Source: Kiritimatiellia bacterium (lineage in GTDB: Bacteria > Verrucomicrobiota > Kiritimatiellia > CAIQIC01 > Lenti-01). Taken from it: a DNA stretch of 64,000 nucleotides. Positions 1 to 64,000 of the stretch are shown one piece after another. A program made the position numbers and the translations under genes. The stretch lies in the NCBI GenBank assembly GCA_040768005.1, contig JAXGNL010000009.1, positions 1,471 through 65,470 on the forward strand, read 5' to 3'. Positions within the stretch are counted from its first letter, which is position 1, and each line of letters begins with the position of its first letter. A model generated the notes under the pieces. It searched no databases and was not told where the DNA came from. It saw nothing but the letters and a program-made list of their open reading frames with translations.

Positions 1-412
1 AGGGCGACGTCCGGGGCTTGAACGGCATGGCCCGGAGGATCCGGATGCCGCAGGCGGTCAGGTCGCGGACGGCCGTGCGGAACTGGTCATAGGATTCGAT
101 GGCGCACGGGCCGGCAATGATTTCCATGTGCCCGCCGCCGATCTTCACGCCGCGGACCTCCACCACCGAGTCGTTCGGATGGTATTCGCGCGAGACCAGC
201 TTGAACTTCTTCTGGACCGGAAAGACCGATTCGACGGCCGGCAGGTTGCGCAGCACCTCGAGGGACTGGTGGCTGAGTTCGTCGCCGATGCAGGCCACCA
301 CCGTCTGTTCGGTGCCGCGGATGACGCGGGGCTGGTAGCGCAGGGAGGCCACCATGTCGCTGACGGTGGCCACGTCGGTATCGCTGCTGTTTCGTTTCAA
401 TACGATGATCAT
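1..412 (-). CDS. DAHP synthase (3-deoxy-7-phosphoheptulonate synthase, type I-beta with N-terminal regulatory domain), 3' end off window
   Basis: Own translation from ATG at 412: MIIVLKRNSSDTDVATVSDMVASLRYQPRVIRGTEQ...VRGVKIGGGHMEIIAGPCAIESYDQF...RAMPFKPRTSP. GPCAIES and FKPRTSP are family motifs. Absent from the ORF track because it is open at the window edge. Confidence 0.8.
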   Translation of the reverse strand, partial: MIIVLKRNSSDTDVATVSDMVASLRYQPRVIRGTEQTVVACIGDELSHQSLEVLRNLPAVESVFPVQKKFKLVSREYHPNDSVVEVRGVKIGGGHMEIIAGPCAIESYDQFRTAVRDLTACGIRILRAMPFKPRTSP

Positions 413-1036
413 GTTGAGGCTTTGGGGTTAGAGGTCCGTGTTCTGGGGGCCGGGCGGATCGGCAAAAAAAATCCGCGCATCCGTTTCGCCGGACACGCGG
501 TTTTCGGAAGGAGTCCCGGGGCGATGGCTCACCGGGCCGATCCGGACCGTGCGTCCGGCGACCTAAAGATGAAGCCGAAATAGAACTCCTTGCCGTTCAT
601 GCGGGATACTCAACCACGCGGGCCGGGGGATGTCAAGCGGCGGCGGAGAAAATCCATCCGCCCGCCGGAACAGCCAACAGCGCAACTATGAATAGAGCGA
701 ATCACACGAATGGGGTAGAGGAGGCAGGGATCGAACAGCCGGGACAGGCAACTGCGAATCCCGGCCTCTTGGAGGGTCGGGACGAATGGGGAAGGGAAAA
801 ACTACGAAACACGCCAAAAGCTCGAAAAGCATGAAAGGGGGAAGAATATTCACCACAGAGGGCACAGAGGTTCACAGGGAAGGGGATCGGTTTGGAGTGC
901 GGCGGCATGACGCCGCTTTGGGCCGGAACAGCCAAACGGCCGCAGAAGGATTGACCAGATTGGAAACTGCAGCTGCGCCTGCCGCCGGCAAAGGCGGGGC
1001 TTGCCGGCGGCCCGTTTCGCGCCGTAGGATCGGGGC

Positions 1037-2080
1037 ATGGCAGGACGCTCCACATGGCGGCGGGTTTCAGGGCTGGCACTGGTCCTGCTGGTATCGGGGT
1101 GCTCGTCGCTGACGGCCTACCGGGCGCGCTTCACGGAGCCGGCCTACACGGTCACCCCGGAGTATTATGAGCGGTCCCCGCGGCGCGTGGCGGTGTTTCC
1201 GTTCGCGACCCGCCGGCTGACCGCGGCCAACCTGGAGCGGGCGCAGACCTGCCGCATCGCCTTCTACCAGCACTTCTGCATCCGGGACTTCGAAGACGTG
1301 GATCTGCACGCGCTGGACCGCCGGCTGCTGGCCGGCGAGGAGGCGCCCGCGCACGGGCTCCTGCAGCAGTTCACGGAGACCGTTCGCTGGCTGGATGTCG
1401 TGGGCGTGACGAGCTTTCTGGACTGGAAGGAGCTGACGGGCTGTCCGGAAGGCGGCAGCCGGATCTTCCGGGAATGGGTGAGGGGCGCGCGGAAAGACTG
1501 GCAGGCGGATGCCTATGTGCTGGGCATCACCCGCGGCTACGGCCGGCTGTATGCCGTGGTGTTTTCCACCCTGGGGCTGGCCACCCATGTCGAACTGCGG
1601 TCCACGAAGGACGACGCGCTGCTGTGGAGCGCGGAGCGCCGCTCCCGCAGCTATTCCCTGCCGCTGACGATTGATCCGATGTCTATTCCGACCCTGCTGT
1701 ACCAGATCTGGCGCGATTCGCGCGGCGACCAGCTGGATATTCTGGCGTTTCATGTGTACCGCGATCTGGTGGCGACCCTGCCGCCGGTCCGGGCGGAGGG
1801 ACCGGTCTGGGTGCGCGCCGACCGTCCCCGCACGCGGATTTTCCGGAAGCCGACCCTGTGGACATTCTGGCCGGGGGCCCATGTGCCCAAGGGCCGGCGG
1901 ATGGCGTTCATGGGCGAGAAGAACGGCTGGGTTCACTGCAAAGGGCCGTACGGGCGAAAGGTGTGGATCCTGTGCCGCGACGGCACCCTGGTGGATGAAG
2001 AGGGCGAGCCGCTGCCGGTTGCGGGCGCGTTCGGGAGCCTGTGGGCGCCGGAGCCGCCCGAACCGTCCGCGGAAGATTGA
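1037..2080 (+). CDS. lipoprotein of unknown function
   Basis: 347-aa ORF. The N-terminus LALVLLVSGCSS is a lipobox signal peptide. Composition is coding-like compared with the antisense ORFs. Confidence 0.6.
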   Translation: MAGRSTWRRVSGLALVLLVSGCSSLTAYRARFTEPAYTVTPEYYERSPRRVAVFPFATRRLTAANLERAQTCRIAFYQHFCIRDFEDVDLHALDRRLLAGEEAPAHGLLQQFTETVRWLDVVGVTSFLDWKELTGCPEGGSRIFREWVRGARKDWQADAYVLGITRGYGRLYAVVFSTLGLATHVELRSTKDDALLWSAERRSRSYSLPLTIDPMSIPTLLYQIWRDSRGDQLDILAFHVYRDLVATLPPVRAEGPVWVRADRPRTRIFRKPTLWTFWPGAHVPKGRRMAFMGEKNGWVHCKGPYGRKVWILCRDGTLVDEEGEPLPVAGAFGSLWAPEPPEPSAED

Positions 2081-2117
2081 TCCCGCCCGTCCGCGCCCCG
2101 GCCGCCGGGCGTCCGGA

Positions 2118-3149
2118 TTATCGTCCGGGTTTCTTGAGGAATGGCCGGGGCCGGGGCGACGGGGCGGCCGAGGGCGCGGTAAGGGCCCGGGTGCAGCGCG
2201 CAGTCGGCGGCCTCTTCGTCCACGCAGGGCTTGCCGGGATAGAGCTGGTAGTCGCGGCGGAACGGTTGGGGTGGCGTTGCTAGCGAAGACGTTGGAGCCG
2301 CATCGGAGCGCGCGGTCGCGCCCGTCGGGAAACAGCGCATCGAAGGCGGTCGTGCGGGCGTCGGGGACAGGCCAGGCGCAGGACGGCGATGGCGCGGAAA
2401 ACAGGTCGGGATCGCCGGCGTAGGCGTTGGACTCGTTTTCGCGGGGTGCCGGGGCAGGGAATGAAGGGGCCGATGCCGATCATGTCGAAATCGAACTCCC
2501 GGCAAAGGAGGATGTTGCCGGCGAGGGTGTCGGGGGTTTCGCCGGGCAGGCCGATCATGAAGCCGCCGCCGGTCTGCACGCCCAGCGCCTGCAGGTCGCG
2601 CAGGCAGCGCAGGCGGTCGGCCAGCGTGCTGCCGGGATGCAGGCGGGCAAAGAGGTCCGGATCGGAGGTTTCGAAGCGCAGCAGGTAGCGATCCATGCCC
2701 GCATCGCGCCAGCGGGCATAGACGTCGCGCGGGCGGTTGCCGACGGACAGCGTGATGGCCAGCGCCGGGAATTCGGTCTTGATCCGCCGCAGCAGGGCGG
2801 CAAGATCGTCATCGGCCGGGCCGGGGGTTTCGCCGGACTGCAAGACGACCGTGCCGGCGGTTCCGGCGGCGGCAATGCCGCGGACGGCGGCGAGAATCTC
2901 GTCAGGCGTCATCCGGTAGCGGGCGGGGAGGGGGTTGGAGGCGCGGATGCCGCAGTAGAGGCAGTCGTTGGCGCAGGCATTGGAAAACTCCAGGATGGCG
3001 CGGACGGGGACGGCATCGCCGCAATGCGCCCGGCGCACGGCGTCGGCCCGGGCAAACAGCGCGTCCTGCGCCGGGCCCCGGGCGGCGAGCAGACGCCGCC
3101 ATTCCGCGCGGGATCCGGATTTTCCATGGTGTGGAAAAATGTTTTCCAT
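2118..3149 (-). pseudogene. hydE: radical SAM enzyme, HydE-like ([FeFe]-hydrogenase maturase family), 3' third split over three frames as read
   Basis: ILEFSNACANDCLYCGIRASNPLPARYRMTPDEI and VVLQSGE match the HydE/BioB-type CX3CX2C region. After GPFIPCPGTP the homologous sequence continues in other frames (ENESNAYAGDPDL / FRAIAVLRLACP / DARTTAFDALFPDGRDRALRCGSNVFASNATP / QPFRRDYQLYPGKPCVDEEAADC). The 3' end and the start codon are uncertain; the start lies inside a repeat. Confidence 0.6.
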
Positions 3150-3192
3150 AGCGTGGAAAACTACCACAAAAATTTTCCATGGCGTGGAAAAT
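3119..3192. repeat. triple-palindrome element, copy 1 (three TTTTCCAYRGYGTGGAAAA units)
   Basis: 19-nt palindromic units at 3120-3138, 3142-3160 and 3173-3191. Centre spacing is 22 and 31 bp, identical to copy 2 at 27133-27204. Confidence 0.85.
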
Positions 3193-3228
3193 CCGGATTT
3201 TCGAGGGGGAGGAGCGCCGCAACCCGCG

Positions 3229-3774
3229 TCAGGTTCGGCGGGCCGAACCGAGGCGGGGCAGCCAGCGCAGGGCGTTGCGAAGCTGCGCGGCTTCGGCGGC
3301 GGCGACGGCCTGGAGGCGGCCGAGCAGCTCGAGATAGCGCTCCAGGACGCGGCGGGCGTCGTCGCCGGCTTCCTTGTGGGAGAACAGCCCGCGGGGGCGG
3401 GCTTCGAAGTCGAGCTGCGGCTGCAGGATGCGGGCCTTGAATTCCGGGCCGAGGTCCTGATTGGTCAGCAGAAGGCGGCGGTCGGAGTGGCGCACGCGCG
3501 TGCATTCGTCGAGATACCACGTGGGCGAGCCGGTGGCATCCAGGTGCAGGAGCTGCAACAGATGCTTTTCCGTCCGCCAGAGGTCGAGCAGGTCCTTTTC
3601 CGCGACGCCCAGCAGGGTCAGGTGGACGATTTTGCGCAGCAGGGCGAAGTAGGCGGGGGAGTAGGCGGCGCCCTCCAGCACGGGAAGGTCCATGCGCTTT
3701 TGCAGGCCCAGCAGATAGACCGCCGGCCGGTGGAGGGCCTTGGCCATTTCGCCCAGCGTCATGCCCGCGGCCAT
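3229..3774 (-). CDS. hypothetical protein, possible N-terminal HTH
   Basis: 181-aa ORF. MTLGEMAKALHRPAVYLLGLQKRMDL resembles a MerR-like HTH. No firm family assignment. Confidence 0.55.
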   Translation of the reverse strand: MAAGMTLGEMAKALHRPAVYLLGLQKRMDLPVLEGAAYSPAYFALLRKIVHLTLLGVAEKDLLDLWRTEKHLLQLLHLDATGSPTWYLDECTRVRHSDRRLLLTNQDLGPEFKARILQPQLDFEARPRGLFSHKEAGDDARRVLERYLELLGRLQAVAAAEAAQLRNALRWLPRLGSARRT

Positions 3775-3870
3775 GGCGGACCTGGCAGCGTTCGGACGGA
3801 CGGGGGCAACGGGTTCATGTACGGCAGATTGCCAGAACCCGGCGGAAAAATCAGCCCAGAAGTTCGGGGG

Positions 3871-4113
3871 TCAGGTCATCAGGACCAGCGCCAGCCAAGG
3901 GACCAGATTGAAGCCGATAATCAGGATCTTCCACCAGCCGAGGTACTGGTAAAACTGCCGGGTAAAGGCCTCGCGGGGCATGGGAAACCAGCGGCCATGC
4001 AGGCGGGCGACCCAGTCGCCGGCCAGCATCAGCAGCAGCGAGGACAGCAGCAGCAGGCCCGCGTTGAAGATCGTGCACCATCCGAAAAACATCCGCAGTT
4101 GCTCCAGATTCAT
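3871..4113 (-). CDS. small membrane protein
   Basis: Internal Met of the 126-aa ORF: MNLEQLRMFFGWCTIFNAGLLLLSSLLLMLAGDW... with two hydrophobic helices. The upstream part of the ORF is Pro/Arg-rich and unlikely to be coding. Confidence 0.5.
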   Translation of the reverse strand: MNLEQLRMFFGWCTIFNAGLLLLSSLLLMLAGDWVARLHGRWFPMPREAFTRQFYQYLGWWKILIIGFNLVPWLALVLMT

Positions 4114-4240
4114 GATCGGACCTCCCTTCTGCCGAAAGCCTACGCCCGGCGGGGAGGATTGCAAGGGGAGATCCGGAAGGGGCCGCCAAGGGGGTGCCGC
4201 GGCTTGCCGCGGGGCCGGGCGGCTGATAGGGTGCGGGACC

Positions 4241-4603
4241 ATGAAACACAACGACGACTGGACAAGTTTGCGGGACGAGATCGTGGCCTTTCGCGACGCG
4301 CGGGACTGGGCGCAGTTTCACACGCCCAAGAATCTCGCGGCGGGCATTTCCATCGAGGCCGCCGAACTGCTGGAGCATTTTCTGTGGTGCACGGATGACG
4401 GCGCCCGGGCGCTGATCCGCAACAAGGCGCGGCGCAAGCAGATTGCCGAGGAACTGGCGGATGTGGTGAATTACGCCCTGCTGCTGGCCAACGCGATGGA
4501 GATCGATCTGCCGGCGGAAATCCGGCGCAAGATCCGGATCAATGCGCGCAAATACCCCGTCCGCAAATCCAAGGGCATTGCGAAAAAATACACCGAGCTG
4601 TAA
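4241..4603 (+). CDS. MazG-like nucleotide pyrophosphohydrolase
   Basis: MKHNDDWTSLRDEIVAFRDARDWAQFHTPKNLAAGISIEAAELLEHFLW...ELADVVNYALLLA, the typical small MazG / dCTP-pyrophosphatase-like pattern. ATG at 4241. Confidence 0.8.
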   Translation: MKHNDDWTSLRDEIVAFRDARDWAQFHTPKNLAAGISIEAAELLEHFLWCTDDGARALIRNKARRKQIAEELADVVNYALLLANAMEIDLPAEIRRKIRINARKYPVRKSKGIAKKYTEL

Positions 4604-4641
4604 GGCCTCCGGGGGGGCGGCGCATCCAGGTGAAATCCGTC

Positions 4642-4704
4642 CCGGTTTTTGAAACGGTATAGTTATTGCAATATGTATACATATTGCAATATGTATAAAA
4701 CCGG
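4642..4704. repeat. AT-rich palindromic element, copy 1
   Basis: CCGGTTTT...AAAACCGG arms enclose TATAGTTATTGCAATATGTATACATATTGCAATATGTATA. This includes the perfect 24-bp palindrome TTGCAATATGTATACATATTGCAA at 4666-4689. Related copy at 26092-26130. Confidence 0.8.
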
Positions 4705-4712
4705 GGAATCGG

Positions 4713-5210
4713 TCAGTCCCGGGGGGGCGGGGCGAGGCGGGCGGCGATGGCGCGGGCCTTGACGGAAAGGAGAAGGCCGGCGGCGAGCTGGACCAGGCCG
4801 GGCAGGAACTGGCGAAGAACGTGAAACTCGGGGTACTGCGTCCCGGGGTGCAGAAGGTTGACGGCGGTGGCGGCGATCTGGGAGAGGGAGCGGACGGCGA
4901 GATAGACGCCGATGAGGGTGAGGCCGACGACGAGGGCGGAATCCGGCGTGAAGGCCCCGAGGGGGGCCTCGGTGTTCAGGTTCAGTTTGCCGGCCAGCCA
5001 CTCGGTGCGGACCAGGAGGATCCAGACGGCGGCCAGCGAGGCGAACAGGGCCAGGAGGGAGAGCAGGAGGCCGGCGGCCAGCTGCGGGACAGGCGGATGG
5101 TCGCCCAGCGCCCAGAAGAACAGGCCGATGATCTGGAACGAGGTGATCAGGACAAGATAGAGCAGGACCAGGCCCAGCAGCTTGGCGAAGACGAGGAACA
5201 GGTTTTTCAC
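4713..5210 (-). CDS. integral membrane protein, unknown function
   Basis: GTG at 5210 preceded by GGAGAC. VKNLFLVFAKLLGLVLLYLVLITSF... with four hydrophobic segments. Lies immediately downstream of ileS. Confidence 0.55.
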   Translation of the reverse strand: MKNLFLVFAKLLGLVLLYLVLITSFQIIGLFFWALGDHPPVPQLAAGLLLSLLALFASLAAVWILLVRTEWLAGKLNLNTEAPLGAFTPDSALVVGLTLIGVYLAVRSLSQIAATAVNLLHPGTQYPEFHVLRQFLPGLVQLAAGLLLSVKARAIAARLAPPPRD

Positions 5211-5226
5211 GGGAGTCTCCGGGGGA

Positions 5227-8200
5227 TCAGGCCTTGGCCAGGGCGATGGCGCAGGGGTGGCCGTTGATGTCGAGATCGCCGGGGCCGGGGACGGCGGCAA
5301 GTTCGACGGCGAGGGTCTCGGCGGCGATGGTGTCCCGGTGGGCTTCGATGGCGGAGAGCAGTTCGGCGTCGGCGGCGATCTTCAGGGTGATGCGGTCGGC
5401 GACGTCGAGGTTCTGGGTCTTGCGCTGGTTCTGGATGCGGTTGATGAGTTCGCGCGCGTGGCCTTCCTGGACGAGGGCGGGGGTCAGGTTGGTTTCGAGG
5501 GCGACGACGAGGGCGCCGCTGGAAGCGACGGCGAGGCCGTGCCGGGGGGTGCGCTGGATCAGGACATCCGCCGGATCGAGTTTGACGGGCTTGCCTTCCA
5601 GCACAATGACGACGGACTGGTTGTCGAGCAGCTCCGCGAGCTCCTCGGTGCCGAAGGAGGCGATGGCGGCGACGGCTTTTTTCATGAGGCCGCCGAGCCG
5701 GGGGCCGAGGGTCTTGAAGTTGGCCTTGGCGGAGAGCTCGGCGAGGGCGGTTTCATCGCGGCCGAAGCGGACTTCCTTGACGTTGAGTTCGTCGGCGACG
5801 ATGTCGGCGAGGGGGCGGACGAGGTCGAGGACGGCGTCGTCGCGGCAGACGACATGGAGGGCGGCGAGGGGCTGGCGGACCTTGAGGTTGAAGTCGGCGC
5901 GGAGCTGGCGGGCGAGGCCGACGACTTCCTGGACGCGGGCCATCTGGGCTTCGAGGGCTTCGTCGCGCGGCAGGGTTCCGGGGAGGGGATAGTCGCAGAG
6001 GTGGACGGATTCGGGCATGTCGTCCGTCCGCAGGTTGCGGTGGATCTCCTCGGAGAGGAAGGGGGTGAAGGGCGCGGCGATCCGGCACAGGCGCAGCAGA
6101 ACGGTGTGAAGGGTTTCGTAGGCGCGGGTCTTGTCGGCGTCGTCCTCGCTCTTCCAGAAGCGCCGGCGGGAGCGGCGGATGTACCAGTTGGTGAGGTCGT
6201 CAATGAACTGCACGAGGGGCCGGACGGCCTGCTGGAGGTCGTAGGCGTCCAGGGCGGCGACGACATCGCCGGCAAGCCGGTCGAGGGTGGAGAGGATCCA
6301 GCGGTCCATGAGGGAGGGGGAGGGGGGAGTTGGAATGGTGGAATGATGGAATGATGCAGGGGCCGATCCGTTCGGATCTGCGCCTTCTGTCCTCTGGCCT
6401 TTGGCGTCGCCGCATGGCGGCTCCCAGCCGTCCACGTTGGCGTAGGTGACGAGGAAGGAGTAGGCATTCCACCAGGGGATGAGGAGGTGGCGCAGGGAGT
6501 GGACGACGCCCTGTTCCGAGAAGCAGAGATCCTCGGCGCGGACGATGGGCGAATGGATCATGTAGAGGCGCAGGGCGTCGGCGCCGTAGGTGTCGAAGAT
6601 GTAGTTGGGGTCGGGGTAGTTCTTGAGGCGCTTGGACATTTTGCGTCCGTCTTCGGCGAGGACGAGGCCGTTGACGATGACGTTCTTGTAGGGGGATTTT
6701 CCGAACAGGGCGGTGCCGAGGAGCATCAGGGTATAGAACCAGCCGCGGGTCTGGTCGAGGCCTTCGGCGATGAAATCGGCGGGGAAGAATTTGTCCAGTT
6801 CACCGGCCCGTTCGAAGGGGTAGTGCTGCTGGGCGTAGGGCATGGAGCCGGATTCGAACCAGCAGTCGAGCACTTCGGGGGTGCGGCGGTAGGTCTTGCC
6901 GTTGAGCGTGAAGGTGATCTTGTCCACGTGGTGCTTGTGGAGGTCGGCGACCTTCCGGCCGGAAAGCTGTTCGAGTTCGGCGATGGAGCCGACGCAGACC
7001 ATGTCCTGGCCGTCCTCGGAGACCCAGACGGGGATGCAGGAGCCCCAGAAGCGGTTGCGGGAGATGTTCCAGTCCTTGGCTTCCTTGAGCCAGTTGCCGA
7101 AGCGCTTTTCGCCGACGGCCTGGGGGACCCAATGGACGGGGGCGTTGCTTTCGGCGAGGCGGTCGCGGAGATCTTCGACGCGGACATACCAGGCCTCGAT
7201 GGCGCGGTAGATCAGCGGGGTGTCGGTGCGCGGGCAGAAGGGATAGGAGTGGACCAGGGTGGACTGGTGCACCAGCTTGCCGGCGTCTTTCAGCGAACGG
7301 ATGATGGGTTTGTCGGCGTCCTTGCAGAAGACGCCGTGGAATTCGGGGACGGATTCGGTGAAGGCGCAGACATCGTCGAGATAGTCGCGCAGGGGGATGC
7401 CGGCGGCCTGACAGACGCGGAAGTCGTCCTCGCCGAAGGCGGGGGCGATGTGCACGAACCCGGTGCCGTCCTCGGTGCTGACGAAGCCGTCATTGAGGAT
7501 GCGGAACGCGCCGGGGGCGTCGTCCTTGAAGGTATCGAAGATCGGCTCGTAGGTGAGTCCGAGCAGGTCGGCGCCCGTGAAGGCGGCGAGGGTTTCGTAC
7601 TGGTCGGGTTTCTGGTAATAGGCGGCGAGCCGGGCTTCGGCGAGGAGATAGATGCTGCGGTCGGCGGCGTCGCGGACGGCGACATAGGGGATATCGGGTC
7701 CGGCGCAGATGGCGAGGTTGCCGTAGAGGGTCCAGGGGGTGGTGGTCCAGATGAGGGCATAGACGGGGGAGCCGCCGGCCTCGAGGCCGGCGGGCAGAGA
7801 CGTCAGCTTGACGCGGACGGTGATGGAGGGGTCCTGGACGTCCTGGTAGTTGCTGCCGGCCTCGAAGTTGGAGAGGGGGGTGTTGAGCTTCCAGGAATAG
7901 GGCATGATGCGGTGGGACTTGTACACGCGGCCCTGCTCCCAGAGCTGCTTGAACACCCACCAGATGGTCTCCATGAAGGAGGGGTCCATCGTTTTGTAAT
8001 CGTTGTCGAAGTCCACCCAGCGGCCCATGCGGGTGACGGTTTTGCGCCATTCCTCGACGTAGGTGAGCACCATGGAGCGGCAGGTTTCGTTGAAGACATC
8101 CACGCCCCGGGCGGCGATGTCGGCGGCGCCGGAGAGCCCGAGCTTCTCCTGGGCGAGGGCCTCGATGGGCAGGCCGTGGCAGTCCCAGCCGAAACGCCGT

Positions 8201-8439
8201 TCGACCAGGTGTCCGCGCATGGTCTGGTAGCGCGGCAGGATGTCCTTGATGGTGCCGGCGAGGAGATGGCCGTAGTGGGGGGCGCCGGTGGCGAAAGGAG
8301 GGCCGTCGTAGAAGACGTATTCCCTGGCGCCCCGGCGGTGGGCGATGGACTTCTTGAACGTGTCGTGCTCGGCCCAGAAGCGGAGGACGTCCTCCTCCAT
8401 TTCGGGAAACGACATTTTGCTGGAAACGGGCTTGAACAT
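5227..8439 (-). CDS. ileS: isoleucine--tRNA ligase (type 2)
   Basis: Carries PPFATGAPHYGHLL (HIGH) and KMSKRLKN (KMSKS). Start taken at MFKPVSS (ATG 8439), which has GAAGGAAG 7 nt upstream. Confidence 0.95.
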   Translation of the reverse strand: MFKPVSSKMSFPEMEEDVLRFWAEHDTFKKSIAHRRGAREYVFYDGPPFATGAPHYGHLLAGTIKDILPRYQTMRGHLVERRFGWDCHGLPIEALAQEKLGLSGAADIAARGVDVFNETCRSMVLTYVEEWRKTVTRMGRWVDFDNDYKTMDPSFMETIWWVFKQLWEQGRVYKSHRIMPYSWKLNTPLSNFEAGSNYQDVQDPSITVRVKLTSLPAGLEAGGSPVYALIWTTTPWTLYGNLAICAGPDIPYVAVRDAADRSIYLLAEARLAAYYQKPDQYETLAAFTGADLLGLTYEPIFDTFKDDAPGAFRILNDGFVSTEDGTGFVHIAPAFGEDDFRVCQAAGIPLRDYLDDVCAFTESVPEFHGVFCKDADKPIIRSLKDAGKLVHQSTLVHSYPFCPRTDTPLIYRAIEAWYVRVEDLRDRLAESNAPVHWVPQAVGEKRFGNWLKEAKDWNISRNRFWGSCIPVWVSEDGQDMVCVGSIAELEQLSGRKVADLHKHHVDKITFTLNGKTYRRTPEVLDCWFESGSMPYAQQHYPFERAGELDKFFPADFIAEGLDQTRGWFYTLMLLGTALFGKSPYKNVIVNGLVLAEDGRKMSKRLKNYPDPNYIFDTYGADALRLYMIHSPIVRAEDLCFSEQGVVHSLRHLLIPWWNAYSFLVTYANVDGWEPPCGDAKGQRTEGADPNGSAPASFHHSTIPTPPSPSLMDRWILSTLDRLAGDVVAALDAYDLQQAVRPLVQFIDDLTNWYIRRSRRRFWKSEDDADKTRAYETLHTVLLRLCRIAAPFTPFLSEEIHRNLRTDDMPESVHLCDYPLPGTLPRDEALEAQMARVQEVVGLARQLRADFNLKVRQPLAALHVVCRDDAVLDLVRPLADIVADELNVKEVRFGRDETALAELSAKANFKTLGPRLGGLMKKAVAAIASFGTEELAELLDNQSVVIVLEGKPVKLDPADVLIQRTPRHGLAVASSGALVVALETNLTPALVQEGHARELINRIQNQRKTQNLDVADRITLKIAADAELLSAIEAHRDTIAAETLAVELAAVPGPGDLDINGHPCAIALAKA

Positions 8440-8483
8440 GGAAACTTCCTTCTCGGGCCGCACCGGACCCGAATCAGCCGGTC

Positions 8484-8512
8484 ATTCAAGAGCCGGCGCT
8501 TGATTTTGTCAA
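8484..8512 (-). promoter_or_regulatory. candidate sigma70-type promoter for ileS
   Basis: Minus strand reads TTGACA (8512-8507), 17 nt, TTGAAT (8489-8484), about 45 nt upstream of the ileS ATG. Confidence 0.35.
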
Positions 8513-8741
8513 GGTTGCCGCAGACGGAAAAATCCAACGCTTGTCCTTACCCAGAGAGTCCGGGCAGATGAAACGGGCGGGAAAAAGCCATAGGAAGCCG
8601 GGGGCCGAGTGTCTCGGTTATAATTATAAGCGAGACGGCATGGTTGGGGACTGATGCGGATTTGAGCGATGTCCGGGACAGGTCCGGTGCCGACCTGATT
8701 CGCGCCGCAAGGGGCGCGAGGGGGGCTCGGAGAGGAGGGGG

Positions 8742-9147
8742 TCAGTCTTCGACGACGAGTTCGGGGGCGTAGCGGTTGTGGGAGGCGTTGAGGGAATTCG
8801 CCGGAGAGGGCGAGGCACTGCTTGGGGCAGATTTCGGTGCACTGCGCACTGGATGCACTGGGGAGACGAAAATGCGGATTTTCTTGACGGGGGGGGATGG
8901 CTTCGATGGCGTGGGCCGGGCAGACCTTGATGCAGAGGTTGCAGCCGATGCAGGTTTCGCGGTTGTAGGTCATTTTGCCGCGCAGTTTGTCGGGGACGGG
9001 GACGGTGGGATTCAGCCGGGCCTCGCCTTTGCCGACCTGTTCGAGCAGGCCGGTGACGGTGGGGGGCAGGTGGGCGGCGGGGAAGGGGTTGGTGTTGGGT
9101 TTGCGGAGAAGCTGTCCGAGGACTTCGTGGACCATGGGGAAGGGCAT
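8742..9147 (-). pseudogene. mbhN: Mbh hydrogenase 2x[4Fe-4S] ferredoxin subunit (NuoI/EchF-like), 3' half split over frames as read
   Basis: ATG 9147 after AAGGAG. MPFPMVHEVLGQLL...CIGCNLCIKVCPAHAIEAIPP. A C8 run follows. The second cluster is recovered only by joining frames: VKKIRIFVS / QCIQCA / QCTEICPKQCLALSGEF / LNASHNRYAPELVVED-stop. Confidence 0.7.
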
Positions 9148-9157
9148 GTCGGCTCCT

Positions 9158-10165
9158 TTACTGGATGCGGGCGTCGGCGATGACGAGGAGAAGGCCCAGG
9201 AGGGCGAGGGCGCCCAGGGCTTTCCAGTAGATGTCCACCACCTGGTTGATGCGGAAGCGGGCCACGGAGACCCGGACGAGGGAGACGGAAAAGAACAGGA
9301 CAAGGAGGGCCTTGACGATGAAGAAGGCGGCATCCGCGGCGCCGGCCGTCAGGGGGGAGGAAAAAGCGATCCATCGGGACAGGTTCCAGGGGAAGAAAAG
9401 GGCGACGAGCAGGGAGACGACGACGACGGTTTTGACGGCGAAGGAGAGGGTGAAGAGGGCGAGGTTGCGGCCGGAGTACTCGACGATGAGACCGCCGGCG
9501 ATTTCGGTTTCAGCCTCGGGGGCGTCGAAGGGGATGCGCCCGAGTTCGCCGGGGACGACGAGGACCATGGTGGCCAGCAGGAGAAAGACGCCGACGGCGC
9601 CGAGGGGGCCGACGAGGGACCAGATGGGCGTGGCGGCGAGGGAGGAGAGGGCGAAGGGGGCGGGGGAGCCGGCCTGGACGAGTTTCCAGGCGAAGGCGAT
9701 GATGGTGGTGGCGAGGGGCAGTTCGTAGGCGATCATGGTGACCATTTCGCGCTGGGCGCCGATGGTGGCGTAGGGAGAGCCGGAGGACAGGCCGCCGGCG
9801 ACCATGGCGAGGGCGGGAATGGCGAGGAGGTAGAGGATGAGGACGAGGTCGCCGTAGGCGCCGAGGACGGGGAGGAAGCCGAAGGAGGCCATGGGGATAT
9901 AGAGCAGGAGGGTGATGGAGGCGGCGAGGGCGACCAGGGGCGCGCCGTTGAAGAGCCACGGAATGGCGTTGGAGGGGACGATATTCTGCTTGGTCAGGAG
10001 CTTGGCAATGTCAATGAACGGCTGGCGGACGGGGGGGCCGATACGCGCCTGCATGCGGGCGGCGACGACGCGGTCGAGGCCGGCGACCCAGAGGCCGGCG
10101 AGGATGCCGAAGACGCTCATGGCGGCGGCGCCGCCGATGGCCAGAAGAATGGGGGCGATGTTCAT
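9158..10165 (-). CDS. mbhM: Mbh hydrogenase membrane subunit (NuoH/HycD/EchB-like)
   Basis: 335 aa. RMQARIGPP..., AQREMVTMIAYELPL and PFDAPEAETEIAGG are NuoH-family motifs. Confidence 0.85.
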   Translation of the reverse strand: MNIAPILLAIGGAAAMSVFGILAGLWVAGLDRVVAARMQARIGPPVRQPFIDIAKLLTKQNIVPSNAIPWLFNGAPLVALAASITLLLYIPMASFGFLPVLGAYGDLVLILYLLAIPALAMVAGGLSSGSPYATIGAQREMVTMIAYELPLATTIIAFAWKLVQAGSPAPFALSSLAATPIWSLVGPLGAVGVFLLLATMVLVVPGELGRIPFDAPEAETEIAGGLIVEYSGRNLALFTLSFAVKTVVVVSLLVALFFPWNLSRWIAFSSPLTAGAADAAFFIVKALLVLFFSVSLVRVSVARFRINQVVDIYWKALGALALLGLLLVIADARIQ

Positions 10166-10174
10166 GGGCGGATC

Positions 10175-11429
10175 CTATCGGGCCGGGGAGGCCTGGATGC
10201 GGCGGGTTTTTTCGACGGAGAGGCGGTGGAGGTCGTCCTTGGTCAGGATGCGGCGGTCGCCGTCCTTGAGGAGGGCGACGCGGTCGGTGCAGGAGATGCA
10301 CGGATCGATGGAGGCGGCGATGATGGGGATGTCGGCGATCTGTTCGCCTTCCATCATGGGAATCCAGGCCATGTAGTTGGAGTAGGAGGAGGCCTTGACC
10401 TTCCAGGCGACGGGCTCATCCTTGCCGGCTTCGAGGCGGACGTAGTGCATGACTTCGCCGCGGGGGGCCTCGTGGCGGCCGACGGCTTCGCCGGCGGCGC
10501 CCTTGAGCTTGGCGAGGAGGACGGCGGGCTTGGGAATGGCGAGCAGGGGCCCGTCGGGCATCTGGGCCAGGAGTTGGCGGACGATGCCGATGGACTGCCT
10601 GACCTCGAGGAGGCGGGTGACGATGCGGTCATAGACGTCGCCGCGGACTTCGCCGGTGAGCAGGTCGGGGGTTTGGTATTCGATTTCGATGTCGGCGTAG
10701 GCGGCGTAGGGGTGGTCCACGCGGACATCCTTTTTGATGCCGGAGGCGCGGGCGGTGGGGCCGACGGGGCAGAGTTCGCGGGCTTCGTCGTAGGTCAGCA
10801 CGCCGCAGTCGCGGCAGCGCATCTGGACGGTGGTGTCATCGAGGAAGACGGCGGCGAGTTTGCCGTAGGCCTCCTCGAAAAACTTCATGGATTCCTCGAT
10901 GCGGGGAAACTGATCGGGGACGATGTCGCGACGGACGCCGCCGATCTGGATCATGGCGTAATGGACGCGGTTGCCGGTGAGGTACTCGAGGAGGTCCATG
11001 ACGTTTTCACGGACGCGCCAGGCCATATAGAAGGCGGAATCGAAGCCGAGTTCGTGGGCGGCGACGCGGCCAAGAGGAGGTGGGGAGTGGATGCGTTCGA
11101 GTTCGCCTACGACGATGGAGCGGACTCTAGTGGGCGCGGTTGGGGACCTGGATCTGGGCGATCTGCTCGACGGCGCGGACGAAGGAAATGGAATGGGTAA
11201 TGCCGCAGATGCCGCAGATGCGCTCGGCGAGGTACATGACCTGGATGCAGTTGCGGCGCATGCCCATCCATTCGATGCCGCGATGGGCCATGCCGGGGGC
11301 GAAGTCGGCCTTTTTGATCCGTTCGCCCTCGATATCGAGGGTGAACATGACGGGCTCCTTGAGCGCGGGGTGCGCGGGGCCGATCTGCGTGGTGTAGCCG
11401 GAGGGCTTTTTGACTTCGATGGTTTTCAT
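10175..11429 (-). pseudogene. mbhL: [NiFe]-hydrogenase large (catalytic) subunit, group 4, interrupted near codon 100 as read
   Basis: N-terminal ORF 11127-11429 carries GPAHPALKEP and the RICGICGITHS motif. C-terminal ORF 10175-11026 ends with DPCISCTDR. Between them, a TAG at 11127-11129 and a +1 frame change; RVRSIVVGELERIHS...RVAAHELGFDSAFYMAW is read in the next frame. Confidence 0.8.
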
Positions 11430-11438
11430 AAATCCACT

Positions 11439-12068
11439 TTAGACAGGATTGACAGGATTGACAGGATCGGGAGGGGGCGGGGCAGCCGGCGCGGCGGGTT
11501 TTTCGGGGGGCGGGGGGAAGTCTTTGAACTGGCAGGAGTCGCGGCCGGTGGCCCAGAGGTCCTTGATCATGTCGGCAGGGATGCCGGTTTCGTCCTTGCG
11601 CCAGGGGAAGACGCCTTCGGGGAAGTCTTCGGGAAGGAAGAGGCGGCGGCCGTCGGGGATGTCCACGACTTCGATGCCGACCATCTCCTGTTTTTCGCGT
11701 TCGCTGGTGAGGGCGCCGGGGATGATGCCGCAGATGGAGGGCACGCGCAGGTCGGCTTTGTCGAGGGGGACGGTGAAGGTGACGAGGATCTCCTGGCCGG
11801 GGATGCCCCAGTACACATAGAAGTGGTACATGAGTTCGACGGCGGGGCCGGTGTCGGCGGAGGCGATGACGGACACATGGGGATAATGGATGTCCACGAG
11901 GCGCTTCAGCGCGGGGATCAGGGCGTCGCGGTTCAGGCGGACCCAGACCTGGTGGCTTTTGCGGCCCTTGAGGCCTTCGGCCCACTCGGTGGTGCGCGCG
12001 TCAAGGAAGCCGGAGCCGGCGGCGGTCCGGAGGGCATCGGCGATTTCCTGGGGAGTCAGCAGATTCAT
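11439..12068 (-). CDS. mbhK: Mbh hydrogenase NuoC-like subunit
   Basis: 209 aa. ...VELMYHFYVYW...EREKQEMVGIEV...PEDFPEGVFPWRKD is NuoC/HycE-N-like. The C-terminal PVNPVNPV is encoded by a GACAGGATT tandem. Confidence 0.8.
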   Translation of the reverse strand: MNLLTPQEIADALRTAAGSGFLDARTTEWAEGLKGRKSHQVWVRLNRDALIPALKRLVDIHYPHVSVIASADTGPAVELMYHFYVYWGIPGQEILVTFTVPLDKADLRVPSICGIIPGALTSEREKQEMVGIEVVDIPDGRRLFLPEDFPEGVFPWRKDETGIPADMIKDLWATGRDSCQFKDFPPPPEKPAAPAAPPPPDPVNPVNPV

Positions 12069-12499
12069 GATGCGGCATTCTCCTTGGCTTCGAGGCGGGC
12101 GAGGGCCTTGACGACGCCGTCAATGATGGCTTCGGGCCGGGGGGGGCAGCCGGGAACGTACATGTCCACGGGGATGACCTGGTCCACGGGACCGACGAGG
12201 GTGTAGGAATCGTAGAAGGCGCCGCCGGTGGTGCCGCAGGCACCGACGCAGACGACGAGTTTGGGGTCGGGCATCTGGTCGTACACGCGGCGGAGGCGGG
12301 GGGCCATCTTGCGGGTGACGGGACCGCTGATCAGCAGGAGATCGGCATGACGCGGGGAGCCGACGACCTTGATGCCGAACCGTTCGAGGTCGTAGCGGGG
12401 GGTGACGCAGGCCACGGATTCGATTTCGCAGCCGTTGCAGGAGCCCGAATTGAACAGGAAGGCCCAGAGGGATTTGCCGAGGGTTTGGGAGAGTTTCAT
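12065..12499 (-). CDS. mbhJ: [NiFe]-hydrogenase small subunit, NuoB-like
   Basis: 144 aa. SGSCNGCEIE, ...VCVGACG..., YVPGCPPRPEAI. Confidence 0.9.
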   Translation of the reverse strand: MKLSQTLGKSLWAFLFNSGSCNGCEIESVACVTPRYDLERFGIKVVGSPRHADLLLISGPVTRKMAPRLRRVYDQMPDPKLVVCVGACGTTGGAFYDSYTLVGPVDQVIPVDMYVPGCPPRPEAIIDGVVKALARLEAKENAAS

Positions 12500-12597
12500 T
12501 TCAAGGGGCTTTCAATATCCAATGTCCAACAAGGAATTTTCAATGTCCAAGGGATGGAAAGTTTCCATTCTGAATCCTGAATTCTGAATCCTGACTC

Positions 12598-12939
12598 CTA
12601 TACCGTTAGGGCGATGACGAGCATGAGGGCCATGACGCCGAGGAGCCAGGCGACGTAATCGGAGGGGATGCCGGTGTGAAAGGGGACGAGTCGGCTGTAG
12701 TAGGCCTTCATGGCCTCGGTGAATCCCCAGTAGAGGTTGGAGGCGGGGATGTGGCCGCCGGCGTTTTCGGGTTCTTCGTTGCCGGAGATGAACGGCTTGA
12801 GGGCGTCGCCGCTGCGGTTGTCGGGGCGTCCGCGGGAGCGGACGAGCCAGGCGACGCCGAAGGCGACAGCGAAGCCGACGAGCCAGAGGAGGGGATTCCA
12901 GGCGCCGGCGCCGGTTTGCAGGGTCCAGGGGATATCCAT
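12598..12939 (-). CDS. mbhI: Mbh small membrane subunit (MbhI position)
   Basis: 113 aa with two TM helices. Sits between the MrpD-like and NuoB-like genes, as in Pyrococcus mbh. Assignment is by synteny. Confidence 0.6.
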   Translation of the reverse strand: MDIPWTLQTGAGAWNPLLWLVGFAVAFGVAWLVRSRGRPDNRSGDALKPFISGNEEPENAGGHIPASNLYWGFTEAMKAYYSRLVPFHTGIPSDYVAWLLGVMALMLVIALTV

Positions 12940-12940
12940 C

Positions 12941-14518
12941 TCAATGTCCTCCGAGAATGGCGGCGATGTAGCCGGCGCGGTCGACGAGGGCGTTGACGGC
13001 GGGGGCGATCATGCGGTCGACGAATGCCTGCGGGACGAGGCCGGCAAGGATGACGAAGGCGGCGAGGATGGCCATGCCGGCGATCATGGGGGCGGGGACT
13101 TCGCGGACGCCGGCGAACTCGGCGCGGGGCGGGCCCATGAACATGGAGTGGAAGACCTTCACGAAGGAGGCCAGGGTGAGGATGCTGACGACCATGGCGA
13201 GGATGGCGAGGAAGGGGGAGAAGCGGAAGACGGATTCGTAGATGAGGAGCTTGGAGGCAAAGCCGTTGAAGGGGGGGATGCCGGCGATGGCGAGCGCGCC
13301 GATCATGAAGAAGACCATGGTCCAGGGCATGGCGTGGCCGAGGCCGCCGAGGCGGTTGAGGTTGCGGGTGCCGGTGCGGTAGAAGACGGCGCCGGCGGTG
13401 AGGAAGAGGAGGCCCTTGTACATGGCGTGGTTGATGATGTGGAAGAGGCCGCCGGCCATGGCGGTTTTGCCGTAGGCGGCCAGCGCGCCGGCATCCGCGA
13501 AGACGGCGAGGCCGACGCCGACGCCGAGGAGCATGTAGCCGGTCTGCGAGACGGCGTGATAGGCCATGAGGCGTTTGACGTCCTTCTGGGGGATGGCCAT
13601 GGTGACGCCGACGAAGGCGGAAAGGGCGCCGAGGATGACGAGAAACCAGCCGAAGACGGCCCAGTTGAAGCGCAGCAGGTCGCCGTAGAGCGTGAAGAGG
13701 ATCCGGAAGAGGCCGTAGAGGCTGGCCTGGCTGGACACGACGAGCAGGGCGGTGATGGAGGATGGGGCGGTGGTATAGGTGTCGGGGGTCCAGAAGTGCA
13801 TGGGCACGGCGCCGCACTTCATGGCCAGCGGCACGGCCAGCAGGACCAGGGCGATCATGTCGAGGGCGCCGAACCGGAGCCGGGAGGCGACGGTGGCGAT
13901 GTTCAGCGCGTTGTACTGGGCGAAGAGGATGCCGATGGCCATCAGGACGCTGAGGGCGCCCACGGTGCTGAGCAGGGCGTACTTCAGGCCGCCCTCGACC
14001 GCTTCGCCCTGGTCAATCCGGTAGGCGACGAGGGCGGCGCCGGCCAGCGAGGAGATTTCGAGGAAGACGAAGAAGTTGAACAGGTCGCCGGTGGAGACCA
14101 TGCCGAGGACGCCGGCGACGAGCAGGAAGAGCATGGAATAGAAGCCGTCCTTGCCGGACTGGCGGGATTCGGCGGCGAGGGAATAGAGGGTGATGGCCAG
14201 GGAGGAGAGCGCGGCAATGACGACCATGAGGGCGCCGAGGGCGTCCACCTGGAAGATGATGCGGATGGGGATGCCGCCGGAATCCATGGGAATGGCGGCA
14301 TGGGGGGCGGCGGCGCCGAAGACATAGAGGACGGTGCCGCCGGCGAAGACGCGGGCGGCGAGGGCAAGGCCGGCCAGCGAGGTCAGGGCCGCGCCGAGGA
14401 TCACGAGGGCGGAGCGGACGGTGCCGCCCGCGCGCCCGGCGAGGGGGATGAGGAAGGCGGTGAAGAGGGGAATGGCGACCAGCAGGGCCGGCAAATGGAG
14501 GGCGAGCGAGTCCATCAT
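12941..14518 (-). CDS. mbhH: MrpD/NuoL-like antiporter-type membrane subunit
   Basis: 525 aa, polytopic, proton-conducting membrane transporter family (...HFWTPDTYTTAPSSITALL..., ...HIINHAMYKGLLFLTAGAV...). Confidence 0.85.
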   Translation of the reverse strand: MMDSLALHLPALLVAIPLFTAFLIPLAGRAGGTVRSALVILGAALTSLAGLALAARVFAGGTVLYVFGAAAPHAAIPMDSGGIPIRIIFQVDALGALMVVIAALSSLAITLYSLAAESRQSGKDGFYSMLFLLVAGVLGMVSTGDLFNFFVFLEISSLAGAALVAYRIDQGEAVEGGLKYALLSTVGALSVLMAIGILFAQYNALNIATVASRLRFGALDMIALVLLAVPLAMKCGAVPMHFWTPDTYTTAPSSITALLVVSSQASLYGLFRILFTLYGDLLRFNWAVFGWFLVILGALSAFVGVTMAIPQKDVKRLMAYHAVSQTGYMLLGVGVGLAVFADAGALAAYGKTAMAGGLFHIINHAMYKGLLFLTAGAVFYRTGTRNLNRLGGLGHAMPWTMVFFMIGALAIAGIPPFNGFASKLLIYESVFRFSPFLAILAMVVSILTLASFVKVFHSMFMGPPRAEFAGVREVPAPMIAGMAILAAFVILAGLVPQAFVDRMIAPAVNALVDRAGYIAAILGGH

Positions 14519-14871
14519 CCGTTGAGCTTTCTGATGTTCCGGACATCCACGGTTCCGTACTTCTTGTAGATCACCATGGCGAACGACAGCATCATGGCGG
14601 AGGTGGCCACGCCGATGACGATGGCGGTCAGGGTGAGGGCCTGCACGGTGGGCAGGACCATGAGGGTCTGGGGGGCGTTGGTGAAGATGGGGGCGATGCC
14701 GTCCTGGCGGTAGCCGATGGCGACGAGGAACAGGTTGACGGCGGATTCCATCAGGGAGAGCCCCATCAGCATCTTGATGAGGTTGCGCTTGAAGAGGAGG
14801 GCGCCGAGGGCCAGCAGGAGCAGGACGGCGACGGTCAGGAAGGGCATGGCCAGCAGCAGGCGGGTGATCAT
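14515..14871 (-). CDS. mbhG: MrpC/NuoK-like subunit
   Basis: Internal ATG 14871: MITRLLLAMPFLTVAVLLLL...MESAVNLFLVAIGY. The upstream part of the track ORF is Arg/Pro-rich and non-coding. Confidence 0.8.
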   Translation of the reverse strand: MITRLLLAMPFLTVAVLLLLALGALLFKRNLIKMLMGLSLMESAVNLFLVAIGYRQDGIAPIFTNAPQTLMVLPTVQALTLTAIVIGVATSAMMLSFAMVIYKKYGTVDVRNIRKLNG

Positions 14872-15335
14872 GGCTCGGACTCCTTCAGGCCGGAGAGCAT
14901 ATAGAGCAGGATGACGGTGAGGCCGCCGAGGACTTCGATGCCGACGGCGATGTTCAAGAGCGGGATGAGGCCGGCGGTGTTGAGGACGCCGGGGTTGGCG
15001 CCGAAGGCGACGGGTTCGCCGAAGAGCCCGCCGGCGCCCGCGAGCCGGTTGTGCAAGAAGGCGCCGCCGGCGAACAGGCCGGCGAGGCCGGCGGTGATGA
15101 ACATCAGCAGGCCGACGGCTTCGCAGAGCTTCATGGTGTTCTGGCGCAGGCTTTGGATGATGTCGGCATAGCGGCGCGAGACGAGCAGGAGGGCCGCGCC
15201 GGTGGCCATGACGGCGCCGCCCTGGAACCCGCCGCCGGGGGTCAGGTGGCCGTGGAGAACGACGTAGAGCCCGAAAACGAGGCAAAAGGGATAGAACAGG
15301 TCGGCGGTGGTTCGCACGATCTTAGTCATGTTCAT
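14868..15335 (-). CDS. mbhF: MrpB (MnhB-domain) subunit
   Basis: 155 aa. HGHLTPGGGFQGGAV is the MnhB signature. Confidence 0.8.
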   Translation of the reverse strand: MNMTKIVRTTADLFYPFCLVFGLYVVLHGHLTPGGGFQGGAVMATGAALLLVSRRYADIIQSLRQNTMKLCEAVGLLMFITAGLAGLFAGGAFLHNRLAGAGGLFGEPVAFGANPGVLNTAGLIPLLNIAVGIEVLGGLTVILLYMLSGLKESEP

Positions 15336-15606
15336 ATTCTTCTCCGGGCTTGAGCTTGCGGAACATCATGCCGACGCCGAGGACGGCGGTGAACAGGACG
15401 GTGGCTTCGCCGAGGGTGTCGAAGCCGCGGAAGTCGAAGACGACGGAGGTGACGACATTGTTGGCGGCGGCCTGATCCTGGGCGTGGGCCAGGAAGTAGT
15501 CGTCCATGTCGGTGCGGGCGGGTTTCCCGAAGGGCAGGCCGACGGCGATCTGGAGGAAGCCGGCCAGCAGGACCAGGAGGATGGCGGTAAAGAGGGCGGT
15601 GCGCAT
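15322..15606 (-). CDS. mbhE: Mbh small membrane subunit (MbhE position)
   Basis: ATG 15606: MRTALFTAILLVLLAGF...NVVTSVVFDFRGFDTLGE, MrpA C-terminal-like. Assignment is by synteny. Confidence 0.65.
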   Translation of the reverse strand: MRTALFTAILLVLLAGFLQIAVGLPFGKPARTDMDDYFLAHAQDQAAANNVVTSVVFDFRGFDTLGEATVLFTAVLGVGMMFRKLKPGEEYEHD

Positions 15607-15860
15607 CAGTCCTTCTCCTCGTAGCGCTGGGTGCCGCGGATGGCGATGATGAAGATGGCGGTGGTGAGGCCGGCGCCGATGCCGGCCTCGGCGATGGCGA
15701 CGTCGGGGGCCTGGAGCAGGTAGAATTCCAGCGCCAGCAGCAGGCTGAAGGCGGCGAAGGCGATGGCGGAGGAGAGCAGGTCCTTGAACGCAATCACCAG
15801 GACGGCGGTGACGATCAGGCCGAGCAGCAGGAGGGCTTGCAGCAGCAGCAGCGGGGTCAT
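15606..15860 (-). CDS. mbhD: Mbh small membrane subunit (MbhD position, DUF4040-like)
   Basis: ATG 15860: MTPLLLLQALLLLGLIVTAVLVIAFKDLLSSAI...QAPDVAIAEAGIG. Confidence 0.65.
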   Translation of the reverse strand: MTPLLLLQALLLLGLIVTAVLVIAFKDLLSSAIAFAAFSLLLALEFYLLQAPDVAIAEAGIGAGLTTAIFIIAIRGTQRYEEKD

Positions 15861-16213
15861 GGGGCGGGTTCCTCCAGCTTGTCCACCACGGCCTGCGCGG
15901 GCTTGTGGCCGCGGCGGCGGGCGGCGCGGGCAATGGCATGCGCGCCGGTGGCGTTGGTGATGGCCAGGACGACAACGGCGACCAGCGTGTGCAGCAGGAG
16001 CGTGGCGTACTGGCCGTCGGCGGTCTCGAACAGGCGGCCGAGGGCGTAGAGCGCCACGGCCAGCGACGTGAAAATGGAGCCGAAAGTGGTGGCCTTGGTG
16101 TCGGCGTGCAGCCGGGTATAGACGTCGGGGAAGCGCAGGATGCCGAACACGCCCAGGGCGTTGAAAAACAGTCCGATCGCGATGGCGGCGCCGATGAGCA
16201 GGTTGAGGATCAC
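15857..16213 (-). CDS. mbhC: MrpG/MnhG-like subunit
   Basis: GTG 16213 overlaps the upstream stop (GTGA). VILNLLIGAAIAIGLFFNALGVFGILRFPDVYTRLHADTKATTFG is the MnhG signature. Confidence 0.8.
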   Translation of the reverse strand: MILNLLIGAAIAIGLFFNALGVFGILRFPDVYTRLHADTKATTFGSIFTSLAVALYALGRLFETADGQYATLLLHTLVAVVVLAITNATGAHAIARAARRRGHKPAQAVVDKLEEPAP

Positions 16214-16464
16214 AGTTCGCCTCCGAGGTACTTGGCGATATAGAGCGTGCCCACGAACGACAGCAGGGCATAGACGATGGCGACATCCACGAAGAGGATC
16301 TGCCGGAAGGCGGCCGCCAGCACGATCATCGAGGCGACGACGAGGGTGTTGATGGCGTCGAGCGCGACGACGCGGTCGGCGGAGGTGGGCCCCTTGAAGA
16401 GCCGCACCATCGCCAGCAGCATCAGCGCGGCCAGCACCGTGACGGTGAACAACCAGATGCTCAT
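16210..16464 (-). CDS. mbhB: MrpF/MnhF-like subunit
   Basis: 84 aa. ...LFKGPTSADRVVALDAINTLVV... Confidence 0.8.
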   Translation of the reverse strand: MSIWLFTVTVLAALMLLAMVRLFKGPTSADRVVALDAINTLVVASMIVLAAAFRQILFVDVAIVYALLSFVGTLYIAKYLGGEL

Positions 16465-16991
16465 TCGGCGATCCTCCGGATCCAGCTGGGGCAGTCAAAG
16501 GTCGAGAAGACCTCGCGCGCCTCCAGCGACTCGCGGGTTTCGATGCCTTGGGGGACGTTGATCATGTGGACAAACAGGTCGTTGGTGTCTTCGTCGATTC
16601 CGACGGTGAGGGTGCCGGGGGTGAGGGTGATGGAGTTGGCCAGCATCAGGACGCCGAGGTCGGACTGCATGCCGGAGCGGACGCGGACGATGCCCGGGCG
16701 GATGCGGCCGGTGATGACCCGGTAGGCGACATCCACGTTCGCCTTGGCCATTTCCAGGAAGAACGGGCCGCAGACATAGCCGATGGCGCGGACCCAGCGC
16801 ATGGGCTGGAGCGCCGCCCGGCGGCGGGGATCGCAGAAGAATCCCCGGGCGACCCAGCCGACAACGGCGGCCAGGATCACGCCGGCCAGCAGGTCGGCGC
16901 CCGACCACAGACCCAGCAGGCGGCCGGATCCGGCCGTGAGCAATAGATAGACAACAAATGAAAAGCAACCCGTGGCAATAAAAGAGGCCAT
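16461..16991 (-). CDS. mbhA: MrpE/MnhE-like subunit
   Basis: ATG 16991: MASFIATGCFSFVVYLLL...ANVDVAYRVITGRIRPGIVRV...ANSITLTPGTLTV. Confidence 0.8.
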   Translation of the reverse strand: MASFIATGCFSFVVYLLLTAGSGRLLGLWSGADLLAGVILAAVVGWVARGFFCDPRRRAALQPMRWVRAIGYVCGPFFLEMAKANVDVAYRVITGRIRPGIVRVRSGMQSDLGVLMLANSITLTPGTLTVGIDEDTNDLFVHMINVPQGIETRESLEAREVFSTFDCPSWIRRIAE

Positions 16992-17014
16992 ATTTGTCCA
17001 ATCCGTGAAAAATC

Positions 17015-17029
17015 GCCAAGACTGTGCCA
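17015..17029 (-). promoter_or_regulatory. candidate sigma54 (-24/-12) promoter upstream of mbhA
   Basis: Minus strand reads TGGCACAGTCTTGGC, against the consensus TGGCAC-N5-TTGC. It lies about 25 nt upstream of the mbhA ATG. One mismatch in the -12 box and a very short leader. Confidence 0.3.
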
Positions 17030-17192
17030 GAGCCAAACCGCCTTGGCCAGCGCAAAATGTACTTTTCGGCAGTGCGGCCCGAAGGAGTAAAGCGCTTGAC
17101 AGCGGCGAATCTGTATCCATGGCGTGCGCCGGGAGGCGGAAATCCTCCAGAGAGGAGGAGCGGCCCGGTCAGCCGGGCGATGTCCGGCGGCT

Positions 17193-18488
17193 CTACTGCC
17201 AGAGAGCGGGCTGGCCGGTGGCGGCGATGACGGACCGCCAGAGTTCGCCTTCGGGGTCCACTTTCTTCCGGCTGGCGGTGGCGAGGGGGATGGGGGCATG
17301 GACATAGACCATGTGCCAGAGGCCGATGATGAGGTCGGTCTTGCCGGCCATGGCGGCATGGACGGCATGGCGGGCGAAGCCGTCGCAGAGCTGTGCGTCC
17401 TGCGAATTGGCGGGGACGGAGCGCACGATATAGGACGGGTCGATGTACTTGAGATTGACCTCGGTATCCCGCTCCTTGAAATACGCCAGGATCCGGTCGC
17501 GAAGGAACAGGCCGATGTCGGCCTTTTTCCGGTTGCCGGATGTATCGGTTTCCTCCAGCTGCTCCATCAGATCCTGGCCGGCGCCTTCGGCGACGACGAT
17601 GACCGCATGGTGGCGCCGGGTCATTCGCTGGTGGAGGGCGGCCAGAAAGCCCGTCGGGCCGTCCAGCAGGAGGGGAATTTCGGGAATCAGCGCGAAATTG
17701 ACCTCCTGGGAGGCGGCGGCGGCTCCCGCGGCGATGAATCCGGAATCGCGGCCCATGACCTTGACGAGTCCGATGCCGTTGGGCGCACCTTTGGATTCGC
17801 AGTGGGCGCCGTCGAGCACGGCGCGCGCCGATTCGATGGCGCTGAAATAGCCGAAGGTCATGTCCACGAACTGGATGTCGTTGTCGATGGTCTTGGGAAC
17901 GCCGACCACGGCAATGGGCAGCCCGCGCCGGAGGGCCTCCCGGGCGATTTCGTGGGTGCCGCGCTGGGTGCCGTCGCCCCCCACGCAGATCAGGATGTGG
18001 ATCTGGTGGCGGACGAGGAAGTCGACCATTTCCGCCGTGTCCTGCCGTCCGCGGGAAGAGGAGAGGATGGAGCCGCCGTCGCGGTGGATATGATCCACCC
18101 GTTCCGGCGTCAGCACCAGCGGAGGTTCGCCCTTTTCCGTGAGTCCGCGGAACCCGTGGCGGAGGCCCAGGACTTCCCGGACGCCGTAGTTGAAGTGCAG
18201 TTCGAGGAAGGCGGAACGGATGACGTTGTTGATGCCGGGGCAAAGGCCGCCGCAGGTGACGATGGCGGCGCGGGTTTGCGAGGGATCGAAGAACAGCTGC
18301 TGGCGCGGGCCGGCTTTTTCGAAGAACGCGGCACTGTCTTCGGGCTCCCCCGGGCCGACGACGACCTGATGGCGGACGCGCATTTCGTCCGAGACAAAAT
18401 TGCTGATGGCGTCGTCCTGAACCGTATTGAAGGCGAGGGGGGAGGGGTGGCGGGCGGGGCCAAGGACGGGGATGCGGGTATCCAGCAT
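17193..18488 (-). CDS. pfkA: ATP-dependent 6-phosphofructokinase (long, plant-like clade)
   Basis: IVTCGGLCPGINNVIR, CVGGDGTQRG (Gly rather than Asp points to the ATP type), PKTIDNDI, MGRDSGFIA. Start taken at MLDTRIP. Confidence 0.85.
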   Translation of the reverse strand: MLDTRIPVLGPARHPSPLAFNTVQDDAISNFVSDEMRVRHQVVVGPGEPEDSAAFFEKAGPRQQLFFDPSQTRAAIVTCGGLCPGINNVIRSAFLELHFNYGVREVLGLRHGFRGLTEKGEPPLVLTPERVDHIHRDGGSILSSSRGRQDTAEMVDFLVRHQIHILICVGGDGTQRGTHEIAREALRRGLPIAVVGVPKTIDNDIQFVDMTFGYFSAIESARAVLDGAHCESKGAPNGIGLVKVMGRDSGFIAAGAAAASQEVNFALIPEIPLLLDGPTGFLAALHQRMTRRHHAVIVVAEGAGQDLMEQLEETDTSGNRKKADIGLFLRDRILAYFKERDTEVNLKYIDPSYIVRSVPANSQDAQLCDGFARHAVHAAMAGKTDLIIGLWHMVYVHAPIPLATASRKKVDPEGELWRSVIAATGQPALWQ

Positions 18489-18523
18489 GGGGGCGGCTCC
18501 TGGGGGTGTCGTGTGCGGATGGT

Positions 18524-19810
18524 TCATGGCAGCTGCGGATTGCGTGCGGTCAGGCGCAGGCGGTAGGTGATGGTCCGGGTGGATTTCGGCGGCACGGTGG
18601 TTTCGAAGCGCAGCTCGCGGCCGGCGGCCGTGGCGGGGATTGAAGAACGGACCAGATTCCATTCCATGGGCGTAACGGGTTTTTCAATGGCCGTGACCTG
18701 AACCGGGGTGTCCAGCCGGTTGGCCAGCAGGATGGAATGGTCGGACTGCCAGGCGCCCTCGGGCAGGGGGATTTCTTCGCTCGTCTGCCGGGTGGCGCGG
18801 ACGGTATCGGTCAGCCCCATGTCCACCTGCAGGGTGCCGGGATGGGGGGTATGGGCCACGTGGCCCGTCTGGAGAGGCGCGCCGCGGGCCGCCCCCAGAA
18901 ACAGGTCGGCCTGGCCGGGGGGCAGGGGAAAGCCGAGTCCATGGGATGCGCTGTTTGGAATCAGCAGCAGCCGCCGCAGGGGAAGCCCCCCGGACCGGGT
19001 GGGCGCGGGGATTTCGTCGGAATGGCACAGGTGGACGATTTGCGCGGGCTTGCGGACCACCCGAGCAAACAGGATTTCCGTTTCATTGCGCGCCGGAATG
19101 TCCGCCGGGGCGTCGAGGGGATAATGGCGGGGCAGTTCCGCCGGCGGATCGGGATGGAACAGCCAGAGATCGGAGAGCGGCGTATCGGGGTTGACCGCCA
19201 GCAGGCCGAACGGCTTCGGCGGCGGCAGAAGAGTGGCGTCACTGCCCGTCAGGGACAGCCGGGCATCGGGAAACGCGGCAGGCGTATCGTTGCGGATGCG
19301 GACATGGGCGGAGAGGTCCACCTGGACGGATTGAATGGATTCCGGTCCGATGCCGCGGACCACCACGCGGTAGAACGCCTGCCAGCCGAGACCCGGCAGG
19401 CGATAGGTCAGCGAGTGTCCCATGCGGTGGGACATGGGACGCTCCAGTTCGATGTCCAGCACGTCGTGCGACGGCCGGCGCACGGCGATGCCGTCGCGCG
19501 GCGTCCAGACCAGCGGAGCGGAATCCTCCGGGCCGGCACCGGGTTCGGGGGTGTCGCGCCAGCGCCATTCCCGAACCGGCCAGGGGCGGCCGATGCTCCA
19601 GACCTGCAGCGTGTCGAGATCGATTTCCGGCGGGGGACGGGTCCAGTGAACCGCCGAAATTTCCGTTTCTCCGGACGGCGGAAAGAACTCCCGCACCTGC
19701 GCCCATCCCTGGCCGATCGTCAGCAGCGCCGGGGGGGCGCCCGCAGCGGAAAGGCCGGCCAGAACGGTCCCGGCCAGAACCGACATGCCGAGATGGCGGG
19801 GACATTTCAT
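18524..19810 (-). CDS. secreted protein, DUF4139/MuiA-like (tentative)
   Basis: Start taken at MKCPRHLGMSVLAGTVLAGLSAAGA (signal peptide). Beta-rich, with a VRIRNDTPAAFPDARLSLTG-type motif. Confidence 0.55.
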   Translation of the reverse strand: MKCPRHLGMSVLAGTVLAGLSAAGAPPALLTIGQGWAQVREFFPPSGETEISAVHWTRPPPEIDLDTLQVWSIGRPWPVREWRWRDTPEPGAGPEDSAPLVWTPRDGIAVRRPSHDVLDIELERPMSHRMGHSLTYRLPGLGWQAFYRVVVRGIGPESIQSVQVDLSAHVRIRNDTPAAFPDARLSLTGSDATLLPPPKPFGLLAVNPDTPLSDLWLFHPDPPAELPRHYPLDAPADIPARNETEILFARVVRKPAQIVHLCHSDEIPAPTRSGGLPLRRLLLIPNSASHGLGFPLPPGQADLFLGAARGAPLQTGHVAHTPHPGTLQVDMGLTDTVRATRQTSEEIPLPEGAWQSDHSILLANRLDTPVQVTAIEKPVTPMEWNLVRSSIPATAAGRELRFETTVPPKSTRTITYRLRLTARNPQLP

Positions 19811-20060
19811 GTGGAACCGGAGCATAAGCGCCGCATGCGGACGGGGCAAGGCGAGAATGGCTGCCGGGGGGCGGAGAGGGGAGGAGCGGGGCGACGCCGG
19901 CTTTGGCGTAGCGCGGGGCTCCCGCCCCGCGAGGATCGGGAAGAGGAGGAGAATGTCCAATGTCCAACAAGGAATATCCAATTATCCAAGTAGGTGAACA
20001 GCCTGCACGCGACAGAGCCGCGTGCTACGGGGGTGCAGGGCGCGGGAGGACTGCCGGCCG

Positions 20061-21488
20061 TCAGCCCGCCATGGTTTGGATGACGTCGGCGGCGGTATAG
20101 TCCGTCTGTCCGTCGGCGCAGAAGCGGCCGACGCCTGCGAGGTCGTCGCCCAGGGTGACGAGGGGAAGTTCGGGGGAGCCGTCGGGCTGGAGGCAGGGCA
20201 GGCCGATGTTGGCGACCAGGGCATTGCAGAGGCACTTGCGCCCGGCGGCGGCCTCGGGCTTGCCGCCCTTGGCGATCCAGGCCGCTTCGGGTTCGGCGGC
20301 GCAACGGTAGCCCAGGGAGCCGTCCGCTTTCCGGTAGGCTTCGCGCAGGAACCCGAGGTTGCAGACGCGTTGGCGCCGGGCGTACACATCGGGATCGGAC
20401 AGCGTGCCTTCGAGTTCGGCCACCTTGAAGGGGAATCCGGTCGGGGAGGCGAGGGCATCGGTAAACACCCGGGCCTTGCCGGTCAGGGCTTTGGTCACCA
20501 GCGCGCGCCGCAGATCCGGCGCAAGGCCGGACTCCGTGCACAGGGCGAAGGCCGTGCCCATCTGGATGCCGGCGGCGCCGAGGCCGAGGGCCTCGCGGTA
20601 CTTCTCGGGCGAGCCGTAGCCGCCGGCCAGCCAGAACGGCAGGCCGATCTTGCGGAAGATGTCCAGGTCGGCCACATCGCGCGGGCCATACACCGGCTGG
20701 CCGTCGGGGGTGAACTGCATCTGGCCGCGCGGGGGCGCGTTATGCCCGCCCGCCACGGCGGTTTCGATCACGAACCCGTCCACGCCTCCGGGGAGCCGCC
20801 GGGCCATCATCGTGCCCAGCGTCGCCGACGACACAATCGGCAGGAACGCCGGCTTCTCCAGCAGGGGCAGGGTCTGTCCGGGCTCCGCGAAGTCCGCCAG
20901 GTCCAGCGTCAGGACGACGAGTTCCGCCGCCTTGGGACCGCTGACCGCCACCGTATAGGACGCGGGCTGGTGGTTGGCCAGGGCCTGGATGGCCGTCGGG
21001 AACTCCAGGGGGATGCCCGCGCCGACAATGATAACGGCCGCCCCGGCGAGCATCGCGCCGTAGAGCGACGGCAGGTGCGGCATCTGGATTTTCTCCAGAA
21101 AATTGATTCCCACGGGGCCCGAGTGCCCTTCCCGGGCCAGAAAGACCTCGACGAAATTCGCGGCGATGCACAGCTCCTGCGCCGGCAGGTTGCGCTCCGC
21201 CGCAAGCATTTTTCCGGGCTTGCGGGGCTTGGACGGGTCCTGTCCGCCCGGAACGAAATAGGCGTCCAGGATTCGCTTGGCCACGCGGGGAAAGGGAAAG
21301 TGCTCCAGGGCGCGGCGGATGGCGCCGTCGGCGTCGCCGTTCTGCAGGCGGAGCGACAGCAGCTGGTCCAAGGCCGTGCCGGCCACGACGCCCAGCTGGC
21401 CCAGGCGGGCCACGGCCTTCGCCAGGCGCCAGTTGGAGACACCGGCGCCCATGCCGCCCTGAATAATCGAAGGGATGGTTAGATTCAT
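20061..21488 (-). CDS. nitronate monooxygenase / FabK-like FMN oxidoreductase family protein
   Basis: Start at MNLTIPSIIQGGMGAGVSNWRLA. ...IETAVAGGHN..., ...GAAGIQMGTAF... Confidence 0.75.
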   Translation of the reverse strand: MNLTIPSIIQGGMGAGVSNWRLAKAVARLGQLGVVAGTALDQLLSLRLQNGDADGAIRRALEHFPFPRVAKRILDAYFVPGGQDPSKPRKPGKMLAAERNLPAQELCIAANFVEVFLAREGHSGPVGINFLEKIQMPHLPSLYGAMLAGAAVIIVGAGIPLEFPTAIQALANHQPASYTVAVSGPKAAELVVLTLDLADFAEPGQTLPLLEKPAFLPIVSSATLGTMMARRLPGGVDGFVIETAVAGGHNAPPRGQMQFTPDGQPVYGPRDVADLDIFRKIGLPFWLAGGYGSPEKYREALGLGAAGIQMGTAFALCTESGLAPDLRRALVTKALTGKARVFTDALASPTGFPFKVAELEGTLSDPDVYARRQRVCNLGFLREAYRKADGSLGYRCAAEPEAAWIAKGGKPEAAAGRKCLCNALVANIGLPCLQPDGSPELPLVTLGDDLAGVGRFCADGQTDYTAADVIQTMAG

Positions 21489-21560
21489 GGAGAGCACCAT
21501 ACGCCCCTTGCCGGAAATGGCGAGCACCATTGCGCACCCCGCCGGGGCGCGGCTGCCGCC

Positions 21561-22022
21561 TCAGGACGATGGATTGTGTTCGGAGTTTCCGGCCCGGGGC
21601 GGAATGAGCAGAACGGGGCGGGTGGCTTTGTGGAGAACGCCCTTGCTGGTGGATCCCACGAGCCATTCATGCAGTTTGCCGTGGGCTCGCGTCCCCATCA
21701 GGATGATATCGGCGCCGATTTTGTCCGCTTCGCGCAGAATGGTGTCGGCGGTCGGCCCCTGCACCAGCAGGGCCGTGACCTCCAGACCGTCGCGGCGCAG
21801 CGTCTCGGCCATCTCTTCGAGTTGGACGCGCTGAACGCGCAACTGGTGGGCGATGGCGTCGCGCACGGTGTCGGGGCCGGTCTCGTATCCCACGAAGTCG
21901 GGGTTGGGCGCGGCCACATGCAGCAGCCAGAGCTTCGCCCCCAGTCCGCGGGCCCAGGGGAGGGCTTCCCGGAGAAGATCGGGGTGATCGGCGGCGAGAT
22001 CCAAAGCGGCCAGGATTTTCAT
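21561..22022 (-). CDS. universal stress protein
   Basis: MKILAALDLA...LWLLHV...ADIILMGTRAHGKLHEWLVGSTSKGVLHKATRPVLLIP. Confidence 0.8.
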   Translation of the reverse strand: MKILAALDLAADHPDLLREALPWARGLGAKLWLLHVAAPNPDFVGYETGPDTVRDAIAHQLRVQRVQLEEMAETLRRDGLEVTALLVQGPTADTILREADKIGADIILMGTRAHGKLHEWLVGSTSKGVLHKATRPVLLIPPRAGNSEHNPSS

Positions 22023-22438
22023 GATCAGCCCTCCTGCGTTGGCGTTGTCGTCTCTTCTATCCGGACTATATCGCATCCGGCCCGGGCGGACAAGGGCGGC
22101 TTCGGAGGAACAACCGGGGGAACAGCCAGGCAGAAAAACAGGAAACACCGGAACACAGGAGAACGGCCGGGGGAGGAAAAACTACGAAAGGCGCGAATAG
22201 AGGGAGGGAAAGGCAGGGGAGTATTGCAGCAGGAAGACAGGAAACACAGGACAACAGGATGACAGGATGTTTAGGATGGGAAACGGGGGTTCCGCGGACC
22301 CCGGACCCGGAATATATGGAATGATGGAATGGAGGACCCTTTCGCCTGCCCCCCTTCTGTCCCCTGACCCCTGTCCCCTGTTCCACCGACCTCGGACCGC
22401 GGACCGCGGGGCTTGCGGTTGGCGGGTTTCGGGGTAGG

Positions 22439-23047
22439 TTGGGAGGCATGAAAACCATGATGGTGCATCCCAGTTGGCGAGTATGGATCCTGGGGGCGGT
22501 CCTGGCGGGGGCGCGGGCCGCGGGCGCGGCGGAAGGAGCGGAGCCGGTGCAGAGCATCCATGAATTCACGATGACGGACATTGACGGCCGGGAGGTGGCG
22601 CTGTCGGACTACCGGGGCCGGGTGCTGCTGGTGGTGAACGTGGCGAGCCGGTGCGGGTTCACTCGGCAGTATGCGGGGCTGGAGAAGCTGTACCAGGCCA
22701 ACCAAGACCGCGGATTCGCCGTGCTGGGATTTCCCGCCAACAACTTCATGGGGCAGGAGCCGGGGACGGAGGCCGAGATCAAGAGCTTCTGCACGCTGAC
22801 CTACGGCGTGACGTTTCCGATGTTTGCCAAGATCTCCGTGAAGGGCAAAACCATCCATCCGCTCTATGCCTGGTTGACGGATAAGAAACTCCACCCGGAG
22901 CATGGCGGGGCCATTTCGTGGAACTTCAACAAATTCCTGATCGGGAAGGACGGGCGGGTGCTGGGGCGCTACGGCAGCCGCACGGAGCCGGACGATCCGG
23001 AACTCGCGGCGGCGATCGAAACGGCGCTTTCCGCGCCCGTCCCCTGA
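22439..23047 (+). CDS. glutathione peroxidase (Cys type), secreted
   Basis: LLVVNVASRCGFT, LGFPANNFMGQEPG, WNFNKFLIGKDG. N-terminal signal-like segment. Confidence 0.9.
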   Translation: MGGMKTMMVHPSWRVWILGAVLAGARAAGAAEGAEPVQSIHEFTMTDIDGREVALSDYRGRVLLVVNVASRCGFTRQYAGLEKLYQANQDRGFAVLGFPANNFMGQEPGTEAEIKSFCTLTYGVTFPMFAKISVKGKTIHPLYAWLTDKKLHPEHGGAISWNFNKFLIGKDGRVLGRYGSRTEPDDPELAAAIETALSAPVP

Positions 23048-23175
23048 GTGCAGACCGGCAGAGGCCGGCGCCGGACGCCAGCGGGTGAGCGGCGTTGAGC
23101 TTGTGCGCGGCCCGGAACCGCGACGCCCGGGCTTGACTGGGACGCAGGGCATGATAGTTTCGGCTCCGATAAATG

Positions 23176-23280
23176 GTCGCTAGGGGTGTCCTCGAGAAAG
23201 AGGGCTGAGAGTTCCCGTTGGGCGGGATAACCCTTGGAACCTGTTGGATCATTCCAGCGCAGGGACAGCGGATCGCTCGA
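23176..23280 (+). promoter_or_regulatory. TPP (THI-box) riboswitch
   Basis: GGGGTG...CTGAGA...ACCCTTGGAACCTGTTGGATCATTCCAGCGCAGGGA matches the conserved THI-box core. Lies directly upstream of cytX-thiM-thiE-thiD. Confidence 0.85.
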
Positions 23281-23366
23281 AAGAAGCCGTGGTTTCTCCG
23301 ATGGAACCGCGGCTTTGGCATGCCGTGGCGGCAGGCTCCCCGGCGCACCGGAAAGGAACCGGAGAC

Positions 23367-24629
23367 ATGTCAATCAGCGGACCCATCGGCAAGGAGGAAC
23401 GGACGCTGCGGGAATGGGATTTCTTCCTGCTGTGGGCGGGGGCGGCGATTTCGCTGTCGGAGATCTGGGCGGGGGGCCTGCTGGTGTCGTTCGGGCTGGC
23501 GGCGGGCCTGGGGATCATCCTGCTGGGGCATCTGGCCGGCAATACGCCGATGGCGCTGGGCGGGCTGATCGGCAGCCGTCACGGGGTGCCGGCCATTGTC
23601 AGCACGCGCGGGGCGCTGGGCAACCGGGGATCGGCGCTGCCGGCGGTGCTGAACGTGGTGCAGCTGGCGGGCTGGACGGCGGTCATGCTGTGGATCGGCG
23701 GGCAGTCGGCGGCGGGCCTGGCGGGCGGGGCGGAGCACGCGGGGATCTGGATCGTGGCGCTGGGAGCCTTGACGACCGTCTGGGCCCTGGCGGGAAGCCG
23801 GGCCTGGCGGATGCTGCAGAAGATCGGCGTGGTGCTGCTGCTGGCGCTGTCGGTGGCGATGACGGTCCTGGCGCTGAGGACCTACGGGTGGCGCGAGCTG
23901 CTGGCCGCGCCGTCCGCGCCGTCCATGCCGTTCATGCTGGGGCTGGACCTGGCCATTGCGATGCCGATTTCGTGGATGCCGCTGGTGTCGGACTATACGC
24001 GCCACGCGGCGGTGCCGGGGCGCGGGATCCGCGGGACGTGGTGGGGCTATTTCATCGTGAGCTCGTGGATGTATGCCGTGGGACTGGTGGCGGCGCTGGC
24101 GACCGGCTCGGGCGCGCCGGAATCCATGCTGCTGCAGCTGATGGGCGGCCACGGGCTGCTGGCGCCCGCGGTGGCGATTGTGCTGCTCTCGACCCTGACG
24201 ACCACCTTTCTCGACATCTATTCCAACGCGGTGTCGGCCCAGAGCCTGTTTCCGAAGATGGGCACGCGGGGGCTGGTGCTGCTGGGCGGAGCGGCGGGAA
24301 CGCTGATCGCGCTGTTCTTCGATGCCACGAAATACGAGGCCTTTCTGCTGTTCATCGGGTCGGCGTTCTGTCCGCTGTTCGGCGTGGTGCTGGCGGACTA
24401 TTTCATCCTGAAGCGCGGATGCTACGTGGCGGAGGATCTGTACCGGCGCGGGCGGTACTGGTATGCGGGCGGGGTGAACTGGAGGGCCATGGGGGCGTGG
24501 GCGGCCGGGTTCGGCGTCTATCACGCGTGCGCGAAGACGGGCTTTGCCGGCGGGGCCTCGATCCCGGCCATGGGGCTGGCGGCGGCGATGTATCTGCTGA
24601 TTTCCATGAAAACGAAAGGACGGACATGA
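23367..24629 (+). CDS. cytX: NCS1-family permease, probable hydroxymethylpyrimidine transporter
   Basis: ATG 23367: MSISGPIGKEERTLREWDFFLLWAGAAISLSEIW... with 12 TM segments. Context behind the TPP riboswitch and ahead of thiM. Confidence 0.75.
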   Translation: MSISGPIGKEERTLREWDFFLLWAGAAISLSEIWAGGLLVSFGLAAGLGIILLGHLAGNTPMALGGLIGSRHGVPAIVSTRGALGNRGSALPAVLNVVQLAGWTAVMLWIGGQSAAGLAGGAEHAGIWIVALGALTTVWALAGSRAWRMLQKIGVVLLLALSVAMTVLALRTYGWRELLAAPSAPSMPFMLGLDLAIAMPISWMPLVSDYTRHAAVPGRGIRGTWWGYFIVSSWMYAVGLVAALATGSGAPESMLLQLMGGHGLLAPAVAIVLLSTLTTTFLDIYSNAVSAQSLFPKMGTRGLVLLGGAAGTLIALFFDATKYEAFLLFIGSAFCPLFGVVLADYFILKRGCYVAEDLYRRGRYWYAGGVNWRAMGAWAAGFGVYHACAKTGFAGGASIPAMGLAAAMYLLISMKTKGRT

Positions 24630-25441
24630 ATCCGGAATCCACATGGGCCGCGCAGGCGGCCGCGAATCGCCAGGCGGTCAGGGCGCAGAAGCCCCTGGTG
24701 CACAACATCACCAACTATGTGGTGATGAATTTCACGGCGAATGTCCTGCTGGCGGCGGGGGCGGCGCCGGTGATGGCGCACGCGGAAAACGAGGTCGAGG
24801 AGATGGTGGCCTTTGCGAAGGCCCTGGTGCTGAACATCGGGACGCTGGATGACGCCTGGATTGCCTCCATGCTCAAGGCGGGGCGGAAGGCGTCCGAACT
24901 GGGCGTGCCGGTCATTCTGGATCCGGTGGGCGCCGGCGCGACAACGCTGCGCACGGAGGCGGCCCGGCGGATTCTCGGCGAAGTCCGGGTGTCGCTGGTG
25001 AGGGGCAATGCATCGGAGATTCTCGCATTGAGCGGTGCCGCGGCCCGGACCCGGGGGGTGGATTCGGCGGACACGGTGGAGGCGGCGGCGGCCCGGGCCG
25101 GCGCGCTGGCGCGGGACCTCGGCGTGCCCGTGGCGATCACCGGGCCGGTGGATTACGTCACCGACGGCCGGCGCGTGCTGCGGGTGGCCAACGGGCATCC
25201 GCTGATGGGGTGCGTGACCGGCACGGGCTGCGGGGCCACCGCCATCATCGGGGCCTTCGCGGGGGTGGAGGCCGACCCCGTTTCGGCGGCGGCCACGGGA
25301 CTGGCCTATTACGGGCTGGCGGGCGAGCACGCGGCGGACGGCGCGGCCGGGCCGGGCTCGTTCATGATCCGCTTTCTGGATGCCTTCCACGGGCTGACGG
25401 CGGAGGACCTGGCACAGGGCGTCCGCATTCAGGAGGGATGA
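24626..25441 (+). CDS. thiM: hydroxyethylthiazole kinase
   Basis: PLVHNITNYVVMNFTANVLLAAGAAPVMA..., ...DPVGAGAT..., ...GTGCG... ATGA overlap with cytX. Confidence 0.9.
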   Translation: MNPESTWAAQAAANRQAVRAQKPLVHNITNYVVMNFTANVLLAAGAAPVMAHAENEVEEMVAFAKALVLNIGTLDDAWIASMLKAGRKASELGVPVILDPVGAGATTLRTEAARRILGEVRVSLVRGNASEILALSGAAARTRGVDSADTVEAAAARAGALARDLGVPVAITGPVDYVTDGRRVLRVANGHPLMGCVTGTGCGATAIIGAFAGVEADPVSAAATGLAYYGLAGEHAADGAAGPGSFMIRFLDAFHGLTAEDLAQGVRIQEG

Positions 25442-25442
25442 A

Positions 25443-26096
25443 ATGGCCGCTGCGGATTACTCCCTGTATCTCGTCACGGACCGCGCGCTGGCGCGGGGGC
25501 GGCCGACGGCGGAGATTGTGCGGCAGGCGGTGCAGGGCGGGGTGACCTGCGTCCAGCTCCGGGAAAAGTCCTGCGGCACGCGGGAGTTCCTGGAGGAAGC
25601 CCGCACGGTGAAAGCGGTTCTGGCGGGCACCGGCGTGCCGCTGATCATCAACGACCGGGTGGACGTGGCGCTGGCGGCGGGAGCGGACGGCGTCCATCTG
25701 GGCCAGGACGACATGCCGCTGGCGGAGGCCCGGCGGATGGGACCGCCGGGGTGGATCATCGGGATTTCGGCGGAATCCGTGGCCGATGCGGTGCAGGCGG
25801 AACGGGACGGCGCGGATTATGTCGGCGCGAGCCCGGTGTTCGCCACGCCGACCAAGACCGACACGGCGCCGCCGCTGGGCCTGGCGGGGCTTCGGGCGGT
25901 TTGCGCTGCCGTCAAGATCCCGGTGGTGGCCATCGGCGGCCTTCATGCGGACAACGCGCACGACGTGGTTCGCGCCGGTGCGGCGGGCCTTGCCGTGGTG
26001 TCGGCCATCGTGGCGGCGGAGTCTCCGCGCACCGCCGCGGCGGAGTTGCGGCGGAGCATTCAAGGCATCCGGGAGCCCGGAAAGGAAGCTCTATAG
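25443..26096 (+). CDS. thiE: thiamine-phosphate synthase
   Basis: 217 aa. LYLVTDR..., VQLREK..., INDRVDVALA, GVHLGQDD, SPVFATPTK. Confidence 0.9.
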   Translation: MAAADYSLYLVTDRALARGRPTAEIVRQAVQGGVTCVQLREKSCGTREFLEEARTVKAVLAGTGVPLIINDRVDVALAAGADGVHLGQDDMPLAEARRMGPPGWIIGISAESVADAVQAERDGADYVGASPVFATPTKTDTAPPLGLAGLRAVCAAVKIPVVAIGGLHADNAHDVVRAGAAGLAVVSAIVAAESPRTAAAELRRSIQGIREPGKEAL

Positions 26097-26130
26097 TTAT
26101 TGCAATATGGATACATATGCAATAACTATA
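26092..26130. repeat. AT-rich palindromic element, copy 2
   Basis: TATAGTTATTGCAATATGGATACATATGCAATAACTATA with 13-nt perfect arms. Overlaps the thiE stop codon. Shares TATAGTTATTGCAATATG.ATACATAT.GCAATA with copy 1. Confidence 0.8.
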
Positions 26131-26172
26131 CAGGATCAAATCATGGTAGACGGCAGGCAGGGAGAGGGCGGC

Positions 26173-26988
26173 ATGAGTGAGAAAGCGTATCGGCGGGTGT
26201 TGACGATTGCGGGATCGGACTGCGGGGGCGGGGCGGGGATCCAGGCGGATCTGAAGACCTTCGCGGCGAACGGATGCTACGGGATGTGCGTGATCACGGC
26301 GCTGACGGCGCAGAACACACAGGGGGTGACGGGAATTCATCCGGTGCCGGTGGAGTTCGTGGAGCGGCAGCTGGATGCGGTGCTGGGGGACATCGGCGCG
26401 GATGCGGTGAAAATCGGCATGCTGTACTCGGCGGAGCTGATCGCGGCGGTGGCGGGGAAGCTGCGCGCGTACGGCGTCCAACGGATCGTGGCGGATCCGG
26501 TGATGGTGGCGCAGAGCGGAGACAAGCTGCTGCAGGATGACGCGGTGGAGGCGTTGAAAACGCATCTGTTTCCGCTGGCGGAAATCATCACGCCCAATCT
26601 GCCGGAAGCGGCGGTGCTGCTGGGCCGGGAGGTGGCCGGCGCGGCGGACATGGAAACCGCCGCGGCGGATTTGCTGCAATGGGGCAGCCGGCATGTCCTG
26701 GTGAAAGGGGGGCACCTGGAGGCTGACGGAAGCGAGGATGTCCTGGTGTCGGCCGGGAGCCCCGGGGCGGAGCGCTTCGGGGACGAGCGGATTCAAACGC
26801 GGAACACGCACGGGACGGGCTGCACGCTGTCGTCGGCCATTGCGGCTCATCTGGCGAAAGGCGAAGGCGTGACGGAGGCGGTCGGCCATGCCAAGGAATA
26901 CATCCGCCGGGCCATTCGGGCCGGCGCGGGATATCGCATCGGGCACGGGCACGGGCCGGTGCATCATTTCTGGCCGTTCTGGGAGTAA
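26173..26988 (+). CDS. thiD: hydroxymethylpyrimidine/phosphomethylpyrimidine kinase
   Basis: ATG 26173 after [30 protein letters not shown]..., ...[14 protein letters not shown]... Confidence 0.9.
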
Positions 26989-27132
26989 GGAGGGAGGATG
27001 AGGCCTGCGGTCCGAGGGGGGACAGGGGGAGCTGGATCAGCCAAGCAGGAAAACAGGAAACCCAGGAAAGCAGGAATGGGGAGGGGACAGGGGACAGGGG
27101 GCAGGAGACAGGAGACAGGCCGGTTTTCCGGA

Positions 27133-27204
27133 TTTTCCACGGTGTGGAAAACTTTTTTCCATGGCGTGGAAAACCGGCGGAAATTTTTTCCATGGCGTGG
27201 AAAA
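27133..27204. repeat. triple-palindrome element, copy 2
   Basis: Units at 27133-27151, 27155-27173 and 27186-27204, spacing 22/31 bp as in copy 1. Lies between the convergent thiD and AI-2E transporter genes. Confidence 0.85.
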
Positions 27205-27239
27205 TCCGGAACCGGCCGAAGACGGGGGGTGGACGGGGA

Positions 27240-28358
27240 TCAGGGGACGGGGGCGGGGGTGTGGTGGCGGGAGGGGACGAGGTTGCGCCGGTACCAGGCG
27301 AGGAGCAGGCAGGTCATGGGCAGGGCGATCAGGAGGCCGAGCGCGCCGAGCAGCCGGCCCCAGATGCTGAGCGACAGCAGGATGGCGACGGGGTTGAGCC
27401 CGAGGCTGCGGCCGATGATGCGCGGCACGAGCACCATGTCCTGGAGGGTTTGCACCACGGCGAAAACCAGTCCGCACAGGGCCAGGGCGATCCAGACATT
27501 GCCGCCGGAGGCGAGGGCGCCGAGGGCGGCCAGCAGGAAGGCGGGCACCGCCCCGACGATCTGCAGATAGGGGACCATGTTGAGCAGGCCGATGAACAGA
27601 CCCAGCAGTATGCCCATGGGCAGGCCGATGAGGGCGAAGCCGGCGGCGAACAGGATTCCGACCAGGGCCGCAACAGCGGCCTGCCCGCGGAAGTAGCGGC
27701 GCATGCCTTCGGCGAATTCATGGAGGAAATCGAGGGTGGCGGCGCGGTAGTCTTCGGGGATCATGTTGGGCCAGGCGGCCTGGAAGTGGTCGTAGTCCGC
27801 CAGGAGGAAGACGAGATAGAACAGCACGATGACGAGGCCGACGGTGCCGATGACGAGGCTGGCGGCGCCGGAGAGGATTTTCCAGGCGCCGGGCACGGCT
27901 TTCTGGAGGGCGGTTTCGGCCCATTGCCAGAGGCGCTCGGGGGTGAAGAATTCCTGGAAGTCCGGTTCGGAGAGACGCTGGGTGAGGCCGGTCCAGAGGT
28001 CCTGCGGGAGGCGTTCCTGGAGCCAGGCGGGCAGCTGCAGGTTGGCGGCCTGCCGCAGCAGGCCGCCGAGGGCGGCGAATTCCCGGGCCAGCACGGGGAC
28101 CAGTCCCACCACGAGGGCGGTGGCGGCCGCCAGCACCAGCAGCAGGCTCAGCGCGACGGCGGTCTTGCGGCCGCGGACCCGGCGCTGGATGGCGCAGACC
28201 AGCGGATTCATCATGTAGGCCAGCAGGACGGCGACGGCGAAGGGCGTCAGGACTCCCTGCAGAAGGCCCAGCAGGTGGATAAGGCCGGCAATGACGGCGG
28301 CGCCGATGGCCAGGCGGATGACGCGGTCGAACGTGAATTCGCGGTCGAGCAGTTTCAT
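27240..28358 (-). CDS. AI-2E family (PerM-like) transporter
   Basis: ATG 28358: MKLLDREFTFDRVIRLAIGAAVIAGL... Polytopic, ...LNMVPYLQIVGAVPA... ATGA overlap with the ATPase stop. Confidence 0.8.
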   Translation of the reverse strand: MKLLDREFTFDRVIRLAIGAAVIAGLIHLLGLLQGVLTPFAVAVLLAYMMNPLVCAIQRRVRGRKTAVALSLLLVLAAATALVVGLVPVLAREFAALGGLLRQAANLQLPAWLQERLPQDLWTGLTQRLSEPDFQEFFTPERLWQWAETALQKAVPGAWKILSGAASLVIGTVGLVIVLFYLVFLLADYDHFQAAWPNMIPEDYRAATLDFLHEFAEGMRRYFRGQAAVAALVGILFAAGFALIGLPMGILLGLFIGLLNMVPYLQIVGAVPAFLLAALGALASGGNVWIALALCGLVFAVVQTLQDMVLVPRIIGRSLGLNPVAILLSLSIWGRLLGALGLLIALPMTCLLLAWYRRNLVPSRHHTPAPVP

Positions 28359-31066
28359 GGGGCGGTTCCTTTCCGGCGGGCGGCGGCGCGGGGCCGCCGG
28401 CGTTCCAGATGGACGATGGCGAAGGTCAGCAGGCCGAGGGCGGCGGTGGCGCCGAGCGCCGGGAGGGGCAGCGGCTGCAGCCGGAAGGCGCGGGCCAGGA
28501 CGGGGATGTACATGACGCCGAGCTGCAGGGCCAGGGTCACGAGGGTCAGGCCGGCGAGCGCCGGGTTGGGGCCGAAGCGGAAGGGGGTGCGGGTCAGGGA
28601 GCGCAGGCCCCAGGCCTGGCCGATCTGGGCAAAGCCGATGGCGGAGAACAGGACGGTCTGCCACGCGTCGCCGCCGGGACGGAAGCGGTGCCAGGCCCCG
28701 GCCAGCAGCAGGGACGCGGCGCAGATGAACAGGCCCATCCAGCCGACGTGCCAGATGGCGGCGCGGTTGAGGATGGGGGCGTCGGGCCGGCGCGGGGGCC
28801 GGTTCATGACATCGGGTTCGGAGGGCTCGAGGCCCAGTCCGAGCCCCATCAGGCCGTCGGTCAGCAGATTGAGCCAGAGCAGATGAAGGGGGCGCAGGGC
28901 CATGGCGCCGATGCCGGCCAGGGGGGCGCACAGCATGACCAGCACCTTCGCGAGATTGCCGCCGAAGGAATATTTGATGAAGCGGACCAGGTTGTCGAAA
29001 ATGGTGCGGCCTTCTTCGGCGGCGGCGACGATGGTGGCGAAGTTGTCGTCCAGCAGGACCATGTCGGAGGATTCCTTGGCGACATCGGTGCCGGTGATGC
29101 CCATGGCGACGCCGATTTCGGCGCGCTTGAGGGCGGGCGAATCGTTGATGCCGTCGCCGGTCATGGCGACGATCTGGCCGCGGTTCTGGAGGGCGGAGAC
29201 GATGCGCAGCTTGTCCTCGGGGGAGACGCGGGCGAAGACGGATACCTCTTCGCAGCGGGCTTCGAGTTCGTCATCGGCGAGGGCGGCGAGTTCGGCGCCG
29301 GACAGGACGAGCGGCTCGCCGCCGCCGGGGGCCAGGTTCAGGCGGCGGGCGATGGCGGCGGCGGTCAGGGGGTGGTCGCCGGTGATCATGAGGGTGCGGA
29401 TGCCGGCGGCGTGGCTGCGGGCGACGGCGGCGCGGACTTCTTCGCGGGGGGGATCGAGCAGGCCGGCGAGCCCGCAGAAGACCAGCTGGTCTTCGATGTC
29501 GCGGGTGGAGGCGCCGGGAGGCGGCGGCGCCTGGAAGCGGCGGAAGGCGAACCCGAGCACGCGCAGGCCTTCCGCCGCCATGCGCTCGTTGGCGGCGAGG
29601 AAATGGCGCCGGGCGCTGTCATGCAGGGGCACGATGCGATCGCCGGCGAGCACATGGGTGGCGAGATCGAGGAGGCCGTCGGGGGAGCCTTTGACGGCGG
29701 CCAGGACGGGGGCATCGAGAGGCGGGGGCAGGGGGTAGTCGCCGAGGCCGCCGTGGTGCAGGGTGGTCATGCGTTTGCGGTCGGAATCGAAAGCGAATTC
29801 CGCGAGGCGCGGCACTTCCCGGGCCAGGGACTGGGTGGGGAGTCCGGCTTGTTCGGCGGCGGCCAGCAGAGCGGTTTCGGTCGGGTCGCCGATCCCCTGC
29901 GGGGGGCGGCCGGTTTCTTCGAAGACCAGATGGGCATCGTTGCAGAGCGCGCCGACGAGCAGAAGCGGGAGGGTTTCGGTGCGGACGTCCGGGGCGGCCG
30001 GGGCCGGGGCATTCAGCACGGGCACGTCGTGGTGCAGGGTGTGGAGGCGGGCCACCGTCATGCGGTTTTCGGTCAGCGTGCCGGTTTTATCGGTGCAGAT
30101 AACGGTGACGGCGCCGAGGGTTTCGACGGCGGGAAGTTTGCGGATCAGGGCATGGCGCTTGAGCATCCGGCGCCCGCCGAGGGCAAGGGTGGCGGTAATG
30201 ACGGCGGGGAGGCCTTCGGGGACGACGGCGACCAGGAGGCTGACGGCGGTGAGCAGCATGGCGGTGAAGGGTTCGCCGCGGAGCAGTCCCATGGCCAGCA
30301 GCGCCAGCGCGGCGCCCAGTCCGGCCAGCGACAGGTGCTTGCCGACCTGAGCGAGCTTGCGCTGCAGGGGGGTGCGGCCGGAATCGATGTTCTGAATCAT
30401 GCCGGCGATTCTGCCGAGTTCGGTGCGCATGCCGGTTTCGACCACGACGCCGGATCCGCGGCCCTGGGCGACCAGGGTGCCCATGAAAGCGAGGTTGGTG
30501 CGGTCGCCCAGGGGCATGGCTTCTTCCGCCAGGGGGGCGGTCTGTTTGCGGACGGCTTCGGATTCGCCGGTCAGGGCGGCTTCCTGAAGCCCGAGGTGGA
30601 TGCAGGTGAGCAGGCGGAGGTCGGCGGGAACGACGTTGCCGGCTTCGAGCAGGACGATGTCGCCCGGAACGAGGTCGCGCCCGGGGATTTCGCGGATTTC
30701 GCCGTCGCGCCGGACGCGGACCGCGGGGCTGGCCAGCTGGCGAAGGGCGGCCATGGCTTTTTCGGCGCGGAATTCCTGGATGAAGCCGAGGAGGCCGAAC
30801 AGGAACACGATGGTCAGGATGGCGACGGCTTCGACGAGATCGCCAAGGAAGAAGGACAGCACGGCGGCGGCGACCAGGATGAGAATCAGCGGTTCGACAA
30901 ACTGGGCCAGAAGCATTTTCCAGGCGGGCCGGGAAATGGTTTCCAGCAGTTCGTTCGGGCCGTGGGAGGCGAGGCGGGCGGTCGCTTCGCCGGCGGAAAG
31001 TCCGTTCGGCGACGTGCGCCGGTCCGCCAGGACCTCCTCAACGGGCTGGGTGTGCGGGGCGGTCAT
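28355..31066 (-). CDS. P-type cation-transporting ATPase (P2/Ca2+-type)
   Basis: 903 aa. ICTDKTGTLTEN, MITGDHP, VAMTGDGINDSPALKRA, LTGESE. Confidence 0.95.
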   Translation of the reverse strand: MTAPHTQPVEEVLADRRTSPNGLSAGEATARLASHGPNELLETISRPAWKMLLAQFVEPLILILVAAAVLSFFLGDLVEAVAILTIVFLFGLLGFIQEFRAEKAMAALRQLASPAVRVRRDGEIREIPGRDLVPGDIVLLEAGNVVPADLRLLTCIHLGLQEAALTGESEAVRKQTAPLAEEAMPLGDRTNLAFMGTLVAQGRGSGVVVETGMRTELGRIAGMIQNIDSGRTPLQRKLAQVGKHLSLAGLGAALALLAMGLLRGEPFTAMLLTAVSLLVAVVPEGLPAVITATLALGGRRMLKRHALIRKLPAVETLGAVTVICTDKTGTLTENRMTVARLHTLHHDVPVLNAPAPAAPDVRTETLPLLLVGALCNDAHLVFEETGRPPQGIGDPTETALLAAAEQAGLPTQSLAREVPRLAEFAFDSDRKRMTTLHHGGLGDYPLPPPLDAPVLAAVKGSPDGLLDLATHVLAGDRIVPLHDSARRHFLAANERMAAEGLRVLGFAFRRFQAPPPPGASTRDIEDQLVFCGLAGLLDPPREEVRAAVARSHAAGIRTLMITGDHPLTAAAIARRLNLAPGGGEPLVLSGAELAALADDELEARCEEVSVFARVSPEDKLRIVSALQNRGQIVAMTGDGINDSPALKRAEIGVAMGITGTDVAKESSDMVLLDDNFATIVAAAEEGRTIFDNLVRFIKYSFGGNLAKVLVMLCAPLAGIGAMALRPLHLLWLNLLTDGLMGLGLGLEPSEPDVMNRPPRRPDAPILNRAAIWHVGWMGLFICAASLLLAGAWHRFRPGGDAWQTVLFSAIGFAQIGQAWGLRSLTRTPFRFGPNPALAGLTLVTLALQLGVMYIPVLARAFRLQPLPLPALGATAALGLLTFAIVHLERRRPRAAARRKGTAP

Positions 31067-31146
31067 CTGGAGGCTTTCAGGGGCATAATCAAACGGCGCC
31101 GTTCAAGCCGCAAGGCTTTTCGGACGCCGGGGACAGAATGATCATC

Positions 31147-31221
31147 TGGAGGCGCGGATCGGAATCGAACCGATGAATAAGGATTTTGCAGACCCTCGCC
31201 TTACCACTTGGCTACCGCGCC
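31147..31221 (-). tRNA. tRNA-Cys (GCA)
   Basis: Reverse complement GGCGCGGTAGCCAAGTGGTAAGGCGAGGGTCTGCAAAATCCTTATTCATCGGTTCGATTCCGATCCGCGCCTCCA folds as a cloverleaf. Anticodon loop CTGCAAA; CCA is encoded. Confidence 0.9.
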
Positions 31222-31389
31222 ATTCATGTCGTGGGGCAAGATAAGGGGAGACCCGCGGTCTGTCAACCGTTTCGCGCCGGATGGCCGTTTTCCACCGGCC
31301 TTTCAGACTTGCAATTCCGGGCGATGGGCGGAAAATGTCCGGTTGACACGCTGATTTCGGGCGTAAAGCAAGTCGAAAGGAACAGGGAC

Positions 31390-32499
31390 ATGAAGCATAC
31401 GATGGCATGGACGGGCCTGTTGGCGCTGGTGCTGGCGGCGGGATGCGGGAAAAAGGAAGCGCAGGTTGTCACTCCCGGCGGGATGAAGGCGGACGAGGTG
31501 GCGGTGTGGGTGGATCAGGCGGGCATTACGCACGGCCAGATCCAGCGCGAGGCCAGCCGGCTGTTTTCGCATGTGCCGCAGGACACCCCCGCGGAACAGA
31601 TTCCGCGGATCCAGGCGCGGATCCTGTCGCAGGCGGTGGACAATCTCGTGGTGCGCCAGCTGGTCAAGGGGGAGATGGAGCGCTCGGGCGTGCTGATTTC
31701 GCAGGAAGAACTGGAGCAGGGGAAGAAGGATCTCGAAAAGGGGCTGGGGGAAGGCCATTCGCTGGTGATGCTGCTGGCGGCGGCGAACCTGTCCATCGAG
31801 GATCTGGAAAACAACCTGCGGCTGGACCTGTTCAAGAACAAGGTGGTGAAAGAGAAGGTCGAGGCCGCCCAGGCGGAGATCACGGACGATGTGGTGCGGA
31901 AATACTATGACGAGCACATTGACGAGTTCACGATTCCCGAAGGGCGGATCGCCTCGCACATTCTGATCCGGGTGCCGGCGAACGCGGAGGAAGCGGTCCG
32001 GCTGGATGCGCGGGCCAAGGCCGAAGGGGTGCGCAAGGCCCTGCTGGAGGGGGCGGAATTCGAAACGCTGGCGCGCGAGGTGTCGCAGTGCGCCAGCCGC
32101 AGCCGCGGCGGCTCGCTGGGCGTGGTGCCGCGCGGACGCGAGGCGCCGGCTTTCGAGGAAGCGGTGTTCTCGCAGGAGATCGGGCAGATCGGGGAGGTGG
32201 TGGAATCGCCGGTCGGCTTCCACGTCATCCGGGTGGATGGCGAGCAGGAAGAGAAGGTGGTGCCGTTTGAAGAGATCGAGAACCGCCTGCGCGTGCAGCT
32301 GCGGGCCCGGGTCCAGCAGCGGATCAATGCCGAGTACATCCGCGAACTCCGCGAAAAGGCGATGATCAAGCTGGAGGGGGATCTGGCGAAGATGGCGGAA
32401 GCCGCCGAGGCGGCGAAAGAAGAGGCGGAAGAAGCCGAAGAGCCGATCGTGGCGATTCCGGAAGCGGCCGCCGGCGAGCCTGCGGTCACCGCGCCGTAA
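31390..32499 (+). CDS. lipoprotein peptidyl-prolyl isomerase (parvulin / SurA-PrsA-like)
   Basis: MKHTMAWTGLLALVLAAGCG lipobox. PpiC domain ASHILIRV...GGSLGVVPRG...FEEAVFS...VESPVGFHVIRV. Confidence 0.85.
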   Translation: MKHTMAWTGLLALVLAAGCGKKEAQVVTPGGMKADEVAVWVDQAGITHGQIQREASRLFSHVPQDTPAEQIPRIQARILSQAVDNLVVRQLVKGEMERSGVLISQEELEQGKKDLEKGLGEGHSLVMLLAAANLSIEDLENNLRLDLFKNKVVKEKVEAAQAEITDDVVRKYYDEHIDEFTIPEGRIASHILIRVPANAEEAVRLDARAKAEGVRKALLEGAEFETLAREVSQCASRSRGGSLGVVPRGREAPAFEEAVFSQEIGQIGEVVESPVGFHVIRVDGEQEEKVVPFEEIENRLRVQLRARVQQRINAEYIRELREKAMIKLEGDLAKMAEAAEAAKEEAEEAEEPIVAIPEAAAGEPAVTAP

Positions 32500-32538
32500 C
32501 GGGCGGGCCGAGCCGCCCGGAGCGTCCGGGCGGCCCGG

Positions 32539-34566
32539 TTGGCGGGAGCACAGGGCATGATTGCGCCGATGCCGGAGGGGTCTGCCGTCGCCGGGCAGCC
32601 GTTGCGCGAACTGGCGTCGGGTTTTTTCCGGGCGGATGGCGCGCTGGGCGGGTTGTGCGGCGACAATTTCGCGTACGAGGCGCGGCCCCAGCAGGTCGAG
32701 ATGGCCTGCGCCGTGGCGGATGCGCTGGAGACCGAAGGCCATCTGATGGTCGAAGCGGGCACGGGCGTGGGGAAGAGCCTGGCCTATCTGGCGCCGCTGA
32801 TTCTGCATGCCGGACGCATCCAAAAGCGCGTGATGGTGTCCACCCACACCATTTCGCTTCAGGAGCAGCTGGTGGGCAAGGATCTGCCGCTGCTGCAGGA
32901 ACGGCTGGGCGTGCCGTTCCGGGCGGTGCTGGTCAAGGGGCGTGCAAACTATCTGTGCCGGCGCCGGCTGGCGCGGGCGCACCGCCACCAGGGGGAATTG
33001 TTTCCCGATGCCGTGGCGCGGGACCTGGAGCGCATCCGGGCCTGGGCGGACTCCACCGAAGACGGCAGCGTCCAGGAGATGAGCCGGCCGCCCCTGCCGG
33101 AGGCGTGGTCGGCGGTCTGCGCGGAGCACGGCAACTGCCTGGGCGGAAAATGCCCGGAGCGGGCGCGGTGTTTTCTGCAGCGGGCGCGCGCCCGGATGCA
33201 GGATGCCGACCTGCTGGTGGCGAACCACCACCTGCTGTTTTCCGATCTGGCGCTGCGCATGCAGGGGGCCAATTTCCTGCCCGACGTGACGGCGGTGGTG
33301 ATGGACGAGGCGCATACCGTCGAGGATACCGCCAGCGAGCATCTGGGCATCCGCCTGTCGCCTTATGCGTTCGAACACTTTCTGCGCCGGCTGTACATTC
33401 CGGAAACCGGCAAGGGGCTGCTGGGCTATCTGCGGGCGGGCCCGGCGGCCCAGACGGCCGGCCGGCTCTGGGAGGCGGTGGCCGATCTGTTCCATGCGGT
33501 GACGAAGGCGGCGGGGCTGTCCGCGCACGAGGGAACCCGAACGGTTCCGCATCCGCTGGAGGTGGATACCGAGGTGCCCGAACTGCTGCGGGAACTGTCG
33601 AGCCGGCTGGGCACCCTGATCGAGGAACTGGAAGGGCGGGACGAGGATACGCGCTCGGAACTGAAAGGGCTGCGGGGACAGGCGGCGGGACTGCGCGGCA
33701 TGCTGGAGGCCTATCTGGGGCAGCTGGAGCCGGATCACGTGTACTGGATTTCGCGCGAGGGCCGCCGGCGCCAGCCGGTTCTGCATTCGGCGCCGATCGA
33801 GGTGGCGCCCATTCTGGCCAACAGCCTGTTCGGGGCGCTGCGCAGCGTGATCCTGACCAGCGCGACGCTGGCGGTGGGCGGCCGGCTGGACTACTGCCGG
33901 GACCGGCTGGGCGCCGGCCCGGACTGCGCCCTGCGCTGCCTGGGCTCGCCGTTCGACCATGCCCGGCAGATGCGGCTGCACGTGGCGACGAACGCCCCCG
34001 ACCCGAAAGACAAGGACGCCTTTGCCGATGCCGTGGCGCGGGGGGTGCTGCGCTGGAGCTTGAAAACAAAAGGACAGGCGTTTGCCCTGTTCACCAGCGA
34101 GGAGCTTCTCCGGCGCACGGCCGGGACGCTGCGCGCCCCGCTGGAGGCGGCCGGCCTGACCCTGCTGGCGCAGGGGCAGGGCATGGCCCGCCGGGCCATG
34201 CTGGAGACTTTCCGCACGAACAAAGGCTTTGTCCTGTTCGGGCTGGACAGCTTCTGGATGGGCGTGGACGTTCGCGGCGAGGCCTTGAGCAACGTCATCC
34301 TGACGCGCCTGCCGTTTGCGGTGCCGGATCATCCGGTGGTGGCCGCGCGCCTGCGGCGCATCAAGGAGCGGGGCGGCGACCCGTTCCGGGAATATTCCCT
34401 GCCCGAGGCGGTGCTGAAGTTCCGCCAGGGCTTCGGGCGGCTGATCCGCTCGCAGACCGACGAAGGCATTGTCGTGGTGCTGGACTCGCGCCTGCTGACC
34501 AAATGGTACGGGCGGGTCTTTTTCCAGTCGCTGCCGGAATGCCCCGTGGACACGTTTGAACTGTAG
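32539..34566 (+). CDS. dinG: DinG/Rad3-family ATP-dependent DNA helicase
   Basis: EAGTGVGKSLAYL, VVMDEAHTVED, Cys cluster CAEHGNCLGGKCPERARCF, C-terminal helicase C_2 region. The start could instead be ATG 32557. Confidence 0.8.
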   Translation: MAGAQGMIAPMPEGSAVAGQPLRELASGFFRADGALGGLCGDNFAYEARPQQVEMACAVADALETEGHLMVEAGTGVGKSLAYLAPLILHAGRIQKRVMVSTHTISLQEQLVGKDLPLLQERLGVPFRAVLVKGRANYLCRRRLARAHRHQGELFPDAVARDLERIRAWADSTEDGSVQEMSRPPLPEAWSAVCAEHGNCLGGKCPERARCFLQRARARMQDADLLVANHHLLFSDLALRMQGANFLPDVTAVVMDEAHTVEDTASEHLGIRLSPYAFEHFLRRLYIPETGKGLLGYLRAGPAAQTAGRLWEAVADLFHAVTKAAGLSAHEGTRTVPHPLEVDTEVPELLRELSSRLGTLIEELEGRDEDTRSELKGLRGQAAGLRGMLEAYLGQLEPDHVYWISREGRRRQPVLHSAPIEVAPILANSLFGALRSVILTSATLAVGGRLDYCRDRLGAGPDCALRCLGSPFDHARQMRLHVATNAPDPKDKDAFADAVARGVLRWSLKTKGQAFALFTSEELLRRTAGTLRAPLEAAGLTLLAQGQGMARRAMLETFRTNKGFVLFGLDSFWMGVDVRGEALSNVILTRLPFAVPDHPVVAARLRRIKERGGDPFREYSLPEAVLKFRQGFGRLIRSQTDEGIVVVLDSRLLTKWYGRVFFQSLPECPVDTFEL

Positions 34567-34652
34567 CGCCCGGGCGCGCGGGGAAATCGGGCATTGATCG
34601 GGGGGAGGGGGAAGGCTACAGTGACGGATCGAATCCATTTTGAGGTGAATCC

Positions 34653-37289
34653 ATGGCGTATCCGCATTCCGAAATCGAGGCCCGTTGGCAGCAGTACTGG
34701 GAGCAGCACAAGACCTTCCGCACCCCGGAGGAGCCCGACCGTTCCCGGCCGAAGTTCTATGTCCTGGACATGTTTCCGTATCCGAGCGGCCAGGGGCTGC
34801 ATGTGGGCCATCCGGAAGGCTATACGGCGACGGACATCCAGGCGCGCTACCGGCGCATGAAGGGATTCAACGTCCTGCACCCGATGGGCTGGGACTCGTT
34901 CGGGCTGCCGGCGGAACAGTACGCGATCAAGACCGGCGAACATCCCCGGGGCATTACCTACCAGAACATTGATAATTTCCGCCGCCAGCTGAAAATGCTG
35001 GGGTTCTCGTATGACTGGGACCGCGAGGTGGCGACGACGGACGACGAATACGTGCGCTGGACGCAGTGGATTTTCCTGCAGCTGTTCCGGAAGGGGCTGG
35101 CCTACGAGGGGGAGATGCCCGTGAACTGGAGCCCCGACCTGTGCGCGGTGCTCGCCAACGAGGAAATCGAAGAGTGGCGCGCGAAAGGCCACAAGGTGGA
35201 GCGGCGCGCCATGCGGCAGTGGGTGCTGAAGATCACCGAGTACGCCGAGCGGCTGCTGGCGGACCTGGACGGCCTGGACTGGCCCGAGAGCATCAAGGAA
35301 ATGCAGCGCAACTGGATCGGCAAGAGCGAGGGCGCCGAGGTGGATTTCGCGATGGACGGCGAAACCATCCGGGTGTTCACCACGCGCCCCGACACGTTGT
35401 TCGGGGCGACCTACATGGTGCTGGCGCCGGAGCATCCGCTGGTGGACAAGGTCACCACGCCGGAGCAGCGCGCGGCGGTGGAGGCCTACCGCGCGGCGGC
35501 GGCGGCCAAGAGCGACCTGGAGCGCACGGAACTGGCCAAGGACAAAACGGGCGTGTTCACGGGGGCGCACGCGGTGAATCCGGTGAACGGGGAGTCGATT
35601 CCGGTGTGGATTGCCGACTACGTGCTGTGGGGATACGGCACAGGGGCGATCATGGCGGTGCCGGCCCACGACACCCGCGACTATGAGTTTGCGCAGAAAT
35701 TCGGCCTGCCGATCGTGCAGGTGGTGCAGCCGCCGGAAGGGACGGACTGGCGCGGATACGTGGACGACGGCGTCGCCGTCAACTCCGGCGAATTCGACGG
35801 CCTGCCGACGGCGGAGTTCAAAAAGAAGATCACGGCGTGGCTGGAAGAACAGGGTCTGGGCCAGGGCAAGGTGAACTACAAGCTGCGCGACTGGCTGTTC
35901 AGCCGGCAGCGCTTCTGGGGCGAGCCGTTCCCGCTGCTGCACTGCGAAAAATGCGGCGTGGTGCCGGTGCCGGAAGAGGACCTGCCGGTGCGCCTGCCCG
36001 AGCTGACGGATTACCGTCCCACGCCGGATGGCCAGCCGCCGCTGGCGCGCGCGGAGGAGTGGCTGCAGGCGACCTGCCCGGTCTGCGGCGGACCGGCTCG
36101 GCGCGAAACCAACACCATGCCGCAGTGGGCCGGCTCGTGCTGGTACTATCTGCGTTACATCGATCCGAAGAACGACCGGGCGCTGGCCGATCCGGAAAAG
36201 GAAAAATACTGGATGCCCGTGGACCTGTACGTGGGCGGCGCGGAGCATGCGGTGCTCCACCTGCTCTATGCGCGTTTCTGGCACAAGGTGCTCTTCGACT
36301 GCGGCGTGGTCTCCACCCCGGAGCCGTTCCGGAAGCTGGTGAACCAGGGCATGATTCTGGGCGAGATGGACTACCATGCCGATCCCGCCGCGTTTGCGGC
36401 GCACGCTGCGGCCCTGAAGGAGCGCGGCATCGAGGGGATCGAAGACCGCAAGGACGGCGACGTGGCCTCCATCATCCTGAGAACCCGCCGCGACGGTCAT
36501 TGGGCCGGCCTGCCGGACGACCTGGTGGAAAAGCGCCAGGGCAAGGTGTTCGTCAAGGACACGGACCTGGAAATCACCGGCCGCGCCGAAAAAATGAGCA
36601 AGAGCCGCGGCAACGTGATCAATCCCGACGACATCGTCAAGGAATACGGCGCGGACTCGCTGCGGCTCTATGAAATGTTCATGGGTCCGCTGACGCAGGT
36701 CAAGCCGTGGAGCATGAAGGGCGTCGAGGGGGTGTCCCGCTTTCTCAGCCGCGTGTACCGCCTCGTGGTGGACGACGAGACCGGAGAACTCTCTTCAAAA
36801 CTGTCCGGCGGGGAGCCGACGAAAGACCAGCTGCGGGCGCTGCATGCCGCCATCAGGAAAGTCGGCGGCGACATCGAACGGATGGACTACAACACGGCGA
36901 TTTCCGCCATGATGATCTTCGTCAACGAAGCCCAGGCCTGGGACGCCCTGCCGCGATCGCTGCTGTCGACGTTCGTCCTGATCCTCAGCCCCTTTGCGCC
37001 GCACCTGGCCGAAGAGCTCTGGAACCGGCTCGGGCATCCGGATTCCCTGTCGGGCGAAGCCTGGCCGGAGGTCAACGAGGCGTACCTGAAGGAGGACGAG
37101 ATCGAAATTCCCGTGCAGGTCAACGGCAGGGTGCGCGGACGCATCCGCATCGCCCCGGACGCCGGTGAAGAGGCGGTTTTCGAGCTGGCCCTGGCCTGCC
37201 CGGAAGTGCTTCCGCATCTCGAAGGAAAATCCCTGAAGAAGAAAATCTACATCCCGAAGCGAATGGTGAACCTGGTGGCGGCGGGCTGA
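34653..37289 (+). CDS. leuS: leucine--tRNA ligase
   Basis: 878 aa. [15 protein letters not shown] (HIGH), KMSKSRGN (KMSKS). Confidence 0.97.
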
Positions 37290-37318
37290 CGCCCACCGCC
37301 GCGCGAGGAGAGAGGGAC

Positions 37319-38425
37319 ATGGGCAAGTTCTCGAATGCACTGCAAGGAAACCTGAACGACGACAAGGGGCCCGGCAAGGGCCGCGGCGAGCGCCAGCTCG
37401 ACCTGTTTCTGTCGCTCTCCGACCGGCCCGACGCCAAGCCCCGGCTGGCCTCTTCGCATCTGCCGGCCGACGAGGAACCGGCCGGGAATGCGGCGCGTCC
37501 GGAACCGGAGATGGTGCTGCCGCCGCCGCGGGAGCCGCCCGATGTCTCGGCCGAAGTGCGCGCGGTGCTGTCGGAATCCGGCCCGCCCCGGCCGGTGGAG
37601 AACACGGATCCCGGCGGCACGGTCCGGCCGCCGCTGCGCACCGGCATCTACCGGCGTCCGCCCCGGAGGGCGCCGCCCGCGCCCGTTCCCTCCGCGCCGC
37701 GGCCGTCCGGCGGCCCGCCGCTTCGCCGGGCCTGGGGCCGGCTTCGCGATTGGCTGGGGGAGGTGGATCTGGATCGGCGGATGGTCTCGCTGGTGGTGCT
37801 GCTGGTGCTGCTGGTGGCCATCGCGGCCTTCTGGTCGGCCTGTCCGCGTTCGCCCGAGCCGGGCACCACCGTGGACCTGCGGGATCTCCAGGCCGAACCG
37901 GCCGCGCCGCCGGCCGGCGCCGCCGTCGCGGCGGCGCCCGCCGCCCCGGCCGCCCCGGAGTCGCCTTCCGGACCGCCCTTGACCCCGCCGGCCGCTGCCG
38001 CGGCCGCGGACTGGAAGATCGCCGGCGCGGAAACCACGGTGGCCGACGGCGTCTATCACGTCAAGTTCGCCGACCCCGTGTTTGTGTCCGCCAACTACCT
38101 GTCTCCGGAAGGCGTTCGCGCGCTGAAGGCGCTGGCGGCGAAACTGGTGACGCTGAAGGCGGGTGCGCGCGTGACCGTGACGGGCCACACGGACGATATT
38201 CCGCTGAGCCGGCCGACGCCCCAGTTCCGCAGCAATGCGGACCTGGCGGAGGCGCGCGCGCGGGCCGCCATGGAGCATTTGGCCCATTATGCGCGGGCCA
38301 ACAAGTCGCTGACATTTGAAATGCGCGCGGGCACGCTCGCCGACGCGCCGTATCCCAACGATTCGGACCGCAACCGGCGGTTGAACCGGACGGCGACCAT
38401 CCAGGTGGTCCCGGCCAAACCGTGA
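37319..38425 (+). CDS. OmpA/MotB-domain protein with Pro-rich linker
   Basis: C-terminus VTVTGHTDDIPL...NADLAEARARAAMEHL...NRRLNRTATIQV is OmpA-like. One TM helix (VVLLVLLVAIAAFW). Confidence 0.7.
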   Translation: MGKFSNALQGNLNDDKGPGKGRGERQLDLFLSLSDRPDAKPRLASSHLPADEEPAGNAARPEPEMVLPPPREPPDVSAEVRAVLSESGPPRPVENTDPGGTVRPPLRTGIYRRPPRRAPPAPVPSAPRPSGGPPLRRAWGRLRDWLGEVDLDRRMVSLVVLLVLLVAIAAFWSACPRSPEPGTTVDLRDLQAEPAAPPAGAAVAAAPAAPAAPESPSGPPLTPPAAAAAADWKIAGAETTVADGVYHVKFADPVFVSANYLSPEGVRALKALAAKLVTLKAGARVTVTGHTDDIPLSRPTPQFRSNADLAEARARAAMEHLAHYARANKSLTFEMRAGTLADAPYPNDSDRNRRLNRTATIQVVPAKP

Positions 38426-38467
38426 TCCGACGCGCCGTCCCATCTCTCCTGGCAAAGGAATCCTCCC

Positions 38468-40126
<1,659 letters not shown>

Positions 40127-40130
<4 letters not shown>

Positions 40131-41533
40131 TCCGAATGCCAAACCGCCTGTCCATTCCGCTGTGTCGCCTGCTGCTGGGCCTGTGCGCGGCCGGGGTGCT
40201 TCCGGCCCGGGCCCAGGCCCCGGCGCTGCGCTCCGGGCGGTCGGGGCGGGCCTCCATGTACAGCGCGGATCGCCGCTTCATGGTGTCCGGGCTCAGCTCC
40301 TCGGAGAACATGGTATTGGCCGGCCGGCTGGCCGACCTGGCCGCCCAGGTGGAGAAAACCACCGGCATGCCCCTGCCGATGGAGCGCGGCCAGGTGCTGG
40401 GCGTCATGGTCCAGAGCTCTTCCTCGCCGGACGCCGGCATCCTGAAGATGCAGGGATGGGACGGCGGGGGCTTCTACCAGCGCCTGGTCGTGCCCGGCCG
40501 CTACCGGCTCGACGGCGAAGACCTGCTGGAAGCGGCCGGCTGGCTGCTGCTGAACCGCTATGCCGCCGGCTACACCCCGTCCGCCGGTCGGAGCGGCATC
40601 GGCGCAACGATACCGGAATGGATGTCGGCCGGGCTCGTGCAGAACACCCAGGCCGCCCTGCACTCCCGCAACCGCGACTGGATCGTCCGGGAACTGGCCG
40701 ACGGCCGCCACATGACCCTGTCCGCCATTGTCCGGCTGGAAAGCCTGCCCCCCGGCCGCTGGCGGGAAAAAGCCTATGCCGCCGCCGCCATGGAATTTCT
40801 CTTTCCGGACGGCGATTTGAATGCCTGGGCCGCTCTTTTCAAGGCCGTCGGCACGCGCCGGGCGATCGATGCCGCCTGGCTGCGGGAACACAGCGCCGCG
40901 CTGGCCGGGCCGCAGCATCCCGAGACCGTCTGGCGCGAGCATCTGGCGGAGCGCGCGCGCGCCCGCACGATCGCGGCCTGGAGCGATCGCGGCCTGCAGC
41001 TGGAGGAAAACCTGCTGCGCACGCTGAACATCCGTCCCCGGACCCTGGTGGCCGGCGTGCCCGACGACGTGCCCGAGGAACTGTTTGCCAAAGACCTGAT
41101 GGACTACCGCGGGCAGGAATGGACCGGCCCCCTGGCCGCCGCGCTGTCGCTTCAGGTGCAGAGCCTGAGGCTGGGCGCGCCGCCCCTGCTGCAGGACGTG
41201 CTCGCTTCCTACGCCGCCTACTTCGATCAGCTGACCCGGCCTCCGGAGGCCAAAACCCCGTGGTGGCGCCGCCGCCGCCGCACTCCCGAAGACCTGCGGC
41301 CGCCCGATGACGCCACCTGGCAGGTGGCCCTCAATCAGCTCTGGCTGCGGGCCGAACACGCCCATCAGCGATTCCTCGAGCGTCACCAGACCCGCAAGCG
41401 CTACGTGGACGCCTTCGACCGGCCCGAACCCGGCCGCCTCGAGGAAACCGTCCCCGCCGCCGATCTGCCCCGCACCCGCTGGCAGCGCTACGTCGATGAG
41501 GTCGAGCAACGGCTGAACCAAGCGGGGTACTGA
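40127..41533 (+). CDS. secreted hypothetical protein
   Basis: 468 aa. Signal peptide [17 protein letters not shown]. No recognisable family. Confidence 0.55.
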
Positions 41534-41545
41534 AAAAGCCGGTTG

Positions 41546-41996
41546 TGTCCACAGATGTCACAGATGGACACAGAGTAGAGAAGGAGGACCAGATGAAGAA
41601 AGAAGACCCGGATCCGCAGACCTATGCCATTATCGGTGCGGCCATGGAGGTTCACCGTGACTTGGGGCATGGTTTTCTTGAAGCCGTTTAGCAGGAGGCC
41701 CTGGCGATTGAGTTTGGCTTGCGGGGGATCCCTTTTGAACGGGAGAAGGAAATCGAGGTGGTGTTCAAAGGGGTCATATTGAAAACCGGGTATCGGGCGG
41801 ATTTTCTATGCTATGGGGAGATTCCCGTTGAGACCAAGGCGATCCAGGCGCTGACCGGCAACGACGAAGCCCAGATCATCAACTATCTGAAGGGAACCAA
41901 AACACACCGCGGGCTGTTGTTAAATTTCGGGGCACCACGCCTGGAGTACTTGCGACGGGTCTTTTAATCTGTGCCCATCTGTGACATCTGTGGACA
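41546..41996. mobile_element. 451-bp unit: GxxExxY gene bounded by 28-bp inverted repeats
   Basis: Left TGTCCACAGATGTCACAGATGGACACAG (41546-41573). The right arm (41969-41996), reverse-complemented, is TGTCCACAGATGTCACAGATGGGCACAG, 27/28 identical. Confidence 0.6.
41593..41967 (+). pseudogene. GxxExxY family (PD-(D/E)XK-like) protein with in-frame TAG
   Basis: AAGGAGG then ATG 41593: MKKEDPDPQTYAIIGAAMEVHRDLGHGFLEAV-TAG-QEALAIEFGLRGIPFEREKEIEVVFKG...RADFLCYGEIPVETKA...AQIINYLKGTKTHRGLLLNFG. The TAG (41689-41691) replaces the signature Tyr. Confidence 0.8.
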
Positions 41997-42020
41997 GAGT
42001 CGGCTCCGGTTGTGGACGGC

Positions 42021-42371
42021 CTACTTCTCCTTGATCATCACCAGCGCCATTTTAAAGGCCTGGACGGCGTGAAGGGCGTGGGGGAGGTTGGCGGGCATGA
42101 TGACCATCTCGCCGGCCTTGGCCCGCACCGTTTTGCCGTCAATGGTGATCCGCACCGCGCCGTCGAGAATCCAGACCATGGCGTCATAGGGGGCCGAATG
42201 CGTGCTCAGGCCCTGTCCCTTGTCGAAGGCAAACAGGGTGACCGTGCCGGCTTTTTTGCCGATGACCGTTCGGCTGACGACGGCGCCCGGCGCCACCTCC
42301 ACCAGGCCGGCCATCGCAATCGCCCGGGACATCAGGCTCTCGGTTGTCTTCGCTTTGCTGCGGTTCGTCAT
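42021..42371 (-). CDS. cupin domain protein
   Basis: ATG 42371: MTNRSKAKTTESLMS...GTVTLFAFDKGQGLSTHSAPYDAMVWILDGAVRITIDGK...AGEMVIMPANLPHAL. Confidence 0.75.
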   Translation of the reverse strand: MTNRSKAKTTESLMSRAIAMAGLVEVAPGAVVSRTVIGKKAGTVTLFAFDKGQGLSTHSAPYDAMVWILDGAVRITIDGKTVRAKAGEMVIMPANLPHALHAVQAFKMALVMIKEK

Positions 42372-42492
42372 GGGGTGCTCCTGATCTGGCAATGGAATAC
42401 CACTATACGGCGGAGGGACGGATTTGCAAACGGGGGGCAGGGAAAACGTCCGGGCTTCGCCTGGCCGCCCGGGTGTGATAGGGTCGCCCCCC

Positions 42493-43617
42493 ATGAGCAC
42501 ACCTTTTGAGATGATCGGCACCGTGGAAGAGCTGCACCGCGCGGTGGAGCGGATGCGCGGGGAAAGCGCCGTTGCGCTGGATACCGAGTTTGTGTGGGAG
42601 AAGACCTACTACGCGCAGCTGGGGCTGGTCCAGGCCGCGCTGGCCGACGGCACCTGCTTCCTGTTCGATGCCGTGGCGCTGCCGGACCTCGCGCCGCTGG
42701 GCGAAATCCTGGGCGACCGCCGGATCGTCAAGCTGCTGCACGATGCCCCCCAGGATCTGATGATCCTGCGCCGGGCCACGGGCGCTGTCGCCCAGACCAT
42801 CTTCGATACCCGCCTGGCGGCCGGCTTTGCCGGCCTGGCGTCCACGCTGTCCCTCGGCCGTCTGCTGGAAGAAGTGATGGGCATCCAGCTGGCCAAGGCC
42901 CATACCCGGGCGGACTGGCGGGCGCGTCCCCTGGCGCCGGAAGTGCTCGACTACGCGGCCGACGATGTTGTCCACCTGCCGGAGCTGGCTGCGCGCCTCC
43001 GCGAACGCGCGCGCGCGTCCGGCATCGAAGCCTGGCTCGACGAAGAGCTGGCGTCGCTGGATGCGCCGGACGTGACGGAAGACAAGTCCCCCCTGGAGGC
43101 CTGGCGCCGCATCCGGGTGATGCCGCCGCCGCCGCCGCGCGTCCTGGCCGTGCTGCGCGAACTGGCCGCCTGGCGGGAAGAGCAGGCGCGCCGGGCCGAT
43201 CTGCCCCGCCGATGGCTGATGGAAGACCGGGTCCTGGCGGATACGGCCCTGCAAATGCCCCGGTCGAAGGAGGACCTGGCCCGGGTTCCCGGGCTGTCGG
43301 CCAAGACCCTCCAGCGTCGCGGCGACGACCTGCTGGCGGCCGTGGCGCGAGGCCTGGAATGCCCGGAAGAAGACCTGCCCGAGCCGGAACCCGCTGCCCG
43401 GCGCGATGCCCCGTTTCGTCAGGCGCTGGACTCCGCCCTGAAAGCCATTCAAACCCATGCCGCCGGCATGGGGCTGGATCCGGCCCTGGTCTGCAGCCGG
43501 CGCGACCTGGCCGCCTGTTTGCAGGCGGAGGAGGCAGAGACATCCCTTCACCCCTTGCGTCGCGGCTGGCGGGCGGAATTTCTCCGACGGGCTTCCATCC
43601 CGTTGTCCCCGCCATAA
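42493..43617 (+). CDS. rnd: ribonuclease D
   Basis: ALDTEFVWEKTYYAQLGLVQ..., KLLHDAPQDL, YAADDVVHL (DEDDy exonuclease motifs) plus an HRDC-like region. Confidence 0.85.
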   Translation: MSTPFEMIGTVEELHRAVERMRGESAVALDTEFVWEKTYYAQLGLVQAALADGTCFLFDAVALPDLAPLGEILGDRRIVKLLHDAPQDLMILRRATGAVAQTIFDTRLAAGFAGLASTLSLGRLLEEVMGIQLAKAHTRADWRARPLAPEVLDYAADDVVHLPELAARLRERARASGIEAWLDEELASLDAPDVTEDKSPLEAWRRIRVMPPPPPRVLAVLRELAAWREEQARRADLPRRWLMEDRVLADTALQMPRSKEDLARVPGLSAKTLQRRGDDLLAAVARGLECPEEDLPEPEPAARRDAPFRQALDSALKAIQTHAAGMGLDPALVCSRRDLAACLQAEEAETSLHPLRRGWRAEFLRRASIPLSPP

Positions 43618-43682
43618 ATAATCCACCCTCCCGCCGGCGAAAAACAGCTGACTCGTCCGGAGGCTTTTGCTACAGTGGCCCC

Positions 43683-44438
43683 ATGAACAAACGGACCTGG
43701 TTCTGGTTGGCGGGGATATGGCTCCTCGGTGCGGTTTGGACTTTCGGGCAGGATGGGCAGATTGATGCCGACCGCTACCGGCAGAGCCTCAACCGGGGCA
43801 GCGAATGCGTGTACGACGAAGCCGGGGTGTTCACTCCGGAGCAGAAGGCGGACCTGATCCGGCGCATCGAGGCGGCCTGGGAGGCCGATCAGGGGGCGCT
43901 GGTGGTCGCGGCCGTGAAAACCCTCCATGGCGGGGAAATCAACGACTTCGCCAACCAGCTGTTCCAGCAATGGGGCATCGGGGAGAAGGGCAAGGACAAC
44001 GGCATCCTGCTGCTGGCGGCGATCGAAGACCGGAAAGTGCGCATTGAACCGGGCTACGGATTCGAGGGAGTGCTGACCGATGCCCGCTGCGGGCGGATCC
44101 TGGACGAACATATCCTGCCGCACTTCAAGGCCGGCGATTATGCCGCCGGGCTGGCCGCGGGGGCAGAGGCCCTGCTGCAGGTCATGGCCGGCGAGGAAAT
44201 CCCGGAAGCCGCCGCCGCTCAGGGCAGTCCCGTCGCGGGACTGGTCGTGGCGCTGATCTTCGTCCTGATCTTCGGACTGATCATCTGGTCGGCCATTCGC
44301 GGGGCCAAGTCCGGCCGCGGCGGCGGGGGGGTATCGGGCGGCGGGGGCGGATTTTCCGGCGGGGGCGGGGGCGGCAGCAGTTTCGGCGGATTCGGCGGCG
44401 GCCGCTCAGGCGGCGGCGGTGCCAGCCGCGGATGGTGA
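43683..44438 (+). CDS. TPM-domain (YgcG-like) protein with Gly-rich tail
   Basis: VYDEAGVFTPEQKADL..., GILLLAAIEDRKVRIEPGYGFEG, one TM helix, then a GGGGFSGGGGG tail. Confidence 0.8.
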   Translation: MNKRTWFWLAGIWLLGAVWTFGQDGQIDADRYRQSLNRGSECVYDEAGVFTPEQKADLIRRIEAAWEADQGALVVAAVKTLHGGEINDFANQLFQQWGIGEKGKDNGILLLAAIEDRKVRIEPGYGFEGVLTDARCGRILDEHILPHFKAGDYAAGLAAGAEALLQVMAGEEIPEAAAAQGSPVAGLVVALIFVLIFGLIIWSAIRGAKSGRGGGGVSGGGGGFSGGGGGGSSFGGFGGGRSGGGGASRGW

Positions 44439-44468
44439 TGTGAAACAAGTGCGGAAAAGGAGCGAATC

Positions 44469-45035
44469 ATGAACAAAGGTTGTTTGCTGGCCGCGGTTGC
44501 CGGCGTGGTGGTGCTGCTCGTGGTCCTGCTGACCTGGATGGGCATGTACAACGGCATCGTGACGCAGGATGAAGAATGCAACAAAGCCTGGGCCAACGTG
44601 GAGTCGGTGCTGCAGCGCCGCTTCGACCTGATTCCCAACCTGGTCAATACCGTCAAGGGCTATGCCGAGCATGAAAAAGGGATCCTCGAGGAAGTGACCC
44701 GCCTGCGCAGCCAGTGGGGCGAGGCCCAGACCACGGAGCAGAAGGCCGGCGTGGCCTCCATGCTGGAAGGCGCGCTGGGTCGCCTGATGGTCGTGGTGGA
44801 AAACTATCCCGACCTGAAGGCCAACCAGAACTTCATTTCCCTGCAGGATGAACTGGCCGGCACCGAAAACCGGATCAATGTCGAACGCCAGCGCTACAAC
44901 AGCGCCGTCCAGGGCTACAACACCACCATCCGGCGCATGCCGACCGCCCTGGTGGCGCGGATCTCCGGGTTCCAGCCCCGCACGCCGTTCGAGGCCGCGC
45001 AGGGCGCCGAAACCGCCCCGACCGTCCAGTTTTAG
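44469..45035 (+). CDS. lemA: LemA family protein
   Basis: 188 aa. RRFDLIPNLVNTVKGYAEHEK..., ENYPDLKANQNF..LQDELAGTENRI...RYN..V..YN. Confidence 0.9.
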   Translation: MNKGCLLAAVAGVVVLLVVLLTWMGMYNGIVTQDEECNKAWANVESVLQRRFDLIPNLVNTVKGYAEHEKGILEEVTRLRSQWGEAQTTEQKAGVASMLEGALGRLMVVVENYPDLKANQNFISLQDELAGTENRINVERQRYNSAVQGYNTTIRRMPTALVARISGFQPRTPFEAAQGAETAPTVQF

Positions 45036-45250
45036 CTGCGGGATTCACGCCGGGACACGTGCGGCGGAAAACCCGGACGCGTCCCGGTTCTCCCCGGGCC
45101 GGGCGGGGGCTGTTGCAGACCAGAGGACTCTCTTTGAAAGCGGTCCGGCTTCAGGGGGGAACGTCACTCCCGTCGCCGGCCTCCGGCAATCCTCTGGCCC
45201 CATCCGGGCTTCCGCCCCGCGAGCACAATACAGGCGCCCCCGCCGGGCTT

Positions 45251-45307
45251 GTTCAACCCGGGATTGCAGCGAGGCTTCGCACGCAACTGATCCCTGCTTT
45301 GTTCAAC
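45251..45307 (-). repeat. candidate terminal attC (cassette 14)
   Basis: TTCAACCCGGGATTGCAGCGAGGCTTCGCACGCAACTGATCCCTGCTTTGTTCAAC. CAAC and GTTCAAC boxes, CCGGGAT/ATCCCTG pairing. Weaker than the other attC sites. Confidence 0.4.
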
Positions 45308-45311
45308 GCAT

Positions 45312-45713
45312 TCATTGTTTGTTCAACAGGATCCCGTCGGCAGTGTAGACGAGTATATTGGTTGCGGTAACTCTGTAGTGAAGATTCAAGGTCTTCGTCA
45401 CATAATCAAGCGCATCGCGCATTGTGATTCTCCGCAGATTCAGAGTGAGAGGAGGAAGATTGGAGCATGCCGGTAGAGAGCGATCTAATATGACTGGCCG
45501 GGGAACAGGCGGAGCGTTGATATCCATCAGGCCAATGGGCCTCATGTCGTCAGCTTCGGGCATCATGATTATTCCGGAAATCATGAATTCCAGCACATCC
45601 GTGGCATTCCCGTCACGGAATATGCATGTGGGGATAATCATGGTGTCCAGCCGGTCGCCGATTGTCCCAGATTGTGCATTTGTATATGCGAAAGCGGACG
45701 TCCATGCCGCCAA
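45312..45713 (-). CDS. hypothetical protein fragment with PVC-type IIP..F...DVL.F / LTLNL..I...DAL.Y repeat domain, probably 5'-truncated
   Basis: ...DRLDTMIIPTCIFRDGNATDVLEFM...LTLNLRRITMRDALDYVTKTLNLHYRVTATNILVYT. No signal peptide. The ORF starts at the edge of the intron remnant. Confidence 0.5.
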   Translation of the reverse strand: MAAWTSAFAYTNAQSGTIGDRLDTMIIPTCIFRDGNATDVLEFMISGIIMMPEADDMRPIGLMDINAPPVPRPVILDRSLPACSNLPPLTLNLRRITMRDALDYVTKTLNLHYRVTATNILVYTADGILLNKQ

Positions 45714-45723
45714 GAACAGAAAT

Positions 45724-46165
45724 GCGATATGAAGGCCGGGTCACGGGGCGAGGTGGCACAACACACGGAAGCCCTTGATCTAGTGGACAAGGAAAATCGC
45801 GCGGTGGCGCAGCGGAAGTTCACGTTCTTATCTGGGGAGATTCCCAGGAGGAAATGCCTTGGGAAGTCCGTAGCGGCCATAGTAGCGCTGAAGCCCGTGT
45901 AAGCGGAGGGAGCGAAGGGCCGAACCGGTCGGCTGGCACTCGACCGCGGGATGGACATTGGAGCTGTTGACGCCCGATGGGGCCAGGTCTTCAATGAGTG
46001 CCGTTCCGGGGGAAGCATGGAGTGCCTGGGGCGGGGTCTTCGGATTCAGCCGTGCGGTTGGGGTTCATCCCTGATCGTCTGACCGGAACCGCCGGATGCG
46101 GAGCCGCATGTCCGGTGGTGTGGGAGTTGGGGCCGGCTCATTAGGGCCGGCTCCGGCGACCCGAT
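45724..46165 (+). mobile_element. group II intron remnant (ORF-less, 5'-truncated)
   Basis: GGCCGGGTCACGGGG..GGTGGCACAACACACGGAAGCCC...GTTCACGTTCTTATCTGGGGAGAT...CATAGTAGC aligns with 48023-48190 of the full intron. The 3' end CCCGAT|TCGGC parallels CCTCGAT|TCGCA of the full copy. Confidence 0.6.
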
Positions 46166-46178
46166 TCGGCGCCTTCAT

Positions 46179-46481
46179 CTACGCCATGGCAAAGGCTTGT
46201 ACTTCTTGCTCCAGCCGATCACCGAGCTTGTCTTGTTCCTGTTCCAGGTCAAAATGCGCCTGTAGGTTCAGCCAGAACTGCGGCGAGATGCCGAAATACC
46301 GGCCAAGCCGCAGGGCGGTATCCGCAGTCACGCTACGGGTGCCATGCACGATCTCATTGATTCGCCGTGGCGGGACGCTGATGTCGCGCGACAGGCGATA
46401 CTGGGAAATACCCATGGGGGCCAGAAATTCCTCCATGAGAATCTCGCCGGGATGGACGGGGGGCATTTTGTTGGTTCTCAT
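46179..46481 (-). CDS. higA: HigA antitoxin (XRE HTH)
   Basis: ATG 46481: MRTNKMPPVHPGEILMEEFLAPMGISQYRLSRDISVPPRRINEIVHGTRSVTADTALRLGRYFGISPQFWLNLQ. Confidence 0.9.
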   Translation of the reverse strand: MRTNKMPPVHPGEILMEEFLAPMGISQYRLSRDISVPPRRINEIVHGTRSVTADTALRLGRYFGISPQFWLNLQAHFDLEQEQDKLGDRLEQEVQAFAMA

Positions 46482-46491
46482 GTCTTTTCTC

Positions 46492-46771
46492 CTAATGATA
46501 ATCCACAATCTCAACATCATGCGCGGCCTTCTCTCCATCGAAAGCAAATGCGCCATTGGTCATTGATCCGAATGCTATGCTGTCCCGCTCGGTTGCCGGC
46601 CAGAGCTTCCAGCCGGTTCCCAGGCGGTACCCGCAGAGAGATCAAATCCGGCGCCGCATCAATCATCCAGAGTTTCCGCAAGGCCGTCCGCTGAATGTCA
46701 TGGGGGAGCTTTCGCACAACCTCCCGCCGGAATATCTTTTCAGCCTCCGGGCTTCTGAATGACTTGATCAT
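46492..46771 (-). pseudogene. higB: HigB toxin (RelE/ParE superfamily), last 10 codons in another frame as read
   Basis: MIKSFRSPEAEKIFRRE...LRVPPGNRLEALAGNRAGQHSIRINDQWRICFRWREG then TGA. The expected ending AHDVEIVDYH-TAG is in the +1 frame and finishes just before the higA RBS. Confidence 0.8.
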
Positions 46772-46828
46772 GGGCAGAACATAACGCGCCGCGGTAATAT
46801 CGTCAAGCGTTACTATTCAGTTTCTTTC

Positions 46829-46893
46829 GGTGAACGTCAGCGTTCTCCGGACGGCGCACTTTGTGCGACGTACGGAGCAACGCCTTGTTCGCC
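46829..46893 (-). repeat. attC (cassette 12)
   Basis: GGTGAACGTCAGCGTTCTCCGGACGGCGCACTTTGTGCGACGTACGGAGCAACGCCTTGTTCGCC. Confidence 0.85.
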
Positions 46894-46897
46894 GACT

Positions 46898-47239
46898 TTA
46901 TTCATATGATGTGAATAGCGCTTGGATCTGCCCTTCGCCGTTGTATACCACGTCTAGGGGGCAGTTCGTATCCTTTAGGATATGATATTGAATCATCCTT
47001 TCATCTTCTTTGAGCGAGTAACTATGTCCCCATAAGGATTGGGAGGGGGATATAGGCTTACTGTTATAGCTCCATATCATTCCCTCAAGCTCGGTCTGCG
47101 TTTGAGCCTTCATCCACCGGGTTTCATTCATAAGGCAGAAGGCATAATGTCCGCTATCAGTCTTAAATAGCCATAAGCACAATGCGACAGAGATGCCGAC
47201 TATCGCCAATAGGGTATATTTAATAATCGGCGCTTTCAT
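46898..47239 (-). CDS. cassette ORF, membrane-anchored protein of unknown function
   Basis: 113 aa. MKAPIIKYTLLAIVGISVALCLWLF anchor. Fills the cassette between attC 12 and attC 11. Confidence 0.6.
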   Translation of the reverse strand: MKAPIIKYTLLAIVGISVALCLWLFKTDSGHYAFCLMNETRWMKAQTQTELEGMIWSYNSKPISPSQSLWGHSYSLKEDERMIQYHILKDTNCPLDVVYNGEGQIQALFTSYE

Positions 47240-47246
47240 TTCTTAG

Positions 47247-47311
47247 TTCCAACGTCAGCGTTCTCCGGACGGCGCACCTTGTGCGACGTACGGAGCAACG
47301 CCTTGTTGGGA
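47247..47311 (-). repeat. attC (cassette 11)
   Basis: TTCCAACGTCAGCGTTCTCCGGACGGCGCACCTTGTGCGACGTACGGAGCAACGCCTTGTTGGGA. The core differs from attC 12 at one position. Confidence 0.85.
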
Positions 47312-47776
47312 TTCTTTTCTTTCATAAAGGAATTGGATGCGATGCGATTCAATATCGTCAGCCAATGTAAACCACTCACCGATGGGGAGTGGTAGCTCGG
47401 TTTCGGTTGAAAATGAAGTTAACACGGGTTGCATCAGGACCAGTTCTCCAATAGTGTAGGGAACCCAGTCCGATAGTTTATGACAGTCAATCTTAAGTAT
47501 GCACCGCACGCTCATTTCAGCTTCTTCAATCACATCAACCGAAATATAATAACCTAGTCCGGTGCGCTCGAATTTAGTCGGACGCCCATCGTTTTCGTAT
47601 TCAGTGGGGTACTCGAGAAAGAAATCATATGGGCGTTCGCCCGTCTTTCCGTTGATGGGAACGGTAAAAACCAAGTTAGTTGTTTCGGGGAATATGACAC
47701 TAAGTTTGTCGGCGCCAAAGGCCGTTAGCGAAATAAGGGCTGTAGTGAAAAGGGCAACGTAATATCTTGTAGTCAT
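47255..47776 (-). CDS. cassette ORF, secreted protein of unknown function
   Basis: 173 aa. Signal peptide MTTRYYVALFTTALISLTAFGA. The 3' end runs into attC 11. Confidence 0.6.
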   Translation of the reverse strand: MTTRYYVALFTTALISLTAFGADKLSVIFPETTNLVFTVPINGKTGERPYDFFLEYPTEYENDGRPTKFERTGLGYYISVDVIEEAEMSVRCILKIDCHKLSDWVPYTIGELVLMQPVLTSFSTETELPLPIGEWFTLADDIESHRIQFLYERKESQQGVAPYVAQGAPSGER

Positions 47777-47790
47777 AGTTCTTCTCTCTT

Positions 47791-47844
47791 AATCACGGGT
47801 CAGGGGACCCGACACCTTGTGGCGGGTACCCTGGACCCGCTTGT
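47791..47844 (-). repeat. attC (cassette 10), interrupted by group II intron
   Basis: AATCACGGGTCAGGGGACCCGACACCTTGTGGCGGGTACCCTGGACCCGCTTGT, completed by TCGCA at 49645-49649. This gives GCTTGTTCGCA, as in the other attC right boxes. The left box is degenerate (CAC instead of AAC). Confidence 0.7.
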
Positions 47845-49644
47845 GTACGCCCAGCATGGGCGTGAAGCGTATGGGGTTGAAGTCCCCTGTACATGGAATC
47901 AACCTACCGAAAGGAAGGGAAAAGTACGAGCCAAAAGCAAGGGCGGTCGGGTAACCGGCGGTCTGGAGGAAGCTGGCGGCGAAGTCACGGGCCGATGAAC
48001 AAGAATTGCATAGCAGGCCGAGTGGGCCGGGTGAGTGGGCACAAGACCACGAAACCCGCTGGTTCAGCCCATACGGTAAATGCGGCGGCCGCGGGACGGA
48101 CGTTCACGCTCTTATCTGGGGAGATCCCGTCCCGACCTCTCAAGAGTCGGGACCGGGAAGTCAGCCGAGGGCATAGTAGCCCAACGCCGGAGGCAATGCT
48201 CCGGACATGGTGAAGGCCCGAACATCGGAACCGGGGAGGACGCCCGTCGCTCCCGCCGCCTTGATGAACCCGAATGGGGGAGAGCGCGGCGGCAACACGG
48301 CGGCCCCGTCTGCCCCGCAACCCACCGACCTGCTCGAACGGGTCCTGGATCGCGGCAACCTCAACCGGGCCTGGCGCCGGGTCAAAGCCAACGGCGGCGC
48401 ACCCGGCATCGACGGCATGACCGTCGAAGCCTTCCCGGAATGGGCGCGCGTGAACTGGGCTCCGATCCGGCAGGCGATCCTGACGGGAACCTACCGCCCT
48501 TCGCCGGTGCGGCGGGTGGAGATTCCCAAGGCCTCTGGAGGCAAACGCCCGCTGGGCATCCCGACCGTCACGGACCGGGTGATCCAGCAGGGCATTCTCC
48601 AGGTGCTCGGCCCGATGTGGGACCCCGGATTCTCGGAGTCCAGCTTCGGGTTCCGTCCCGGACGCAACGCCCACGGAGCTGTCAAGCAGGTCCAGGGGCT
48701 GATCCGCACCGGCCGCCGCTGGGCGGTCGATATCGACCTGCGGAAGTTCTTCGACACCGTGGACCACCGGATCGTCATGAGCCGGTTGGCCCGCAAGATC
48801 GAAGGCCAGCCGCTGTTGAGGCTGATCGGCCGCTACCTGCGGGCGGGCGTCATGATCGACGGACACATCGAACCCACGCGGGAGGGCGTGCCCCAGGGCG
48901 GGCCGCTCTCGCCCCTGCTGGCCAACATCGTTCTGGACGACCTCGACCGGATGCTGGATCAACGCGGTCATGCGTTCGCGCGGTACGCGGACGACTTCGT
49001 GATCCTGGTCCGGAGCGAACGGGCGGCCCAACGCGTGATGGCCGGCGTCTGCACCTTTCTGGAACGCAGGCTCAAGCTCCGCATCCATACCGGCAAAAGC
49101 CGCATCGTGCGCGGTTCGCAACTCGATTACCTCGGGTTCTGCTTCGCACGCGGCCGCATCCGGCTCACCCACGAGGCCCTGCTGAACTTCAAGCGGGAAC
49201 TCCGGTGGTGGACCGGGCGGCACTGGTTGAAGTCGATGGACGTGCGCCTTGCCAAGCTGCGGTCCTACGTGCAGGGGTGGATGAACTACTACGGGCTCTC
49301 CGGCGTCTACCGCGACTGGCCGGGTCTGGACGACTGGCTGCGGCGGCGGATTCGGATGTGCTACTGGGTGATGTGGAAACGTCCCCGGCCCCGCATCCGC
49401 AACCTGCGCGCCCTCGGCGTCCCGATCCGCCAGGCGGTCGGCCTCGGCCGCAGCAGTCTCGGATCGTGGAAGTGCGCCCGACTGCTTGGGTTCGCGATGT
49501 CAAAGAGCTGGCTGGAAAAGCAGGGTCTCATCTGCCTCGCAGACGACTGGTGAGCGGCGCTGGTACTGGGTCCGGCGAACGCCGGTGAATCTGCAACGCG
49601 TACGGTGGCAGGGAGGAGCTAATCACTCCCTTACCCACCTCGAT
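47845..49644 (+). mobile_element. group II intron, class C attC-targeting type (1800 nt)
   Basis: Starts GTACG directly after an attC stem-loop ending in TTGT. Ends ...CCTCGAT before TCGCA. Encodes an RT/maturase without an endonuclease domain. Orientation is antisense to the cassettes. Confidence 0.8.
48207..49553 (+). CDS. group II intron reverse transcriptase/maturase
   Basis: RVEIPKASGGKRPLGIPTVTDRVIQQ, FGFRPGRNAHGAV, DIDLRKFFDTVDH, GVPQGGPLSPLLANIVL, ARYADDFVILV, maturase RSYVQGWMNYYG. No HNH/En domain. The start could instead be ATG 48264. Confidence 0.9.
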   Translation: MVKARTSEPGRTPVAPAALMNPNGGERGGNTAAPSAPQPTDLLERVLDRGNLNRAWRRVKANGGAPGIDGMTVEAFPEWARVNWAPIRQAILTGTYRPSPVRRVEIPKASGGKRPLGIPTVTDRVIQQGILQVLGPMWDPGFSESSFGFRPGRNAHGAVKQVQGLIRTGRRWAVDIDLRKFFDTVDHRIVMSRLARKIEGQPLLRLIGRYLRAGVMIDGHIEPTREGVPQGGPLSPLLANIVLDDLDRMLDQRGHAFARYADDFVILVRSERAAQRVMAGVCTFLERRLKLRIHTGKSRIVRGSQLDYLGFCFARGRIRLTHEALLNFKRELRWWTGRHWLKSMDVRLAKLRSYVQGWMNYYGLSGVYRDWPGLDDWLRRRIRMCYWVMWKRPRPRIRNLRALGVPIRQAVGLGRSSLGSWKCARLLGFAMSKSWLEKQGLICLADDW

Positions 49645-49748
49645 TCGCATTATTATTTTGGCTGTTCGGCTGTTCCATCGTTCCCTTGTCCGGGCTGAAA
49701 TCGCTTTGCTTCCTCACCATCCGCCGGCATCACTCGGAATCATTATTT

Positions 49749-49812
49749 TCAGAACGTCAGCGTTCTGGGACAGCGCACTTTGTGCGCTGTACCCAGCAAC
49801 GCCGTGTTCTGT
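49749..49812 (-). repeat. attC (cassette 9)
   Basis: TCAGAACGTCAGCGTTCTGGGACAGCGCACTTTGTGCGCTGTACCCAGCAACGCCGTGTTCTGT. Confidence 0.85.
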
Positions 49813-50242
49813 GTCATTGTTTTATGATCCTCATCAGTTCTTCTGGGCCAAACCGCTCCCGCATGAGGTGGATAATTCCAAAGCGCCTGGCAGAATCCAT
49901 TCGGAGGGATAACCCCCAGCCCCTTTATCTGTTTTTGTCGGGGGGCCAACATCGTTTCAAAGTGACGCTGGAAATCGGCGTATGCAGGCAATATCGGCTT
50001 CTGCTCTGAAGTGTTTTAAAGAACTCAAGTTCCGCAAGCACGTCAGGCCTGTGTAGATGGAAGCCGAGAACACAATGGAGTCCTCGTAGCGGTTCGCATT
50101 TGAGGGTGTAATACGTGTTTGACCTTTTTGAGCGCGTAGCCATCAAAAAGGTCTTCCAGTTCCAGATTGCTTATCCGCCAAGGAATGAACTTTAGCGGGG
50201 CGGGTAAGTTGAAATCCTGATGTTAAGTCCATTATCTCTTTC
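49813..50242 (-). pseudogene. cassette 9 coding remnant, fragmented over three frames
   Basis: Pieces read on the minus strand: MDLTSGFQLTRPAKVH..., KFIPWRISNLELEDLFDGYALKKVKHVLHPQ, LRGLHCVLGFHLHRPDVLAELEFFKTLQ, KPILPAYADFQRHFETMLAPRQKQIKGLGVIPPNGFCQALWNY, IHLMRERFGPEELMRIIKQ-stop just before the attC. Confidence 0.4.
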
Positions 50243-50301
50243 ACAGAACGTCAGTGGTGAGGGCGCGAGTTTACGAGCGTACTTCCACCACCTTGTTGGG
50301 G
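50243..50301 (-). repeat. attC (cassette 8)
   Basis: ACAGAACGTCAGTGGTGAGGGCGCGAGTTTACGAGCGTACTTCCACCACCTTGTTGGGG. Near-identical to attC 1. Confidence 0.85.
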
Positions 50302-50304
50302 CTG

Positions 50305-50547
50305 TTATTCGGTTTCATCTTTGAATTCTTTGCACCATTTGGCGGCGTAATAGGCGCTAATAGGCAGGATCACCAAGAAGTGGATTGCGGCAATCAGTCC
50401 TTTCCAGAACTGTGGCGCCGTTCCGGGCAGTAACTCGGCCGGCGAGATGGTGCTGCAGCCAAAACAGCAGCATGGCCAGATAGAGAACAGCTGCCCGACA
50501 ATACGCCAGCCGCCAGCTCAAGCTATTTTCAATTTCTGAATATTCAT
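50305..50547 (-). pseudogene. cassette 8 ORF, small membrane protein with in-frame TGA at codon 10
   Basis: ATG 50547: MNIQKLKIA-TGA-AGGWRIVGQLFSIWPCCCFGCSTISPAELLPGTAPQFWKGLIAAIHFLVILPISAYYAAKWCKEFKDETE-TAA. The stop lies 3 nt before attC 8. The TGA is at 50518-50520. Confidence 0.5.
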
Positions 50548-50557
50548 TTTCTCGTGG

Positions 50558-50616
50558 CCCCAACGTCAGCGTCAGACGCGCCACTGTGGCGCGTATCCAG
50601 CAGCGCATTGTTGTGC
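50558..50616 (-). repeat. attC (cassette 7)
   Basis: CCCCAACGTCAGCGTCAGACGCGCCACTGTGGCGCGTATCCAGCAGCGCATTGTTGTGC. Related to attC 2. Confidence 0.85.
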
Positions 50617-50624
50617 CTTTTGTA

Positions 50625-51251
50625 TTATTCATGCACGGGGATATTGTCTGATACGAAGTGAAGAATTCGACCTTTTTCGCGAATATATCTTCCAATTCTT
50701 TCCAAAATGCGCTTTGGGCCGAGCGGACTTGTCGTTAGGGTCCTTTAATCTCGCAAAAGAACCAATCTGAAAGATCTGGTTTTAGTAAACAAATAAATCC
50801 GGGGTCCTCTGTAGCCATGGGCCTTCTTGGCAAACTCCACATTCGATCAAACAAAGGCGAAGAAACGCACTGATGGAAGATTGACGCTTTACGAGGGTGT
50901 CGCTCATTGGCGTTTTAATGTCGTGTATTTTTCGACCAGACTCAAATACCCTCGCTCATGCCACCATACATGGCCGCGGATGCTTCATAAAAGTGGTGAT
51001 GGCGTTGATTAAGGAATATTTCAAGGTCCCGCCGCCAGTATCTTAGAAATAAGCATGGGGTCATGAGAAATATTGAAGTCTTTGGAGTATTTCACCTGGA
51101 GCGATACCGCGCGTGTCTGCCGTTTATTTGTAACCAAGAAGTCGATACCCGTGTCCTTAGAGGGTATCCATACAGATAAATCGCGGAAATGTGCTTCAAT
51201 ATATGAGCCGACTAAGTACTCGCCAGCATGAACGGTAAATAGTGTCTTCAT
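50625..51251 (-). pseudogene. cassette 7 ORF, PD-(D/E)XK nuclease-like protein, fragmented as read
   Basis: MKTLFTVHAGEYLVGSYIEAHFRDLSVWIPSKDTGIDFLVTNKRQTRAVSLQVKYS has a D...(S/E)xQVK arrangement. It continues in shifted frames (WRRDLEIFLNQRHHHFYEASAAMYGGMSEG / VFESGRKIHDIKTPMSDTLVKRQ... / IGRYIREKGRILHFVSDNIPVHE-TAA). The first and last pieces are in the same frame. Confidence 0.45.
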
Positions 51252-51264
51252 AATTGTCTTTCTC

Positions 51265-51378
51265 GGTGAACGTCAGGGTTCAGGCTCGACCCACGGCTGT
51301 ACGGTGTAGGTGTGTAGCGAGCGGAAGGGTGTGCAGTGCGGCAGCTTGTGGGTCGTAGTCTGGAACCCCTTGTTCGAC
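51265..51378 (-). repeat. attC (cassette 6), long form (114 nt)
   Basis: GGTGAACGTCAGGGTTCAGGCTCGACCCACGGCTG...CAGCTTGTGGGTCGTAGTCTGGAACCCCTTGTTCGAC. Confidence 0.75.
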
Positions 51379-51563
51379 GATTTTTCATCCTCAAAATGCG
51401 AAAAATGGCCTGAAAATGGCCCAAAATGGGCTGTAGAGGCTATTTTGGGCACTATTTTCATGTTTTCGGGCCGTCGCGGAGGCTTGTAGCCGTCCGCTTG
51501 ACGATTTCTCCTCAATATTGGCCTGCTGTCGCCCATAGCGCCATCATTTTCATCTACTTCTTT

Positions 51564-51641
51564 GTCGAACGCCCACCGTGACCCTCGTTTCACGCCGCGT
51601 CCGCGCGGTGTGAAACGTAGCGGTCCACGGTGTTGTTCGCA
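51564..51641 (-). repeat. attC (cassette 5)
   Basis: GTCGAACGCCCACCGTGACCCTCGTTTCACGCCGCGTCCGCGCGGTGTGAAACGTAGCGGTCCACGGTGTTGTTCGCA. Confidence 0.8.
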
Positions 51642-51644
51642 CAG

Positions 51645-52412
51645 CTACTCCTGCTTCGCCAGTCCGTCCAGGCCCGCCAGAAAAGGCGACTTCACGATCT
51701 GCACGACAACAGGAGCGGTGACGGCGACAACTGCGTCGAGCGAGTAGCGAAATGAGACCTTCTGCTTGAACGTTTCCGCCTTGTCGTATCCCTTGTCCAT
51801 CTCTCCTATGGTCTCCAACTGCTTGAGCGATCCCTTATTGTATGTCATGAGGGGTTTGAGGTCTTTGGACAGCAGGACGAAATCCATTGGCATAAGCACG
51901 CTGGCGAATTGCGCCCCAGCAAACATCGTTGTGAGGGAGGGGCGTGGATCATTGACGGCCAGCACGAGCAGCATATCTGCTGCTTTAAACTGATCCAACC
52001 CCGCTCGCACAGTCTGACCGGACAGAAGTGCTGTCGTATCCAGCTTGATGCTTCCACCAATCGCCTCGACCTGTGCAACAATGCTCGCAACGATCAGCTG
52101 ACTGATTGAGTTCGTCGGAACCACAGGTCTGTAGGACAACCACTCCGTGAGATTCGTTCTGGCGTAGTCGGTCCCCATCTTTGGGTTCAGGTATTCCTTT
52201 GGCTCACCATCAACAATCGAGAAACTCTGGTAGTTGATGACGAGTACCCCCACCGATCTCGGTTGGTGCAGTTTCCCGAAATCAGTGGCCTGCCATTCTG
52301 CCTTCTCTGGTGCCTCGTCGGTGGCGACTTTCACCTTTGCCTCATCCGCAAGCCCTAGACTAGCCACCGCTAACACACCACACGCCCAAACCCATGCTGC
52401 CTTTGTCCTCAT
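51645..52412 (-). CDS. cassette 5 ORF, secreted protein of unknown function
   Basis: Intact ORF of about 255 aa. MRTKAAWVWACGVLAVASLGLA signal peptide. No recognisable domain. Confidence 0.65.
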   Translation of the reverse strand: MRTKAAWVWACGVLAVASLGLADEAKVKVATDEAPEKAEWQATDFGKLHQPRSVGVLVINYQSFSIVDGEPKEYLNPKMGTDYARTNLTEWLSYRPVVPTNSISQLIVASIVAQVEAIGGSIKLDTTALLSGQTVRAGLDQFKAADMLLVLAVNDPRPSLTTMFAGAQFASVLMPMDFVLLSKDLKPLMTYNKGSLKQLETIGEMDKGYDKAETFKQKVSFRYSLDAVVAVTAPVVVQIVKSPFLAGLDGLAKQE

Positions 52413-52432
52413 CTTCTCTGCTCCTTTCTCCA

Positions 52433-52493
52433 TGCGAACGTCCGGCCTCTGCGGCGACGCGATAGCGACGTACGCAGCAGGCCGTTGTTGGCC
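52433..52493 (-). repeat. attC (cassette 4)
   Basis: TGCGAACGTCCGGCCTCTGCGGCGACGCGATAGCGACGTACGCAGCAGGCCGTTGTTGGCC. Confidence 0.8.
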
Positions 52494-53534
52494 TCATCTC
52501 TGTTTTCCTTCATGCCACGGTGGAGTTCGAGGCAAGCCAAGCGCTTCGCGCTCTGTGTCATCGAGGACACGGCACGTCAGCGGGTCGCCCCAACCATCGA
52601 GCGCTATCGTTCGATCTGGTGCTTCAGTCGCTCTACGTGCTCGGTCGCGGTCAAAGGGCTCTCGCGCCTCTGTGCCCCGAGCCGTTGGGCGTGAACGTTC
52701 GTCAAGATAGCTGAAGGCTAGATATTCTGGTCCCACTCCGGTCTTGATATGCATCCATTCGTTCAGGGGGTACTCTCGGCGAGGGCCGGGTTCAGGCATT
52801 CCGAGTGTTGGCAGATACAACGAGATTCCAGCAAATAGATTCAGACACACACCGATCACAACGCCAGTCCATAGGAGGCGCTGGGGCCTCTTCAAGTCCG
52901 CGAATGAGAACAGGCGTAGCCCCATCCATAGCCAGAGCCCAACCAACAAGCCGCCGAAGTTCATCCCCACATTGCTACGTGTAAATGCGAATGCGGTGTT
53001 GACCGTGATTTGGGTGAACCCCGGGAGGCATGCACCTTCGAGCATGCGCTCGTAGAGATCGACGGCACGGGGCACAACTGCGATAGCGACCACAACAAGA
53101 ACAATGGTCAGTAGCGAATGTCCTGCCAGCGCAATGGCCGACATATAATTCGGGGTGGCTTTAGGGTGGGATGGAGCAGGAGTCTCATCCAGAGGAGACG
53201 GCCCAAATCGATTCGCACCGGCATTGCCACGAAAGAACCCAAGCTCGATGAATAGCCACAACCAACCGATGACGGGGATAAGCGAGATAAGCAAGAACCA
53301 AGCGGAATGGTTACGGTCATGCGCTCTTTTCACCCAGAGCGGCAGTTGAAACCAAAGCAGCGCAATGCTGAAGGCAGCAGACCACCCGGTGATGAGAAGA
53401 GGCGGACCATAAAGTACGGCAAGAACGGCAAATGGGATGACGGTCGCGAAGAACAAGGGCGCTACCCCTTTGTTCCAGAACTGGAAGCGACTCATCCGCC
53501 CCGAATACGAAGTCAGCGCCTGAACTATCGTCAT
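52494..53534 (-). CDS. cassette 4 ORF, DUF805-domain membrane protein fused to extra TM and C-terminal regions
   Basis: MTIVQALTSYSGRMSRFQFW...LWVKRAHDRNHSAWFLLISLIPVIGWLWLFIELGFFRGNAGANRFGP is the DUF805 pattern. Four or five further TM helices follow, then a charged tail. Confidence 0.7.
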   Translation of the reverse strand: MTIVQALTSYSGRMSRFQFWNKGVAPLFFATVIPFAVLAVLYGPPLLITGWSAAFSIALLWFQLPLWVKRAHDRNHSAWFLLISLIPVIGWLWLFIELGFFRGNAGANRFGPSPLDETPAPSHPKATPNYMSAIALAGHSLLTIVLVVVAIAVVPRAVDLYERMLEGACLPGFTQITVNTAFAFTRSNVGMNFGGLLVGLWLWMGLRLFSFADLKRPQRLLWTGVVIGVCLNLFAGISLYLPTLGMPEPGPRREYPLNEWMHIKTGVGPEYLAFSYLDERSRPTARGTEAREPFDRDRARRATEAPDRTIALDGWGDPLTCRVLDDTEREALGLPRTPPWHEGKQR

Positions 53535-53555
53535 CTCTTTTCTCCTTCTGCTGGT

Positions 53556-53620
53556 GACCAACGTCAGGGCTCACGCTCAGCGCACGTTAGTGCGCTGTAG
53601 TGTGCAGCCCATGGTTCGCA
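53556..53620 (-). repeat. attC (cassette 3)
   Basis: GACCAACGTCAGGGCTCACGCTCAGCGCACGTTAGTGCGCTGTAGTGTGCAGCCCATGGTTCGCA. Confidence 0.8.
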
Positions 53621-53712
53621 TCCTTCTCTTTATGGGTCAGTAGAAACCTTCCAGTATTTCTGTGTAACTAATATTAGTGTGTATGAATTGATGGCTGGAG
53701 CGTCAGGCATCT

Positions 53713-54583
53713 CTACCATGCGTCCCGTATATGGTAGTATTTTTTTATACCACTCGGCACCATATCAGTGTAAACATTAACAGGGGGTGTAGCCTGAATG
53801 CCATTTGCAAGAGTTGTCCATCCATCCCACCCAGCAGGCAAATTTGTAGAATGTTTTATTTCGTATGTGTGATTTGCTGCGCTTTCCCATTGTATAACAG
53901 GATGTCCGCTTGCAGATTCTATTGAAGTTAAGTACGCCCTATCATCTGCGTCAGTTATATTAATAACGAACACCTTTTGCGTAAACAGCCCGCTCTGATC
54001 TGCAGACTGCGCGCGAATACTGTAAGTGTTTTTTTGCTCATAATCAAATGACGCCGTCGCTAGCAGGTTACTGCCGCTTATGCTGAAGGACCCGTTGTCT
54101 CCGCTCCCAGTTCCGGCAACCAGTGTGTAGGTGAATGTATTGGCGAAATCTGGGTCTTGGGTACTTAAGGAGCCAACCGTCGTGCCTACTGCCAGATTCT
54201 CAATCACGTTTGTACTGGACAGCAGGATGTTGGTCGGGGTCTCGTTCGTGTTGAGAACATTGATCGCAAACACTTTCTGGGTGGACAGGCCGCCCTGATC
54301 GGCAGACTGGACTCGGATGCTGTAGTTGCTCTTGACCTCGTAGTTGAATATGGCCGCCGTCAACAGATTGCTCCCGCTGATTGTGAACGATCCGTTGTCT
54401 CCACTGCCCGTCCCGGCAACCAGTGTGTAGGTGAATGTATTCCCCAGAACCTCATATTCTGCACCTTGAGCGTTTGTCCGGACACAGCCCTCACTTCGGC
54501 AGTGCGTTTCTTGAAAGTGTCAAACCCCGCCTGGGTTGCGGATATTGTGACCAAGAAGAGCCCTACTGCAACGATCGCCTCAT
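53713..54583 (-). pseudogene. cassette 3 ORF, secreted cadherin-like repeat protein, 5' end in other frames as read
   Basis: Repeats FxYE..xxYSIRVQSADQGGLxTQKVFxINVxxxNExP occur twice in ORF 53713-54363. Upstream, AAGGAG-ATG (54583) MRR, then the signal-like IVAVGLFLVTISATQA and EYEVLGNTFTYTLVAGTGSGDNGSFTISGSNLL lie in two other frames. Confidence 0.6.
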
Positions 54584-54602
54584 CTTTCGTTCTCCTTTCG
54601 CT

Positions 54603-54661
54603 GCCTAACGTCAGCGTTTGGGACGCGCCACTTGTGGCGTACCAGCAGCGCATTGTTCGCT
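54603..54661 (-). repeat. attC (cassette 2)
   Basis: GCCTAACGTCAGCGTTTGGGACGCGCCACTTGTGGCGTACCAGCAGCGCATTGTTCGCT. In cassette orientation the R' box is the canonical GTTAGGC. Confidence 0.85.
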
Positions 54662-55526
54662 GCTCTATTTCTGCCATGTCTTTTTCATGTTCGCGATCAC
54701 GCAAGGTGTCACGGTTCTTTGTAATGAACTCGGCATCCACAGGATTTTGAATCGGCCTCATTTCTGCGCTTTTGCCAAGATATAAATTCTGCTCGTCCAG
54801 CAACTTGCAGGACGTTGTCAAGATTCTCGTCGGATAATCGGGAATCCTAGCAGCGATTTTTTGTACTTCGCTTGCAGCTTCAATAGTAGTTATTTTCCAA
54901 TACGGTAAATGCAACATAGTTCTTCACGAAGCGTATGGTGGGGCTTCAAAATATCGCCAATAGAATTAAGCAGCGCACGCGCTGCTTCAATTGTCCATAG
55001 TGATTTCTTTTCCAGAATGCCTCGTCGTACACCTCGCCATCCCCCGTTCCGTCATCCGGTTCCTCGTAGGTATCCACATCTTTGAGAAGTGGAGGGCCTG
55101 TGGCCACCTGACTCGATCATATTGACCTGGACGGCGATTATCGGAATAGAGTTGCTGGAGAGTTGTATAACGTTGAAGAACCGACGTGTGATGCACTCGG
55201 CCACGAGAACTGCATAGTGCTGCCGTTGCGGCCACCGTCGCCGTTGTCCCAGTATTCAATCGTACGGGTGATGTGTGATTCATCGTTTCGCTGAAAGCAT
55301 AATCTCGACCTCATATTACTGAATCGTCTTCGGGATTTTTATGAGGACATCCAGTCGTCCACTGACGACTGGATACGTTCCTTTGATACCGACTCCAGAT
55401 CGCCGAGTCCAAGGCAGGTCGGATTGTCGTATATTTGGTCACGTAGCCAGTATTCATACTAACTCCGGCATCAAGCGTATGCTCACAGCACTAGCAATAG
55501 TAATATCCATATTATCTCTTTCAAAA

Positions 55527-55584
55527 AGCGAACGTCAGTGGTGAGGGGCGAGTTTACGAGCGTACCTTCACCACCTTGTTCGGC
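55527..55584 (-). repeat. attC (cassette 1)
   Basis: AGCGAACGTCAGTGGTGAGGGGCGAGTTTACGAGCGTACCTTCACCACCTTGTTCGGC. Confidence 0.85.
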
Positions 55585-55598
55585 TTCATTCATTTTCT

Positions 55599-55790
55599 TC
55601 AAGATCCGGATCTGACGCTGTAGGCAATACCGAGTGTGCTGGTGACGATAAGGATTGGCCATGCCGATAGCCCGTCTTGGCGGCCAAGGTCAACGCAGGC
55701 AAGGCCGATGCCGATGAGTAAACCGCGAGAGCGAAATATCTGTTCTTTTGTGTGTTTGGCGATTCGCCGCGTTTTAATATTTTCATTCAT
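55599..55790 (-). CDS. cassette 1 ORF, small protein of unknown function
   Basis: 63 aa. MNENIKTRRIAKHTKEQIFRSRGLLIGIGLACVDL... The ATG lies 12 nt after the GTTCGGC junction box. The overlapping 66-aa ORF in another frame is less likely. Confidence 0.45.
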   Translation of the reverse strand: MNENIKTRRIAKHTKEQIFRSRGLLIGIGLACVDLGRQDGLSAWPILIVTSTLGIAYSVRSGS

Positions 55791-55800
55791 ATTATTTTAT

Positions 55801-55870
55801 GCCGAACAGCTCATCGGCCCAAGTCAGACTTGAAAAGCCGAAGTGGTTGATCGGAGAATAGCGAGAGGGC
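55801..55870 (-). other. attI-like region with first cassette junction
   Basis: Minus strand reads ...GAGCTGTTCGGCATAAAATAATATG. GTTCGGC (plus 55801-55807) has the same form as the attC boxes and marks the start of cassette 1. The extent of attI is not determinable from sequence. Confidence 0.4.
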
Positions 55871-56385
55871 TCTCAGGTGTCAATGGGCACGGCCGGTCAT
55901 GGGGCAATTGGTTCAGGGGAAGGCGATAAGCCCTGGGCGGCCTCTCCATCGACAAAGACTCCATCGCGCGGGACTTGGTGTTATGAGTTGCGCCTATTGG
56001 ACAATATGCGCAAGATGCAAACACCAACCCGGCGAGGGAAGACAGCGGATCTGAAAGGGCAGTTTCGTTTCCTACCAGCGCGTACTGGAGGCGGAAACGG
56101 GATTGGACCGGGCGGTTCGTAGCCGGTATCGCTGGGCGATCGGGGAGTATCTGGGCTCATTTGAAAGAGACGAAGCAGCGGGCTTCGTTGGCGACGGCGA
56201 AGGCGTATTTCGACGGGGGCGCGGGCAACGAGATGGTGCGGGAAGCCGTTCGGTGGTTCTTCATAGCGGAAGAGAGAACCAGAACCCCTGCCTCCATGAA
56301 GCGCGATGGCCTGGCTGGAAACCTGAAGGATCGAAGAAGGCAAGAAGGCCGAAGCGGCTGATGTGGCCGGGCGGCAACGGAGATT

Positions 56386-57369
56386 GTGCCGGAGCAGATG
56401 GATCGGGGAAAGGATGGATGGGAACGGCATCTGGTGGATCAGTTGCGGATCAAGCATTACCAATGGCGGACGGAACAGACCTATCGGGAACTGGGCTTGG
56501 AAGTTTGCGGATGGCTGGGAAAGAAGCAACTGGAGGAGGCGACCGGGGAGGATTTGAAGCAATATATGACGCATCTGGCGGCCGAAAAGAACGTGGCGGC
56601 CAGCACCCAACGGCAGGCCTTGAACGCCCTGGTTTTCTTCTTCCGTGAAGTGCTGGGGCGGGAGCCTGGGGATTTGACGGGGTTCCAGGCTTCACGGCGT
56701 CCGCCCAGAATCCCAACGGTGCTGACATCGGCGGAGTGCCTCCGGCTGTTTGACCAACTGGCGGGGACGACGAAACTGATGGCGCAACTGATGTATGGGG
56801 CCGGATTGCGGCTGATGGAACTGCTTCGGCTGCGGATCATGGACGTTGATCTGGAGCGGGGAATCGTAACGGTTCGCTCGGGAAAGGGAGGCAAGGATCG
56901 GGTTACGGTCCTGCCGGAATCGCTAAAGGGACCCTTGGCTCAGCATCTGGAACGGTTGCGGAAGCTGTTCGAGGAGGATCGTGCGGAAGGCGCCGCCGGG
57001 ACATGGCTACCCCCGCCAGTGGAACACAAGATTCCCAATGCCGGGAAGACTTGGGCTTGGCAATGGCTGTTTCCTTCCCGTCAGATGGCCATTGACCCCC
57101 GTTCAGGGATTCGCCGGCGCCACCATGTGCAGGATTCGGCATTCCAGACGGCGATCCGCAGGGGGGCGGAGGATGCGAAGATCGCGAAGCGGGTTACTCC
57201 GCATACGCTCCGCCACAGTTTCGCGACGCATCTATTGCAGGCGGGGCACGACATCCGTACGGTCCAGGAGTTGCTGGGCCATGCGGCCGTGGAGACGACG
57301 ATGATCTATACCCATGTGCTGAACAAACCGGGGGTGACCGTTCGCAGTCCCTTGGATGCGGGGAGATAA
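56386..57369 (+). CDS. intI: integron integrase
   Basis: 327 aa. LRIKHYQWRTEQTY, AASTQRQALNALVFFF, GLRLMELLRLRIMDVD, the IntI-specific insert EHKIPNAGKTWAWQWLFPS, HTLRHSFATHLL, ELLGHAAVETTMIYTHV. The same frame is open upstream to 56161 except for one TGA at 56359. Confidence 0.85.
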   Translation: MPEQMDRGKDGWERHLVDQLRIKHYQWRTEQTYRELGLEVCGWLGKKQLEEATGEDLKQYMTHLAAEKNVAASTQRQALNALVFFFREVLGREPGDLTGFQASRRPPRIPTVLTSAECLRLFDQLAGTTKLMAQLMYGAGLRLMELLRLRIMDVDLERGIVTVRSGKGGKDRVTVLPESLKGPLAQHLERLRKLFEEDRAEGAAGTWLPPPVEHKIPNAGKTWAWQWLFPSRQMAIDPRSGIRRRHHVQDSAFQTAIRRGAEDAKIAKRVTPHTLRHSFATHLLQAGHDIRTVQELLGHAAVETTMIYTHVLNKPGVTVRSPLDAGR

Positions 57370-57798
57370 GTGTCCGACCTGAAACGGGGCGACAAGACCG
57401 ATGCGCTTGTCGTCCGCTACGAGTCCCGGGACGGGGCCCAGCGCCTGTGGATCAACCAGATCCTGCGGACGATAAACAGCGTAGCCTTGGCCGATGCGGT
57501 CGAGATGGGAGATGAGGTGAGCGGGCGGTTTGGGAGATTGTTTGGCTGAGACCGTTTGATCTGCGGACCGGCGCAAAATATTTCAATCGCCACAGTCGTT
57601 TTCGGGGAATTCGCATGGCGAAAGCGGCCATTTTAGCCGTTCAGCGGCCTCTGTTTTATGGCCGGATCCTTCCGTGTATGACATCTATTTACAGTCAGAT
57701 ATCTGCCTGTACGCATTAGCACTGTGCATTAGCACTGAGAAAATTTATTCCAGAGATAGACTGTTAATGCGCCCGTCAATATTGGCTGAAATAAAAAA

Positions 57799-57892
57799 TG
57801 GCGGAGAGAGAGGGATTCGAACCCTCGGTACCGGTTGTTACCAGTACGACGGTTTAGCAAACCGTTGCTTTCGGCCACTCAGCCATCTCTCC
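57799..57892 (-). tRNA. tRNA-Ser (GCT)
   Basis: Reverse complement GGAGAGATGGCTGAGTGGCCGAAAGCAACGGTTTGCTAAACCGT...GAGGGTTCGAATCCCTCTCTCTCCGCCA. Long variable arm, anticodon loop TTGCTAA, CCA encoded. Confidence 0.9.
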
Positions 57893-57960
57893 GTACAGGG
57901 TGGGGGTAAGGTAGGGGATGGAGGCGGATAGGTCAAACGGGAATTCCGGAGAGGAGGGCA

Positions 57961-58159
57961 GGGGCGCATCTGCGATTCGGTGCACCCTTGGGGTCATATT
58001 GAGCGTAGGCGCGTAGCGCCGGAGTCGAAATATCTGAGCACAATCCCGATGGCCAGCCTTCGGGACCAACCCGAGATCCCTCGACTCCGCTCGGGATGAC
58101 AGCCATATAGGACTACAAGGCCTTATTGCACAGCATGCACCGAATCGCAGATGCGCCCC
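57961..58159. repeat. 199-bp unit closed by a perfect 24-bp inverted repeat
   Basis: GGGGCGCATCTGCGATTCGGTGCA (57961-57984) and TGCACCGAATCGCAGATGCGCCCC (58136-58159) are exact reverse complements, 151 bp apart. Confidence 0.8.
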
Positions 58160-58286
58160 AGGGGGCAGGCGGGAAGGGGGAGAGGTCGGAGGTCAGGGTT
58201 CAGGGTTCGGGGTTCAGGGGACAGCCGAGGTTTGATGTCCGAGGTCTTGCCACCTGCCAACAAGCAACGACCAACGGCGGGCGGGG

Positions 58287-59255
58287 TCAGCCTTCGCCGG
58301 TGATTTCGCGCAGGACGTCTTCGAGGGTGATGAGGCCGATGACTTCGTAGCGGTCGTCGGTGACGAGGAAGAGGGGGAGGCGGGTGACGCGCATGCGGGG
58401 CAGGAGGTGGTCTACGGGGAGGTAGGAAGCGACGAGCTGGGGGGGGCGCATGTAATCGGCGGCGGTCTTGGCGTCGGAGGCCGCGTCGGAGAGGATGTCG
58501 AAGACGTGCACGACGCCGACGAAGGCCTGCTGGGCTGGATCGTACACGGGCAGGCGGTTGAATTCGCGGCGGCGTGCGAGGTCGAGGATTTCCGTGGCGG
58601 TGGCGGTGACGGGGACGAAGGCCATCTGGTCGCGGGGGGTCATGAGGGCGCCGCAGGTCTTGTGGGTGAGGTCGAAGACGCCGTGGATCATTTGGGATTC
58701 GTGGGAGGTGAGGACGCCGGAGCGGGCGCCTTCGCGGGCGAGATGCAGGAGTTCTTCGCGGCTGACGAGCATTTTGCCTTCGACCTGGCGGCCCGCGCCG
58801 CGGGGCATGAGCCCGCGCAGGATGGCGTTGACGAGGAAGGTGACGGGGAAGAGGAGCCAGGCGGCGGTTTTCAGCAGGCCGGCGAGGGGCAGGACGCGGC
58901 GGGCGGGGGCGGCCTGGAAGAAGGCCTTGGGGATGTATTCGCAGCCGACGAGGATGACGGTGACGAGCAGGACGCCGGCGGCGGCGGCGCCGAGGGGGCC
59001 GTAGAGGCGGTGGCCGATGGCGGCGGCGAGGACGGAGCTGACGACGTGCAGGAGGTTGGTGGCGATGAGGGTGGTGCCCAGCAGGCGGTCGGGGTGGGCC
59101 AGGAAGTGGCGGATGGTCTGGGCGCCGGGGACCTGGCGGCGGACGAGATGCTGCAGCCGCAGGCGGTTGATGGCGATGATGCCGGTCTCCATGCCGGCGA
59201 AGAAGGCGGCGCCCAGCAGGCAGGCCAGCAGCAGGATGAGCTGGGAGGCGATCAC
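58287..59255 (-). CDS. CNNM/DUF21-CBS domain membrane protein
   Basis: 322 aa. FFAGMETGIIAINRLRLQHL (DUF21) and a CBS pair. Lacks the CorC_HlyC tail. Confidence 0.8.
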   Translation of the reverse strand: MIASQLILLLACLLGAAFFAGMETGIIAINRLRLQHLVRRQVPGAQTIRHFLAHPDRLLGTTLIATNLLHVVSSVLAAAIGHRLYGPLGAAAAGVLLVTVILVGCEYIPKAFFQAAPARRVLPLAGLLKTAAWLLFPVTFLVNAILRGLMPRGAGRQVEGKMLVSREELLHLAREGARSGVLTSHESQMIHGVFDLTHKTCGALMTPRDQMAFVPVTATATEILDLARRREFNRLPVYDPAQQAFVGVVHVFDILSDAASDAKTAADYMRPPQLVASYLPVDHLLPRMRVTRLPLFLVTDDRYEVIGLITLEDVLREITGEG

Positions 59256-60493
59256 GCGGGGCCTGCCTTGGGGGGGTCGAGTTTTTCGATGTGGGCGAGA
59301 GTGACGCGCAGGCGGATGGTCTGCATGACGCGCACGCGCACGCCCTGGGCTTCGACGACATCGTCCTGCCTGGGGACGGCGCCGAGGCGTTCGGTGATCC
59401 AGCCGGCGAGGCGGTCGGAGGTCTCGGCGTCGAGGTCGAGGCGGAGCTTGCGGTTGATTTCCTCGAGGGAGATGTTGGCGTCCACGAGCCAGGCGTAGGG
59501 GCCGGCGGACTGGAAGATGGGGCGGGGTTTGGAGAGCTCGTTGTAGATGTCGCCGGTGATTTCCTCGAGAATGTCGCCGCGGGTGACGAGGCCGGCGACG
59601 CCCCCGTATTCGTCCACGACGATCGCGATGCGGATCTGGTCTTTCTGGAACCGGCTGAGCAGGCGGTTGAGGGGGACGCCTTCGGGCACGAACACGGGGG
59701 GCAGGGTGGCGGCGGCGACGGAATGGGCGGGGTCGAGCAGGAATTTGCGGACGTTGAGGAAGCCGGCGATTTCGTCGAACTGGTCGCGGTAGAGGATGAG
59801 GAAGTTGCGGCGGGATTGGCGGGCAATGGCCACCGGATCTTCGTCGGGGTCGTCGAGGTCGATGCCGATGAAATCGACGCGGGGGGTCATGACGTCGGAG
59901 GCGTGGAGGTCTTCGAGATCCACGATGGCCTTGATCATGGCGAGTTCGTCGGCGTTGAGGATGCCTTCCTCGCGGGAGATGTCGAGGACGGTTTCGAATT
60001 CCTCCTCGGAGAGGGTTTTGCCGACGGGGCGGAAGAGGTGGGCGAGGCGGCGGCTGGCGCGGTCGAGGGCGGCGCGCGGGGGGGCGAGAAGGATTTCGGC
60101 GGCGCGCAGGACGGGGACGTAGACGCGGGCAAGGGCGGCGGTGTAGAGCAGGCCGAGGTTTTTGGGGCCGATTTCGCCGAAGAAGATGAGCAGGAGGGTG
60201 ATGGCGGGGATGGCGACGAGTTCGCTGCAGGCGGGGGTCCAGAGGCGGGCGAGGGCATAGCCGACGTTGGAGAGGCTGATGTTGACGAGGGTGTTGCCGA
60301 TCAGGATGGTGGAGAGCAGGCGGGTGGGGGAGGCCAGGAGCTGCCGGAGGCGCTCGCCGGTGGCGGCGTGTTTTTCGCCGATGCGACGGAGCTGGATGGG
60401 GTCAATGGAGAAATAGACGGTTTCGGCGCTGGAGAAGAAGGCGGAGCACGCCAGCAGCAGCAGGAACAGAATGACCAGCAGGGTCGCCATCAC
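59252..60493 (-). CDS. hemolysin-family protein (DUF21-CBS-CorC_HlyC, TlyC-like)
   Basis: 413 aa. FFSSAETVYFSI..., CBS pair, IAIVVDEYGGVAGLVTRGDILEEI, C-terminal transporter-associated domain. Confidence 0.85.
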   Translation of the reverse strand: MMATLLVILFLLLLACSAFFSSAETVYFSIDPIQLRRIGEKHAATGERLRQLLASPTRLLSTILIGNTLVNISLSNVGYALARLWTPACSELVAIPAITLLLIFFGEIGPKNLGLLYTAALARVYVPVLRAAEILLAPPRAALDRASRRLAHLFRPVGKTLSEEEFETVLDISREEGILNADELAMIKAIVDLEDLHASDVMTPRVDFIGIDLDDPDEDPVAIARQSRRNFLILYRDQFDEIAGFLNVRKFLLDPAHSVAAATLPPVFVPEGVPLNRLLSRFQKDQIRIAIVVDEYGGVAGLVTRGDILEEITGDIYNELSKPRPIFQSAGPYAWLVDANISLEEINRKLRLDLDAETSDRLAGWITERLGAVPRQDDVVEAQGVRVRVMQTIRLRVTLAHIEKLDPPKAGPA

Positions 60494-60580
60494 CGGCGCC
60501 TTCCGGCGGGAGGTTCTTCGGGGTCGTGGGCTTCAGGTTTCACTTTTCGCATTCGAATACGGGGCGTATAGTAAAGGGTC

Positions 60581-60979
60581 ATGGTCAAAATATCCATCAC
60601 AACTTCCCGGCGGACGGAATGGGTGCCGGTGACGCGGGCGATCCAGCGGGCGCTGGAAGGGGTTCCGGCATGGGACGGGCTGCTGCACGTGCACTCGCCG
60701 CATACCACGGCCGGGGTCACCGTGAACGAGCAGGCGGACCCGGACGTGGCGGCGGACATGGAGAAGGCCTTCGCCCGGCTGATTCCCTGGAACGCGGGCT
60801 ATGCCCATGCCGAGGGCAATTCGGCGGCGCATATCCAGACGGCGCTGGTGGGCACGTCGGTCCTGGTGCCCGTGAAGGCGGGGCGGCCGGCCATGGGAAC
60901 CTGGCAGGGGATTTTTCTGTGCGAATTCGACGGGCCGCGAACCCGTGAACTCTGGCTGACGCCGGTGAAGGAGGCGTGA
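60581..60979 (+). CDS. yjbQ: YjbQ/UPF0047 family (secondary thiamine-phosphate synthase) protein
   Basis: 132 aa. LLHVHSPHTTAGVTVNEQADPDV..., EGNSAAHIQTALVGTS..., GTWQGIFLCEFDGPR. Confidence 0.85.
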   Translation: MVKISITTSRRTEWVPVTRAIQRALEGVPAWDGLLHVHSPHTTAGVTVNEQADPDVAADMEKAFARLIPWNAGYAHAEGNSAAHIQTALVGTSVLVPVKAGRPAMGTWQGIFLCEFDGPRTRELWLTPVKEA

Positions 60980-60984
60980 TGAGA

Positions 60985-61096
60985 GGGAGGCAGGGGACAG
61001 AGGGCAGGGGACAGAGGACAGAGGGCAGAGGACAGAGGACAGAGGGCAGAGGACAGAGGACAGAGGGCAGGGGACAGAGGACAGAGGACAGAGGGG
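60985..61096. repeat. GGACAGAG-type tandem repeat block
   Basis: About 13 consecutive 8-mers GGACAGAG/GGGCAGAG/GGGCAGGG on the plus strand, between convergent gene ends. Confidence 0.9.
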
Positions 61097-61097
61097 G

Positions 61098-61799
61098 CTA
61101 GGGGGAGGGAGCGGACTGAAGGCTCTGGAGGTAGTCCTGATCCTCCCGGGAGAGGAGATGGCACTGAATCTGCACCTTGCCTCCGTCCTTCCTGCGAAGG
61201 GCGGCGGTTCCGTTTTGCACATGGACCAGGGCCGCCTCGAGCGTGGCGCCGGATTGGGACGTCCAGATTCTGCACTCGCGGTCCATGGCGGGCGGGACAG
61301 TGAACGACGTCAGGCCGGGGGCGGGCGCGGCGGGGCGCATCAGGGCGGGATGCCGTTCGGGTTTGGGCAGGCTCCTCAGGGCATCCTTGAGCAAACGGTC
61401 CTGTTCCGGGCTCTGGGCATACGGAACGGTTGCGAGCAAACGGGTCAGGGCGGCATCCATGATGACCGTCTTGGGAATGAACCGGCCCGCTTCGGGCGCC
61501 CGCAGCGCCTGCTGGACCACGTCGGGCAGGCTCTGCGACCCCTCCCGCGAGGACACATAGACGACCACGGTCTTCGAGCCCAGTTTATCCGCCGCGTTCA
61601 GGCTGGCGCCCGCGCACAGACCGCACGACGTGGTCTCGTCGGTATAGATGATCGTGATGGGTTTCCCCTTTGATTCCGCCTCGGCCTGGGCCTTTTCCAG
61701 TTCGGCAATGCGGTACACCTTTTTCGGCAGCGTGAACTCCGCCGGGGCGTTGCCCGCGATCAGCAGCACCGCGGTGCAGAGTGCGAATGTTTTCTTCAT
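61098..61799 (-). CDS. secreted thioredoxin-like / SHD1-domain protein
   Basis: ATG 61799: MKKTFALCTAVLLIAGNAPA signal peptide. C-terminal RIWTSQSGATLEAALVHVQNGTAALRRKDGGKVQIQCHLLSREDQDYL resembles an SLA1-homology (SHD1) domain. Confidence 0.7.
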   Translation of the reverse strand: MKKTFALCTAVLLIAGNAPAEFTLPKKVYRIAELEKAQAEAESKGKPITIIYTDETTSCGLCAGASLNAADKLGSKTVVVYVSSREGSQSLPDVVQQALRAPEAGRFIPKTVIMDAALTRLLATVPYAQSPEQDRLLKDALRSLPKPERHPALMRPAAPAPGLTSFTVPPAMDRECRIWTSQSGATLEAALVHVQNGTAALRRKDGGKVQIQCHLLSREDQDYLQSLQSAPSP

Positions 61800-61842
61800 G
61801 GCTGTTCCTTTGGGGGGTTGGAGAGAGGGGGGGGAGGGGGAG

Positions 61843-61876
61843 AGCAGAGGACAGAGGACAGAGGACAGAGGGCAGC
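61843..61876. repeat. GGACAGAG-type tandem repeat block (short)
   Basis: GCAGAGGACAGAGGACAGAGGACAGAGGGCAG, same strand polarity as 60985-61096. Followed by a CCGAGGTCCGAAGTCCGAGG and CCACC/CCAAC low-complexity tract. Confidence 0.85.
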
Positions 61877-62070
61877 CCGAGGACGAAGGACTGATGACGG
61901 AAGACGGAGGACCGAGGTCCGAAGTCCGAGGTTGGAAGTCCGCCCACCCACCATCAACCACCGACCACCAACAACCAACTGAGAACAGAAGAACGGATCC
62001 CGACCTCTTGCCGAGTCGGGACGGATTTCGCGGATGGGGACCATTGGATCGAATCCGTGCAGTTCAGGGT

Positions 62071-62346
62071 TCATATTATAAACAGAATAACGACGGCGCC
62101 GATGATTAACACCGTCCACCAGGCGGTTCCCTCGGTTTTGGACAGCAGGACAAAGATTGTGCTGCTCACGGCAAATCCGATTGCCGTGGAGAGAAGCAGA
62201 TGGCGATAGGTGGCTTGCCCCGCCTGAACGGACAGAAACCCCATGGCGAGGATCAGAAACGCATACAGACTGGAACAAAGGAACGGCTTGTCCGTGGCGA
62301 TCAGCAATCGGACCAAGGCGGCATAGAACAGCGCGTTAATCATCAC
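62071..62346 (-). CDS. small membrane protein
   Basis: 91 aa with three hydrophobic helices. Confidence 0.5.
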   Translation of the reverse strand: MMINALFYAALVRLLIATDKPFLCSSLYAFLILAMGFLSVQAGQATYRHLLLSTAIGFAVSSTIFVLLSKTEGTAWWTVLIIGAVVILFII

Positions 62347-62373
62347 ACACTCTCTCCTCTTGTTCTCAAAGCG

Positions 62374-62763
62374 CTAGCCGGGCGGGGTGGGATTTTTCTC
62401 CAGTTCCTGGATGCGCTGGCGGAGGCGGCGGTTTTCTTCGGCCAGGTCGGGTGGGGGCAATGGGGCGGAAGGGGACTTGATCTGGATCAAGTGATCGTTC
62501 GTCAGATAGACGCCGCTGAGCATGGAGGTTTTGACGTGGGCCTGATGCAGGTTGCCTTCGCAATCCCGGTACACGATCTGATAGATGCGGGAGTCCTTCT
62601 CGCCGAACCAGCCCGGTCCGAACGGCCTCCAACGACGATCCACCAGTTCCCATCCCCGCGCCCGGACATACTGCTCCACCCGGCCGCCATCCAGCCCGCC
62701 GGCAATCAGACGGAAAACAATGGCCAGCAGAATGAATCCGCCGAATACGAACAGGGGTTCCAT
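62374..62763 (-). CDS. membrane-anchored hypothetical protein
   Basis: 129 aa. N-terminal TM helix, then ...RARGWELVDRRWRPFGPGWFGEKDSRIYQIVYRD... and a C-terminal coiled-coil-like tail. Confidence 0.55.
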   Translation of the reverse strand: MEPLFVFGGFILLAIVFRLIAGGLDGGRVEQYVRARGWELVDRRWRPFGPGWFGEKDSRIYQIVYRDCEGNLHQAHVKTSMLSGVYLTNDHLIQIKSPSAPLPPPDLAEENRRLRQRIQELEKNPTPPG

Positions 62764-62765
62764 GG

Positions 62766-64000
62766 TTATGCTTTTCCTGGCGTTGCGTTACTCCGCAGGC
62801 GCGGCCTTAAGGGCATTGCATGCAGGGGATTGTTCGGTTTTTTTTCCTGCTTCTCAAGCCGATTCTTCATGGACCAGGCGGCCTGGTCTCTGACGTCTTC
62901 ATCCGGATCGTCAAGATACCGGGCGATGATTTCATATCGATCGGGAACGGAACTCCGCGACAAAGTCCGGATGGCAGACCACCTTGGACCGTCGACTCGT
63001 CCATCGAGGATGCTAAGGAGGAATTCGCGGGACGCCTCGGTCGCTGTCCAACCGAGGTAGAACAACAGACTGCGCTTCACCTCGTCGCATTCTTCGCTCC
63101 GGTAAGCCCGGAGCAACGCCTCCTCTGCGGCGGGCACGCGGGAGTAGGCAAGAATGCACGCCGCAGTTTCTCTGGCCGCAGGGCTTGCATCGGACAGATG
63201 CTGCAGCAGGAAGTCGTCAAAATCGTCTCCCAGAACCTGTTTCAGCGCAGGCGTTGCCTCAAAGTGGCCGTTGAAAGCGAAATGCGCCGCCCGCAGAATC
63301 CGTTTGGGGGAAGTCGAATGGCTGATGACCCAGTCGGGCCGCCATGCCGGCAGCATGACATAGGCAACCGCAGCGAACAGGCATCCTGCCGCCAAACCGG
63401 CAGCCAGCAGCGCGCGGCGGTGCTTGCTCGACCATCGTCCGACGGCCCGAAAGGGAAGCGAGACACAACGGGCGATGCGCTTCACCCGATCGCCGACCCC
63501 TTTTCTCCTCCAGCCCAGCACCACGAGCCCTGCCAGAACGGGAATGGCGACAAGCGCCCATGCCGCCGCCTGAAACCCGAGAGAGCGAAGTGGCGGTGTC
63601 CGACGGGAGGTATCGTCCGATTCCTTGCCAAAGGCAAGGATTCCGACACCCTCATGCCTTGGGAAGGCGGCATTCCATTTCGTGTATTGCATGAGCCCGA
63701 TTCTGACCGGGTCAGACGAGAGGGCGGGGGGATTCGAGACGGCAAAGGCCGTCTGGTTGAAGCCGGAATCGCGCAGCCAGCGAAAAGCGTTGTAGTGAAA
63801 GTAAGACGGGAATGCCCCGGGGGCGTTGGTTCCCTGAGGGCCGCCCCAGAGCGTATTCCATGTGTTGTGTCCCAGCACCTCCAGCAACGGCACGATGTCT
63901 GCGGGCTGCGGAGGAAGGTGGACGATTACGCCCCGTTGCGCGAAGCCGTCCCGTATCCATTCTTCCTGTGTCTGGTCGCGGTGGGCATCCGCCCACTCCT
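62766..64000 (-). CDS. membrane protein with C-terminal HEAT-like repeats, 5' end off window
   Basis: The frame is open to the window edge (EWADAHRDQTQEEWIRDGFAQRGVIVHLPPQPADIVPLLEVLGHNTW...). Two TM helices mid-protein. HEAT-like PAARETAACILAYSRVPAAEEALLRAYRSEECDEVKRS. Confidence 0.6.
   Translation of the reverse strand, partial: EWADAHRDQTQEEWIRDGFAQRGVIVHLPPQPADIVPLLEVLGHNTWNTLWGGPQGTNAPGAFPSYFHYNAFRWLRDSGFNQTAFAVSNPPALSSDPVRIGLMQYTKWNAAFPRHEGVGILAFGKESDDTSRRTPPLRSLGFQAAAWALVAIPVLAGLVVLGWRRKGVGDRVKRIARCVSLPFRAVGRWSSKHRRALLAAGLAAGCLFAAVAYVMLPAWRPDWVISHSTSPKRILRAAHFAFNGHFEATPALKQVLGDDFDDFLLQHLSDASPAARETAACILAYSRVPAAEEALLRAYRSEECDEVKRSLLFYLGWTATEASREFLLSILDGRVDGPRWSAIRTLSRSSVPDRYEIIARYLDDPDEDVRDQAAWSMKNRLEKQEKKPNNPLHAMPLRPRLRSNATPGKA

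Follow-up and report, generated by a model that had tools for sequence, protein, structure and literature searches.

The binding sites of Noc (NBS), SlmA (SBS), MatP (matS) and ParB (parS) are strongly conserved palindromes that are orientation-free and unrelated to the function of the neighboring genes, and there are tens to about 100 of them per chromosome. The palindrome arrays described here are like these sites in conservation, in freedom of orientation and in indifference to their neighbors, and the NBS half-site ATTTCCC resembles their arm, TTTTCCA; however, the sites of those proteins are single and have other half-site spacings, whereas the present ones form phased multi-site arrays. 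Dimer-binding palindromes placed integral helical turns apart, so that cooperative binding is possible, as it would be in these arrays, are found among NrdR boxes (spaced by about 31-32 bp), ComK boxes, Lrp arrays and the res sites of Tn3/gamma-delta resolvase (three dimer sites in a fixed geometry), but each such set belongs to one operon or element, whereas here what looks like the same platform recurs genome-wide, with no regulon theme. The arrays are also similar to the REP/BIME elements of enterobacteria and Pseudomonas (with RAYT), i.e. short, mostly extragenic palindromes, single or clustered, with fixed modules and spacers, that lie between convergent and tandem genes and vary between relatives; REP/BIME elements number dozens to hundreds per genome and, in E. 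coli, are bound by host proteins. A further likeness is to the RPEs of Rickettsia, which are palindromic and insert in frame into protein-coding genes, where the insertions are tolerated in surface loops; RPEs, however, are single units of 100-150 bp and commonly intragenic, whereas at most 5% of the arrays are intragenic and their 19-bp units are in phase. Finally, like datA, DARS1/2 and the DBCs of B. subtilis, arrays whose sites have a CAC core contain DnaA-box-like 9-mers in clusters of 3-8 outside oriC.

In the literature that can be searched, neither the sequences nor Kiritimatiella paired with palindrome, repeat or motif led to an account of the element; such repeats are not described in the K. 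glycovorans genome paper either, and neither of the two copies analyzed below has a match in Rfam 15 at the gathering score. The first-pass annotation of this DNA had not recognized the repeat as a described element, and the palindrome family indeed is apparently undescribed so far.

The window, i.e. the whole 64,000-nucleotide stretch of DNA that was analyzed, carries two copies of a triple-palindrome element, with the following sites and neighbors.

3114-3197, no strand assigned: element copy 1, 84 nt, consisting of TCCGGA, three 19-bp palindromes and TCCGGA
3120-3138: site 1a, exact match, center TGGTG; TTTTCCATGGTGTGGAAAA, which on the minus strand reads TTTTCCACACCATGGAAAA
3142-3160: site 1b, exact match, center TAGCG; TTTTCCATAGCGTGGAAAA; the ATG of the HydE-like gene lies inside the center
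3173-3191: site 1c, exact match, center TGGCG; TTTTCCATGGCGTGGAAAA
27127-27210, no strand assigned: element copy 2, 84 nt, laid out as copy 1; architecture class B22R31R
27133-27151: site 2a, exact match, center CGGTG; TTTTCCACGGTGTGGAAAA
27155-27173: site 2b, exact match, center TGGCG; TTTTCCATGGCGTGGAAAA
27186-27204: site 2c, exact match, center TGGCG; TTTTCCATGGCGTGGAAAA
2280-3149, minus strand: HydE-like radical-SAM gene (Pfam, NCBIfam, translation, ortholog in locus L059)
3158-3166, minus strand: TGGTAGTTT, a motif resembling an extended −10, made up of the 12-nt spacer together with the site 1b arm (sequence reading)
3229-3774, minus strand: upstream ORF of 181 aa without a Pfam or NCBIfam family; its stop lies 32 nt before copy 1
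26143-26988, plus strand: thiD, phosphomethylpyrimidine kinase (Pfam); its 3' end faces copy 2
27240-28358, minus strand: AI-2E family transporter (Pfam); its 3' end faces copy 2

The two triple palindromes are genuine: the window contains six exact TTTTCCA-N5-TGGAAAA sites compared to 0.07 expected from shuffles, and the start-to-start spacing is 22 and then 31 bp in both copies, which are 87% identical over 84 nt without gaps. One additional match, at 16994, has 2 mismatches and is chance-like; none of the 100 shuffles reached 7 matches. Both copies are flanked, as the first-pass annotation had it, but the flank is TCCGGA at both ends of both, so that the repeated unit is 84 nt long and the coordinates first assigned to it were 1-5 nt too narrow. 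The form considered the commonest, TTTTCCATGGCGTGGAAAA, accounts for 3 of the 6 window sites. Also borne out were the description of the copies as AT-rich islands (the site blocks are 37.5% and 44.4% G+C vs. 64.3% for the window) and their placement, copy 1 between two tandem genes on the minus strand and copy 2 between the convergent ends of thiD (plus strand) and the AI-2E transporter gene (minus strand). Gene calls made independently on metagenome contigs of 99% identity confirmed the neighbors of copy 2. The window population recurs in three such contigs (L128-L130; 99.3-99.9% identity), where copy 2 is intact except for one SNP in a center. Arrays of this kind break metagenome assemblies (L129 ends inside one).

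Copy 1 had been proposed to supply the apparent start codon of the hydE-like gene. An in-frame ATG (3149-3147) is located at the center of the middle palindrome (site 1b), such that sites 1b and 1a encode the first ~10 codons of the gene (MENIFPHHGK); counted from this ATG, residue 13 is aligned to position 12 in TIGR03956, the HydE profile; and the ortholog in L059 has the identical in-frame ATG within the same palindrome, in part by sequence reading. The start-codon claim therefore holds. The gene is denoted HydE-like because its TIGR03956 score (216 bits) is below the cut-off (254.6). The motif TGGTAGTTT lies 8 nt upstream of the ATG, by sequence reading, and L059 carries TGCTAGATT in its place; TGGTAGTTT is a putative leaderless-type promoter element of the HydE-like gene. 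At ~8 loci, a site is followed after 4-6 nt by a TAGGAT-type −10 and, after a further 6-7 nt, by ATG, and these appear to be leaderless-type promoters in which the site covers the −35/spacer region. As at the HydE-like gene, arrays can mislead start-codon calling.

Beyond the window, we scanned one genome per species with the query TTTTCCAYRGYGTGGAAAA (scan 1; at least 118 loci) and metagenomes with a center-free query of two sites 22 bp apart (scan 2; at least 119 loci); copy numbers from both scans are lower bounds. About 107 of the 118 loci listed for scan 1 come from at least 30 species-level MAGs of uncultured bacteria (up to 11 loci per MAG) labeled Kiritimatiellia, Verrucomicrobiota or Lentisphaerae, and the remaining matches, all in unrelated taxa, are lone sites such as chance predicts; the loci listed for scan 2 are mostly from digesters, bioreactors and sludge. 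Among the matches listed, the family thus seems to be specific to one clade, as delineated by the depositors' labels, from which all taxon names are taken. Allowing for up to 2 arm mismatches, we counted at least 375 sites in scan 1 and at least 543 in scan 2, ~900 in all, whereas shuffles of the scan-1 set gave none. One further array was found per 42-58 kb of flank, and there are 2 in the 64-kb window; overall, the density is roughly one array per 30-60 kb, which extrapolates to roughly 60-120 arrays in a genome of 3-4 Mb. The first-pass annotation had called for a search for further copies and had allowed that there might be only two, without conservation in relatives. The same site is present in at least 30 MAGs and at least 119 metagenome contigs, and at least 30 species carry arrays.

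The consensus of the 19-bp site is TTTTCCA-NN-S-NN-TGGAAAA. The two arms hardly vary (at least 97% invariant), and in about three quarters of the sites all 14 of their positions are perfect; of 524 sites, 516 have G or C as the central base, and the other center positions vary by lineage. All 284 exact sites have an inner (inward) spacer of N5, and the outward spacer is N3 (65) or N11-13 (99). Neighboring sites start 22 bp apart (88 cases in the genome loci listed and 169 in the metagenome loci listed) or 30-32 bp apart (122 and 204, respectively), i.e. two or three helical turns; other spacings occur seldom, in most cases on account of an intervening decayed site. Arrays hold 1-11 sites; in both data sets, B22R31R is the architecture that multi-site arrays most often have and, among the loci listed, 41 of the 56 three-site arrays have the 22+31 layout of the window. 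The 31-bp units are head-to-tail direct repeats (57 vs. 1), and large arrays in at least 3 MAGs contain a conserved 23-nt GC-hairpin module. When target-site duplications were sought, as had been suggested, no hexamer turned out to be commoner than TCCGGA in the flanks of relatives (27 of 554), and TCCGGA occurs within some spacers as well and therefore is a recurrent part of the element, not a duplication; it belongs to one subfamily of the element.

With genes called by a heuristic based on G+C by codon position, 119 arrays lie between tandem genes, 29 between divergent gene starts (17%) and 22 between convergent genes (13%), a mix roughly like that from random placement in intergenic DNA, for a background that was assumed rather than computed; ~95% of the arrays are intergenic. 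Array polarity showed no bias with respect to gene direction (16 vs. 25) and no relation to GC skew (p = 0.38). Three bulk Pfam screens of the 253 array-flanking genes revealed no enriched transcription factor or DNA-binding family and no transposase family among the 25 most frequent families; these 253 neighbors are unrelated housekeeping genes with no shared functional theme. No transposase was found among ~50 individually scanned neighbors either, and the candidates for a transposase between or beside arrays (L039, L061, L060 and L042) are ordinary genes.

Arrays are retained at orthologous positions, among them those at pheS, trpA, dsbD and hydE. Upstream of pheS, an array ends 17-23 nt before the ATG in 4 species, with intact arms but with centers, spacers and site number that differ among the 4 species, and copy 1 of the window is common to L059, where the flank is 79% identical. 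Altogether, in ~25 locus pairs the array positions correspond, even at flank identities of 65-70% in some, compared to ~2 such pairs expected, by a rough estimate, under random placement among ~3,000 intergenic regions; pheS, trpA, dsbD and the gene for an MBL-fold protein recur as neighbors in the independent metagenome sample. In 24 orthologous pairs, identity was 94% in the arms vs. 62% in the centers, 66% in the spacers and 70% in the flanks. The perfection of the arms while the other parts diverged to 62-70% points to selection at each locus, in a comparison that is biased in that the loci were all chosen for a perfect site and one repeat readily aligns with another. Turnover is observed as well. 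Locus L027 has a 2-site array where the window has none, with 86.6% identity in the flank and intergenic DNA that is too diverged to define borders. In-frame arrays are present in a dihydroorotase-like gene (4 sites in L013 and 2 in L103), in TatD (L060) and in ORFs of L054/L115, L158 and L189. Identical centers are more common within genomes than between them (17.4% vs. 8.0%), and spacer distance is lower within than between (5.3 vs. 6.5). Thus, the in-frame arrays, gain and loss, and genome-specific flavors call for some copying or homogenizing process that is absent from a pure host-site model, and in their evolution, the arrays appear to behave like long-lived REP/BIME-type repeats.

The strict N5, the phasing at 22 and 30-32 bp and the invariant arms agree with the putative array of dimer-binding sites that the first-pass annotation had put forward, and from these features, we infer protein binding, the dimeric state of the protein and a platform role. 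Specifically, we consider the chances about even that the arrays are phased binding platforms for a putative dimeric, sequence-specific DNA-binding protein that would bind cooperatively on one face of the DNA. Each 19-bp site would bind a dimer of one protein, one TTTTCCA arm being read by each monomer; with neighboring sites two or three helical turns apart, the dimers would sit on one DNA face and bind cooperatively, forming a small nucleoprotein platform that would work in either orientation. Such platforms would be scattered about every 30-60 kb through intergenic DNA, the candidate roles being those of a chromosome landmark, a nucleoid organizer or a transcription-unit boundary. Arrays that abut gene starts (hydE, pheS, the MBL-fold gene and others) would overlap the −35/spacer region or the first codons and, therefore, could also modulate that promoter. 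Arrays would occasionally be copied to new places and homogenized within a genome, in a REP/BIME-like manner. What speaks against the platform reading is that the screens of the 253 flanking genes yielded neither an enriched transcription factor nor a functional theme, and that conservation at 14 of 14 arm positions in about three quarters of the sites is stricter than that of usual operator sites and typical of repeats spread by copying.

The same conservation, i.e. near-identical arms everywhere, would be expected if the arrays were selfish REP/BIME- or RPE-like repeats, the palindromes being sites of a mobilizing enzyme (RAYT-like or other) encoded elsewhere that spreads them by copying, with incidental effects on the host. 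The mosaic of fixed modules, including the 23-nt GC-hairpin module, the in-frame insertions in TatD and in the dihydroorotase-like gene, the gain and loss between close relatives, the genome-specific flavors of centers and spacers, and the breakage of assemblies at arrays, as in L129, also fit this explanation. Nevertheless, we regard it as unlikely, given that no transposase was detected among the 25 most frequent families of the flanking genes or among the individually scanned neighbors, that many orthologous arrays keep perfect arms next to centers, spacers and flanks at 62-70% identity, and that the arms keep their sequence over a G+C range of 54-69% among genomes. From one species to another, REP sequences as a rule are not the same, whereas the arms of the arrays are identical across at least 30. 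The arrays also are unlike REP/BIME elements in being A+T-rich 19-mers, with no RAYT among the neighbors scanned and no GTAG/CTAC tetranucleotide, the REP/BIME hallmark, in the position matrices of sites and flanks; in the head-to-tail rather than alternating order of their 31-bp units; in conserving sequence, not pairing; and in occurring at divergent promoters as often as chance predicts, for the assumed background. The small non-autonomous mobile element (MITE) that the first-pass annotation had offered as an alternative found no support as such, considering that the arrays consist of 1-11 units, unlike a MITE with its defined length, terminal inverted repeats and target-site duplication, that TCCGGA is not such a duplication, that no transposase is found among the neighbors scanned, and that many arrays are inherited orthologously.

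The identity of the protein in the dimer-binding reading could conceivably be DnaA, with the 19-mer made up of a convergent pair of DnaA boxes (TTTTCCACA-N-TGTGGAAAA) and with arrays titrating or remodeling DnaA in the manner of datA, DARS or the DBCs of B. subtilis. The scan-1 half-site TTTTCCAC[AG] fits TTWTNCACA at all nine positions, 450 such 9-mers lie inside sites vs. 20 isolated ones in the first data set, and dispersed, orientation-free, intergenic arrays would suit a titration system. Furthermore, TTTTCCACA is a cyanobacterial DnaA box in Ori-Finder and DoriC, and DARS, which contains three DnaA boxes, two of them oppositely oriented (PMC6868365), is a precedent for opposed boxes. However, in the center-free sample, ~26% of the sites have no box-like center, most of them with A at position 8 (TTTTCCAAT.., TTTTCCAAC..; centers ATCAT, ACCAT and ACGAT), and keep the same geometry; the N5 inner spacing is rigid, whereas DnaA binds its boxes as a monomer; and the arrays show no variation at positions 3 and 5. 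The one dnaA-dnaN locus among the loci listed, on the array-bearing contig L154, has varied, non-palindromic boxes (TTGTTCACG and TGTCCACA twice each, TTATTCACA, TTGTTCACA and a single TTTTCCACA), and no 19-mer is present there, the nearby array being 2.4 kb away; thus, in this single genome, the oriC-type region uses boxes other than those of the arrays. Neither dnaA nor dnaN adjoins any of the other 236 loci. Compared to known DnaA-box clusters, a quarter of the array sites are without a CAC core, and there would be, by extrapolation, tens of arrays per genome rather than a few. On account of the center-free sample, the strict N5 and the L154 locus, we hold the DnaA-box explanation to be decidedly improbable: DnaA may bind sites of the CAC type, but is unlikely to be what shapes the sites.

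The palindromes could conceivably function at the RNA level, their hairpins acting as bidirectional terminators or as stabilizers of mRNA 3' ends. The element as a whole does form an extended hairpin (−35 to −53 kcal/mol, z from −5.7 to −8.6), an outcome that repetition of a palindrome yields trivially; a T-run follows each site of the 22-bp pair, the site at 27133-27151 is listed as terminator-like, and both window copies follow the stop codon of a gene. A single site, however, reaches only −5.6 kcal/mol, and changes in the arms are uncompensated: of 132 changed arm pairs, 2 stay Watson-Crick and 18 are G-T, so that the sequence is conserved, not the hairpin. Moreover, the arrays have no polarity relative to transcription, and 17% of them lie between divergent starts and some inside ORFs. 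An RNA-level element therefore has very little probability in our assessment. The rho-independent terminator, with its weak stem, lack of compensation (2/132) and lack of polarity, found no support, in keeping with the earlier view that the element is not a simple terminator.

That the site is a DNA-uptake-type sequence maintained by biased uptake and recombination (molecular drive) seems highly implausible: the perfect motif across species, the orthologous and occasionally in-frame sites, the orientation independence and the within-genome homogeneity are population signatures of DUS/USS, but one array per ~30-60 kb is far below the density of known uptake sequences (roughly 1 per kb), and we know of no counterpart in DUS/USS of the rigid multi-site geometry.

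Several other candidates were rejected. A local transcription-factor regulon or an autoregulated transcription factor does not match the convergent placements, the unrelated downstream genes and the lack of an enriched DNA-binding family; oriC or the terminus at the window copies does not match the cumulative GC skew, which rises through both without a switch, and no dnaA or dnaN was found in the window or in the 118 genome loci listed. An outward palindrome of the Lrp/FFRP type, TGGAAAA-WWW-TTTTCCA, was set aside because single sites without such a junction are common, and a phage or plasmid origin, because a viral scan gave 9 single matches, none with a phased array. As a separate observation, 4 of the 9 viral matches come from a single small phage-like contig family, in which paired TTTTCCACA boxes follow a capsid gene.

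Digesters, guts and sediments harbor abundant Kiritimatiellia, which degrade polysaccharides and whose molecular genetics is, to our knowledge, almost unexplored. Extending the platform reading, we tentatively suggest, as a possibility that we still find somewhat doubtful, that these bacteria have a chromosome-marking system of their own, in which a dedicated dimeric protein would assemble cooperatively on ~60-120 phased arrays per genome, which selection would hold at fixed intergenic positions over long evolutionary times, serving as nucleoid-organizing or transcription-unit boundary landmarks, renewed by copying, even in frame. If true, these would be landmarks in the spirit of Noc, SlmA and MatP or of eukaryotic insulators. 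The family stands between a selfish repeat and a host cis-element and, accordingly, bears on how dispersed repeats become functional. The invariant arms, rigid phasing, class-level conservation and retention at orthologous positions would offer a strong and simple handle on what may be a new major DNA-binding protein.

Besides the 19-bp palindromic site TTTTCCA-N5-TGGAAAA, the array mosaic has a second building block, the 23-nt G+C hairpin module TTTATCCCGCGTGGGCGGGAT. This conserved module is interposed between sites, where the spacing is 42-43 bp, and occurs in at least three metagenome-assembled genomes (MAGs), in their largest arrays and at non-orthologous loci:
L002, 2664-2800, hairpin module
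L005, 3547-3570, hairpin module
L078, 562-585 and 730-752, hairpin module
L097, 3143-3165, hairpin module

A recurrent variant site, TTTTACGTAGCGTGGAAAA, in which one arm is replaced (CC to AC/GT) without compensation, was found at five loci (L011, L015, L019, L044 and L090) from two MAGs (CALMNW and JAKLIL), mostly within arrays and with normal spacing kept.

Several intergenic regions of the window are occupied by period-7 tandem repeats with the units (GGGACAG)n, (GAGGACA)n, (CCACCAA)n and (CTGAATC)n, of which (GAGGACA)n reaches 15.6 copies:
12570-12599, 22119-22267, 22345-22384, 27049-27125, 58193-58219, 60987-61094 and 61845-61979, period-7 tracts

One of these tracts directly adjoins array copy 2, and comparable heptamer tracts also border arrays of other MAGs (L011, L038, L096). 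Copy 2 itself is located at the 3' end of the transporter-thiM-thiE-thiD operon, which is headed by a TPP riboswitch (23172-23283).

The window also carries two copies of a second A+T-rich dispersed palindrome, TATAGTTATTGCAATATG..CATAT(T)GCAATA.. (I15, 89% complementary), which may be another clade-specific cis-element:
4660-4700, downstream of the apparent gene end near 4.6 kb
26092-26135, directly upstream of the thiD start

Inverted repeats of 41 nt (41537-41577 and 41965-42005), containing TGTCCACA-like motifs, enclose a small PD-(D/E)XK gene (PDDEXK_3, 'GxxExxY'; 41537-42005 with its surrounding repeats) that is interrupted by an in-frame stop at 41689-41691.

Between 45668 and 57892, G+C drops to 50-54%, compared to 65%, and this block is probably an integrated island. 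Its features are as follows:
45668-45826 and 47945-48218, group II intron domains
48207-49553, intron reverse transcriptase/maturase
46833, 47251 and 49752, 57-nt direct repeats
56386-57369, tyrosine integrase, adjoining a tRNA (57802-57892)

The plus strand shows a very strong GC skew at 1-36000 and 56000-62000, with values of +0.1 to +0.29, despite the mostly minus-strand genes at 2-22 kb, where the coding strand is C-rich; in stretches with plus-strand genes the skew falls to about 0.

A frequent promoter form, TTGCNG-N17-TAGGAT/TAGGTT (window 22425-22452; L051, L057, L067, L080, L089, L090, L105 and L117), is followed by just 6-7 nt to ATG. The frequency of such promoters suggests common use of leaderless mRNAs in the clade.

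In a family of small phage-like contigs (L119, L122, L124 and L125; 55% G+C, copies 98% identical, from four samples), TTTTCCACAGGCGATGTGGAAAA and TTTTCCACAGTGTGGAAAA are pairs of convergent boxes with gaps of 5 and 1 bp (L119 5260-5354), placed between a capsid gene and the following ORF. On the array-bearing contig L154, putative oriC-type regions on either side of dnaA (3970-4250 and 5622-5960) contain TGTGGACA as direct repeats, two copies of TTGTTCACG, and TTATTCACA/TTGTTCACA. These dnaA-flanking motifs could help to define the DnaA box of the clade.

Follow-up and report, generated by a model that had tools for sequence, protein, structure and literature searches.

Cyanobacteria reportedly carry repeats known as STRR, said to go back to work by Mazel and colleagues in 1990, and long simple-sequence repeats with units of 5–11 nt, heptamers predominating, are likewise said to have been reported by Mrazek, Guo and Shah in 2007. 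Elements of another kind, the Rickettsia palindromic elements (RPEs) attributed to Ogata and colleagues in 2000, are said to be 100–150 bp long, to follow a conserved consensus and to form a hairpin; reportedly, they are found in frame in housekeeping genes, aminoacyl-tRNA synthetases included, where they are tolerated as surface loops. Published repeat families also include the GGGNATC repeats in Xanthomonas and Nostoc (Rehm et al., 2015; PMC4692102) and the four-tandem-heptanucleotide elements (GGGACCG) at 49 intergenic and intragenic sites of Geobacter metallireducens, which conform to a single consensus and for which a role as regulatory RNAs was proposed (PMC2700814). Tandem repeats of Borg elements create intrinsically disordered protein segments (PMC9879509).

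The locus compared with these systems here is the gene ileS of an uncultured Kiritimatiellia bacterium. It is located in a DNA stretch of 64,000 nt (the window, C9:1471-65470; a window coordinate is the C9 coordinate minus 1470) of a genome of 2.58 Mb in 93 contigs with 66% GC (G000). The gene product contains the Pfam domains tRNA-synt_1 (residues 26–645), Anticodon_1 (720–867) and DUF5915 (887–1077), and has, according to Pfam, the class Ia core, the anticodon-binding domain and the type-2 C-terminal domain of a type-2 IleRS; its best relatives in PDB are cytoplasmic and type-2 IleRS (IleRS2; E-value of 4e-302). The catalytic core is joined to the anticodon-binding domain by a linker, and the translated repeat stretch lies, as the original prediction had placed it, between YANVDGW and DRWILS. 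The prediction also held that this linker is about 20 residues longer than in other enzymes of the type, which is borne out: the most frequent length at 104 related loci is 14 aa, and that in ileS is 39 aa (25 residues more).

On the gene strand, the linker starts with gagccgccatgcggcgac, followed by a heptamer arm (arm A), a spacer, an octamer arm (arm B) and a C-rich run, which leads via TCATG into GAC CGC TGG (Table 1). Arm A can be read as CAGAGGA-type heptamers in about two to four copies, and TRF applied to the linker reports AGGACAG x2.1 within it; it also contains the 10-mer discussed below. A local 5-bp hairpin is present at the spacer in the predicted fold. Arm B, which harbors the 15-mer discussed below, is of the CATTCCAY type with 94% matches, its copies being CATCATTC CATCATTC CACCATTC CA, and the C-rich run codes for part of TPPSPS in the product. 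With its octamer, heptamer and C-rich arrays, the insert consists of head-to-tail units of 5–11 nt in approximately three or more copies, as do repeats of the STRR type. Read on the opposite strand, the octamer array includes TGA, which would fix its orientation in ileS.

Table 1. Positions of ileS, its linker and insert parts, and of related arrays and genes. Positions without a contig name are window coordinates.
Feature	Position	Strand	Details
ileS, type-2 (eukaryote-like) isoleucyl-tRNA synthetase	5227–8463	-	1078 aa, single ORF
ileS linker, residues 681–719	6307–6423	-	39 aa; helix 650–678 before, helix 718–739 after
C-rich hexamer/heptamer run	6312–6330	-	ACTCCCCCCTCCCCCTCCC; TRF CTCCCCC x2.7
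Arm B, octamer array	6331–6356	-	gene strand CATCATTC x3.2, + strand TGGAATGA; TRF score 45
15-mer TGGAATGATGGAATG, one-mismatch copy	6331–6345		
15-mer TGGAATGATGGAATG, exact	6339–6353; 22317–22331		within arm B; in usp-gpx spacer
Spacer	6357–6377	-	ATCCGAACGGATCGGCCCCTG, 21 nt; from sequence
Mini-palindrome	6365–6378	+	GATCCGAACGGATC, 14 nt; overlaps spacer, last base inside arm A
Arm A, decayed heptamer array	6378–6405	-	GCCAAAG GCCAGAG GACAGAA GGCGCAG; GAGGACA/CAGAGGN family
10-mer CCTTCTGTCC, exact	6383–6392 (+ strand); 22353–22362		within arm A; in usp-gpx spacer
Array-rich part of divergent usp-gpx spacer	22230–22409	.	genome TRF
usp-gpx array	22230–22267	.	CAGGAAGA x4.6; TRF
usp-gpx array	22316–22331	.	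ATGGAATG x2; TRF
usp-gpx array	22357–22381	.	CTGTCCC x3.6; TRF
usp-gpx array	22388–22409	.	GACCGCG x3.1; TRF
Intergenic-type array, arm A unit family	60987–61094	.	GAGGACA x15.6; TRF score 160–181
In-frame array, DegT-type aminotransferase gene	C2:26549-26636		in single Pfam domain
In-frame array, RseP-type protease gene	C5:45716-45815		in M50 domain
In-frame array, FAD-linked oxidase gene	C28:16093-16152		between both domains
In-frame arrays, two ABC-type permease genes	C20:26984-27011; C20:41366-41395		
PF05635 genes	C62:631-939; C2:56587-56904; C2:21587-21904; C11:8197-8502; C33:10348-10659; C39:18912-19211		

The original prediction rested on a 15-mer and a 10-mer of ileS which recur in a second spacer of the window. 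Both matches are exact, and this divergent spacer indeed has a gene of the Usp family on one side and one for glutathione peroxidase (GSHPx) on the other, as had been proposed. The 15-mer TGGAATGATGGAATG occurs three times in the whole genome, and 100 shuffles yielded no match. In contrast, the 10-mer CCTTCTGTCC was counted five times vs. approximately 5.6 expected from base composition by our own arithmetic and is, therefore, at chance level when taken alone. Exact matches of at least 10 bases to the 80 nt beside the ileS 15-mer occur in 1.5% of random 80-nt windows and in 2.5% of array flanks. The pairing of 15-mer and 10-mer is, therefore, only weakly significant, and the 10-mer was rejected as independent evidence. 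Of the predicted pair, the 15-mer, found far above chance, is thus a real signal, the 10-mer marginal. Among 25 genomes searched, the 15-mer octamer pattern was detected at three sites in G000, at seven loci in a genome of the same genus (G001) and once each in G003 and G009, while the reversed pattern gave no match in the 25 genomes. GGAATGRT octamer arrays are restricted to the genus of the window, the 15-mer to this genus and its close kin. Copies of the 15-mer outside ileS are found at gene boundaries, many of them preceding a start codon by 15–25 nt or forming inverted pairs, and since they sit there, the earlier reading was right in that ileS contains sequence of a dispersed, intergenic family, one composed of tandem short-unit arrays rather than of a discrete element. 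What the ileS and usp-gpx sites have in common is repeat units; an element whose ends can be defined is not shared. In blastn with the insert, the spacer scored an E-value of 0.25, and a discrete repeat from the usp-gpx spacer, also sought genome-wide by blastn, was not found.

When periods that are multiples of three are set aside, TRF analysis of the whole genome shows a prominence of periods 7 and 8, with 177 and 90 arrays, respectively, at a score of ≥36; at a score of ≥60, there are 29 arrays of period 7, 16 of period 14 and 56 of period 21. Using a crude GC3/ORF classifier (coding-like: both 150-nt flanks open in one frame, GC3 ≥ 0.75), 16 of the 177 heptamer arrays (9%) and 15 of the 90 octamer arrays (17%) have a coding-like context, compared to 60% of random positions; as far as this classifier goes, the arrays show the excess in non-coding DNA expected of STRR-type repeats. 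They are also dispersed in large number and derive from limited unit families. Fifty-two unit classes comprise 174 period-7 arrays, 82 of which belong to the top six: CCGAGGT (19 arrays), CCTCTGT (15; equivalent to GAGGACA and including the unit of arm A), CCCCTGT (14), CAGAGGT (12), CAGGGTT (11) and GGTGGTT (11). Period-8 arrays number 84 in this count; the octamer family CCTGTTTT has 19 arrays and CCATCATT three, one of these three in ileS. Further blastn matches of the ileS insert (C9:62461-62579) lie in the GAGGACA x15.6 array. Like STRR and long simple-sequence repeats, the arrays have 7–8-nt units, usually in three to five copies, reach hundreds per genome with few unit families, and are in strong excess in non-coding DNA near gene ends. 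Unlike STRR, their units are not of the G-quadruplex type, their host belongs to the Kiritimatiellia, and the ileS copy lies within an essential gene. They resemble the Geobacter elements as a dispersed family of heptamer arrays between and within genes, but their units vary by site and lineage, without a consensus element.

Several observations concern the arrangement of such arrays. Long heptamer arrays at window positions 60987–61094 and 61845–61979 consist of GAGGACA x15.6, then CAGAGGA, GAGGACC x12.6 and CCACCAA x5.1; these are the same unit families as in the arms of the ileS insert, here and in relatives. GGAATGRT arrays (L122, L124 and L126 in G001; C43:8130-8300 in G000) usually end 15–25 nt before a start codon and then read CATTCC on the strand of the gene; in an alternative layout, two arrays face each other in inverted orientation across a loop of about 25–40 nt. 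These arrays may serve as 5′ leaders. Palindromes of 19 bp of the TTTTCCACGGCGTGGAAAA type adjoin octamer or heptamer arrays at fixed spacing (window 27133–27174), with further groups at C5 ~49100-49200, C16 ~40510-40570 and L121 in G001. Mini-arrays of the 9-mers AATCCGTAA and TACGGATTG, which flip orientation about every 53 nt over ~850 bp (C2:28097-28944) and are also present in C69, C74 and C81, represent a separate repeat module.

Besides ileS, at least five other genes of the genome carry heptamer arrays in frame, in at least three cases within or between single Pfam domains. In the one C20 permease that was scanned with Pfam, the array is upstream of the BPD_transp_1 domain. Such arrays yield peptides like GDRGQETEVRGQRSE, and the DegT insert holds a GGATCGG core similar to that of the ileS insert. 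The genome further encodes six PF05635 proteins (23S rRNA intervening-sequence protein, four-helix bundle). Four of the six genes are flanked directly by inverted heptamer arrays, as in one example where AGAGGAC x4.4 is paired with TCCGTCC x19.9 across the gene, and the other two by hexamer arrays.

In related genomes, the linker was delimited in 104 of 110 ileS loci, plus L117–L120. Between VDGW and DRW, 59 of the 104 loci have 13–14 aa, and the maximum is 44 aa. As ileS forms one uninterrupted frame in every relative with a delimited linker, with inserts of 13–44 aa, a split gene or a spacer read through by chance was rejected; from the intact frame in all relatives, we infer that the insert is translated. 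An intein or intron was set aside on appearance, the insert being ~25 aa of low complexity without splicing motifs. Nearly all expanded linkers are composed of one or two heptamer arrays with lineage-specific units. Examples are AAGTCCA x3.4 + CCTTCAG x8.7 in L002, GGTCAGA + ACCGACC + CCCCCCT in L003, CAGGAGT x4.1 in L004, CAGGGTT + CCACCAA in L007 and L034, the near-inverted pair ATGGTGA + CCATCCA in L018, and GAAGACG + AATTGCA in L021. Self-match at period 7 averages 0.48 for linkers of ≥20 aa, 0.43 for those of 15–19 aa and 0.25 for those of baseline length. In DNA alignments, leader and spacer (CCGAAnGGATC or GGATCGGCC) are common to L001, L003, L004, L007 and L034, and the spacer core GGATCGG recurs in the inserts of relatives. 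A tree built without the linker unites the long forms of the window's family in one clade (14 rows, support 98) and nests linkers of 15–17 aa as sisters of long forms; one of these shorter forms, L008, is itself an ACCTGCA x4 array. The C-rich run is also present in L012, a short-linker relative branching just outside the insert-bearing clade. With the site and the spacer common to these relatives and the units varying among them, one old insertion with turnover of the arms is indicated. The simplest reading of these alignments and the tree would be a single ancestral insertion, followed by arm turnover and partial collapses; independent insertions of elements with a common GGATC core, similar to the core in DegT, may be an alternative.

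G001 is an independent assembly from the same genus. With 94% protein identity, it matches G000 in linker length (39 aa) and architecture, and the octamer arm is identical; since the same insert is found there, an assembly artefact was rejected. At the DNA level, the two genomes are 95.1% identical outside the linker and 90.0% at third codon positions; within the linker, the value is 83.8%, with the differences clustering in the spacer and arm A. Octamer arm and C-rich run together show one difference in ~52 positions, compared to ~10% at synonymous sites. This is a weak hint (our own Poisson estimate is ~0.03) that this part is subject to constraint or homogenisation rather than to pure drift.

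Structural consequences were assessed with AlphaFold2 on an alignment of 28 sequences, from which L037 was omitted due to a stop codon; the model is mediocre overall (mean pLDDT 74). Helix 650–678 (block means 85–93) and helix 718–739 (block mean 95) are predicted with confidence and are separated by a coil (679–717) with pLDDT < 50 at 686–710. The model proposed along with the original prediction thus points to a disordered coil between confident helices, within a structure of middling quality. The linker is also precisely where HMMER alignments to the human and yeast IleRS are gapped or split. Coil and gaps coincide and, therefore, the insert is predicted to be a disordered loop at the junction where the anticodon-binding domain follows the catalytic core. 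The Borg repeats and the ileS insert both combine in-frame tandem nucleotide repeats with disordered segments and fast evolution, and differ in host and element.

Overall, the best explanation, which we consider about 80% probable, is that ileS carries STRR-like arrays in frame which go back to one insertion, were turned over by slippage and are tolerated as a loop without function. An insertion of ~25 aa, made up of heptamer arm, spacer with mini-palindrome, octamer arm and C-rich run, would have occurred once in the ancestor of a clade of ~14 species. Subsequently, replication slippage and homogenisation would have shifted unit sequence and copy number of the arms, and several lineages would have partly collapsed the insert back toward baseline length. 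Selection on the essential ileS would ask only for a length in multiples of three and the absence of stop codons, and the gene would tolerate arrays only in this loop. The peptide would be a floppy surface loop without a function of its own; the insert is probably tolerated junk.

One competitor is a mobile element of the RPE, REP or MITE kind, discrete and palindromic, that entered ileS here and, independently, the same hot spot elsewhere, with the heptamer arms as inverted ends and GGATCGG as core. Inverted array pairs are frequent among intergenic copies (e.g., C43:8130-8290, L124), the flanks of most PF05635 genes have this layout, a GGATC-type core lies between the arms in both ileS and DegT, and the arms of L018 are near reverse complements. 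Nevertheless, a sensitive blastn search of the whole genome (word size 7) found no consensus element for the ileS insert: the best match is 36 nt of low complexity (E-value of 0.002, C43:8252-8287, the right-hand member of two inverted octamer arrays), i.e., similarity beyond the repeat units is not significant. Folding of the insert is no better than that of shuffled sequences (MFE −23.4 vs. mean −26.7 kcal/mol, z = +1.0; 167 of 200 shuffles fold as well), for which reason an RPE-like hairpin was rejected. Neither inverted ends in the fold nor a target-site duplication or defined ends in alignments of filled vs. short sites were found at ileS, and the clade-wide homology of the spacer fits descent from one event. 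We thus regard a mobile element as unlikely. Of the original prediction, which had spoken of a dispersed intergenic unit and had likened it to Rickettsia palindromic elements, the dispersed and overwhelmingly intergenic families are supported, whereas a discrete unit comparable to those elements is not. Common to RPEs and this insert is repeat DNA in frame in a conserved gene, here a single ORF of 1078 aa with an insert absent from most relatives; in contrast to RPEs, a consensus of ~100 bp or more (matches ≤36 nt, E-value ≥0.002) and a stable hairpin are missing.

Alternatively, a permissive loop could have gained low complexity in situ by slippage, its resemblance to the intergenic families being coincidence. 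The chance frequency of the 10-mer, the marginally unusual pairing and the blastn value against the usp-gpx spacer would agree with this. The 15-mer would not: its expected number of matches is 0, and its distribution over G000 and G001, set against the empty reversed control, largely refutes coincidence. Moreover, the arm A unit GAGGACA is among the commonest families, and the prevalence of period 7 among intergenic arrays is matched in the linkers of relatives. Coincidence is, in our view, very unlikely. It is very improbable, finally, that the insert is functional, be it as an adaptive loop or as a leader-like signal before an ATG (Met719) for separate expression of the C-terminal half. The typical position of CATTCC arrays in G000 and G001 ahead of start codons looks like the layout in ileS, and conservation of the octamer arm from one genome to the other is unusually high. 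Against this, both halves are in one frame whatever the insert length, in all the loci with a delimited linker, many relatives are without the insert, relatives that lack arrays have Met719 as well, and the loop is predicted to be disordered.

The arrays might also be something other than passive products of slippage. Special machinery, perhaps connected with the PF05635 genes, could write or maintain them, and occupied sites such as the ileS linker would then have been re-templated repeatedly with new units; we hold this to be unlikely. If true, such an array-writing mechanism would explain lineage-specific, internally homogeneous units at one site, as well as an octamer arm that is more conserved than synonymous sites.

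The case of ileS is real but ordinary; the repeat class is already known from bacteria, and the locus reveals no new mechanism. It does show the reach of an intergenic repeat class into an essential, highly conserved enzyme, and it offers a natural series for the turnover of heptamer arrays, in which one site in ~20 species carries different units around a common spacer. For annotation, it is a warning that low-complexity loops in proteins of Kiritimatiellia are often translated repeat DNA, not functional domains.

What the first reader, a model, noticed from the sequence alone, without database searches (positions are those of the whole stretch)
8742..16991. Complete 14-gene Mrp-Mbh membrane-bound [NiFe]-hydrogenase cluster with archaeal (Pyrococcus mbhA-N) gene order
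Reading the minus strand, the order is MrpE-, MrpF- and MrpG-like, two small MrpA-C-terminal-like subunits, MrpB-, MrpC- and MrpD-like, a small membrane subunit, then NuoB-, NuoC-, NuoD-, NuoH- and NuoI-like. That is the order I recall for P. furiosus mbhA through mbhN. Most junctions overlap by 4 nt (ATGA/GTGA), indicating translational coupling. The large subunit keeps both Ni-binding CxxC pairs (RICGIC, DPCISC), so it is a hydrogenase rather than an Mbx/Mbs-type or complex-I-type module. No hyp maturation genes lie in the window, and the nearby maturase-like gene is HydE ([FeFe]-type). A respiratory, ion-pumping H2-evolving complex in this bacterial lineage is physiologically notable.
Basis: partly seen in the sequence, partly recalled or inferred. 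Interest (0 to 1): 0.65.

Follow-up and report, generated by a model that had tools for sequence, protein, structure and literature searches.

The report
Mbh hydrogenase operon with broken frames
A Kiritimatiellia bacterium carries the 14-gene operon for an archaeal-type, membrane-bound, ion-pumping hydrogen-producing [NiFe] hydrogenase (Mbh); it is a known kind of enzyme that many public genomes of this lineage also carry, and in this copy two of its genes are interrupted by clustered small insertions and deletions that look like assembly errors.

Summary
The 14 minus-strand genes at 8742-16991 are real. They match P. furiosus mbhA-N one to one and in the same order (Pfam, NCBIfam MbhI, PDB 6CFW chains). 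The large subunit scores 395 bits against MBH, 236 against HycE and 145 against MBS, so this is an Mbh-type, Mrp-linked group 4 [NiFe]-hydrogenase.

"Complete" does not hold for the sequence as given. mbhL carries a TAG plus four indels within 61 bp, so RICGIC and DPCISC lie in different frames. mbhN carries four indels that break its second 4Fe-4S motif.

Six public loci (five contigs), 99.6-99.96% identical, have intact mbhL (416 aa) and mbhN (135 aa). Similar window-only patches hit hydE, an ABC-F gene and an intergenic spacer. The breaks are therefore most likely assembly errors, not decay.

The closest archaeal relatives are Methanomicrobiales Mbh operons, with the same 14 genes and 48-75% identity. 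All 14 genes are under purifying selection.

MbhH belongs to a subfamily that lacks the central TM8 lysine of P. furiosus MbhH.

No hyp or hycI genes lie in the window. Maturation could not be tested.

Verdict: a new member of a known kind, of modest interest.

The parts
16461..16991 (-). mbhA (MrpE-like), 176 aa
   Evidence: Pfam PF01899 MNHE, E 6.6e-34. Best PDB hit is 6cfw_A, 126 bits.
16210..16464 (-). mbhB (MrpF-like), 84 aa
   Evidence: PF04066, 1.9e-18. Matches 6cfw_B. The Asp35/Asn38/Thr39 equivalents D36/N39/T40 are conserved.
15857..16213 (-). mbhC (MrpG-like), 118 aa, GTG start
   Evidence: PF03334, 5.3e-23. Matches 6cfw_C, 100.8 bits. Thr42 and Thr86 are conserved; Pro88 is replaced by Ala.
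15606..15860 (-). mbhD (MrpA C-terminal-like), 84 aa
   Evidence: PF13244 MbhD, 1.5e-18. Matches 6cfw_D. Glu69 is conserved in the DVAIAEA stretch.
15322..15606 (-). mbhE (MrpA C-terminal-like), 94 aa
   Evidence: PF20501 MbhE, 1.1e-13. Matches 6cfw_E.
14868..15335 (-). mbhF (MrpB-like), 155 aa
   Evidence: PF04039 MnhB, 7.8e-28. Matches 6cfw_F, 81.6 bits.
14515..14871 (-). mbhG (MrpC/NuoK-like), 118 aa
   Evidence: PF00420, 9.7e-25. Matches 6cfw_G and 6u8y_G. Asp37 is replaced by Glu and His41 by Asn, as in MBS.
12941..14518 (-). mbhH (MrpD-like antiporter subunit), 525 aa
   Evidence: PF00361. NCBIfam NF006240, 716 bits against a cutoff of 662. Matches 6cfw_H, 341 bits. E143, K225, H346, H350, K354 and K409 are conserved. 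The TM8 residue K256 is missing.
12598..12939 (-). mbhI, 113 aa
   Evidence: NCBIfam NF053600 MbhI equivalog, 116.7 bits against a cutoff of 95. Matches 6cfw_I.
12065..12499 (-). mbhJ (NuoB-like small subunit), 144 aa
   Evidence: PF01058, 4.6e-34. Matches 6cfw_J, 186 bits. Cysteines lie at positions 21, 24, 88 and 118, in CNGC, GACG and GCPP contexts.
11439..12068 (-). mbhK (NuoC-like), 209 aa, with a strain-variable Pro-rich C-terminal tail
   Evidence: PF00329, 3.9e-20. The tail length is 193-209 aa in near-identical contigs. A 9-nt x2.9 repeat lies at 11442-11467.
10175..11429 (-). mbhL ([NiFe] large subunit, NuoD-like), frame-broken in this window; orthologues are 416 aa
   Evidence: Pfam: PF00374 and PF00346. 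Best PDB hit: 6cfw_L, 395 bits, 49% identity. The gene is split by a TAG and indels at 11067-11127. RICGIC and DPCISC lie in different frames.
11067..11127 (-). Lesion patch in mbhL: TAT>TAG (11127), +G (11125), +GTA (11110-11108), +C (11085), G>T (11072), -G (11067)
   Evidence: These differences are absent from all six near-identical public loci: L001-L005 and L012. L002 and L012 come from the same contig.
9158..10165 (-). mbhM (NuoH-like), 335 aa
   Evidence: PF00146, 1.4e-64. Matches 6cfw_M, 178.6 bits. Glu141 is conserved.
8742..9147 (-). mbhN (NuoI-like 2x[4Fe-4S] ferredoxin-binding subunit), frame-broken in this window; orthologues are 135 aa
   Evidence: The first motif, CIGCNLCIKVCP, is intact at 8952-8917. 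The second is split across frames: QCIQC in one, QCTEICP in another. The intact orthologue scores NF006221 at 142.6 bits against a cutoff of 124.
8794..8897 (-). Lesion patch in mbhN: C10>C8 (8896), +C (8863), GGG>G (8845), +C (8794)
   Evidence: These differences are absent from all six near-identical public loci. All four are changes in homopolymer length.

Best explanation
This is the operon of a 14-subunit Mbh-type (Mrp-linked, ferredoxin-coupled) respiratory [NiFe]-hydrogenase in an uncultured Kiritimatiellia bacterium.

Inferred mechanism, by homology with P. furiosus MBH:
- Reduced ferredoxin from sugar fermentation docks on MbhN.
- Electrons pass through the two MbhN clusters and the MbhJ cluster to the Ni-Fe site of MbhL.
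- There, protons delivered by the Glu21 equivalent are reduced to H2.
- The free energy is transmitted through MbhM/MbhI to the antiporter-like MbhH, which moves H+, and to the Mrp-like MbhA-G module, which exchanges Na+/H+. This builds an ion gradient for ATP synthesis.

Shown: gene content, gene order, homology, ligand and key-residue conservation, purifying selection and collinearity with the Methanomicrobiales operon.

Inferred: electron donor, direction and coupling ion.

The stop codon and frameshifts in mbhL and mbhN of this window are most likely local consensus or assembly errors. The biological operon is most likely intact.
For: Identity of the cluster:
- Family hits cover all 14 genes in mbhA-N order.
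- Each of A-I maps to the same-letter 6CFW chain in the same order. H, J and M also have 6CFW as their best hit.
- MbhL scores 395 bits to 6cfw_L, against 236 for HycE and 145 for MBS.
- Conserved residues: four Ni-Fe cysteines and the Glu21 and His75 equivalents in MbhL; four cysteines in MbhJ; in the intact orthologue, eight cysteines in MbhN; MbhH E143/K225/H346/H350/K354/K409; MbhM E141; MbhB D35/N38/T39; MbhD E69.
- dN/dS is 0.08-0.59 for every gene against two other species.
- The same 14 genes occur in Methanoculleus and in another PVC-type contig.
- No FDH or CODH gene lies next to the operon. The flanks are a phosphofructokinase gene and IleRS.

Artefact reading of the frame breaks:
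- Six public loci (five contigs; L002 and L012 share one), 99.6-99.96% identical, all have intact mbhL (416 aa) and mbhN (135 aa).
- From mbhA to the 3' end of mbhK (11488), the window differs from L004/L006 by 3 substitutions and no indels over 8.5 kb. The remainder, 11433-8742, differs from L004 only by the two lesion patches plus two substitutions.
- Over 43.4 kb covered by at least two comparators, all window-specific indels fall in a few short patches. These also hit hydE (2138-2703), an ABC-F gene (39636-39790) and an intergenic spacer (26998-27126).
- A further patch lies in an integrase gene.
- Several patches lie near the ends of public short-read contigs.
Against: - No reads are available, and the window's own assembly was not found in the collections. 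The artefact reading is therefore an inference.
- The TAT>TAG substitution and the +GTA insertion are not typical homopolymer errors.
- Three of the larger patches fall in hydrogen-related genes (mbhL, mbhN, hydE).
- No hyp genes or HycI-type protease lie in the window. A HycI search returned only Methanomicrobiales-named hits. Maturation capacity is therefore unverified, although MbhL has a conserved 34-aa C-terminal extension that implies processing.
- MbhH lacks the TM8 lysine (K256) that has been proposed as the proton-loading site in P. furiosus. Ion coupling may therefore differ.
- Direction (H2 evolution versus uptake) and coupling ion are not shown.
Confidence: 0.72

Rival explanations
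1. The lesions are real. In this strain the Mbh operon (mbhL, mbhN) and the [FeFe] maturase hydE have been inactivated, so this population is losing hydrogen metabolism.
For: - The sequence as given has a nonsense codon and net frameshifts in mbhL and mbhN. It also has multiple frameshifts in the 3' part of hydE.
- Three of the larger patches hit H2-related genes, although these make up only about 15% of the window.
- Neither the 100-aa MbhL fragment nor the source contig is on record elsewhere, so nothing contradicts the sequence directly.
Against: - There are six events in 61 bp and four in 103 bp, yet no other indels across the rest of the operon's coding sequence. From mbhA to the 3' end of mbhK (11488), in 8.5 kb compared with L004/L006, there are only 3 substitutions. 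This pattern is not neutral decay.
- About 10% local divergence beside flanks that are 99.9% identical cannot arise on a clock.
- The same kind of patch occurs in an ABC-F gene, an integrase gene and an intergenic spacer.
- All six near-identical public loci (five contigs) are intact.
- The lineage shows purifying selection on all 14 genes.
Confidence: 0.12
2. The complex is intact but works mainly in reverse. It would take up H2 and use the ion gradient to reduce ferredoxin, as has been proposed for the homologous Mbh of Methanomicrobiales.
For: - The closest archaeal relatives are the Methanomicrobiales Mbh operons.
- A role in heterodisulfide reduction has been suggested for these in two methanogens that lack F420-non-reducing hydrogenase (PMC2686161).
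- The functional elements of MbhH are expected to support reverse proton conduction (PMC8679088).
- The Lys-less MbhH subtype is shared with the methanogens.
Against: - Cultured Kiritimatiellia are sugar fermenters that release H2 (PMC5148204).
- The operon sits next to a glycolytic phosphofructokinase gene.
- No ferredoxin-consuming CO2-fixation or methanogenesis genes lie in the window.
- Direction cannot be read from sequence.
Confidence: 0.13
3. It is not a hydrogenase of the Mbh kind but another member of the complex I superfamily. Candidates are an MBS/Mbx-type sulfur reductase, a formate- or CO-linked group 4a/4b/4c complex, or an Ech-type enzyme.
For: - NCBIfam's best names for L, J, M and N are generic 'NADH-quinone oxidoreductase subunit' models, all below their cutoffs for L and M.
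- MbhG and the E/F region score slightly higher to MBS chains than to MBH chains.
Against: - All four Ni-Fe cysteines are present, whereas MBS keeps only two (PMC8165549).
- MbhL scores 395 bits to MBH against 145 to MBS and 236 to HycE.
- There is an MbhI equivalog hit.
- The cluster has 14 genes in mbhA-N order, not the 6-gene Ech layout.
- There are no adjacent fdh or CODH genes.
Confidence: 0.03

Closest known systems
Pyrococcus furiosus membrane-bound hydrogenase MBH (mbhA-N; PDB 6CFW; HydDB group 4d, ferredoxin-coupled and Mrp-linked)
   Same: - Same 14 subunits in the same gene order. Every subunit matches the corresponding chain.
- MbhL is 49% identical, with identical Ni-Fe ligands, Glu21 and His75.
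- The three [4Fe-4S] sites are present.
- MbhH E143/K225/H346/H350/K354/K409, MbhM E141, MbhB D35/N38/T39 and MbhD E69 are conserved.
   Different: - The host is bacterial, mesophile-type and high in GC.
- MbhH lacks the TM8 Lys256 and has a two-residue deletion there.
- MbhG has Asp37>Glu and His41>Asn, as in MBS. MbhC has Pro88>Ala.
- MbhK carries a Pro-rich tail that varies between strains.
- No maturation genes lie next to the operon.
Mbh-like operons of Methanomicrobiales (Methanospirillum, Methanocorpusculum, Methanoculleus; PMC2686161)
   Same: - Closest archaeal relatives. The 14 genes are in identical order with nearly identical lengths, and identity is 48-75% over all subunits.
- They share the Lys-less MbhH TM8 and the conserved C-terminal extension of MbhL.
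- They form a sister clade in an NJ tree rooted on P. furiosus.
   Different: - The Methanoculleus locus has a HycI-type protease gene directly downstream. The Kiritimatiellia loci do not; IleRS follows instead.
- The host physiology differs: a methanogen, in which a role in heterodisulfide reduction has been suggested, versus a presumed fermenter.
[quoted passage not shown]
   Same: It has a homologous Mrp-like module. MbsG and MbsE score as well as, or slightly better than, the MBH chains for mbhG and mbhE/F.
   Different: The catalytic subunit scores only 145 bits. MBS has lost two of the four Ni-Fe cysteines and one ligand of the proximal cluster (PMC8165549). All of these are present here.
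Mrp Na+/H+ antiporters (PDB 6Z16, 7QRU, 7D3U)
   Same: mbhA-H are homologues of MrpE, F, G, A(C-terminal), B, C and D.
   Different: There is no full-length MrpA. The module is fused in one operon to a NuoB/C/D/H/I-like hydrogenase module.
E. coli formate hydrogenlyase Hyc/Hyf (PDB 7Z0S; group 4a) and Ech (group 4e)
   Same: All are group 4 [NiFe]-hydrogenases of the complex I superfamily with the same catalytic core.
   Different: Similarity is much lower (HycE 236 bits). There is no formate dehydrogenase partner and no Mrp E/F/G/B/C module in FHL or Ech. Ech has six subunits.
Bacterial Mbh+Mrp clusters reported from MAGs (for example Ca. Tritonobacter, Auribacterota; PMC9324843)
   Same: A bacterial, metagenome-derived Mbh hydrogenase with an Mrp module in one cluster, inferred to be ferredoxin-dependent, H2-evolving and Na+-translocating.
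   Different: That enzyme was placed by HydDB in group 4g. The subgroup of the present one was not determined, and the two were not compared directly.

Membership tests
Mbh-type respiratory [NiFe]-hydrogenase (P. furiosus MBH; HydDB 4d 'ferredoxin-coupled, Mrp-linked') | Fourteen genes mbhA-N in one operon: Mrp-like E, F, G, A', A'', B, C, D, then MbhI, then NuoB, C, D, H, I-like | tested here: met
   Pfam and NCBIfam hits lie in that order. There is a one-to-one match, in the same order, to 6CFW chains A-I, and H, J, L and M also match 6CFW.
Mbh-type respiratory [NiFe]-hydrogenase | Large subunit with both Ni-Fe binding CxxC pairs (RxCGxC...H and DPCxxC) | tested here: inconclusive
   Both motifs are present in the DNA (11222-11205 and 10306-10289). 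However, a TAG and frameshifts separate them into different frames in this window. They are intact in a single 416-aa ORF in six near-identical public loci.
Mbh-type respiratory [NiFe]-hydrogenase | Large subunit closer to MBH than to MBS, FHL or complex I homologues | tested here: met
   6cfw_L scores 395 bits, against 7z0s_E 236, 2fug_4 175 and 6u8y_L 145.
Mbh-type respiratory [NiFe]-hydrogenase | Three [4Fe-4S] clusters: four Cys in MbhJ and 2 x CxxCxxCxxxCP in MbhN | tested here: inconclusive
   The MbhJ cysteines are present. The first MbhN motif is intact. The second is disrupted by indels in the window but intact in the orthologues, as CIQCGQCTEICP.
Mbh-type respiratory [NiFe]-hydrogenase | Conserved ion-translocation residues of MbhH, MbhM and the Mrp-like module | tested here: inconclusive
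   Most are conserved: H E143/K225/H346/H350/K354/K409, M E141, B D35/N38/T39 and D E69. Exceptions are H K256, which is absent, G D37>E and H41>N, and C P88>A.
Mbh-type respiratory [NiFe]-hydrogenase | HydDB classifier places the large subunit in group 4d | not testable with these tools
   HydDB is not available here. A bacterial Mbh+Mrp cluster in the literature was called 4g (PMC9324843), so the subgroup label is open.
Mbh-type respiratory [NiFe]-hydrogenase | Maturation machinery (hypA-F and a HycI-type endopeptidase) in the genome | not testable with these tools
   None was found in the scanned genes of the 64-kb window. The genome is not available. A HycI homologue search gave only Methanomicrobiales-named hits. 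MbhL has a conserved 34-aa C-terminal extension after DPCISCTDR.
Mbh-type respiratory [NiFe]-hydrogenase | Ferredoxin-dependent H2 evolution coupled to Na+/H+ translocation | not testable with these tools
   This requires biochemistry. It is inferred only from homology (PMC8679088, PMC8165549).
MBS/Mbx sulfane sulfur reductase | Loss of two of the four Ni-Fe cysteines and of one ligand of the proximal cluster | tested here: not met
   All four cysteines and all four MbhJ cysteines are present. Similarity to 6u8y_L is low.
Formate- or CO-linked group 4a/4b/4c complexes | Adjacent formate dehydrogenase or CODH genes, and a HycE/CooH-like large subunit | tested here: not met
   The flanks are a phosphofructokinase gene and IleRS. 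HycE scores 236 bits against 395 for MBH.

The most novel reading that the evidence does not exclude
The operon may represent a distinct, uncharacterised Mbh subtype shared by PVC bacteria (Kiritimatiellia and relatives) and Methanomicrobiales through inter-domain transfer. In this subtype the antiporter-like subunit MbhH has lost the central TM8 lysine. The O-site residues of MbhG are MBS-like. The ion coupling (stoichiometry, ion or direction) would therefore differ from the P. furiosus paradigm.
Probability: 0.2. Interest if true: 0.5.

Novelty: new member of a known kind. Interest (0 to 1): 0.3.

Why it matters
If functional, the complex gives these anaerobic polysaccharide-fermenting PVC bacteria a respiratory way to dispose of ferredoxin electrons as H2 while conserving energy. 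This would come on top of [FeFe] hydrogenases and Rnf/Nqr-type complexes, and it matters for H2 budgets and syntrophy in digesters and sediments.

The collinear, 48-75% identical operon in Methanomicrobiales is a clean example of a whole 14-gene respiratory module shared between domains.

The Lys-less MbhH subfamily is a natural variant that could inform models of ion coupling in the complex I superfamily.

There is also a practical lesson. The 'complete' call would have been wrong if taken from this sequence alone. A 'pseudogene' call would probably be wrong as well, because the breaks look like local assembly errors.

Tried and rejected
1. Programmed frameshift or recoding in mbhL. Rejected: orthologues that are 99.9% identical have a plain uninterrupted ORF.

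2. Random, evenly spread sequencing error. Rejected: all window-specific indels fall in a few short patches.

3. Hydrogenase-specific decay. Considered because mbhL, mbhN and hydE are all hit. Weakened because the same kind of patch occurs in an ABC-F gene, an integrase gene and an intergenic spacer.

4. Finding the window's own assembly.
- The one hit of the pattern scan of the GTDB species-representative genomes (genome contigs) is another species, at 82-88% identity.
- Exact look-ups of the 100-aa MbhL fragment and of a 181-aa neighbour found nothing.

5. Searching for a Kiritimatiellia HycI protease with the Methanoculleus HycI as query. Only Methanomicrobiales-named hits appeared. This is uninformative about absence.

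6. Taxon names for intermediate MbhL clusters, via cluster look-up. No names were returned.

7. Promoter and terminator scan. Nothing rose above the shuffle expectation, apart from a weak sigma-70-like site in the 98-nt mbhI-mbhJ spacer.

8. Rfam scan. There is no RNA family inside the cluster.

9. Long plus-strand ORFs over the cluster (for example 8975-11200 and 12737-14569). Treated as antisense artefacts of 65% GC DNA. The minus-strand frames carry the GC3 signal and all the family hits.

Full report
**What is there**

Window positions 8742-16991 hold fourteen consecutive genes on the minus strand. Their Pfam and NCBIfam matches, in order, are as follows.

| Gene | Match |
|---|---|
| A | MNHE (MrpE) |
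| B | MrpF |
| C | MnhG, GTG start |
| D | MbhD |
| E | MbhE |
| F | MnhB |
| G | Oxidored_q2 (MrpC/NuoK-like) |
| H | Proton_antipo_M, 525 aa |
| I | No Pfam hit; meets the NCBIfam equivalog MbhI (116.7 bits, cutoff 95) |
| J | NuoB-like |
| K | NuoC-like |
| L | NuoD/NiFeSe_Hases |
| M | NuoH-like |
| N | 2x[4Fe-4S] protein |

- Searched against the PDB, subunits A-I each match the chain of the same letter of P. furiosus MBH (6CFW), in the same order. H, J and M also have 6CFW as their best hit.
- The large subunit scores 395 bits (49% identity) to 6cfw_L. It scores 236 to E. coli HycE, 175 to T. thermophilus Nqo4 and 145 to the MBS catalytic subunit.
- The stated coordinates are exact.
- Six of the 13 junctions are 4-nt ATGA/GTGA overlaps. 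Two more overlap by 1 and 14 nt.

**What is wrong with 'complete'**

In the sequence as given, mbhL and mbhN are not intact.

- *mbhL.* The gene runs for 100 codons and stops at TAG (11129-11127), directly after VPNRAH. The remainder, from ...RVRSIVVGELERIHS... to the end at 10175, is in another frame. RICGIC (11222-11205) and DPCISC (10306-10289) therefore lie in different frames.
- *mbhN.* The gene changes frame three times between 8897 and 8794. The second CxxCxxCxxxCP motif is split: QCIQC in one frame and QCTEICP in another.

**Comparison with public sequence**

The identical 525-aa MbhH occurs on 13 public contigs. Loci L001-L006 from these, together with L012, a second stretch of L002's contig fetched, were aligned to the window, and six of the seven span mbhL and mbhN; L006 ends at mbhK.

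- They are 99.6-99.96% identical to the window. All six that reach mbhL and mbhN encode an intact 416-aa MbhL and a 135-aa MbhN.
- The window differs from all of them in mbhL at six positions within 61 bp: TAT>TAG (11127), +G (11125), +GTA (11110-11108), +C (11085), G>T (11072) and -G (11067).
- It differs in mbhN at four positions within 103 bp: C10>C8 (8896), +C (8863), GGG>G (8845) and +C (8794).
- Between 20000 and 11488, which includes mbhA-K, the window differs from L004/L006 by 3 substitutions and no indels in 8.5 kb.

**Are the lesions biological?**

I compared as much of the window as I could with near-identical public contigs.

- 43.4 kb of the window is covered by at least two comparators. 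Within it, every window-specific indel falls in a handful of short patches:
  - 2138-2703, the 3' part of hydE, with 16 indel positions and 30 substitutions;
  - 8714-8897, mbhN and its 3' flank;
  - 11068-11127, mbhL;
  - 26998-27126, an intergenic spacer, with 29 indel positions and 22 substitutions;
  - 39636-39790, an ABC-F ATPase gene, with +A and a 6-nt deletion;
  - two single events, at 22399 and at about 26118, both between genes.
- A further patch (55810-56509, 11 indel events) lies in the 5' part of an integrase gene. It is seen against one comparator only.
- Several patches abut places where public short-read contigs end: 8742, 11488, about 2129, 27127 and 55803.
- Local divergence of about 10%, dominated by indels, beside flanks that are 99.9% identical is not what mutation and drift produce. 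The patches are also not confined to hydrogenase genes.
- I therefore read the frame breaks as local consensus or assembly errors, with about 80% confidence. Genuine inactivation is the minority alternative.
- The reading is not proven. I have no reads, and the window's own assembly is not in the searched collections.

**Lineage and relatives**

- Named near-relatives of the window's LeuRS and of MbhL are Kiritimatiellia/Kiritimatiellae MAGs. Some carry older labels (Lentisphaerae, Opitutae, Verrucomicrobia).
- MbhL homologues of 88-95% identity are numerous. JGI already labels them 'membrane-bound hydrogenase subunit alpha'.
- At 61-66% identity come the Methanomicrobiales (Methanoculleus, Methanocalculus and others).
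  - The Methanoculleus locus has the same 14 genes in the same order, with almost the same lengths.
  - All subunits are 48-75% identical.
  - A HycI-type protease gene follows on the opposite strand.
- A contig of a more distant MbhL relative (78% identical; labelled Verrucomicrobia or Lentisphaerae) is collinear too.
- An NJ tree rooted on P. furiosus MbhL gives a clade that contains all the bacterially labelled sequences, sister to a Methanomicrobiales clade. This is distance-based, without support values, and most tips carry no taxon name.
- Mbh-like operons in Methanomicrobiales are known (PMC2686161).
- The first cultured Kiritimatiella was described with only [FeFe] hydrogenases and Rnf (PMC5148204).
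- Bacterial Mbh+Mrp clusters have been reported from other phyla (PMC9324843).
- dN/dS against two other species is 0.08-0.59 for all genes. The operon is therefore maintained by selection in the lineage.

**How it most likely works**

This is inferred from homology with MBH (PMC8165549, PMC8679088).

1. Reduced ferredoxin docks on MbhN.
2. Electrons pass through two MbhN clusters and the MbhJ cluster to the Ni-Fe site of MbhL.
3. Protons arrive through the Glu21 equivalent (E25 here).
4. H2 is released.
5. The energy is passed through MbhM/MbhI to MbhH, which translocates H+, and to the MbhA-G module, which exchanges Na+/H+.

Residues checked here:

| Subunit | Conserved | Different |
|---|---|---|
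| MbhL | C72/C75/C377/C380, E25, H79 | - |
| MbhJ | C21/C24/C88/C118 | - |
| MbhH | E143, K225, H346, H350, K354, K409 (P. furiosus numbering) | TM8 Lys256 absent |
| MbhM | E141 | - |
| MbhB | D35, N38, T39 | - |
| MbhC | T42, T86 | Pro88>Ala |
| MbhD | E69 | - |
| MbhG | - | Asp37>Glu, His41>Asn (as in MBS) |

- In place of SGLVIKIGG, MbhH reads VVSSQAS, with a two-residue deletion. The same holds in the other PVC loci and in Methanoculleus.
- In a search of 1.84 billion cluster representatives, the roughly twelve closest full-length relatives all lack this lysine. More distant relatives have the canonical LSGxxxKxxGxY.
- The enzyme therefore belongs to a Lys-less MbhH subfamily. I cannot say what this means for coupling.

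**What could not be tested**

- The HydDB subgroup.
- The presence of hypA-F and a maturation protease in the genome. None was found in the scanned genes of the window. MbhL has a strongly conserved 34-aa extension after DPCISCTDR that implies processing.
- Electron donor, direction and coupling ion.

**Verdict**

This is a genuine Mbh-type, Mrp-linked group 4 [NiFe]-hydrogenase operon with the archaeal gene order, in a Kiritimatiellia genome. It is a new member of a known kind and is already widespread in public assemblies. It is wrong on 'complete' for this sequence and generous on novelty.

Noticed in passing
window 2100-3150 (-), lesions 2138-2703: The [FeFe]-hydrogenase maturase gene hydE is also frame-broken in this window. 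Its 3' third is spread over three frames and carries 16 indel positions and 30 substitutions relative to two public contigs. In those contigs the gene is an intact 350-aa HydE (TIGR03956, 302 bits).
   Followed up: yes
window 38465-40132 (+), lesions 39636 and 39790: An ABC-F ATPase gene is 555 aa in two near-identical contigs. In the window it carries a window-only +A frameshift, two substitutions and a 6-nt deletion. This is the same kind of patch as in mbhL and mbhN, but in an unrelated gene.
   Followed up: yes
window 26998-27126: The intergenic spacer between a thiamine-pathway kinase gene and an AI-2E transporter gene has 29 indel positions and 22 substitutions relative to three contigs. 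A fourth public contig starts exactly at 27127. This is either a low-quality join or a hypervariable spacer.
   Followed up: partly
window 11433-11488; loci L002, L003 and L012 between mbhK and mbhL: The 3' end of mbhK and the K-L spacer vary between strains.
- The MbhK tail is 193-209 aa, and a 9-nt x2.9 repeat lies at 11442-11467.
- In some strains a 125-aa PF05635 (23S_rRNA_IVP / four-helix-bundle) gene is inserted between mbhK and mbhL.
- Several public contigs break here.
   Followed up: partly
window 12941-14518 (mbhH), around residues 250-270: MbhH lacks the central TM8 lysine (P. furiosus K256) and has a two-residue deletion there. The closest roughly twelve 50%-identity cluster representatives and the Methanoculleus orthologue share this. 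More distant MrpD/MbhH relatives keep the lysine.
   Followed up: partly
window about 44000-57900: A low-GC (50-54%) island ends at tRNA-Ser (57799-57892) next to a tyrosine integrase gene (56386-57369). The 5' part of the integrase gene is frame-broken relative to L019. The island holds a group II intron with RT/maturase (47945-49553), a second intron-like fragment at 45668-45826 and a HigB/HTH toxin-antitoxin pair. It is probably an integrated mobile element.
   Followed up: partly
window 23172-23283 (+): A TPP riboswitch (60 bits, gathering 54.3) lies upstream of a cytosine/purine-type permease. Thiamine salvage genes (hydroxyethylthiazole kinase, TMP synthase, HMP kinase) follow at about 24.6-27 kb.
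   Followed up: no
window 1-36000 and 56000-62000: The plus strand has a very strong positive GC skew (0.10-0.29 in 2-kb windows). It persists across genes on both strands. This suggests a replication-strand effect, with the mbh operon on the lagging strand.
   Followed up: no
window 61094-64000: Beyond about 61.05-61.09 kb the window no longer aligns with any of the four public contigs that match up to that point. Those contigs continue with TPR, HMG-CoA reductase, NUDIX and NMO genes and, in the two longest (L016, L017), an Nqr/Rnf-type cluster. This is either a strain rearrangement or a chimeric join.
   Followed up: no
locus L017 (GCA_040770025.1, JAXGJX010000117.1) 5200-7000: A public assembly of a related strain shows a run of tiny gene calls (31-126 aa, one with a weak NMO hit) where other contigs have intact NUDIX and NMO genes. 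Frame-broken assemblies of this lineage therefore also exist in public databases.
   Followed up: no
window 12500-12597: The 98-nt mbhI-mbhJ spacer is the only sizeable gap in the operon. It holds a 7-nt x4.3 repeat (12570-12599) and a weak sigma-70-like match (12543-12514, minus strand). It may contain an internal promoter for the hydrogenase module.
   Followed up: no

Follow-up and report, generated by a model that had tools for sequence, protein, structure and literature searches.

We describe a cassette of 470 bases (41537-42005) from the genome of an uncultured Kiritimatiellia bacterium. A single small gene for a nuclease is enclosed in it by two arrays of a 7-base motif, mirror images of each other. 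With moderate confidence, we consider the cassette to be one copy of a horizontally exchanged, homing-like module that consists of a GxxExxY nuclease and its cognate repeat, and this particular copy to be a decaying relic of it. The window, that is, the whole stretch of 64,000 nucleotides that was analysed, corresponds to C9:1471-65470 of the genome bin G000 (2.58 Mb, 86% complete), and positions refer to the window unless a contig is named.

Organization of the cassette

The cassette is located between two protein-coding genes and not inside a 23S rRNA helix. The upstream neighbour on the forward strand (40127..41533, stop codon TGA at 41531-41533) is a conserved 468-aa open reading frame, for which homologues were found in 38 of 41 related genomes and a Pfam scan of the protein gave no match. 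The downstream neighbour is a cupin-domain gene on the reverse strand (42021..42521), convergent with the cassette and terminating in TAG (CTA at 42021-42023 of the forward strand). The convergent arrangement of the two neighbours had been pointed out in the original prediction and is confirmed. The nuclease gene itself (41593..41967, forward strand) has 375 nt and 124 codons, is inactivated by a nonsense codon and ends in TAA at 41965-41967; its reading frame begins 60 nt past the stop of the 468-aa gene and ends 53 nt ahead of the stop of the cupin gene. A ribosome-binding site, GAAGGAGG, is present on the same strand at 41580..41587, 5 nt 5' of the ATG. Across the cassette the GC content drops from about 70% to about 54%.

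The 28-nt inverted repeat described earlier around the gene is present. Its core, TGTCCACAGATGTCACAGATGGACACAG, lies at 41546-41573 in the left arm (41537..41577) and, as the reverse complement, at 41969-41996 in the right arm (41965..42005); the two match at 27 of 28 positions, the mismatch being in the right arm at 41974, and a 28-nt inverted repeat of this quality was matched in none of 100 shuffles. A repeat search lengthened the arms to 41 nt each, with 88% identity, their outer ends being AGCCG (41537-41541) and CGGCT (42001-42005). Each arm contains three units spaced 9-10 nt apart, namely CACAGAT at 41550-41556 and 41559-41565 and CACAGAG at 41569-41575 on the left, and ATCTGTG at 41967-41973, 41977-41983 and 41986-41992 on the right, where the first unit overlaps the TAA stop. 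The arms are close to the gene, as had been stated, but the distances need small corrections: the left arm ends 19 nt, not 20 nt, before the ATG, and the right core arm, directly 3' of the gene, is separated from the stop by 1 nt and not by 2. The claim that each arm is itself a hairpin is weak: the left arm has a modest one (8 bp, -6.8 kcal/mol, z -2.5), the self-hairpin is lost from the right arm of this genome, and inspection by eye found none apparent in the arms of the other unit families.

A promoter scan of the cassette found no sigma-70-like promoter inside it, and a terminator scan gave two terminator-like matches, both within the open reading frame and at chance level. An Rfam scan of 41000-42600 found no rRNA and returned one sub-threshold chance match to a miRNA.

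The encoded nuclease

With the TAG read as Tyr, the protein matched the Pfam family PDDEXK_3 (3.9e-37) and TIGR04256 GxxExxY (3.5e-40), the scores being 137 bits for the TIGR04256 profile (cut-off 35) and 127.6 bits for PF13366 (cut-off 22). PF13366 (PDDEXK_3) is the sole Pfam domain in the protein. These matches bear out the earlier assignment of the gene as GxxExxY and PD-(D/E)XK-like. The family is large, with more than 8,000 matches to PF13366/TIGR04256 in one search, and the invariant columns of its alignment include G27, E30, Y33, D70, E80, K82 and Q94. The AlphaFold2 model (pLDDT 91.4) has the topology H-H-E-E-E-H-E-E, and Foldseek placed it nearest to Cas4 SSO0001, lambda exonuclease, RecE, LHK-Exo, MGME1 and the AdnAB nuclease domains; the best structural matches, 4ic1, 3slp and 3h4r, had a TM of about 0.5 on the query. 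The protein as modeled has the alpha-beta-beta-beta-alpha-beta core and the D...(D/E)xK motif that define the PD-(D/E)XK superfamily. A sequence search of the PDB found no meaningful relative, and searches with PADLOC and PHROGs, which cover defence and phage families, gave no match.

The TAG codon

Codon 33 of the gene is TAG (41689..41691, forward strand), in place of the invariant Tyr33, the Y of G-F-L-E-A-V-Y. The intact G-x-x-E-x-x-Y signature and the full reading frame are absent from this copy and intact in sister alleles, codon 33 being TAT in three sister lineages (assemblies G001, L150 and L151 (ENA), and L154 (JGI)). Among these, G001 carries the cassette at the corresponding position, with a perfect 28/28 repeat and a flank protein that is 95% identical. 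The stop is upstream of the catalytic residues D70 and E80-x-K82, which do not vary in the family, and the product is null. The replacement of the signature Tyr codon, which the original prediction had noticed, is found again in a second, non-identical assembly of the same species: L153, a separate ENA assembly with 99.56% identity to the window across 9.9 kb (35 mismatches), also carries TAG at codon 33, together with the private change at 41661.

If the TAG were a sequencing or assembly error, or were read through or recoded, the allele would not be null. Error might be suspected from the two private changes in this cassette, at 41661 and 41691, which are 31 nt apart, and from at least one private 1-nt insertion elsewhere in this assembly, in an ABC-F gene at about 39635. 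We regard either possibility as very improbable. L153 has both changes and yet differs at 35 other positions over the 9.9 kb, so that the allele is real and typical of this species. Recoding is not indicated, since the adjacent cupin gene terminates in TAG and the six other GxxExxY paralogues in the genome have no internal stops; at this codon, relatives have TAT. Judged from these alleles, the TAG is a genuine and recent TAT>TAG nonsense mutation that yields a null allele, and the copy is a pseudogene member of its family.

A few further observations concern the integrity of genes and contigs in this set. The ABC-F (EttA-like) ATPase gene (38468-40130) is split by the private 1-nt insertion, which lies within 39630-39640 and gives GACGATGTCC here versus GACG-TGTCC in L153 and L154; the split is either an assembly error or a true frameshift in this bin. 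The orthologue of the G000 C3 cassette in G003 (C176:27836-28188, L068) is a pseudogene too, with a TAG and a frame break, so that in-place decay of these genes recurs. In L150 and L151, both low-coverage ENA contigs, five clustered C>T differences occur at the contig end, in the first 62 nt (window 41539-41590), and the rest of the cassette has none; such clustering looks like cytosine-deamination damage or an artefact of contig ends, not real variation.

Paralogues and unit arrays in the genome

The genome carries seven GxxExxY genes, each bracketed by inverted arrays of its own, different unit: CACAGAGG, ACAGGAT, ACGCAA, ACGGAT, CATGAGTT, CGCAGAGG/CGCCAAGG and, for the present cassette, CACAGAT. 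Arrays of at least three phased 6-mers number 163 genome-wide versus 5 in a shuffle, with only seven genes to go with them, and most are solo arrays or short gene-less hairpins. Most unit families comprise 10-48 arrays, chiefly gene-less. The sister families CACAGAG, CAGGAT and ACGGAT have 37, 38 and 45 arrays, respectively, and CACAGAT has just the two arms of this cassette, no other CACAGAT array having been found in the genome. With its nuclease dead and no other such array present, this copy would be a decaying relic.

The 28-mer had been expected to recur as the end of a mobile element. A search that allowed up to 3 mismatches found it nowhere else in the window or in the 2.58-Mb assembly, which is formally the outcome that the original prediction had itself named as refuting; both the 28-mer and the CACAGAT array occur at this locus only, with no sign that this copy has ever moved within the genome. 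The search for other GxxExxY genes that had been proposed alongside showed the design to recur in the seven genes, with arms of other units.

Several of the arrays have structures of their own. In the GxxExxY cassette on C24 (G000 C24:18787-19400, L007), the left arm together with the 5' leader is tandemly triplicated, as three copies of the 60-nt unit AGAAGATGAATCAGAACTCATGAACTCATGAAGAGAGACAACAATGGGCAATGAGTATCC. The C2 GxxExxY gene (G000 C2:27900-28960, L009) lies within at least seven alternating ACGGAT and ATCCGT arms, found on both sides, which form several short hairpins. In G004 only, a gene-less element of about 175 nt (L060 255-429) interrupts the second ATCTGTG unit of the right arm at the position equivalent to window 41983/41984, with the junction CATCTGT[ACTAC...GCGCTGT]GAC. 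It contains an array of CAGGAA units as well as the right arm (CATGAGTT) of the cassette on C24, and full-length copies are present in G000 at C5:37880-38041, C13:21976-22148 and C23:13371-13520. These three copies sit within unit arrays as well, two in CTCTGTG-type arms and one in an ATTCGT-type arm. An element of this type always ends in CTGT, and in G004 it has inserted cleanly into a unit array.

Repeat units and protein subfamilies

We compared the surroundings of 80 homologues with at least 53% amino acid identity, from Verrucomicrobiota, Planctomycetota, Chloroflexota, Acidobacteriota, Proteobacteria and other phyla. Of these 80 loci, 63 contain the motif C[AG]CAGAT at least twice in the flanks, taken as 130 nt to each side of the gene, and of 31 same-genus paralogues with less than 53% identity none does; the background frequency is 0.18 motifs per 260 nt. 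Among the proteins of the genus and family, those that share a unit family are 60% identical versus 40% for those with different units (0 of 2000 permutations), a contrast that is somewhat inflated by orthologues at shared sites. The inverted-repeat score was above the 95th percentile of a composition control at 58 of 111 loci. Arm-to-arm identity is 96.8% in the unit cores and 71.7% in the spacers, and the arm mismatches, read on the sense strand, comprise 40 G.U versus 31 A.C, a difference that is not significant.

Across the loci compared, the unit sequence (CACAGAT here) is shown to be specific to the protein subfamily and to travel with it from phylum to phylum. The data also point to a constraint that acts on the units and not on a perfect RNA or DNA stem. 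Since the unit tracks the protein, the cores are conserved and no G.U excess is seen, the units point to recognition sites of the encoded protein, and we infer that they are binding or cleavage sites of the nuclease.

Occupancy of the site among relatives

Both flanking genes are kept adjacent in 12 genomes of the family, this one included. The site has a cassette in three of them (this genome, G001 and, in inverted orientation, G024), a gene-less hairpin of CGAAA-type units in one (G021) and no cassette in the remaining eight. Empty sites in relatives, which the original prediction had suggested looking for, are therefore common, and more of them were seen among further contigs. Where the cassette is missing, the flanking genes mostly overlap or are a few tens of bases apart; in G005, from the same genus, an unrelated spacer of 133 nt takes its place. 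No clean empty allele was found in a close relative, the nearest empty sites being in genomes with a flank protein at most 70% identical. With most of the relatives compared as the reference, the cassette is shown to be inserted between the two convergent genes.

The gene in G024 is 65% identical to ours, has the opposite orientation, so that it points the same way as the cupin gene, and is framed by CGCAGAT arms; the cassette lies nested between remnants similar to the end of our left arm, to our ribosome-binding site and to our right arm. We considered an inversion between the arms for G024, which is indistinguishable from re-insertion, the polarity of the units relative to the gene being equal either way. 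The further contigs also yielded one same-orientation cassette, in the distant relative L155. That cassette aligns collinearly with ours, and its divergence is about equal to that of its flanks (71% over the entire region); an old origin and vertical descent with many losses would fit this evidence as well. At the empty sites of L152/L162, L158 and L159, from several genera, a short GC-rich palindrome, for example CCCGCGGACCGCGGG, is found between the convergent stops. Such a palindrome may represent the ancestral target of cassette insertion, a terminator-like hairpin.

Comparison of G000 and G001 at other sites revealed swapping. At the C24 site the flanks are 94.5% identical and the cassettes differ, with a gene identity of 65% and with CATGAGTT arms in one species and CAGGAA arms in the other. 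The two sequences cease to be similar precisely at the stop codon of the upstream gene and become so again about 10 nt before the start of the downstream gene. Four sites have a cassette in G001 and something else in G000, namely a solo arm, an unrelated array and, at two sites, a gene-less hairpin with units that match a different G000 cassette. At other shared sites the cassettes are equal to or more diverged than their flanks. That cassettes are replaced at fixed sites, with occupancy varying among relatives, is shown by these alignments.

Age and probable exchange of the cassette

Nucleotide identity to G001 is 98.5% for the cassette and 93.2-94.5% for the flanking genes. The corresponding pS is 0.023 for the cassette versus 0.15 and 0.14 for the flanking genes (Fisher p = 4e-4 for the synonymous differences). 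Among five assemblies the cassette has 0-4 differences in 277 nt and the flanks are up to 12-16% diverged. All the genomes in this study are metagenome bins, and the contig of G004, which starts inside the gene, is possibly chimeric. The right-hand edge of the low-divergence tract differs from pair to pair. Position 41575 varies between G and T inside each of the two sister lineages, which suggests exchange or recurrent change.

Among these related lineages the cassette is shown to be several-fold younger than its flanks, in that it coalesces more recently, and it looks as if it was recently exchanged between them; alternatively, the population could be a mosaic in which tracts of ordinary recombination happened to cover the cassette and so lowered its divergence. 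As most relatives lack the cassette and its divergence is below that of the flanks, it behaves like a unit that can be separated and exchanged. The original prediction of a discrete mobile cassette stands to that extent, but neither a target-site duplication nor a second 28-mer accompanies it.

Discussion

We propose a mechanism in which a multimer of the nuclease would assemble on the phased units of both arms, these units being about one DNA helical turn apart. Cleavage at or between the arrays would then be followed by host recombination that copies or replaces cassettes. The module would spread from allele to allele in a homing-like manner, by nuclease-stimulated homologous recombination and not by cut-and-paste transposition, and resident cassettes would be replaceable. 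Transcription of the cassette probably comes about by read-through from the gene upstream, because no promoter was found within it, the gene is co-oriented with the upstream gene, and the cassette of G024 is co-oriented with the cupin gene. The stem of about 38 bp that the two arms could form in RNA may be used; apparently it is not what is selected.

A much broader version of this proposal can be formulated, which we offer tentatively and think doubtful as a whole. The cassettes would be minimal selfish elements found throughout the prokaryotes, in which a Cas4-like nuclease of about 125 aa reads phased 7-nt units and is encoded inside its own palindromic target. They would spread from allele to allele, and into gene-less hairpins or terminator palindromes, by nuclease-triggered recombination that leaves no target duplication; cassettes would be swapped, and dead or departed arrays would make up much of the short dispersed repeat content.

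Other explanations do not require a moving gene. The nuclease and its repeats might serve the host as a pair of the Ssn/NTS type, the nuclease being sequence specific, possibly for single strands, and acting on the dispersed arrays as its targets, with an effect on transformation or recombination; the arms that flank the gene would then be simply the nearest targets or autoregulatory sites. The excess of phased arrays over the shuffle (163 versus 5, for seven genes, most arrays being gene-less) fits such a pair, and so does the Cas4-like fold. Cas4 reads short motifs in single-stranded overhangs. Ssn genes are, moreover, themselves flanked by repeats that the nuclease cuts (PMC11893778). We nevertheless find this explanation unlikely, since copies of the CACAGAT family are not dispersed in this genome, gene and arms co-occur across phyla, and the presence or absence of cassettes, the replacement of one by another at fixed sites and the youth of this one point to movement of the gene. 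Selection might, alternatively, be on RNA. The arm-arm stem of about 38 bp in a read-through transcript would be cut by RNase III, which would free and stabilise the nuclease mRNA and insulate the host transcript. A predicted fold that closes the cassette by this stem (-191 kcal/mol, z -4.4), the lack of an internal promoter and the GxxExxY members reported in rRNA intervening sequences (TIGR04256 description) are all in keeping with this, yet the spacers are 72% complementary versus 97% for the unit cores, there is no sense-strand excess of G.U (40, versus 31 A.C), a plain stem needs no unit that follows the protein subfamily across phyla, and many arrays are solo arms. An RNA device of this sort therefore seems improbable to us.

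A classical transposon with terminal inverted repeats, or a MITE-like derivative of one, is the explanation for which we see least reason, and it is largely refuted by the sequence comparisons. Terminal inverted repeats are indeed present, and the 9-nt direct repeat CCGGTTGTG occurs at 41539-47 and 42006-14. However, PDDEXK_3 is the only domain and is not of a transposase type, the genome has no second copy, and 44 armed cassettes gave no signal of target-site duplication, their flanking direct repeats having a mean length of 2.52 nt versus 2.60 nt in shuffled pairs. We rejected CCGGTTGTG as a target-site duplication, its left copy lying within the extended, outer inverted repeat and the 44 cassettes giving no such signal; it is best considered incidental.

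With a horizontally exchanged module of nuclease and cognate repeat as the preferred reading, the question arises of where it stands among known systems. Our best reading is that it is closest to REP/RAYT, to Ssn/NTS or to the free-standing homing nucleases, and the locus fails a defining feature of each, the catalytic fold being the wrong one for RAYT and Ssn, and the intron or intein of homing enzymes being absent and cleavage putative. REP/RAYT systems (REPtrons) likewise have one small gene flanked by inverted copies of a short repeat, and several families of gene and repeat per genome, each with its own repeat and with gene-less copies that far outnumber the genes. However, RAYT is an HUH/Y1 (IS200-like) transposase and the protein studied here a hydrolytic PD-(D/E)XK nuclease (PF13366 being its only Pfam match), REPs are individual hairpins and the arms here three phased 7-nt units, and CACAGAT, unlike its sister families CACAGAG, CAGGAT and ACGGAT, is not dispersed in this genome. 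Ssn is a site-specific ssDNA nuclease with NTS/SRM repeats flanking its gene, and its homologues have different repeat variants with matching specificities (PMC11893778). Common to Ssn and the cassette is a small single-domain nuclease gene with the cognate repeat on both sides. The fold, by contrast, is GIY-YIG in Ssn (cd10448) and PD-(D/E)XK here, NTS is a single hairpin-forming repeat and not an array of phased units, and activity, putative for the cassette nuclease, has been shown for Ssn.

Free-standing homing endonuclease genes, including that of the PD-(D/E)XK enzyme I-Ssp6803I, resemble the cassette in the placement of the gene between mirror half-sites, in presence or absence at a fixed locus, in a gene that is younger than its surroundings and bordered by short tracts of low divergence, and in having no target-site duplication. 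They differ in that the cassette has neither intron nor intein and that its target would be a palindromic unit array or terminator-like palindrome and not a conserved coding sequence; cleavage of the empty allele by the cassette nuclease is putative only. The Cas4/RecB/lambda-exonuclease clade provides the best structural matches and has the same D...ExK core and Q-x-x-x-Y helix, but the cassette nuclease is about half the size and lacks the Fe-S cluster module, and no CRISPR or recombination partners are near the cassette. Our literature search found no paper with this architecture, and GxxExxY, PDDEXK_3 and PF13366 were mentioned just in passing; the class of modules that combine repeat and nuclease in this way is widespread and apparently undescribed.

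PF13366/TIGR04256 is a very large family with no assigned function in the literature searched and almost no papers devoted to it. The present copy is in itself ordinary, a freshly dead member of its class. What the locus and its relatives provide is a concrete hypothesis open to laboratory tests, namely that each subfamily would recognise its own 7-nt unit at helical phase, CACAGAT in this case, and gene and arms would be exchanged as one unit. If true, this would name the substrate of the GxxExxY family and account for a considerable part of the short intergenic repeats found in Kiritimatiellia and in other phyla. It would also possibly provide, as in the case of Ssn, small nucleases or DNA binders with programmable-looking specificity.
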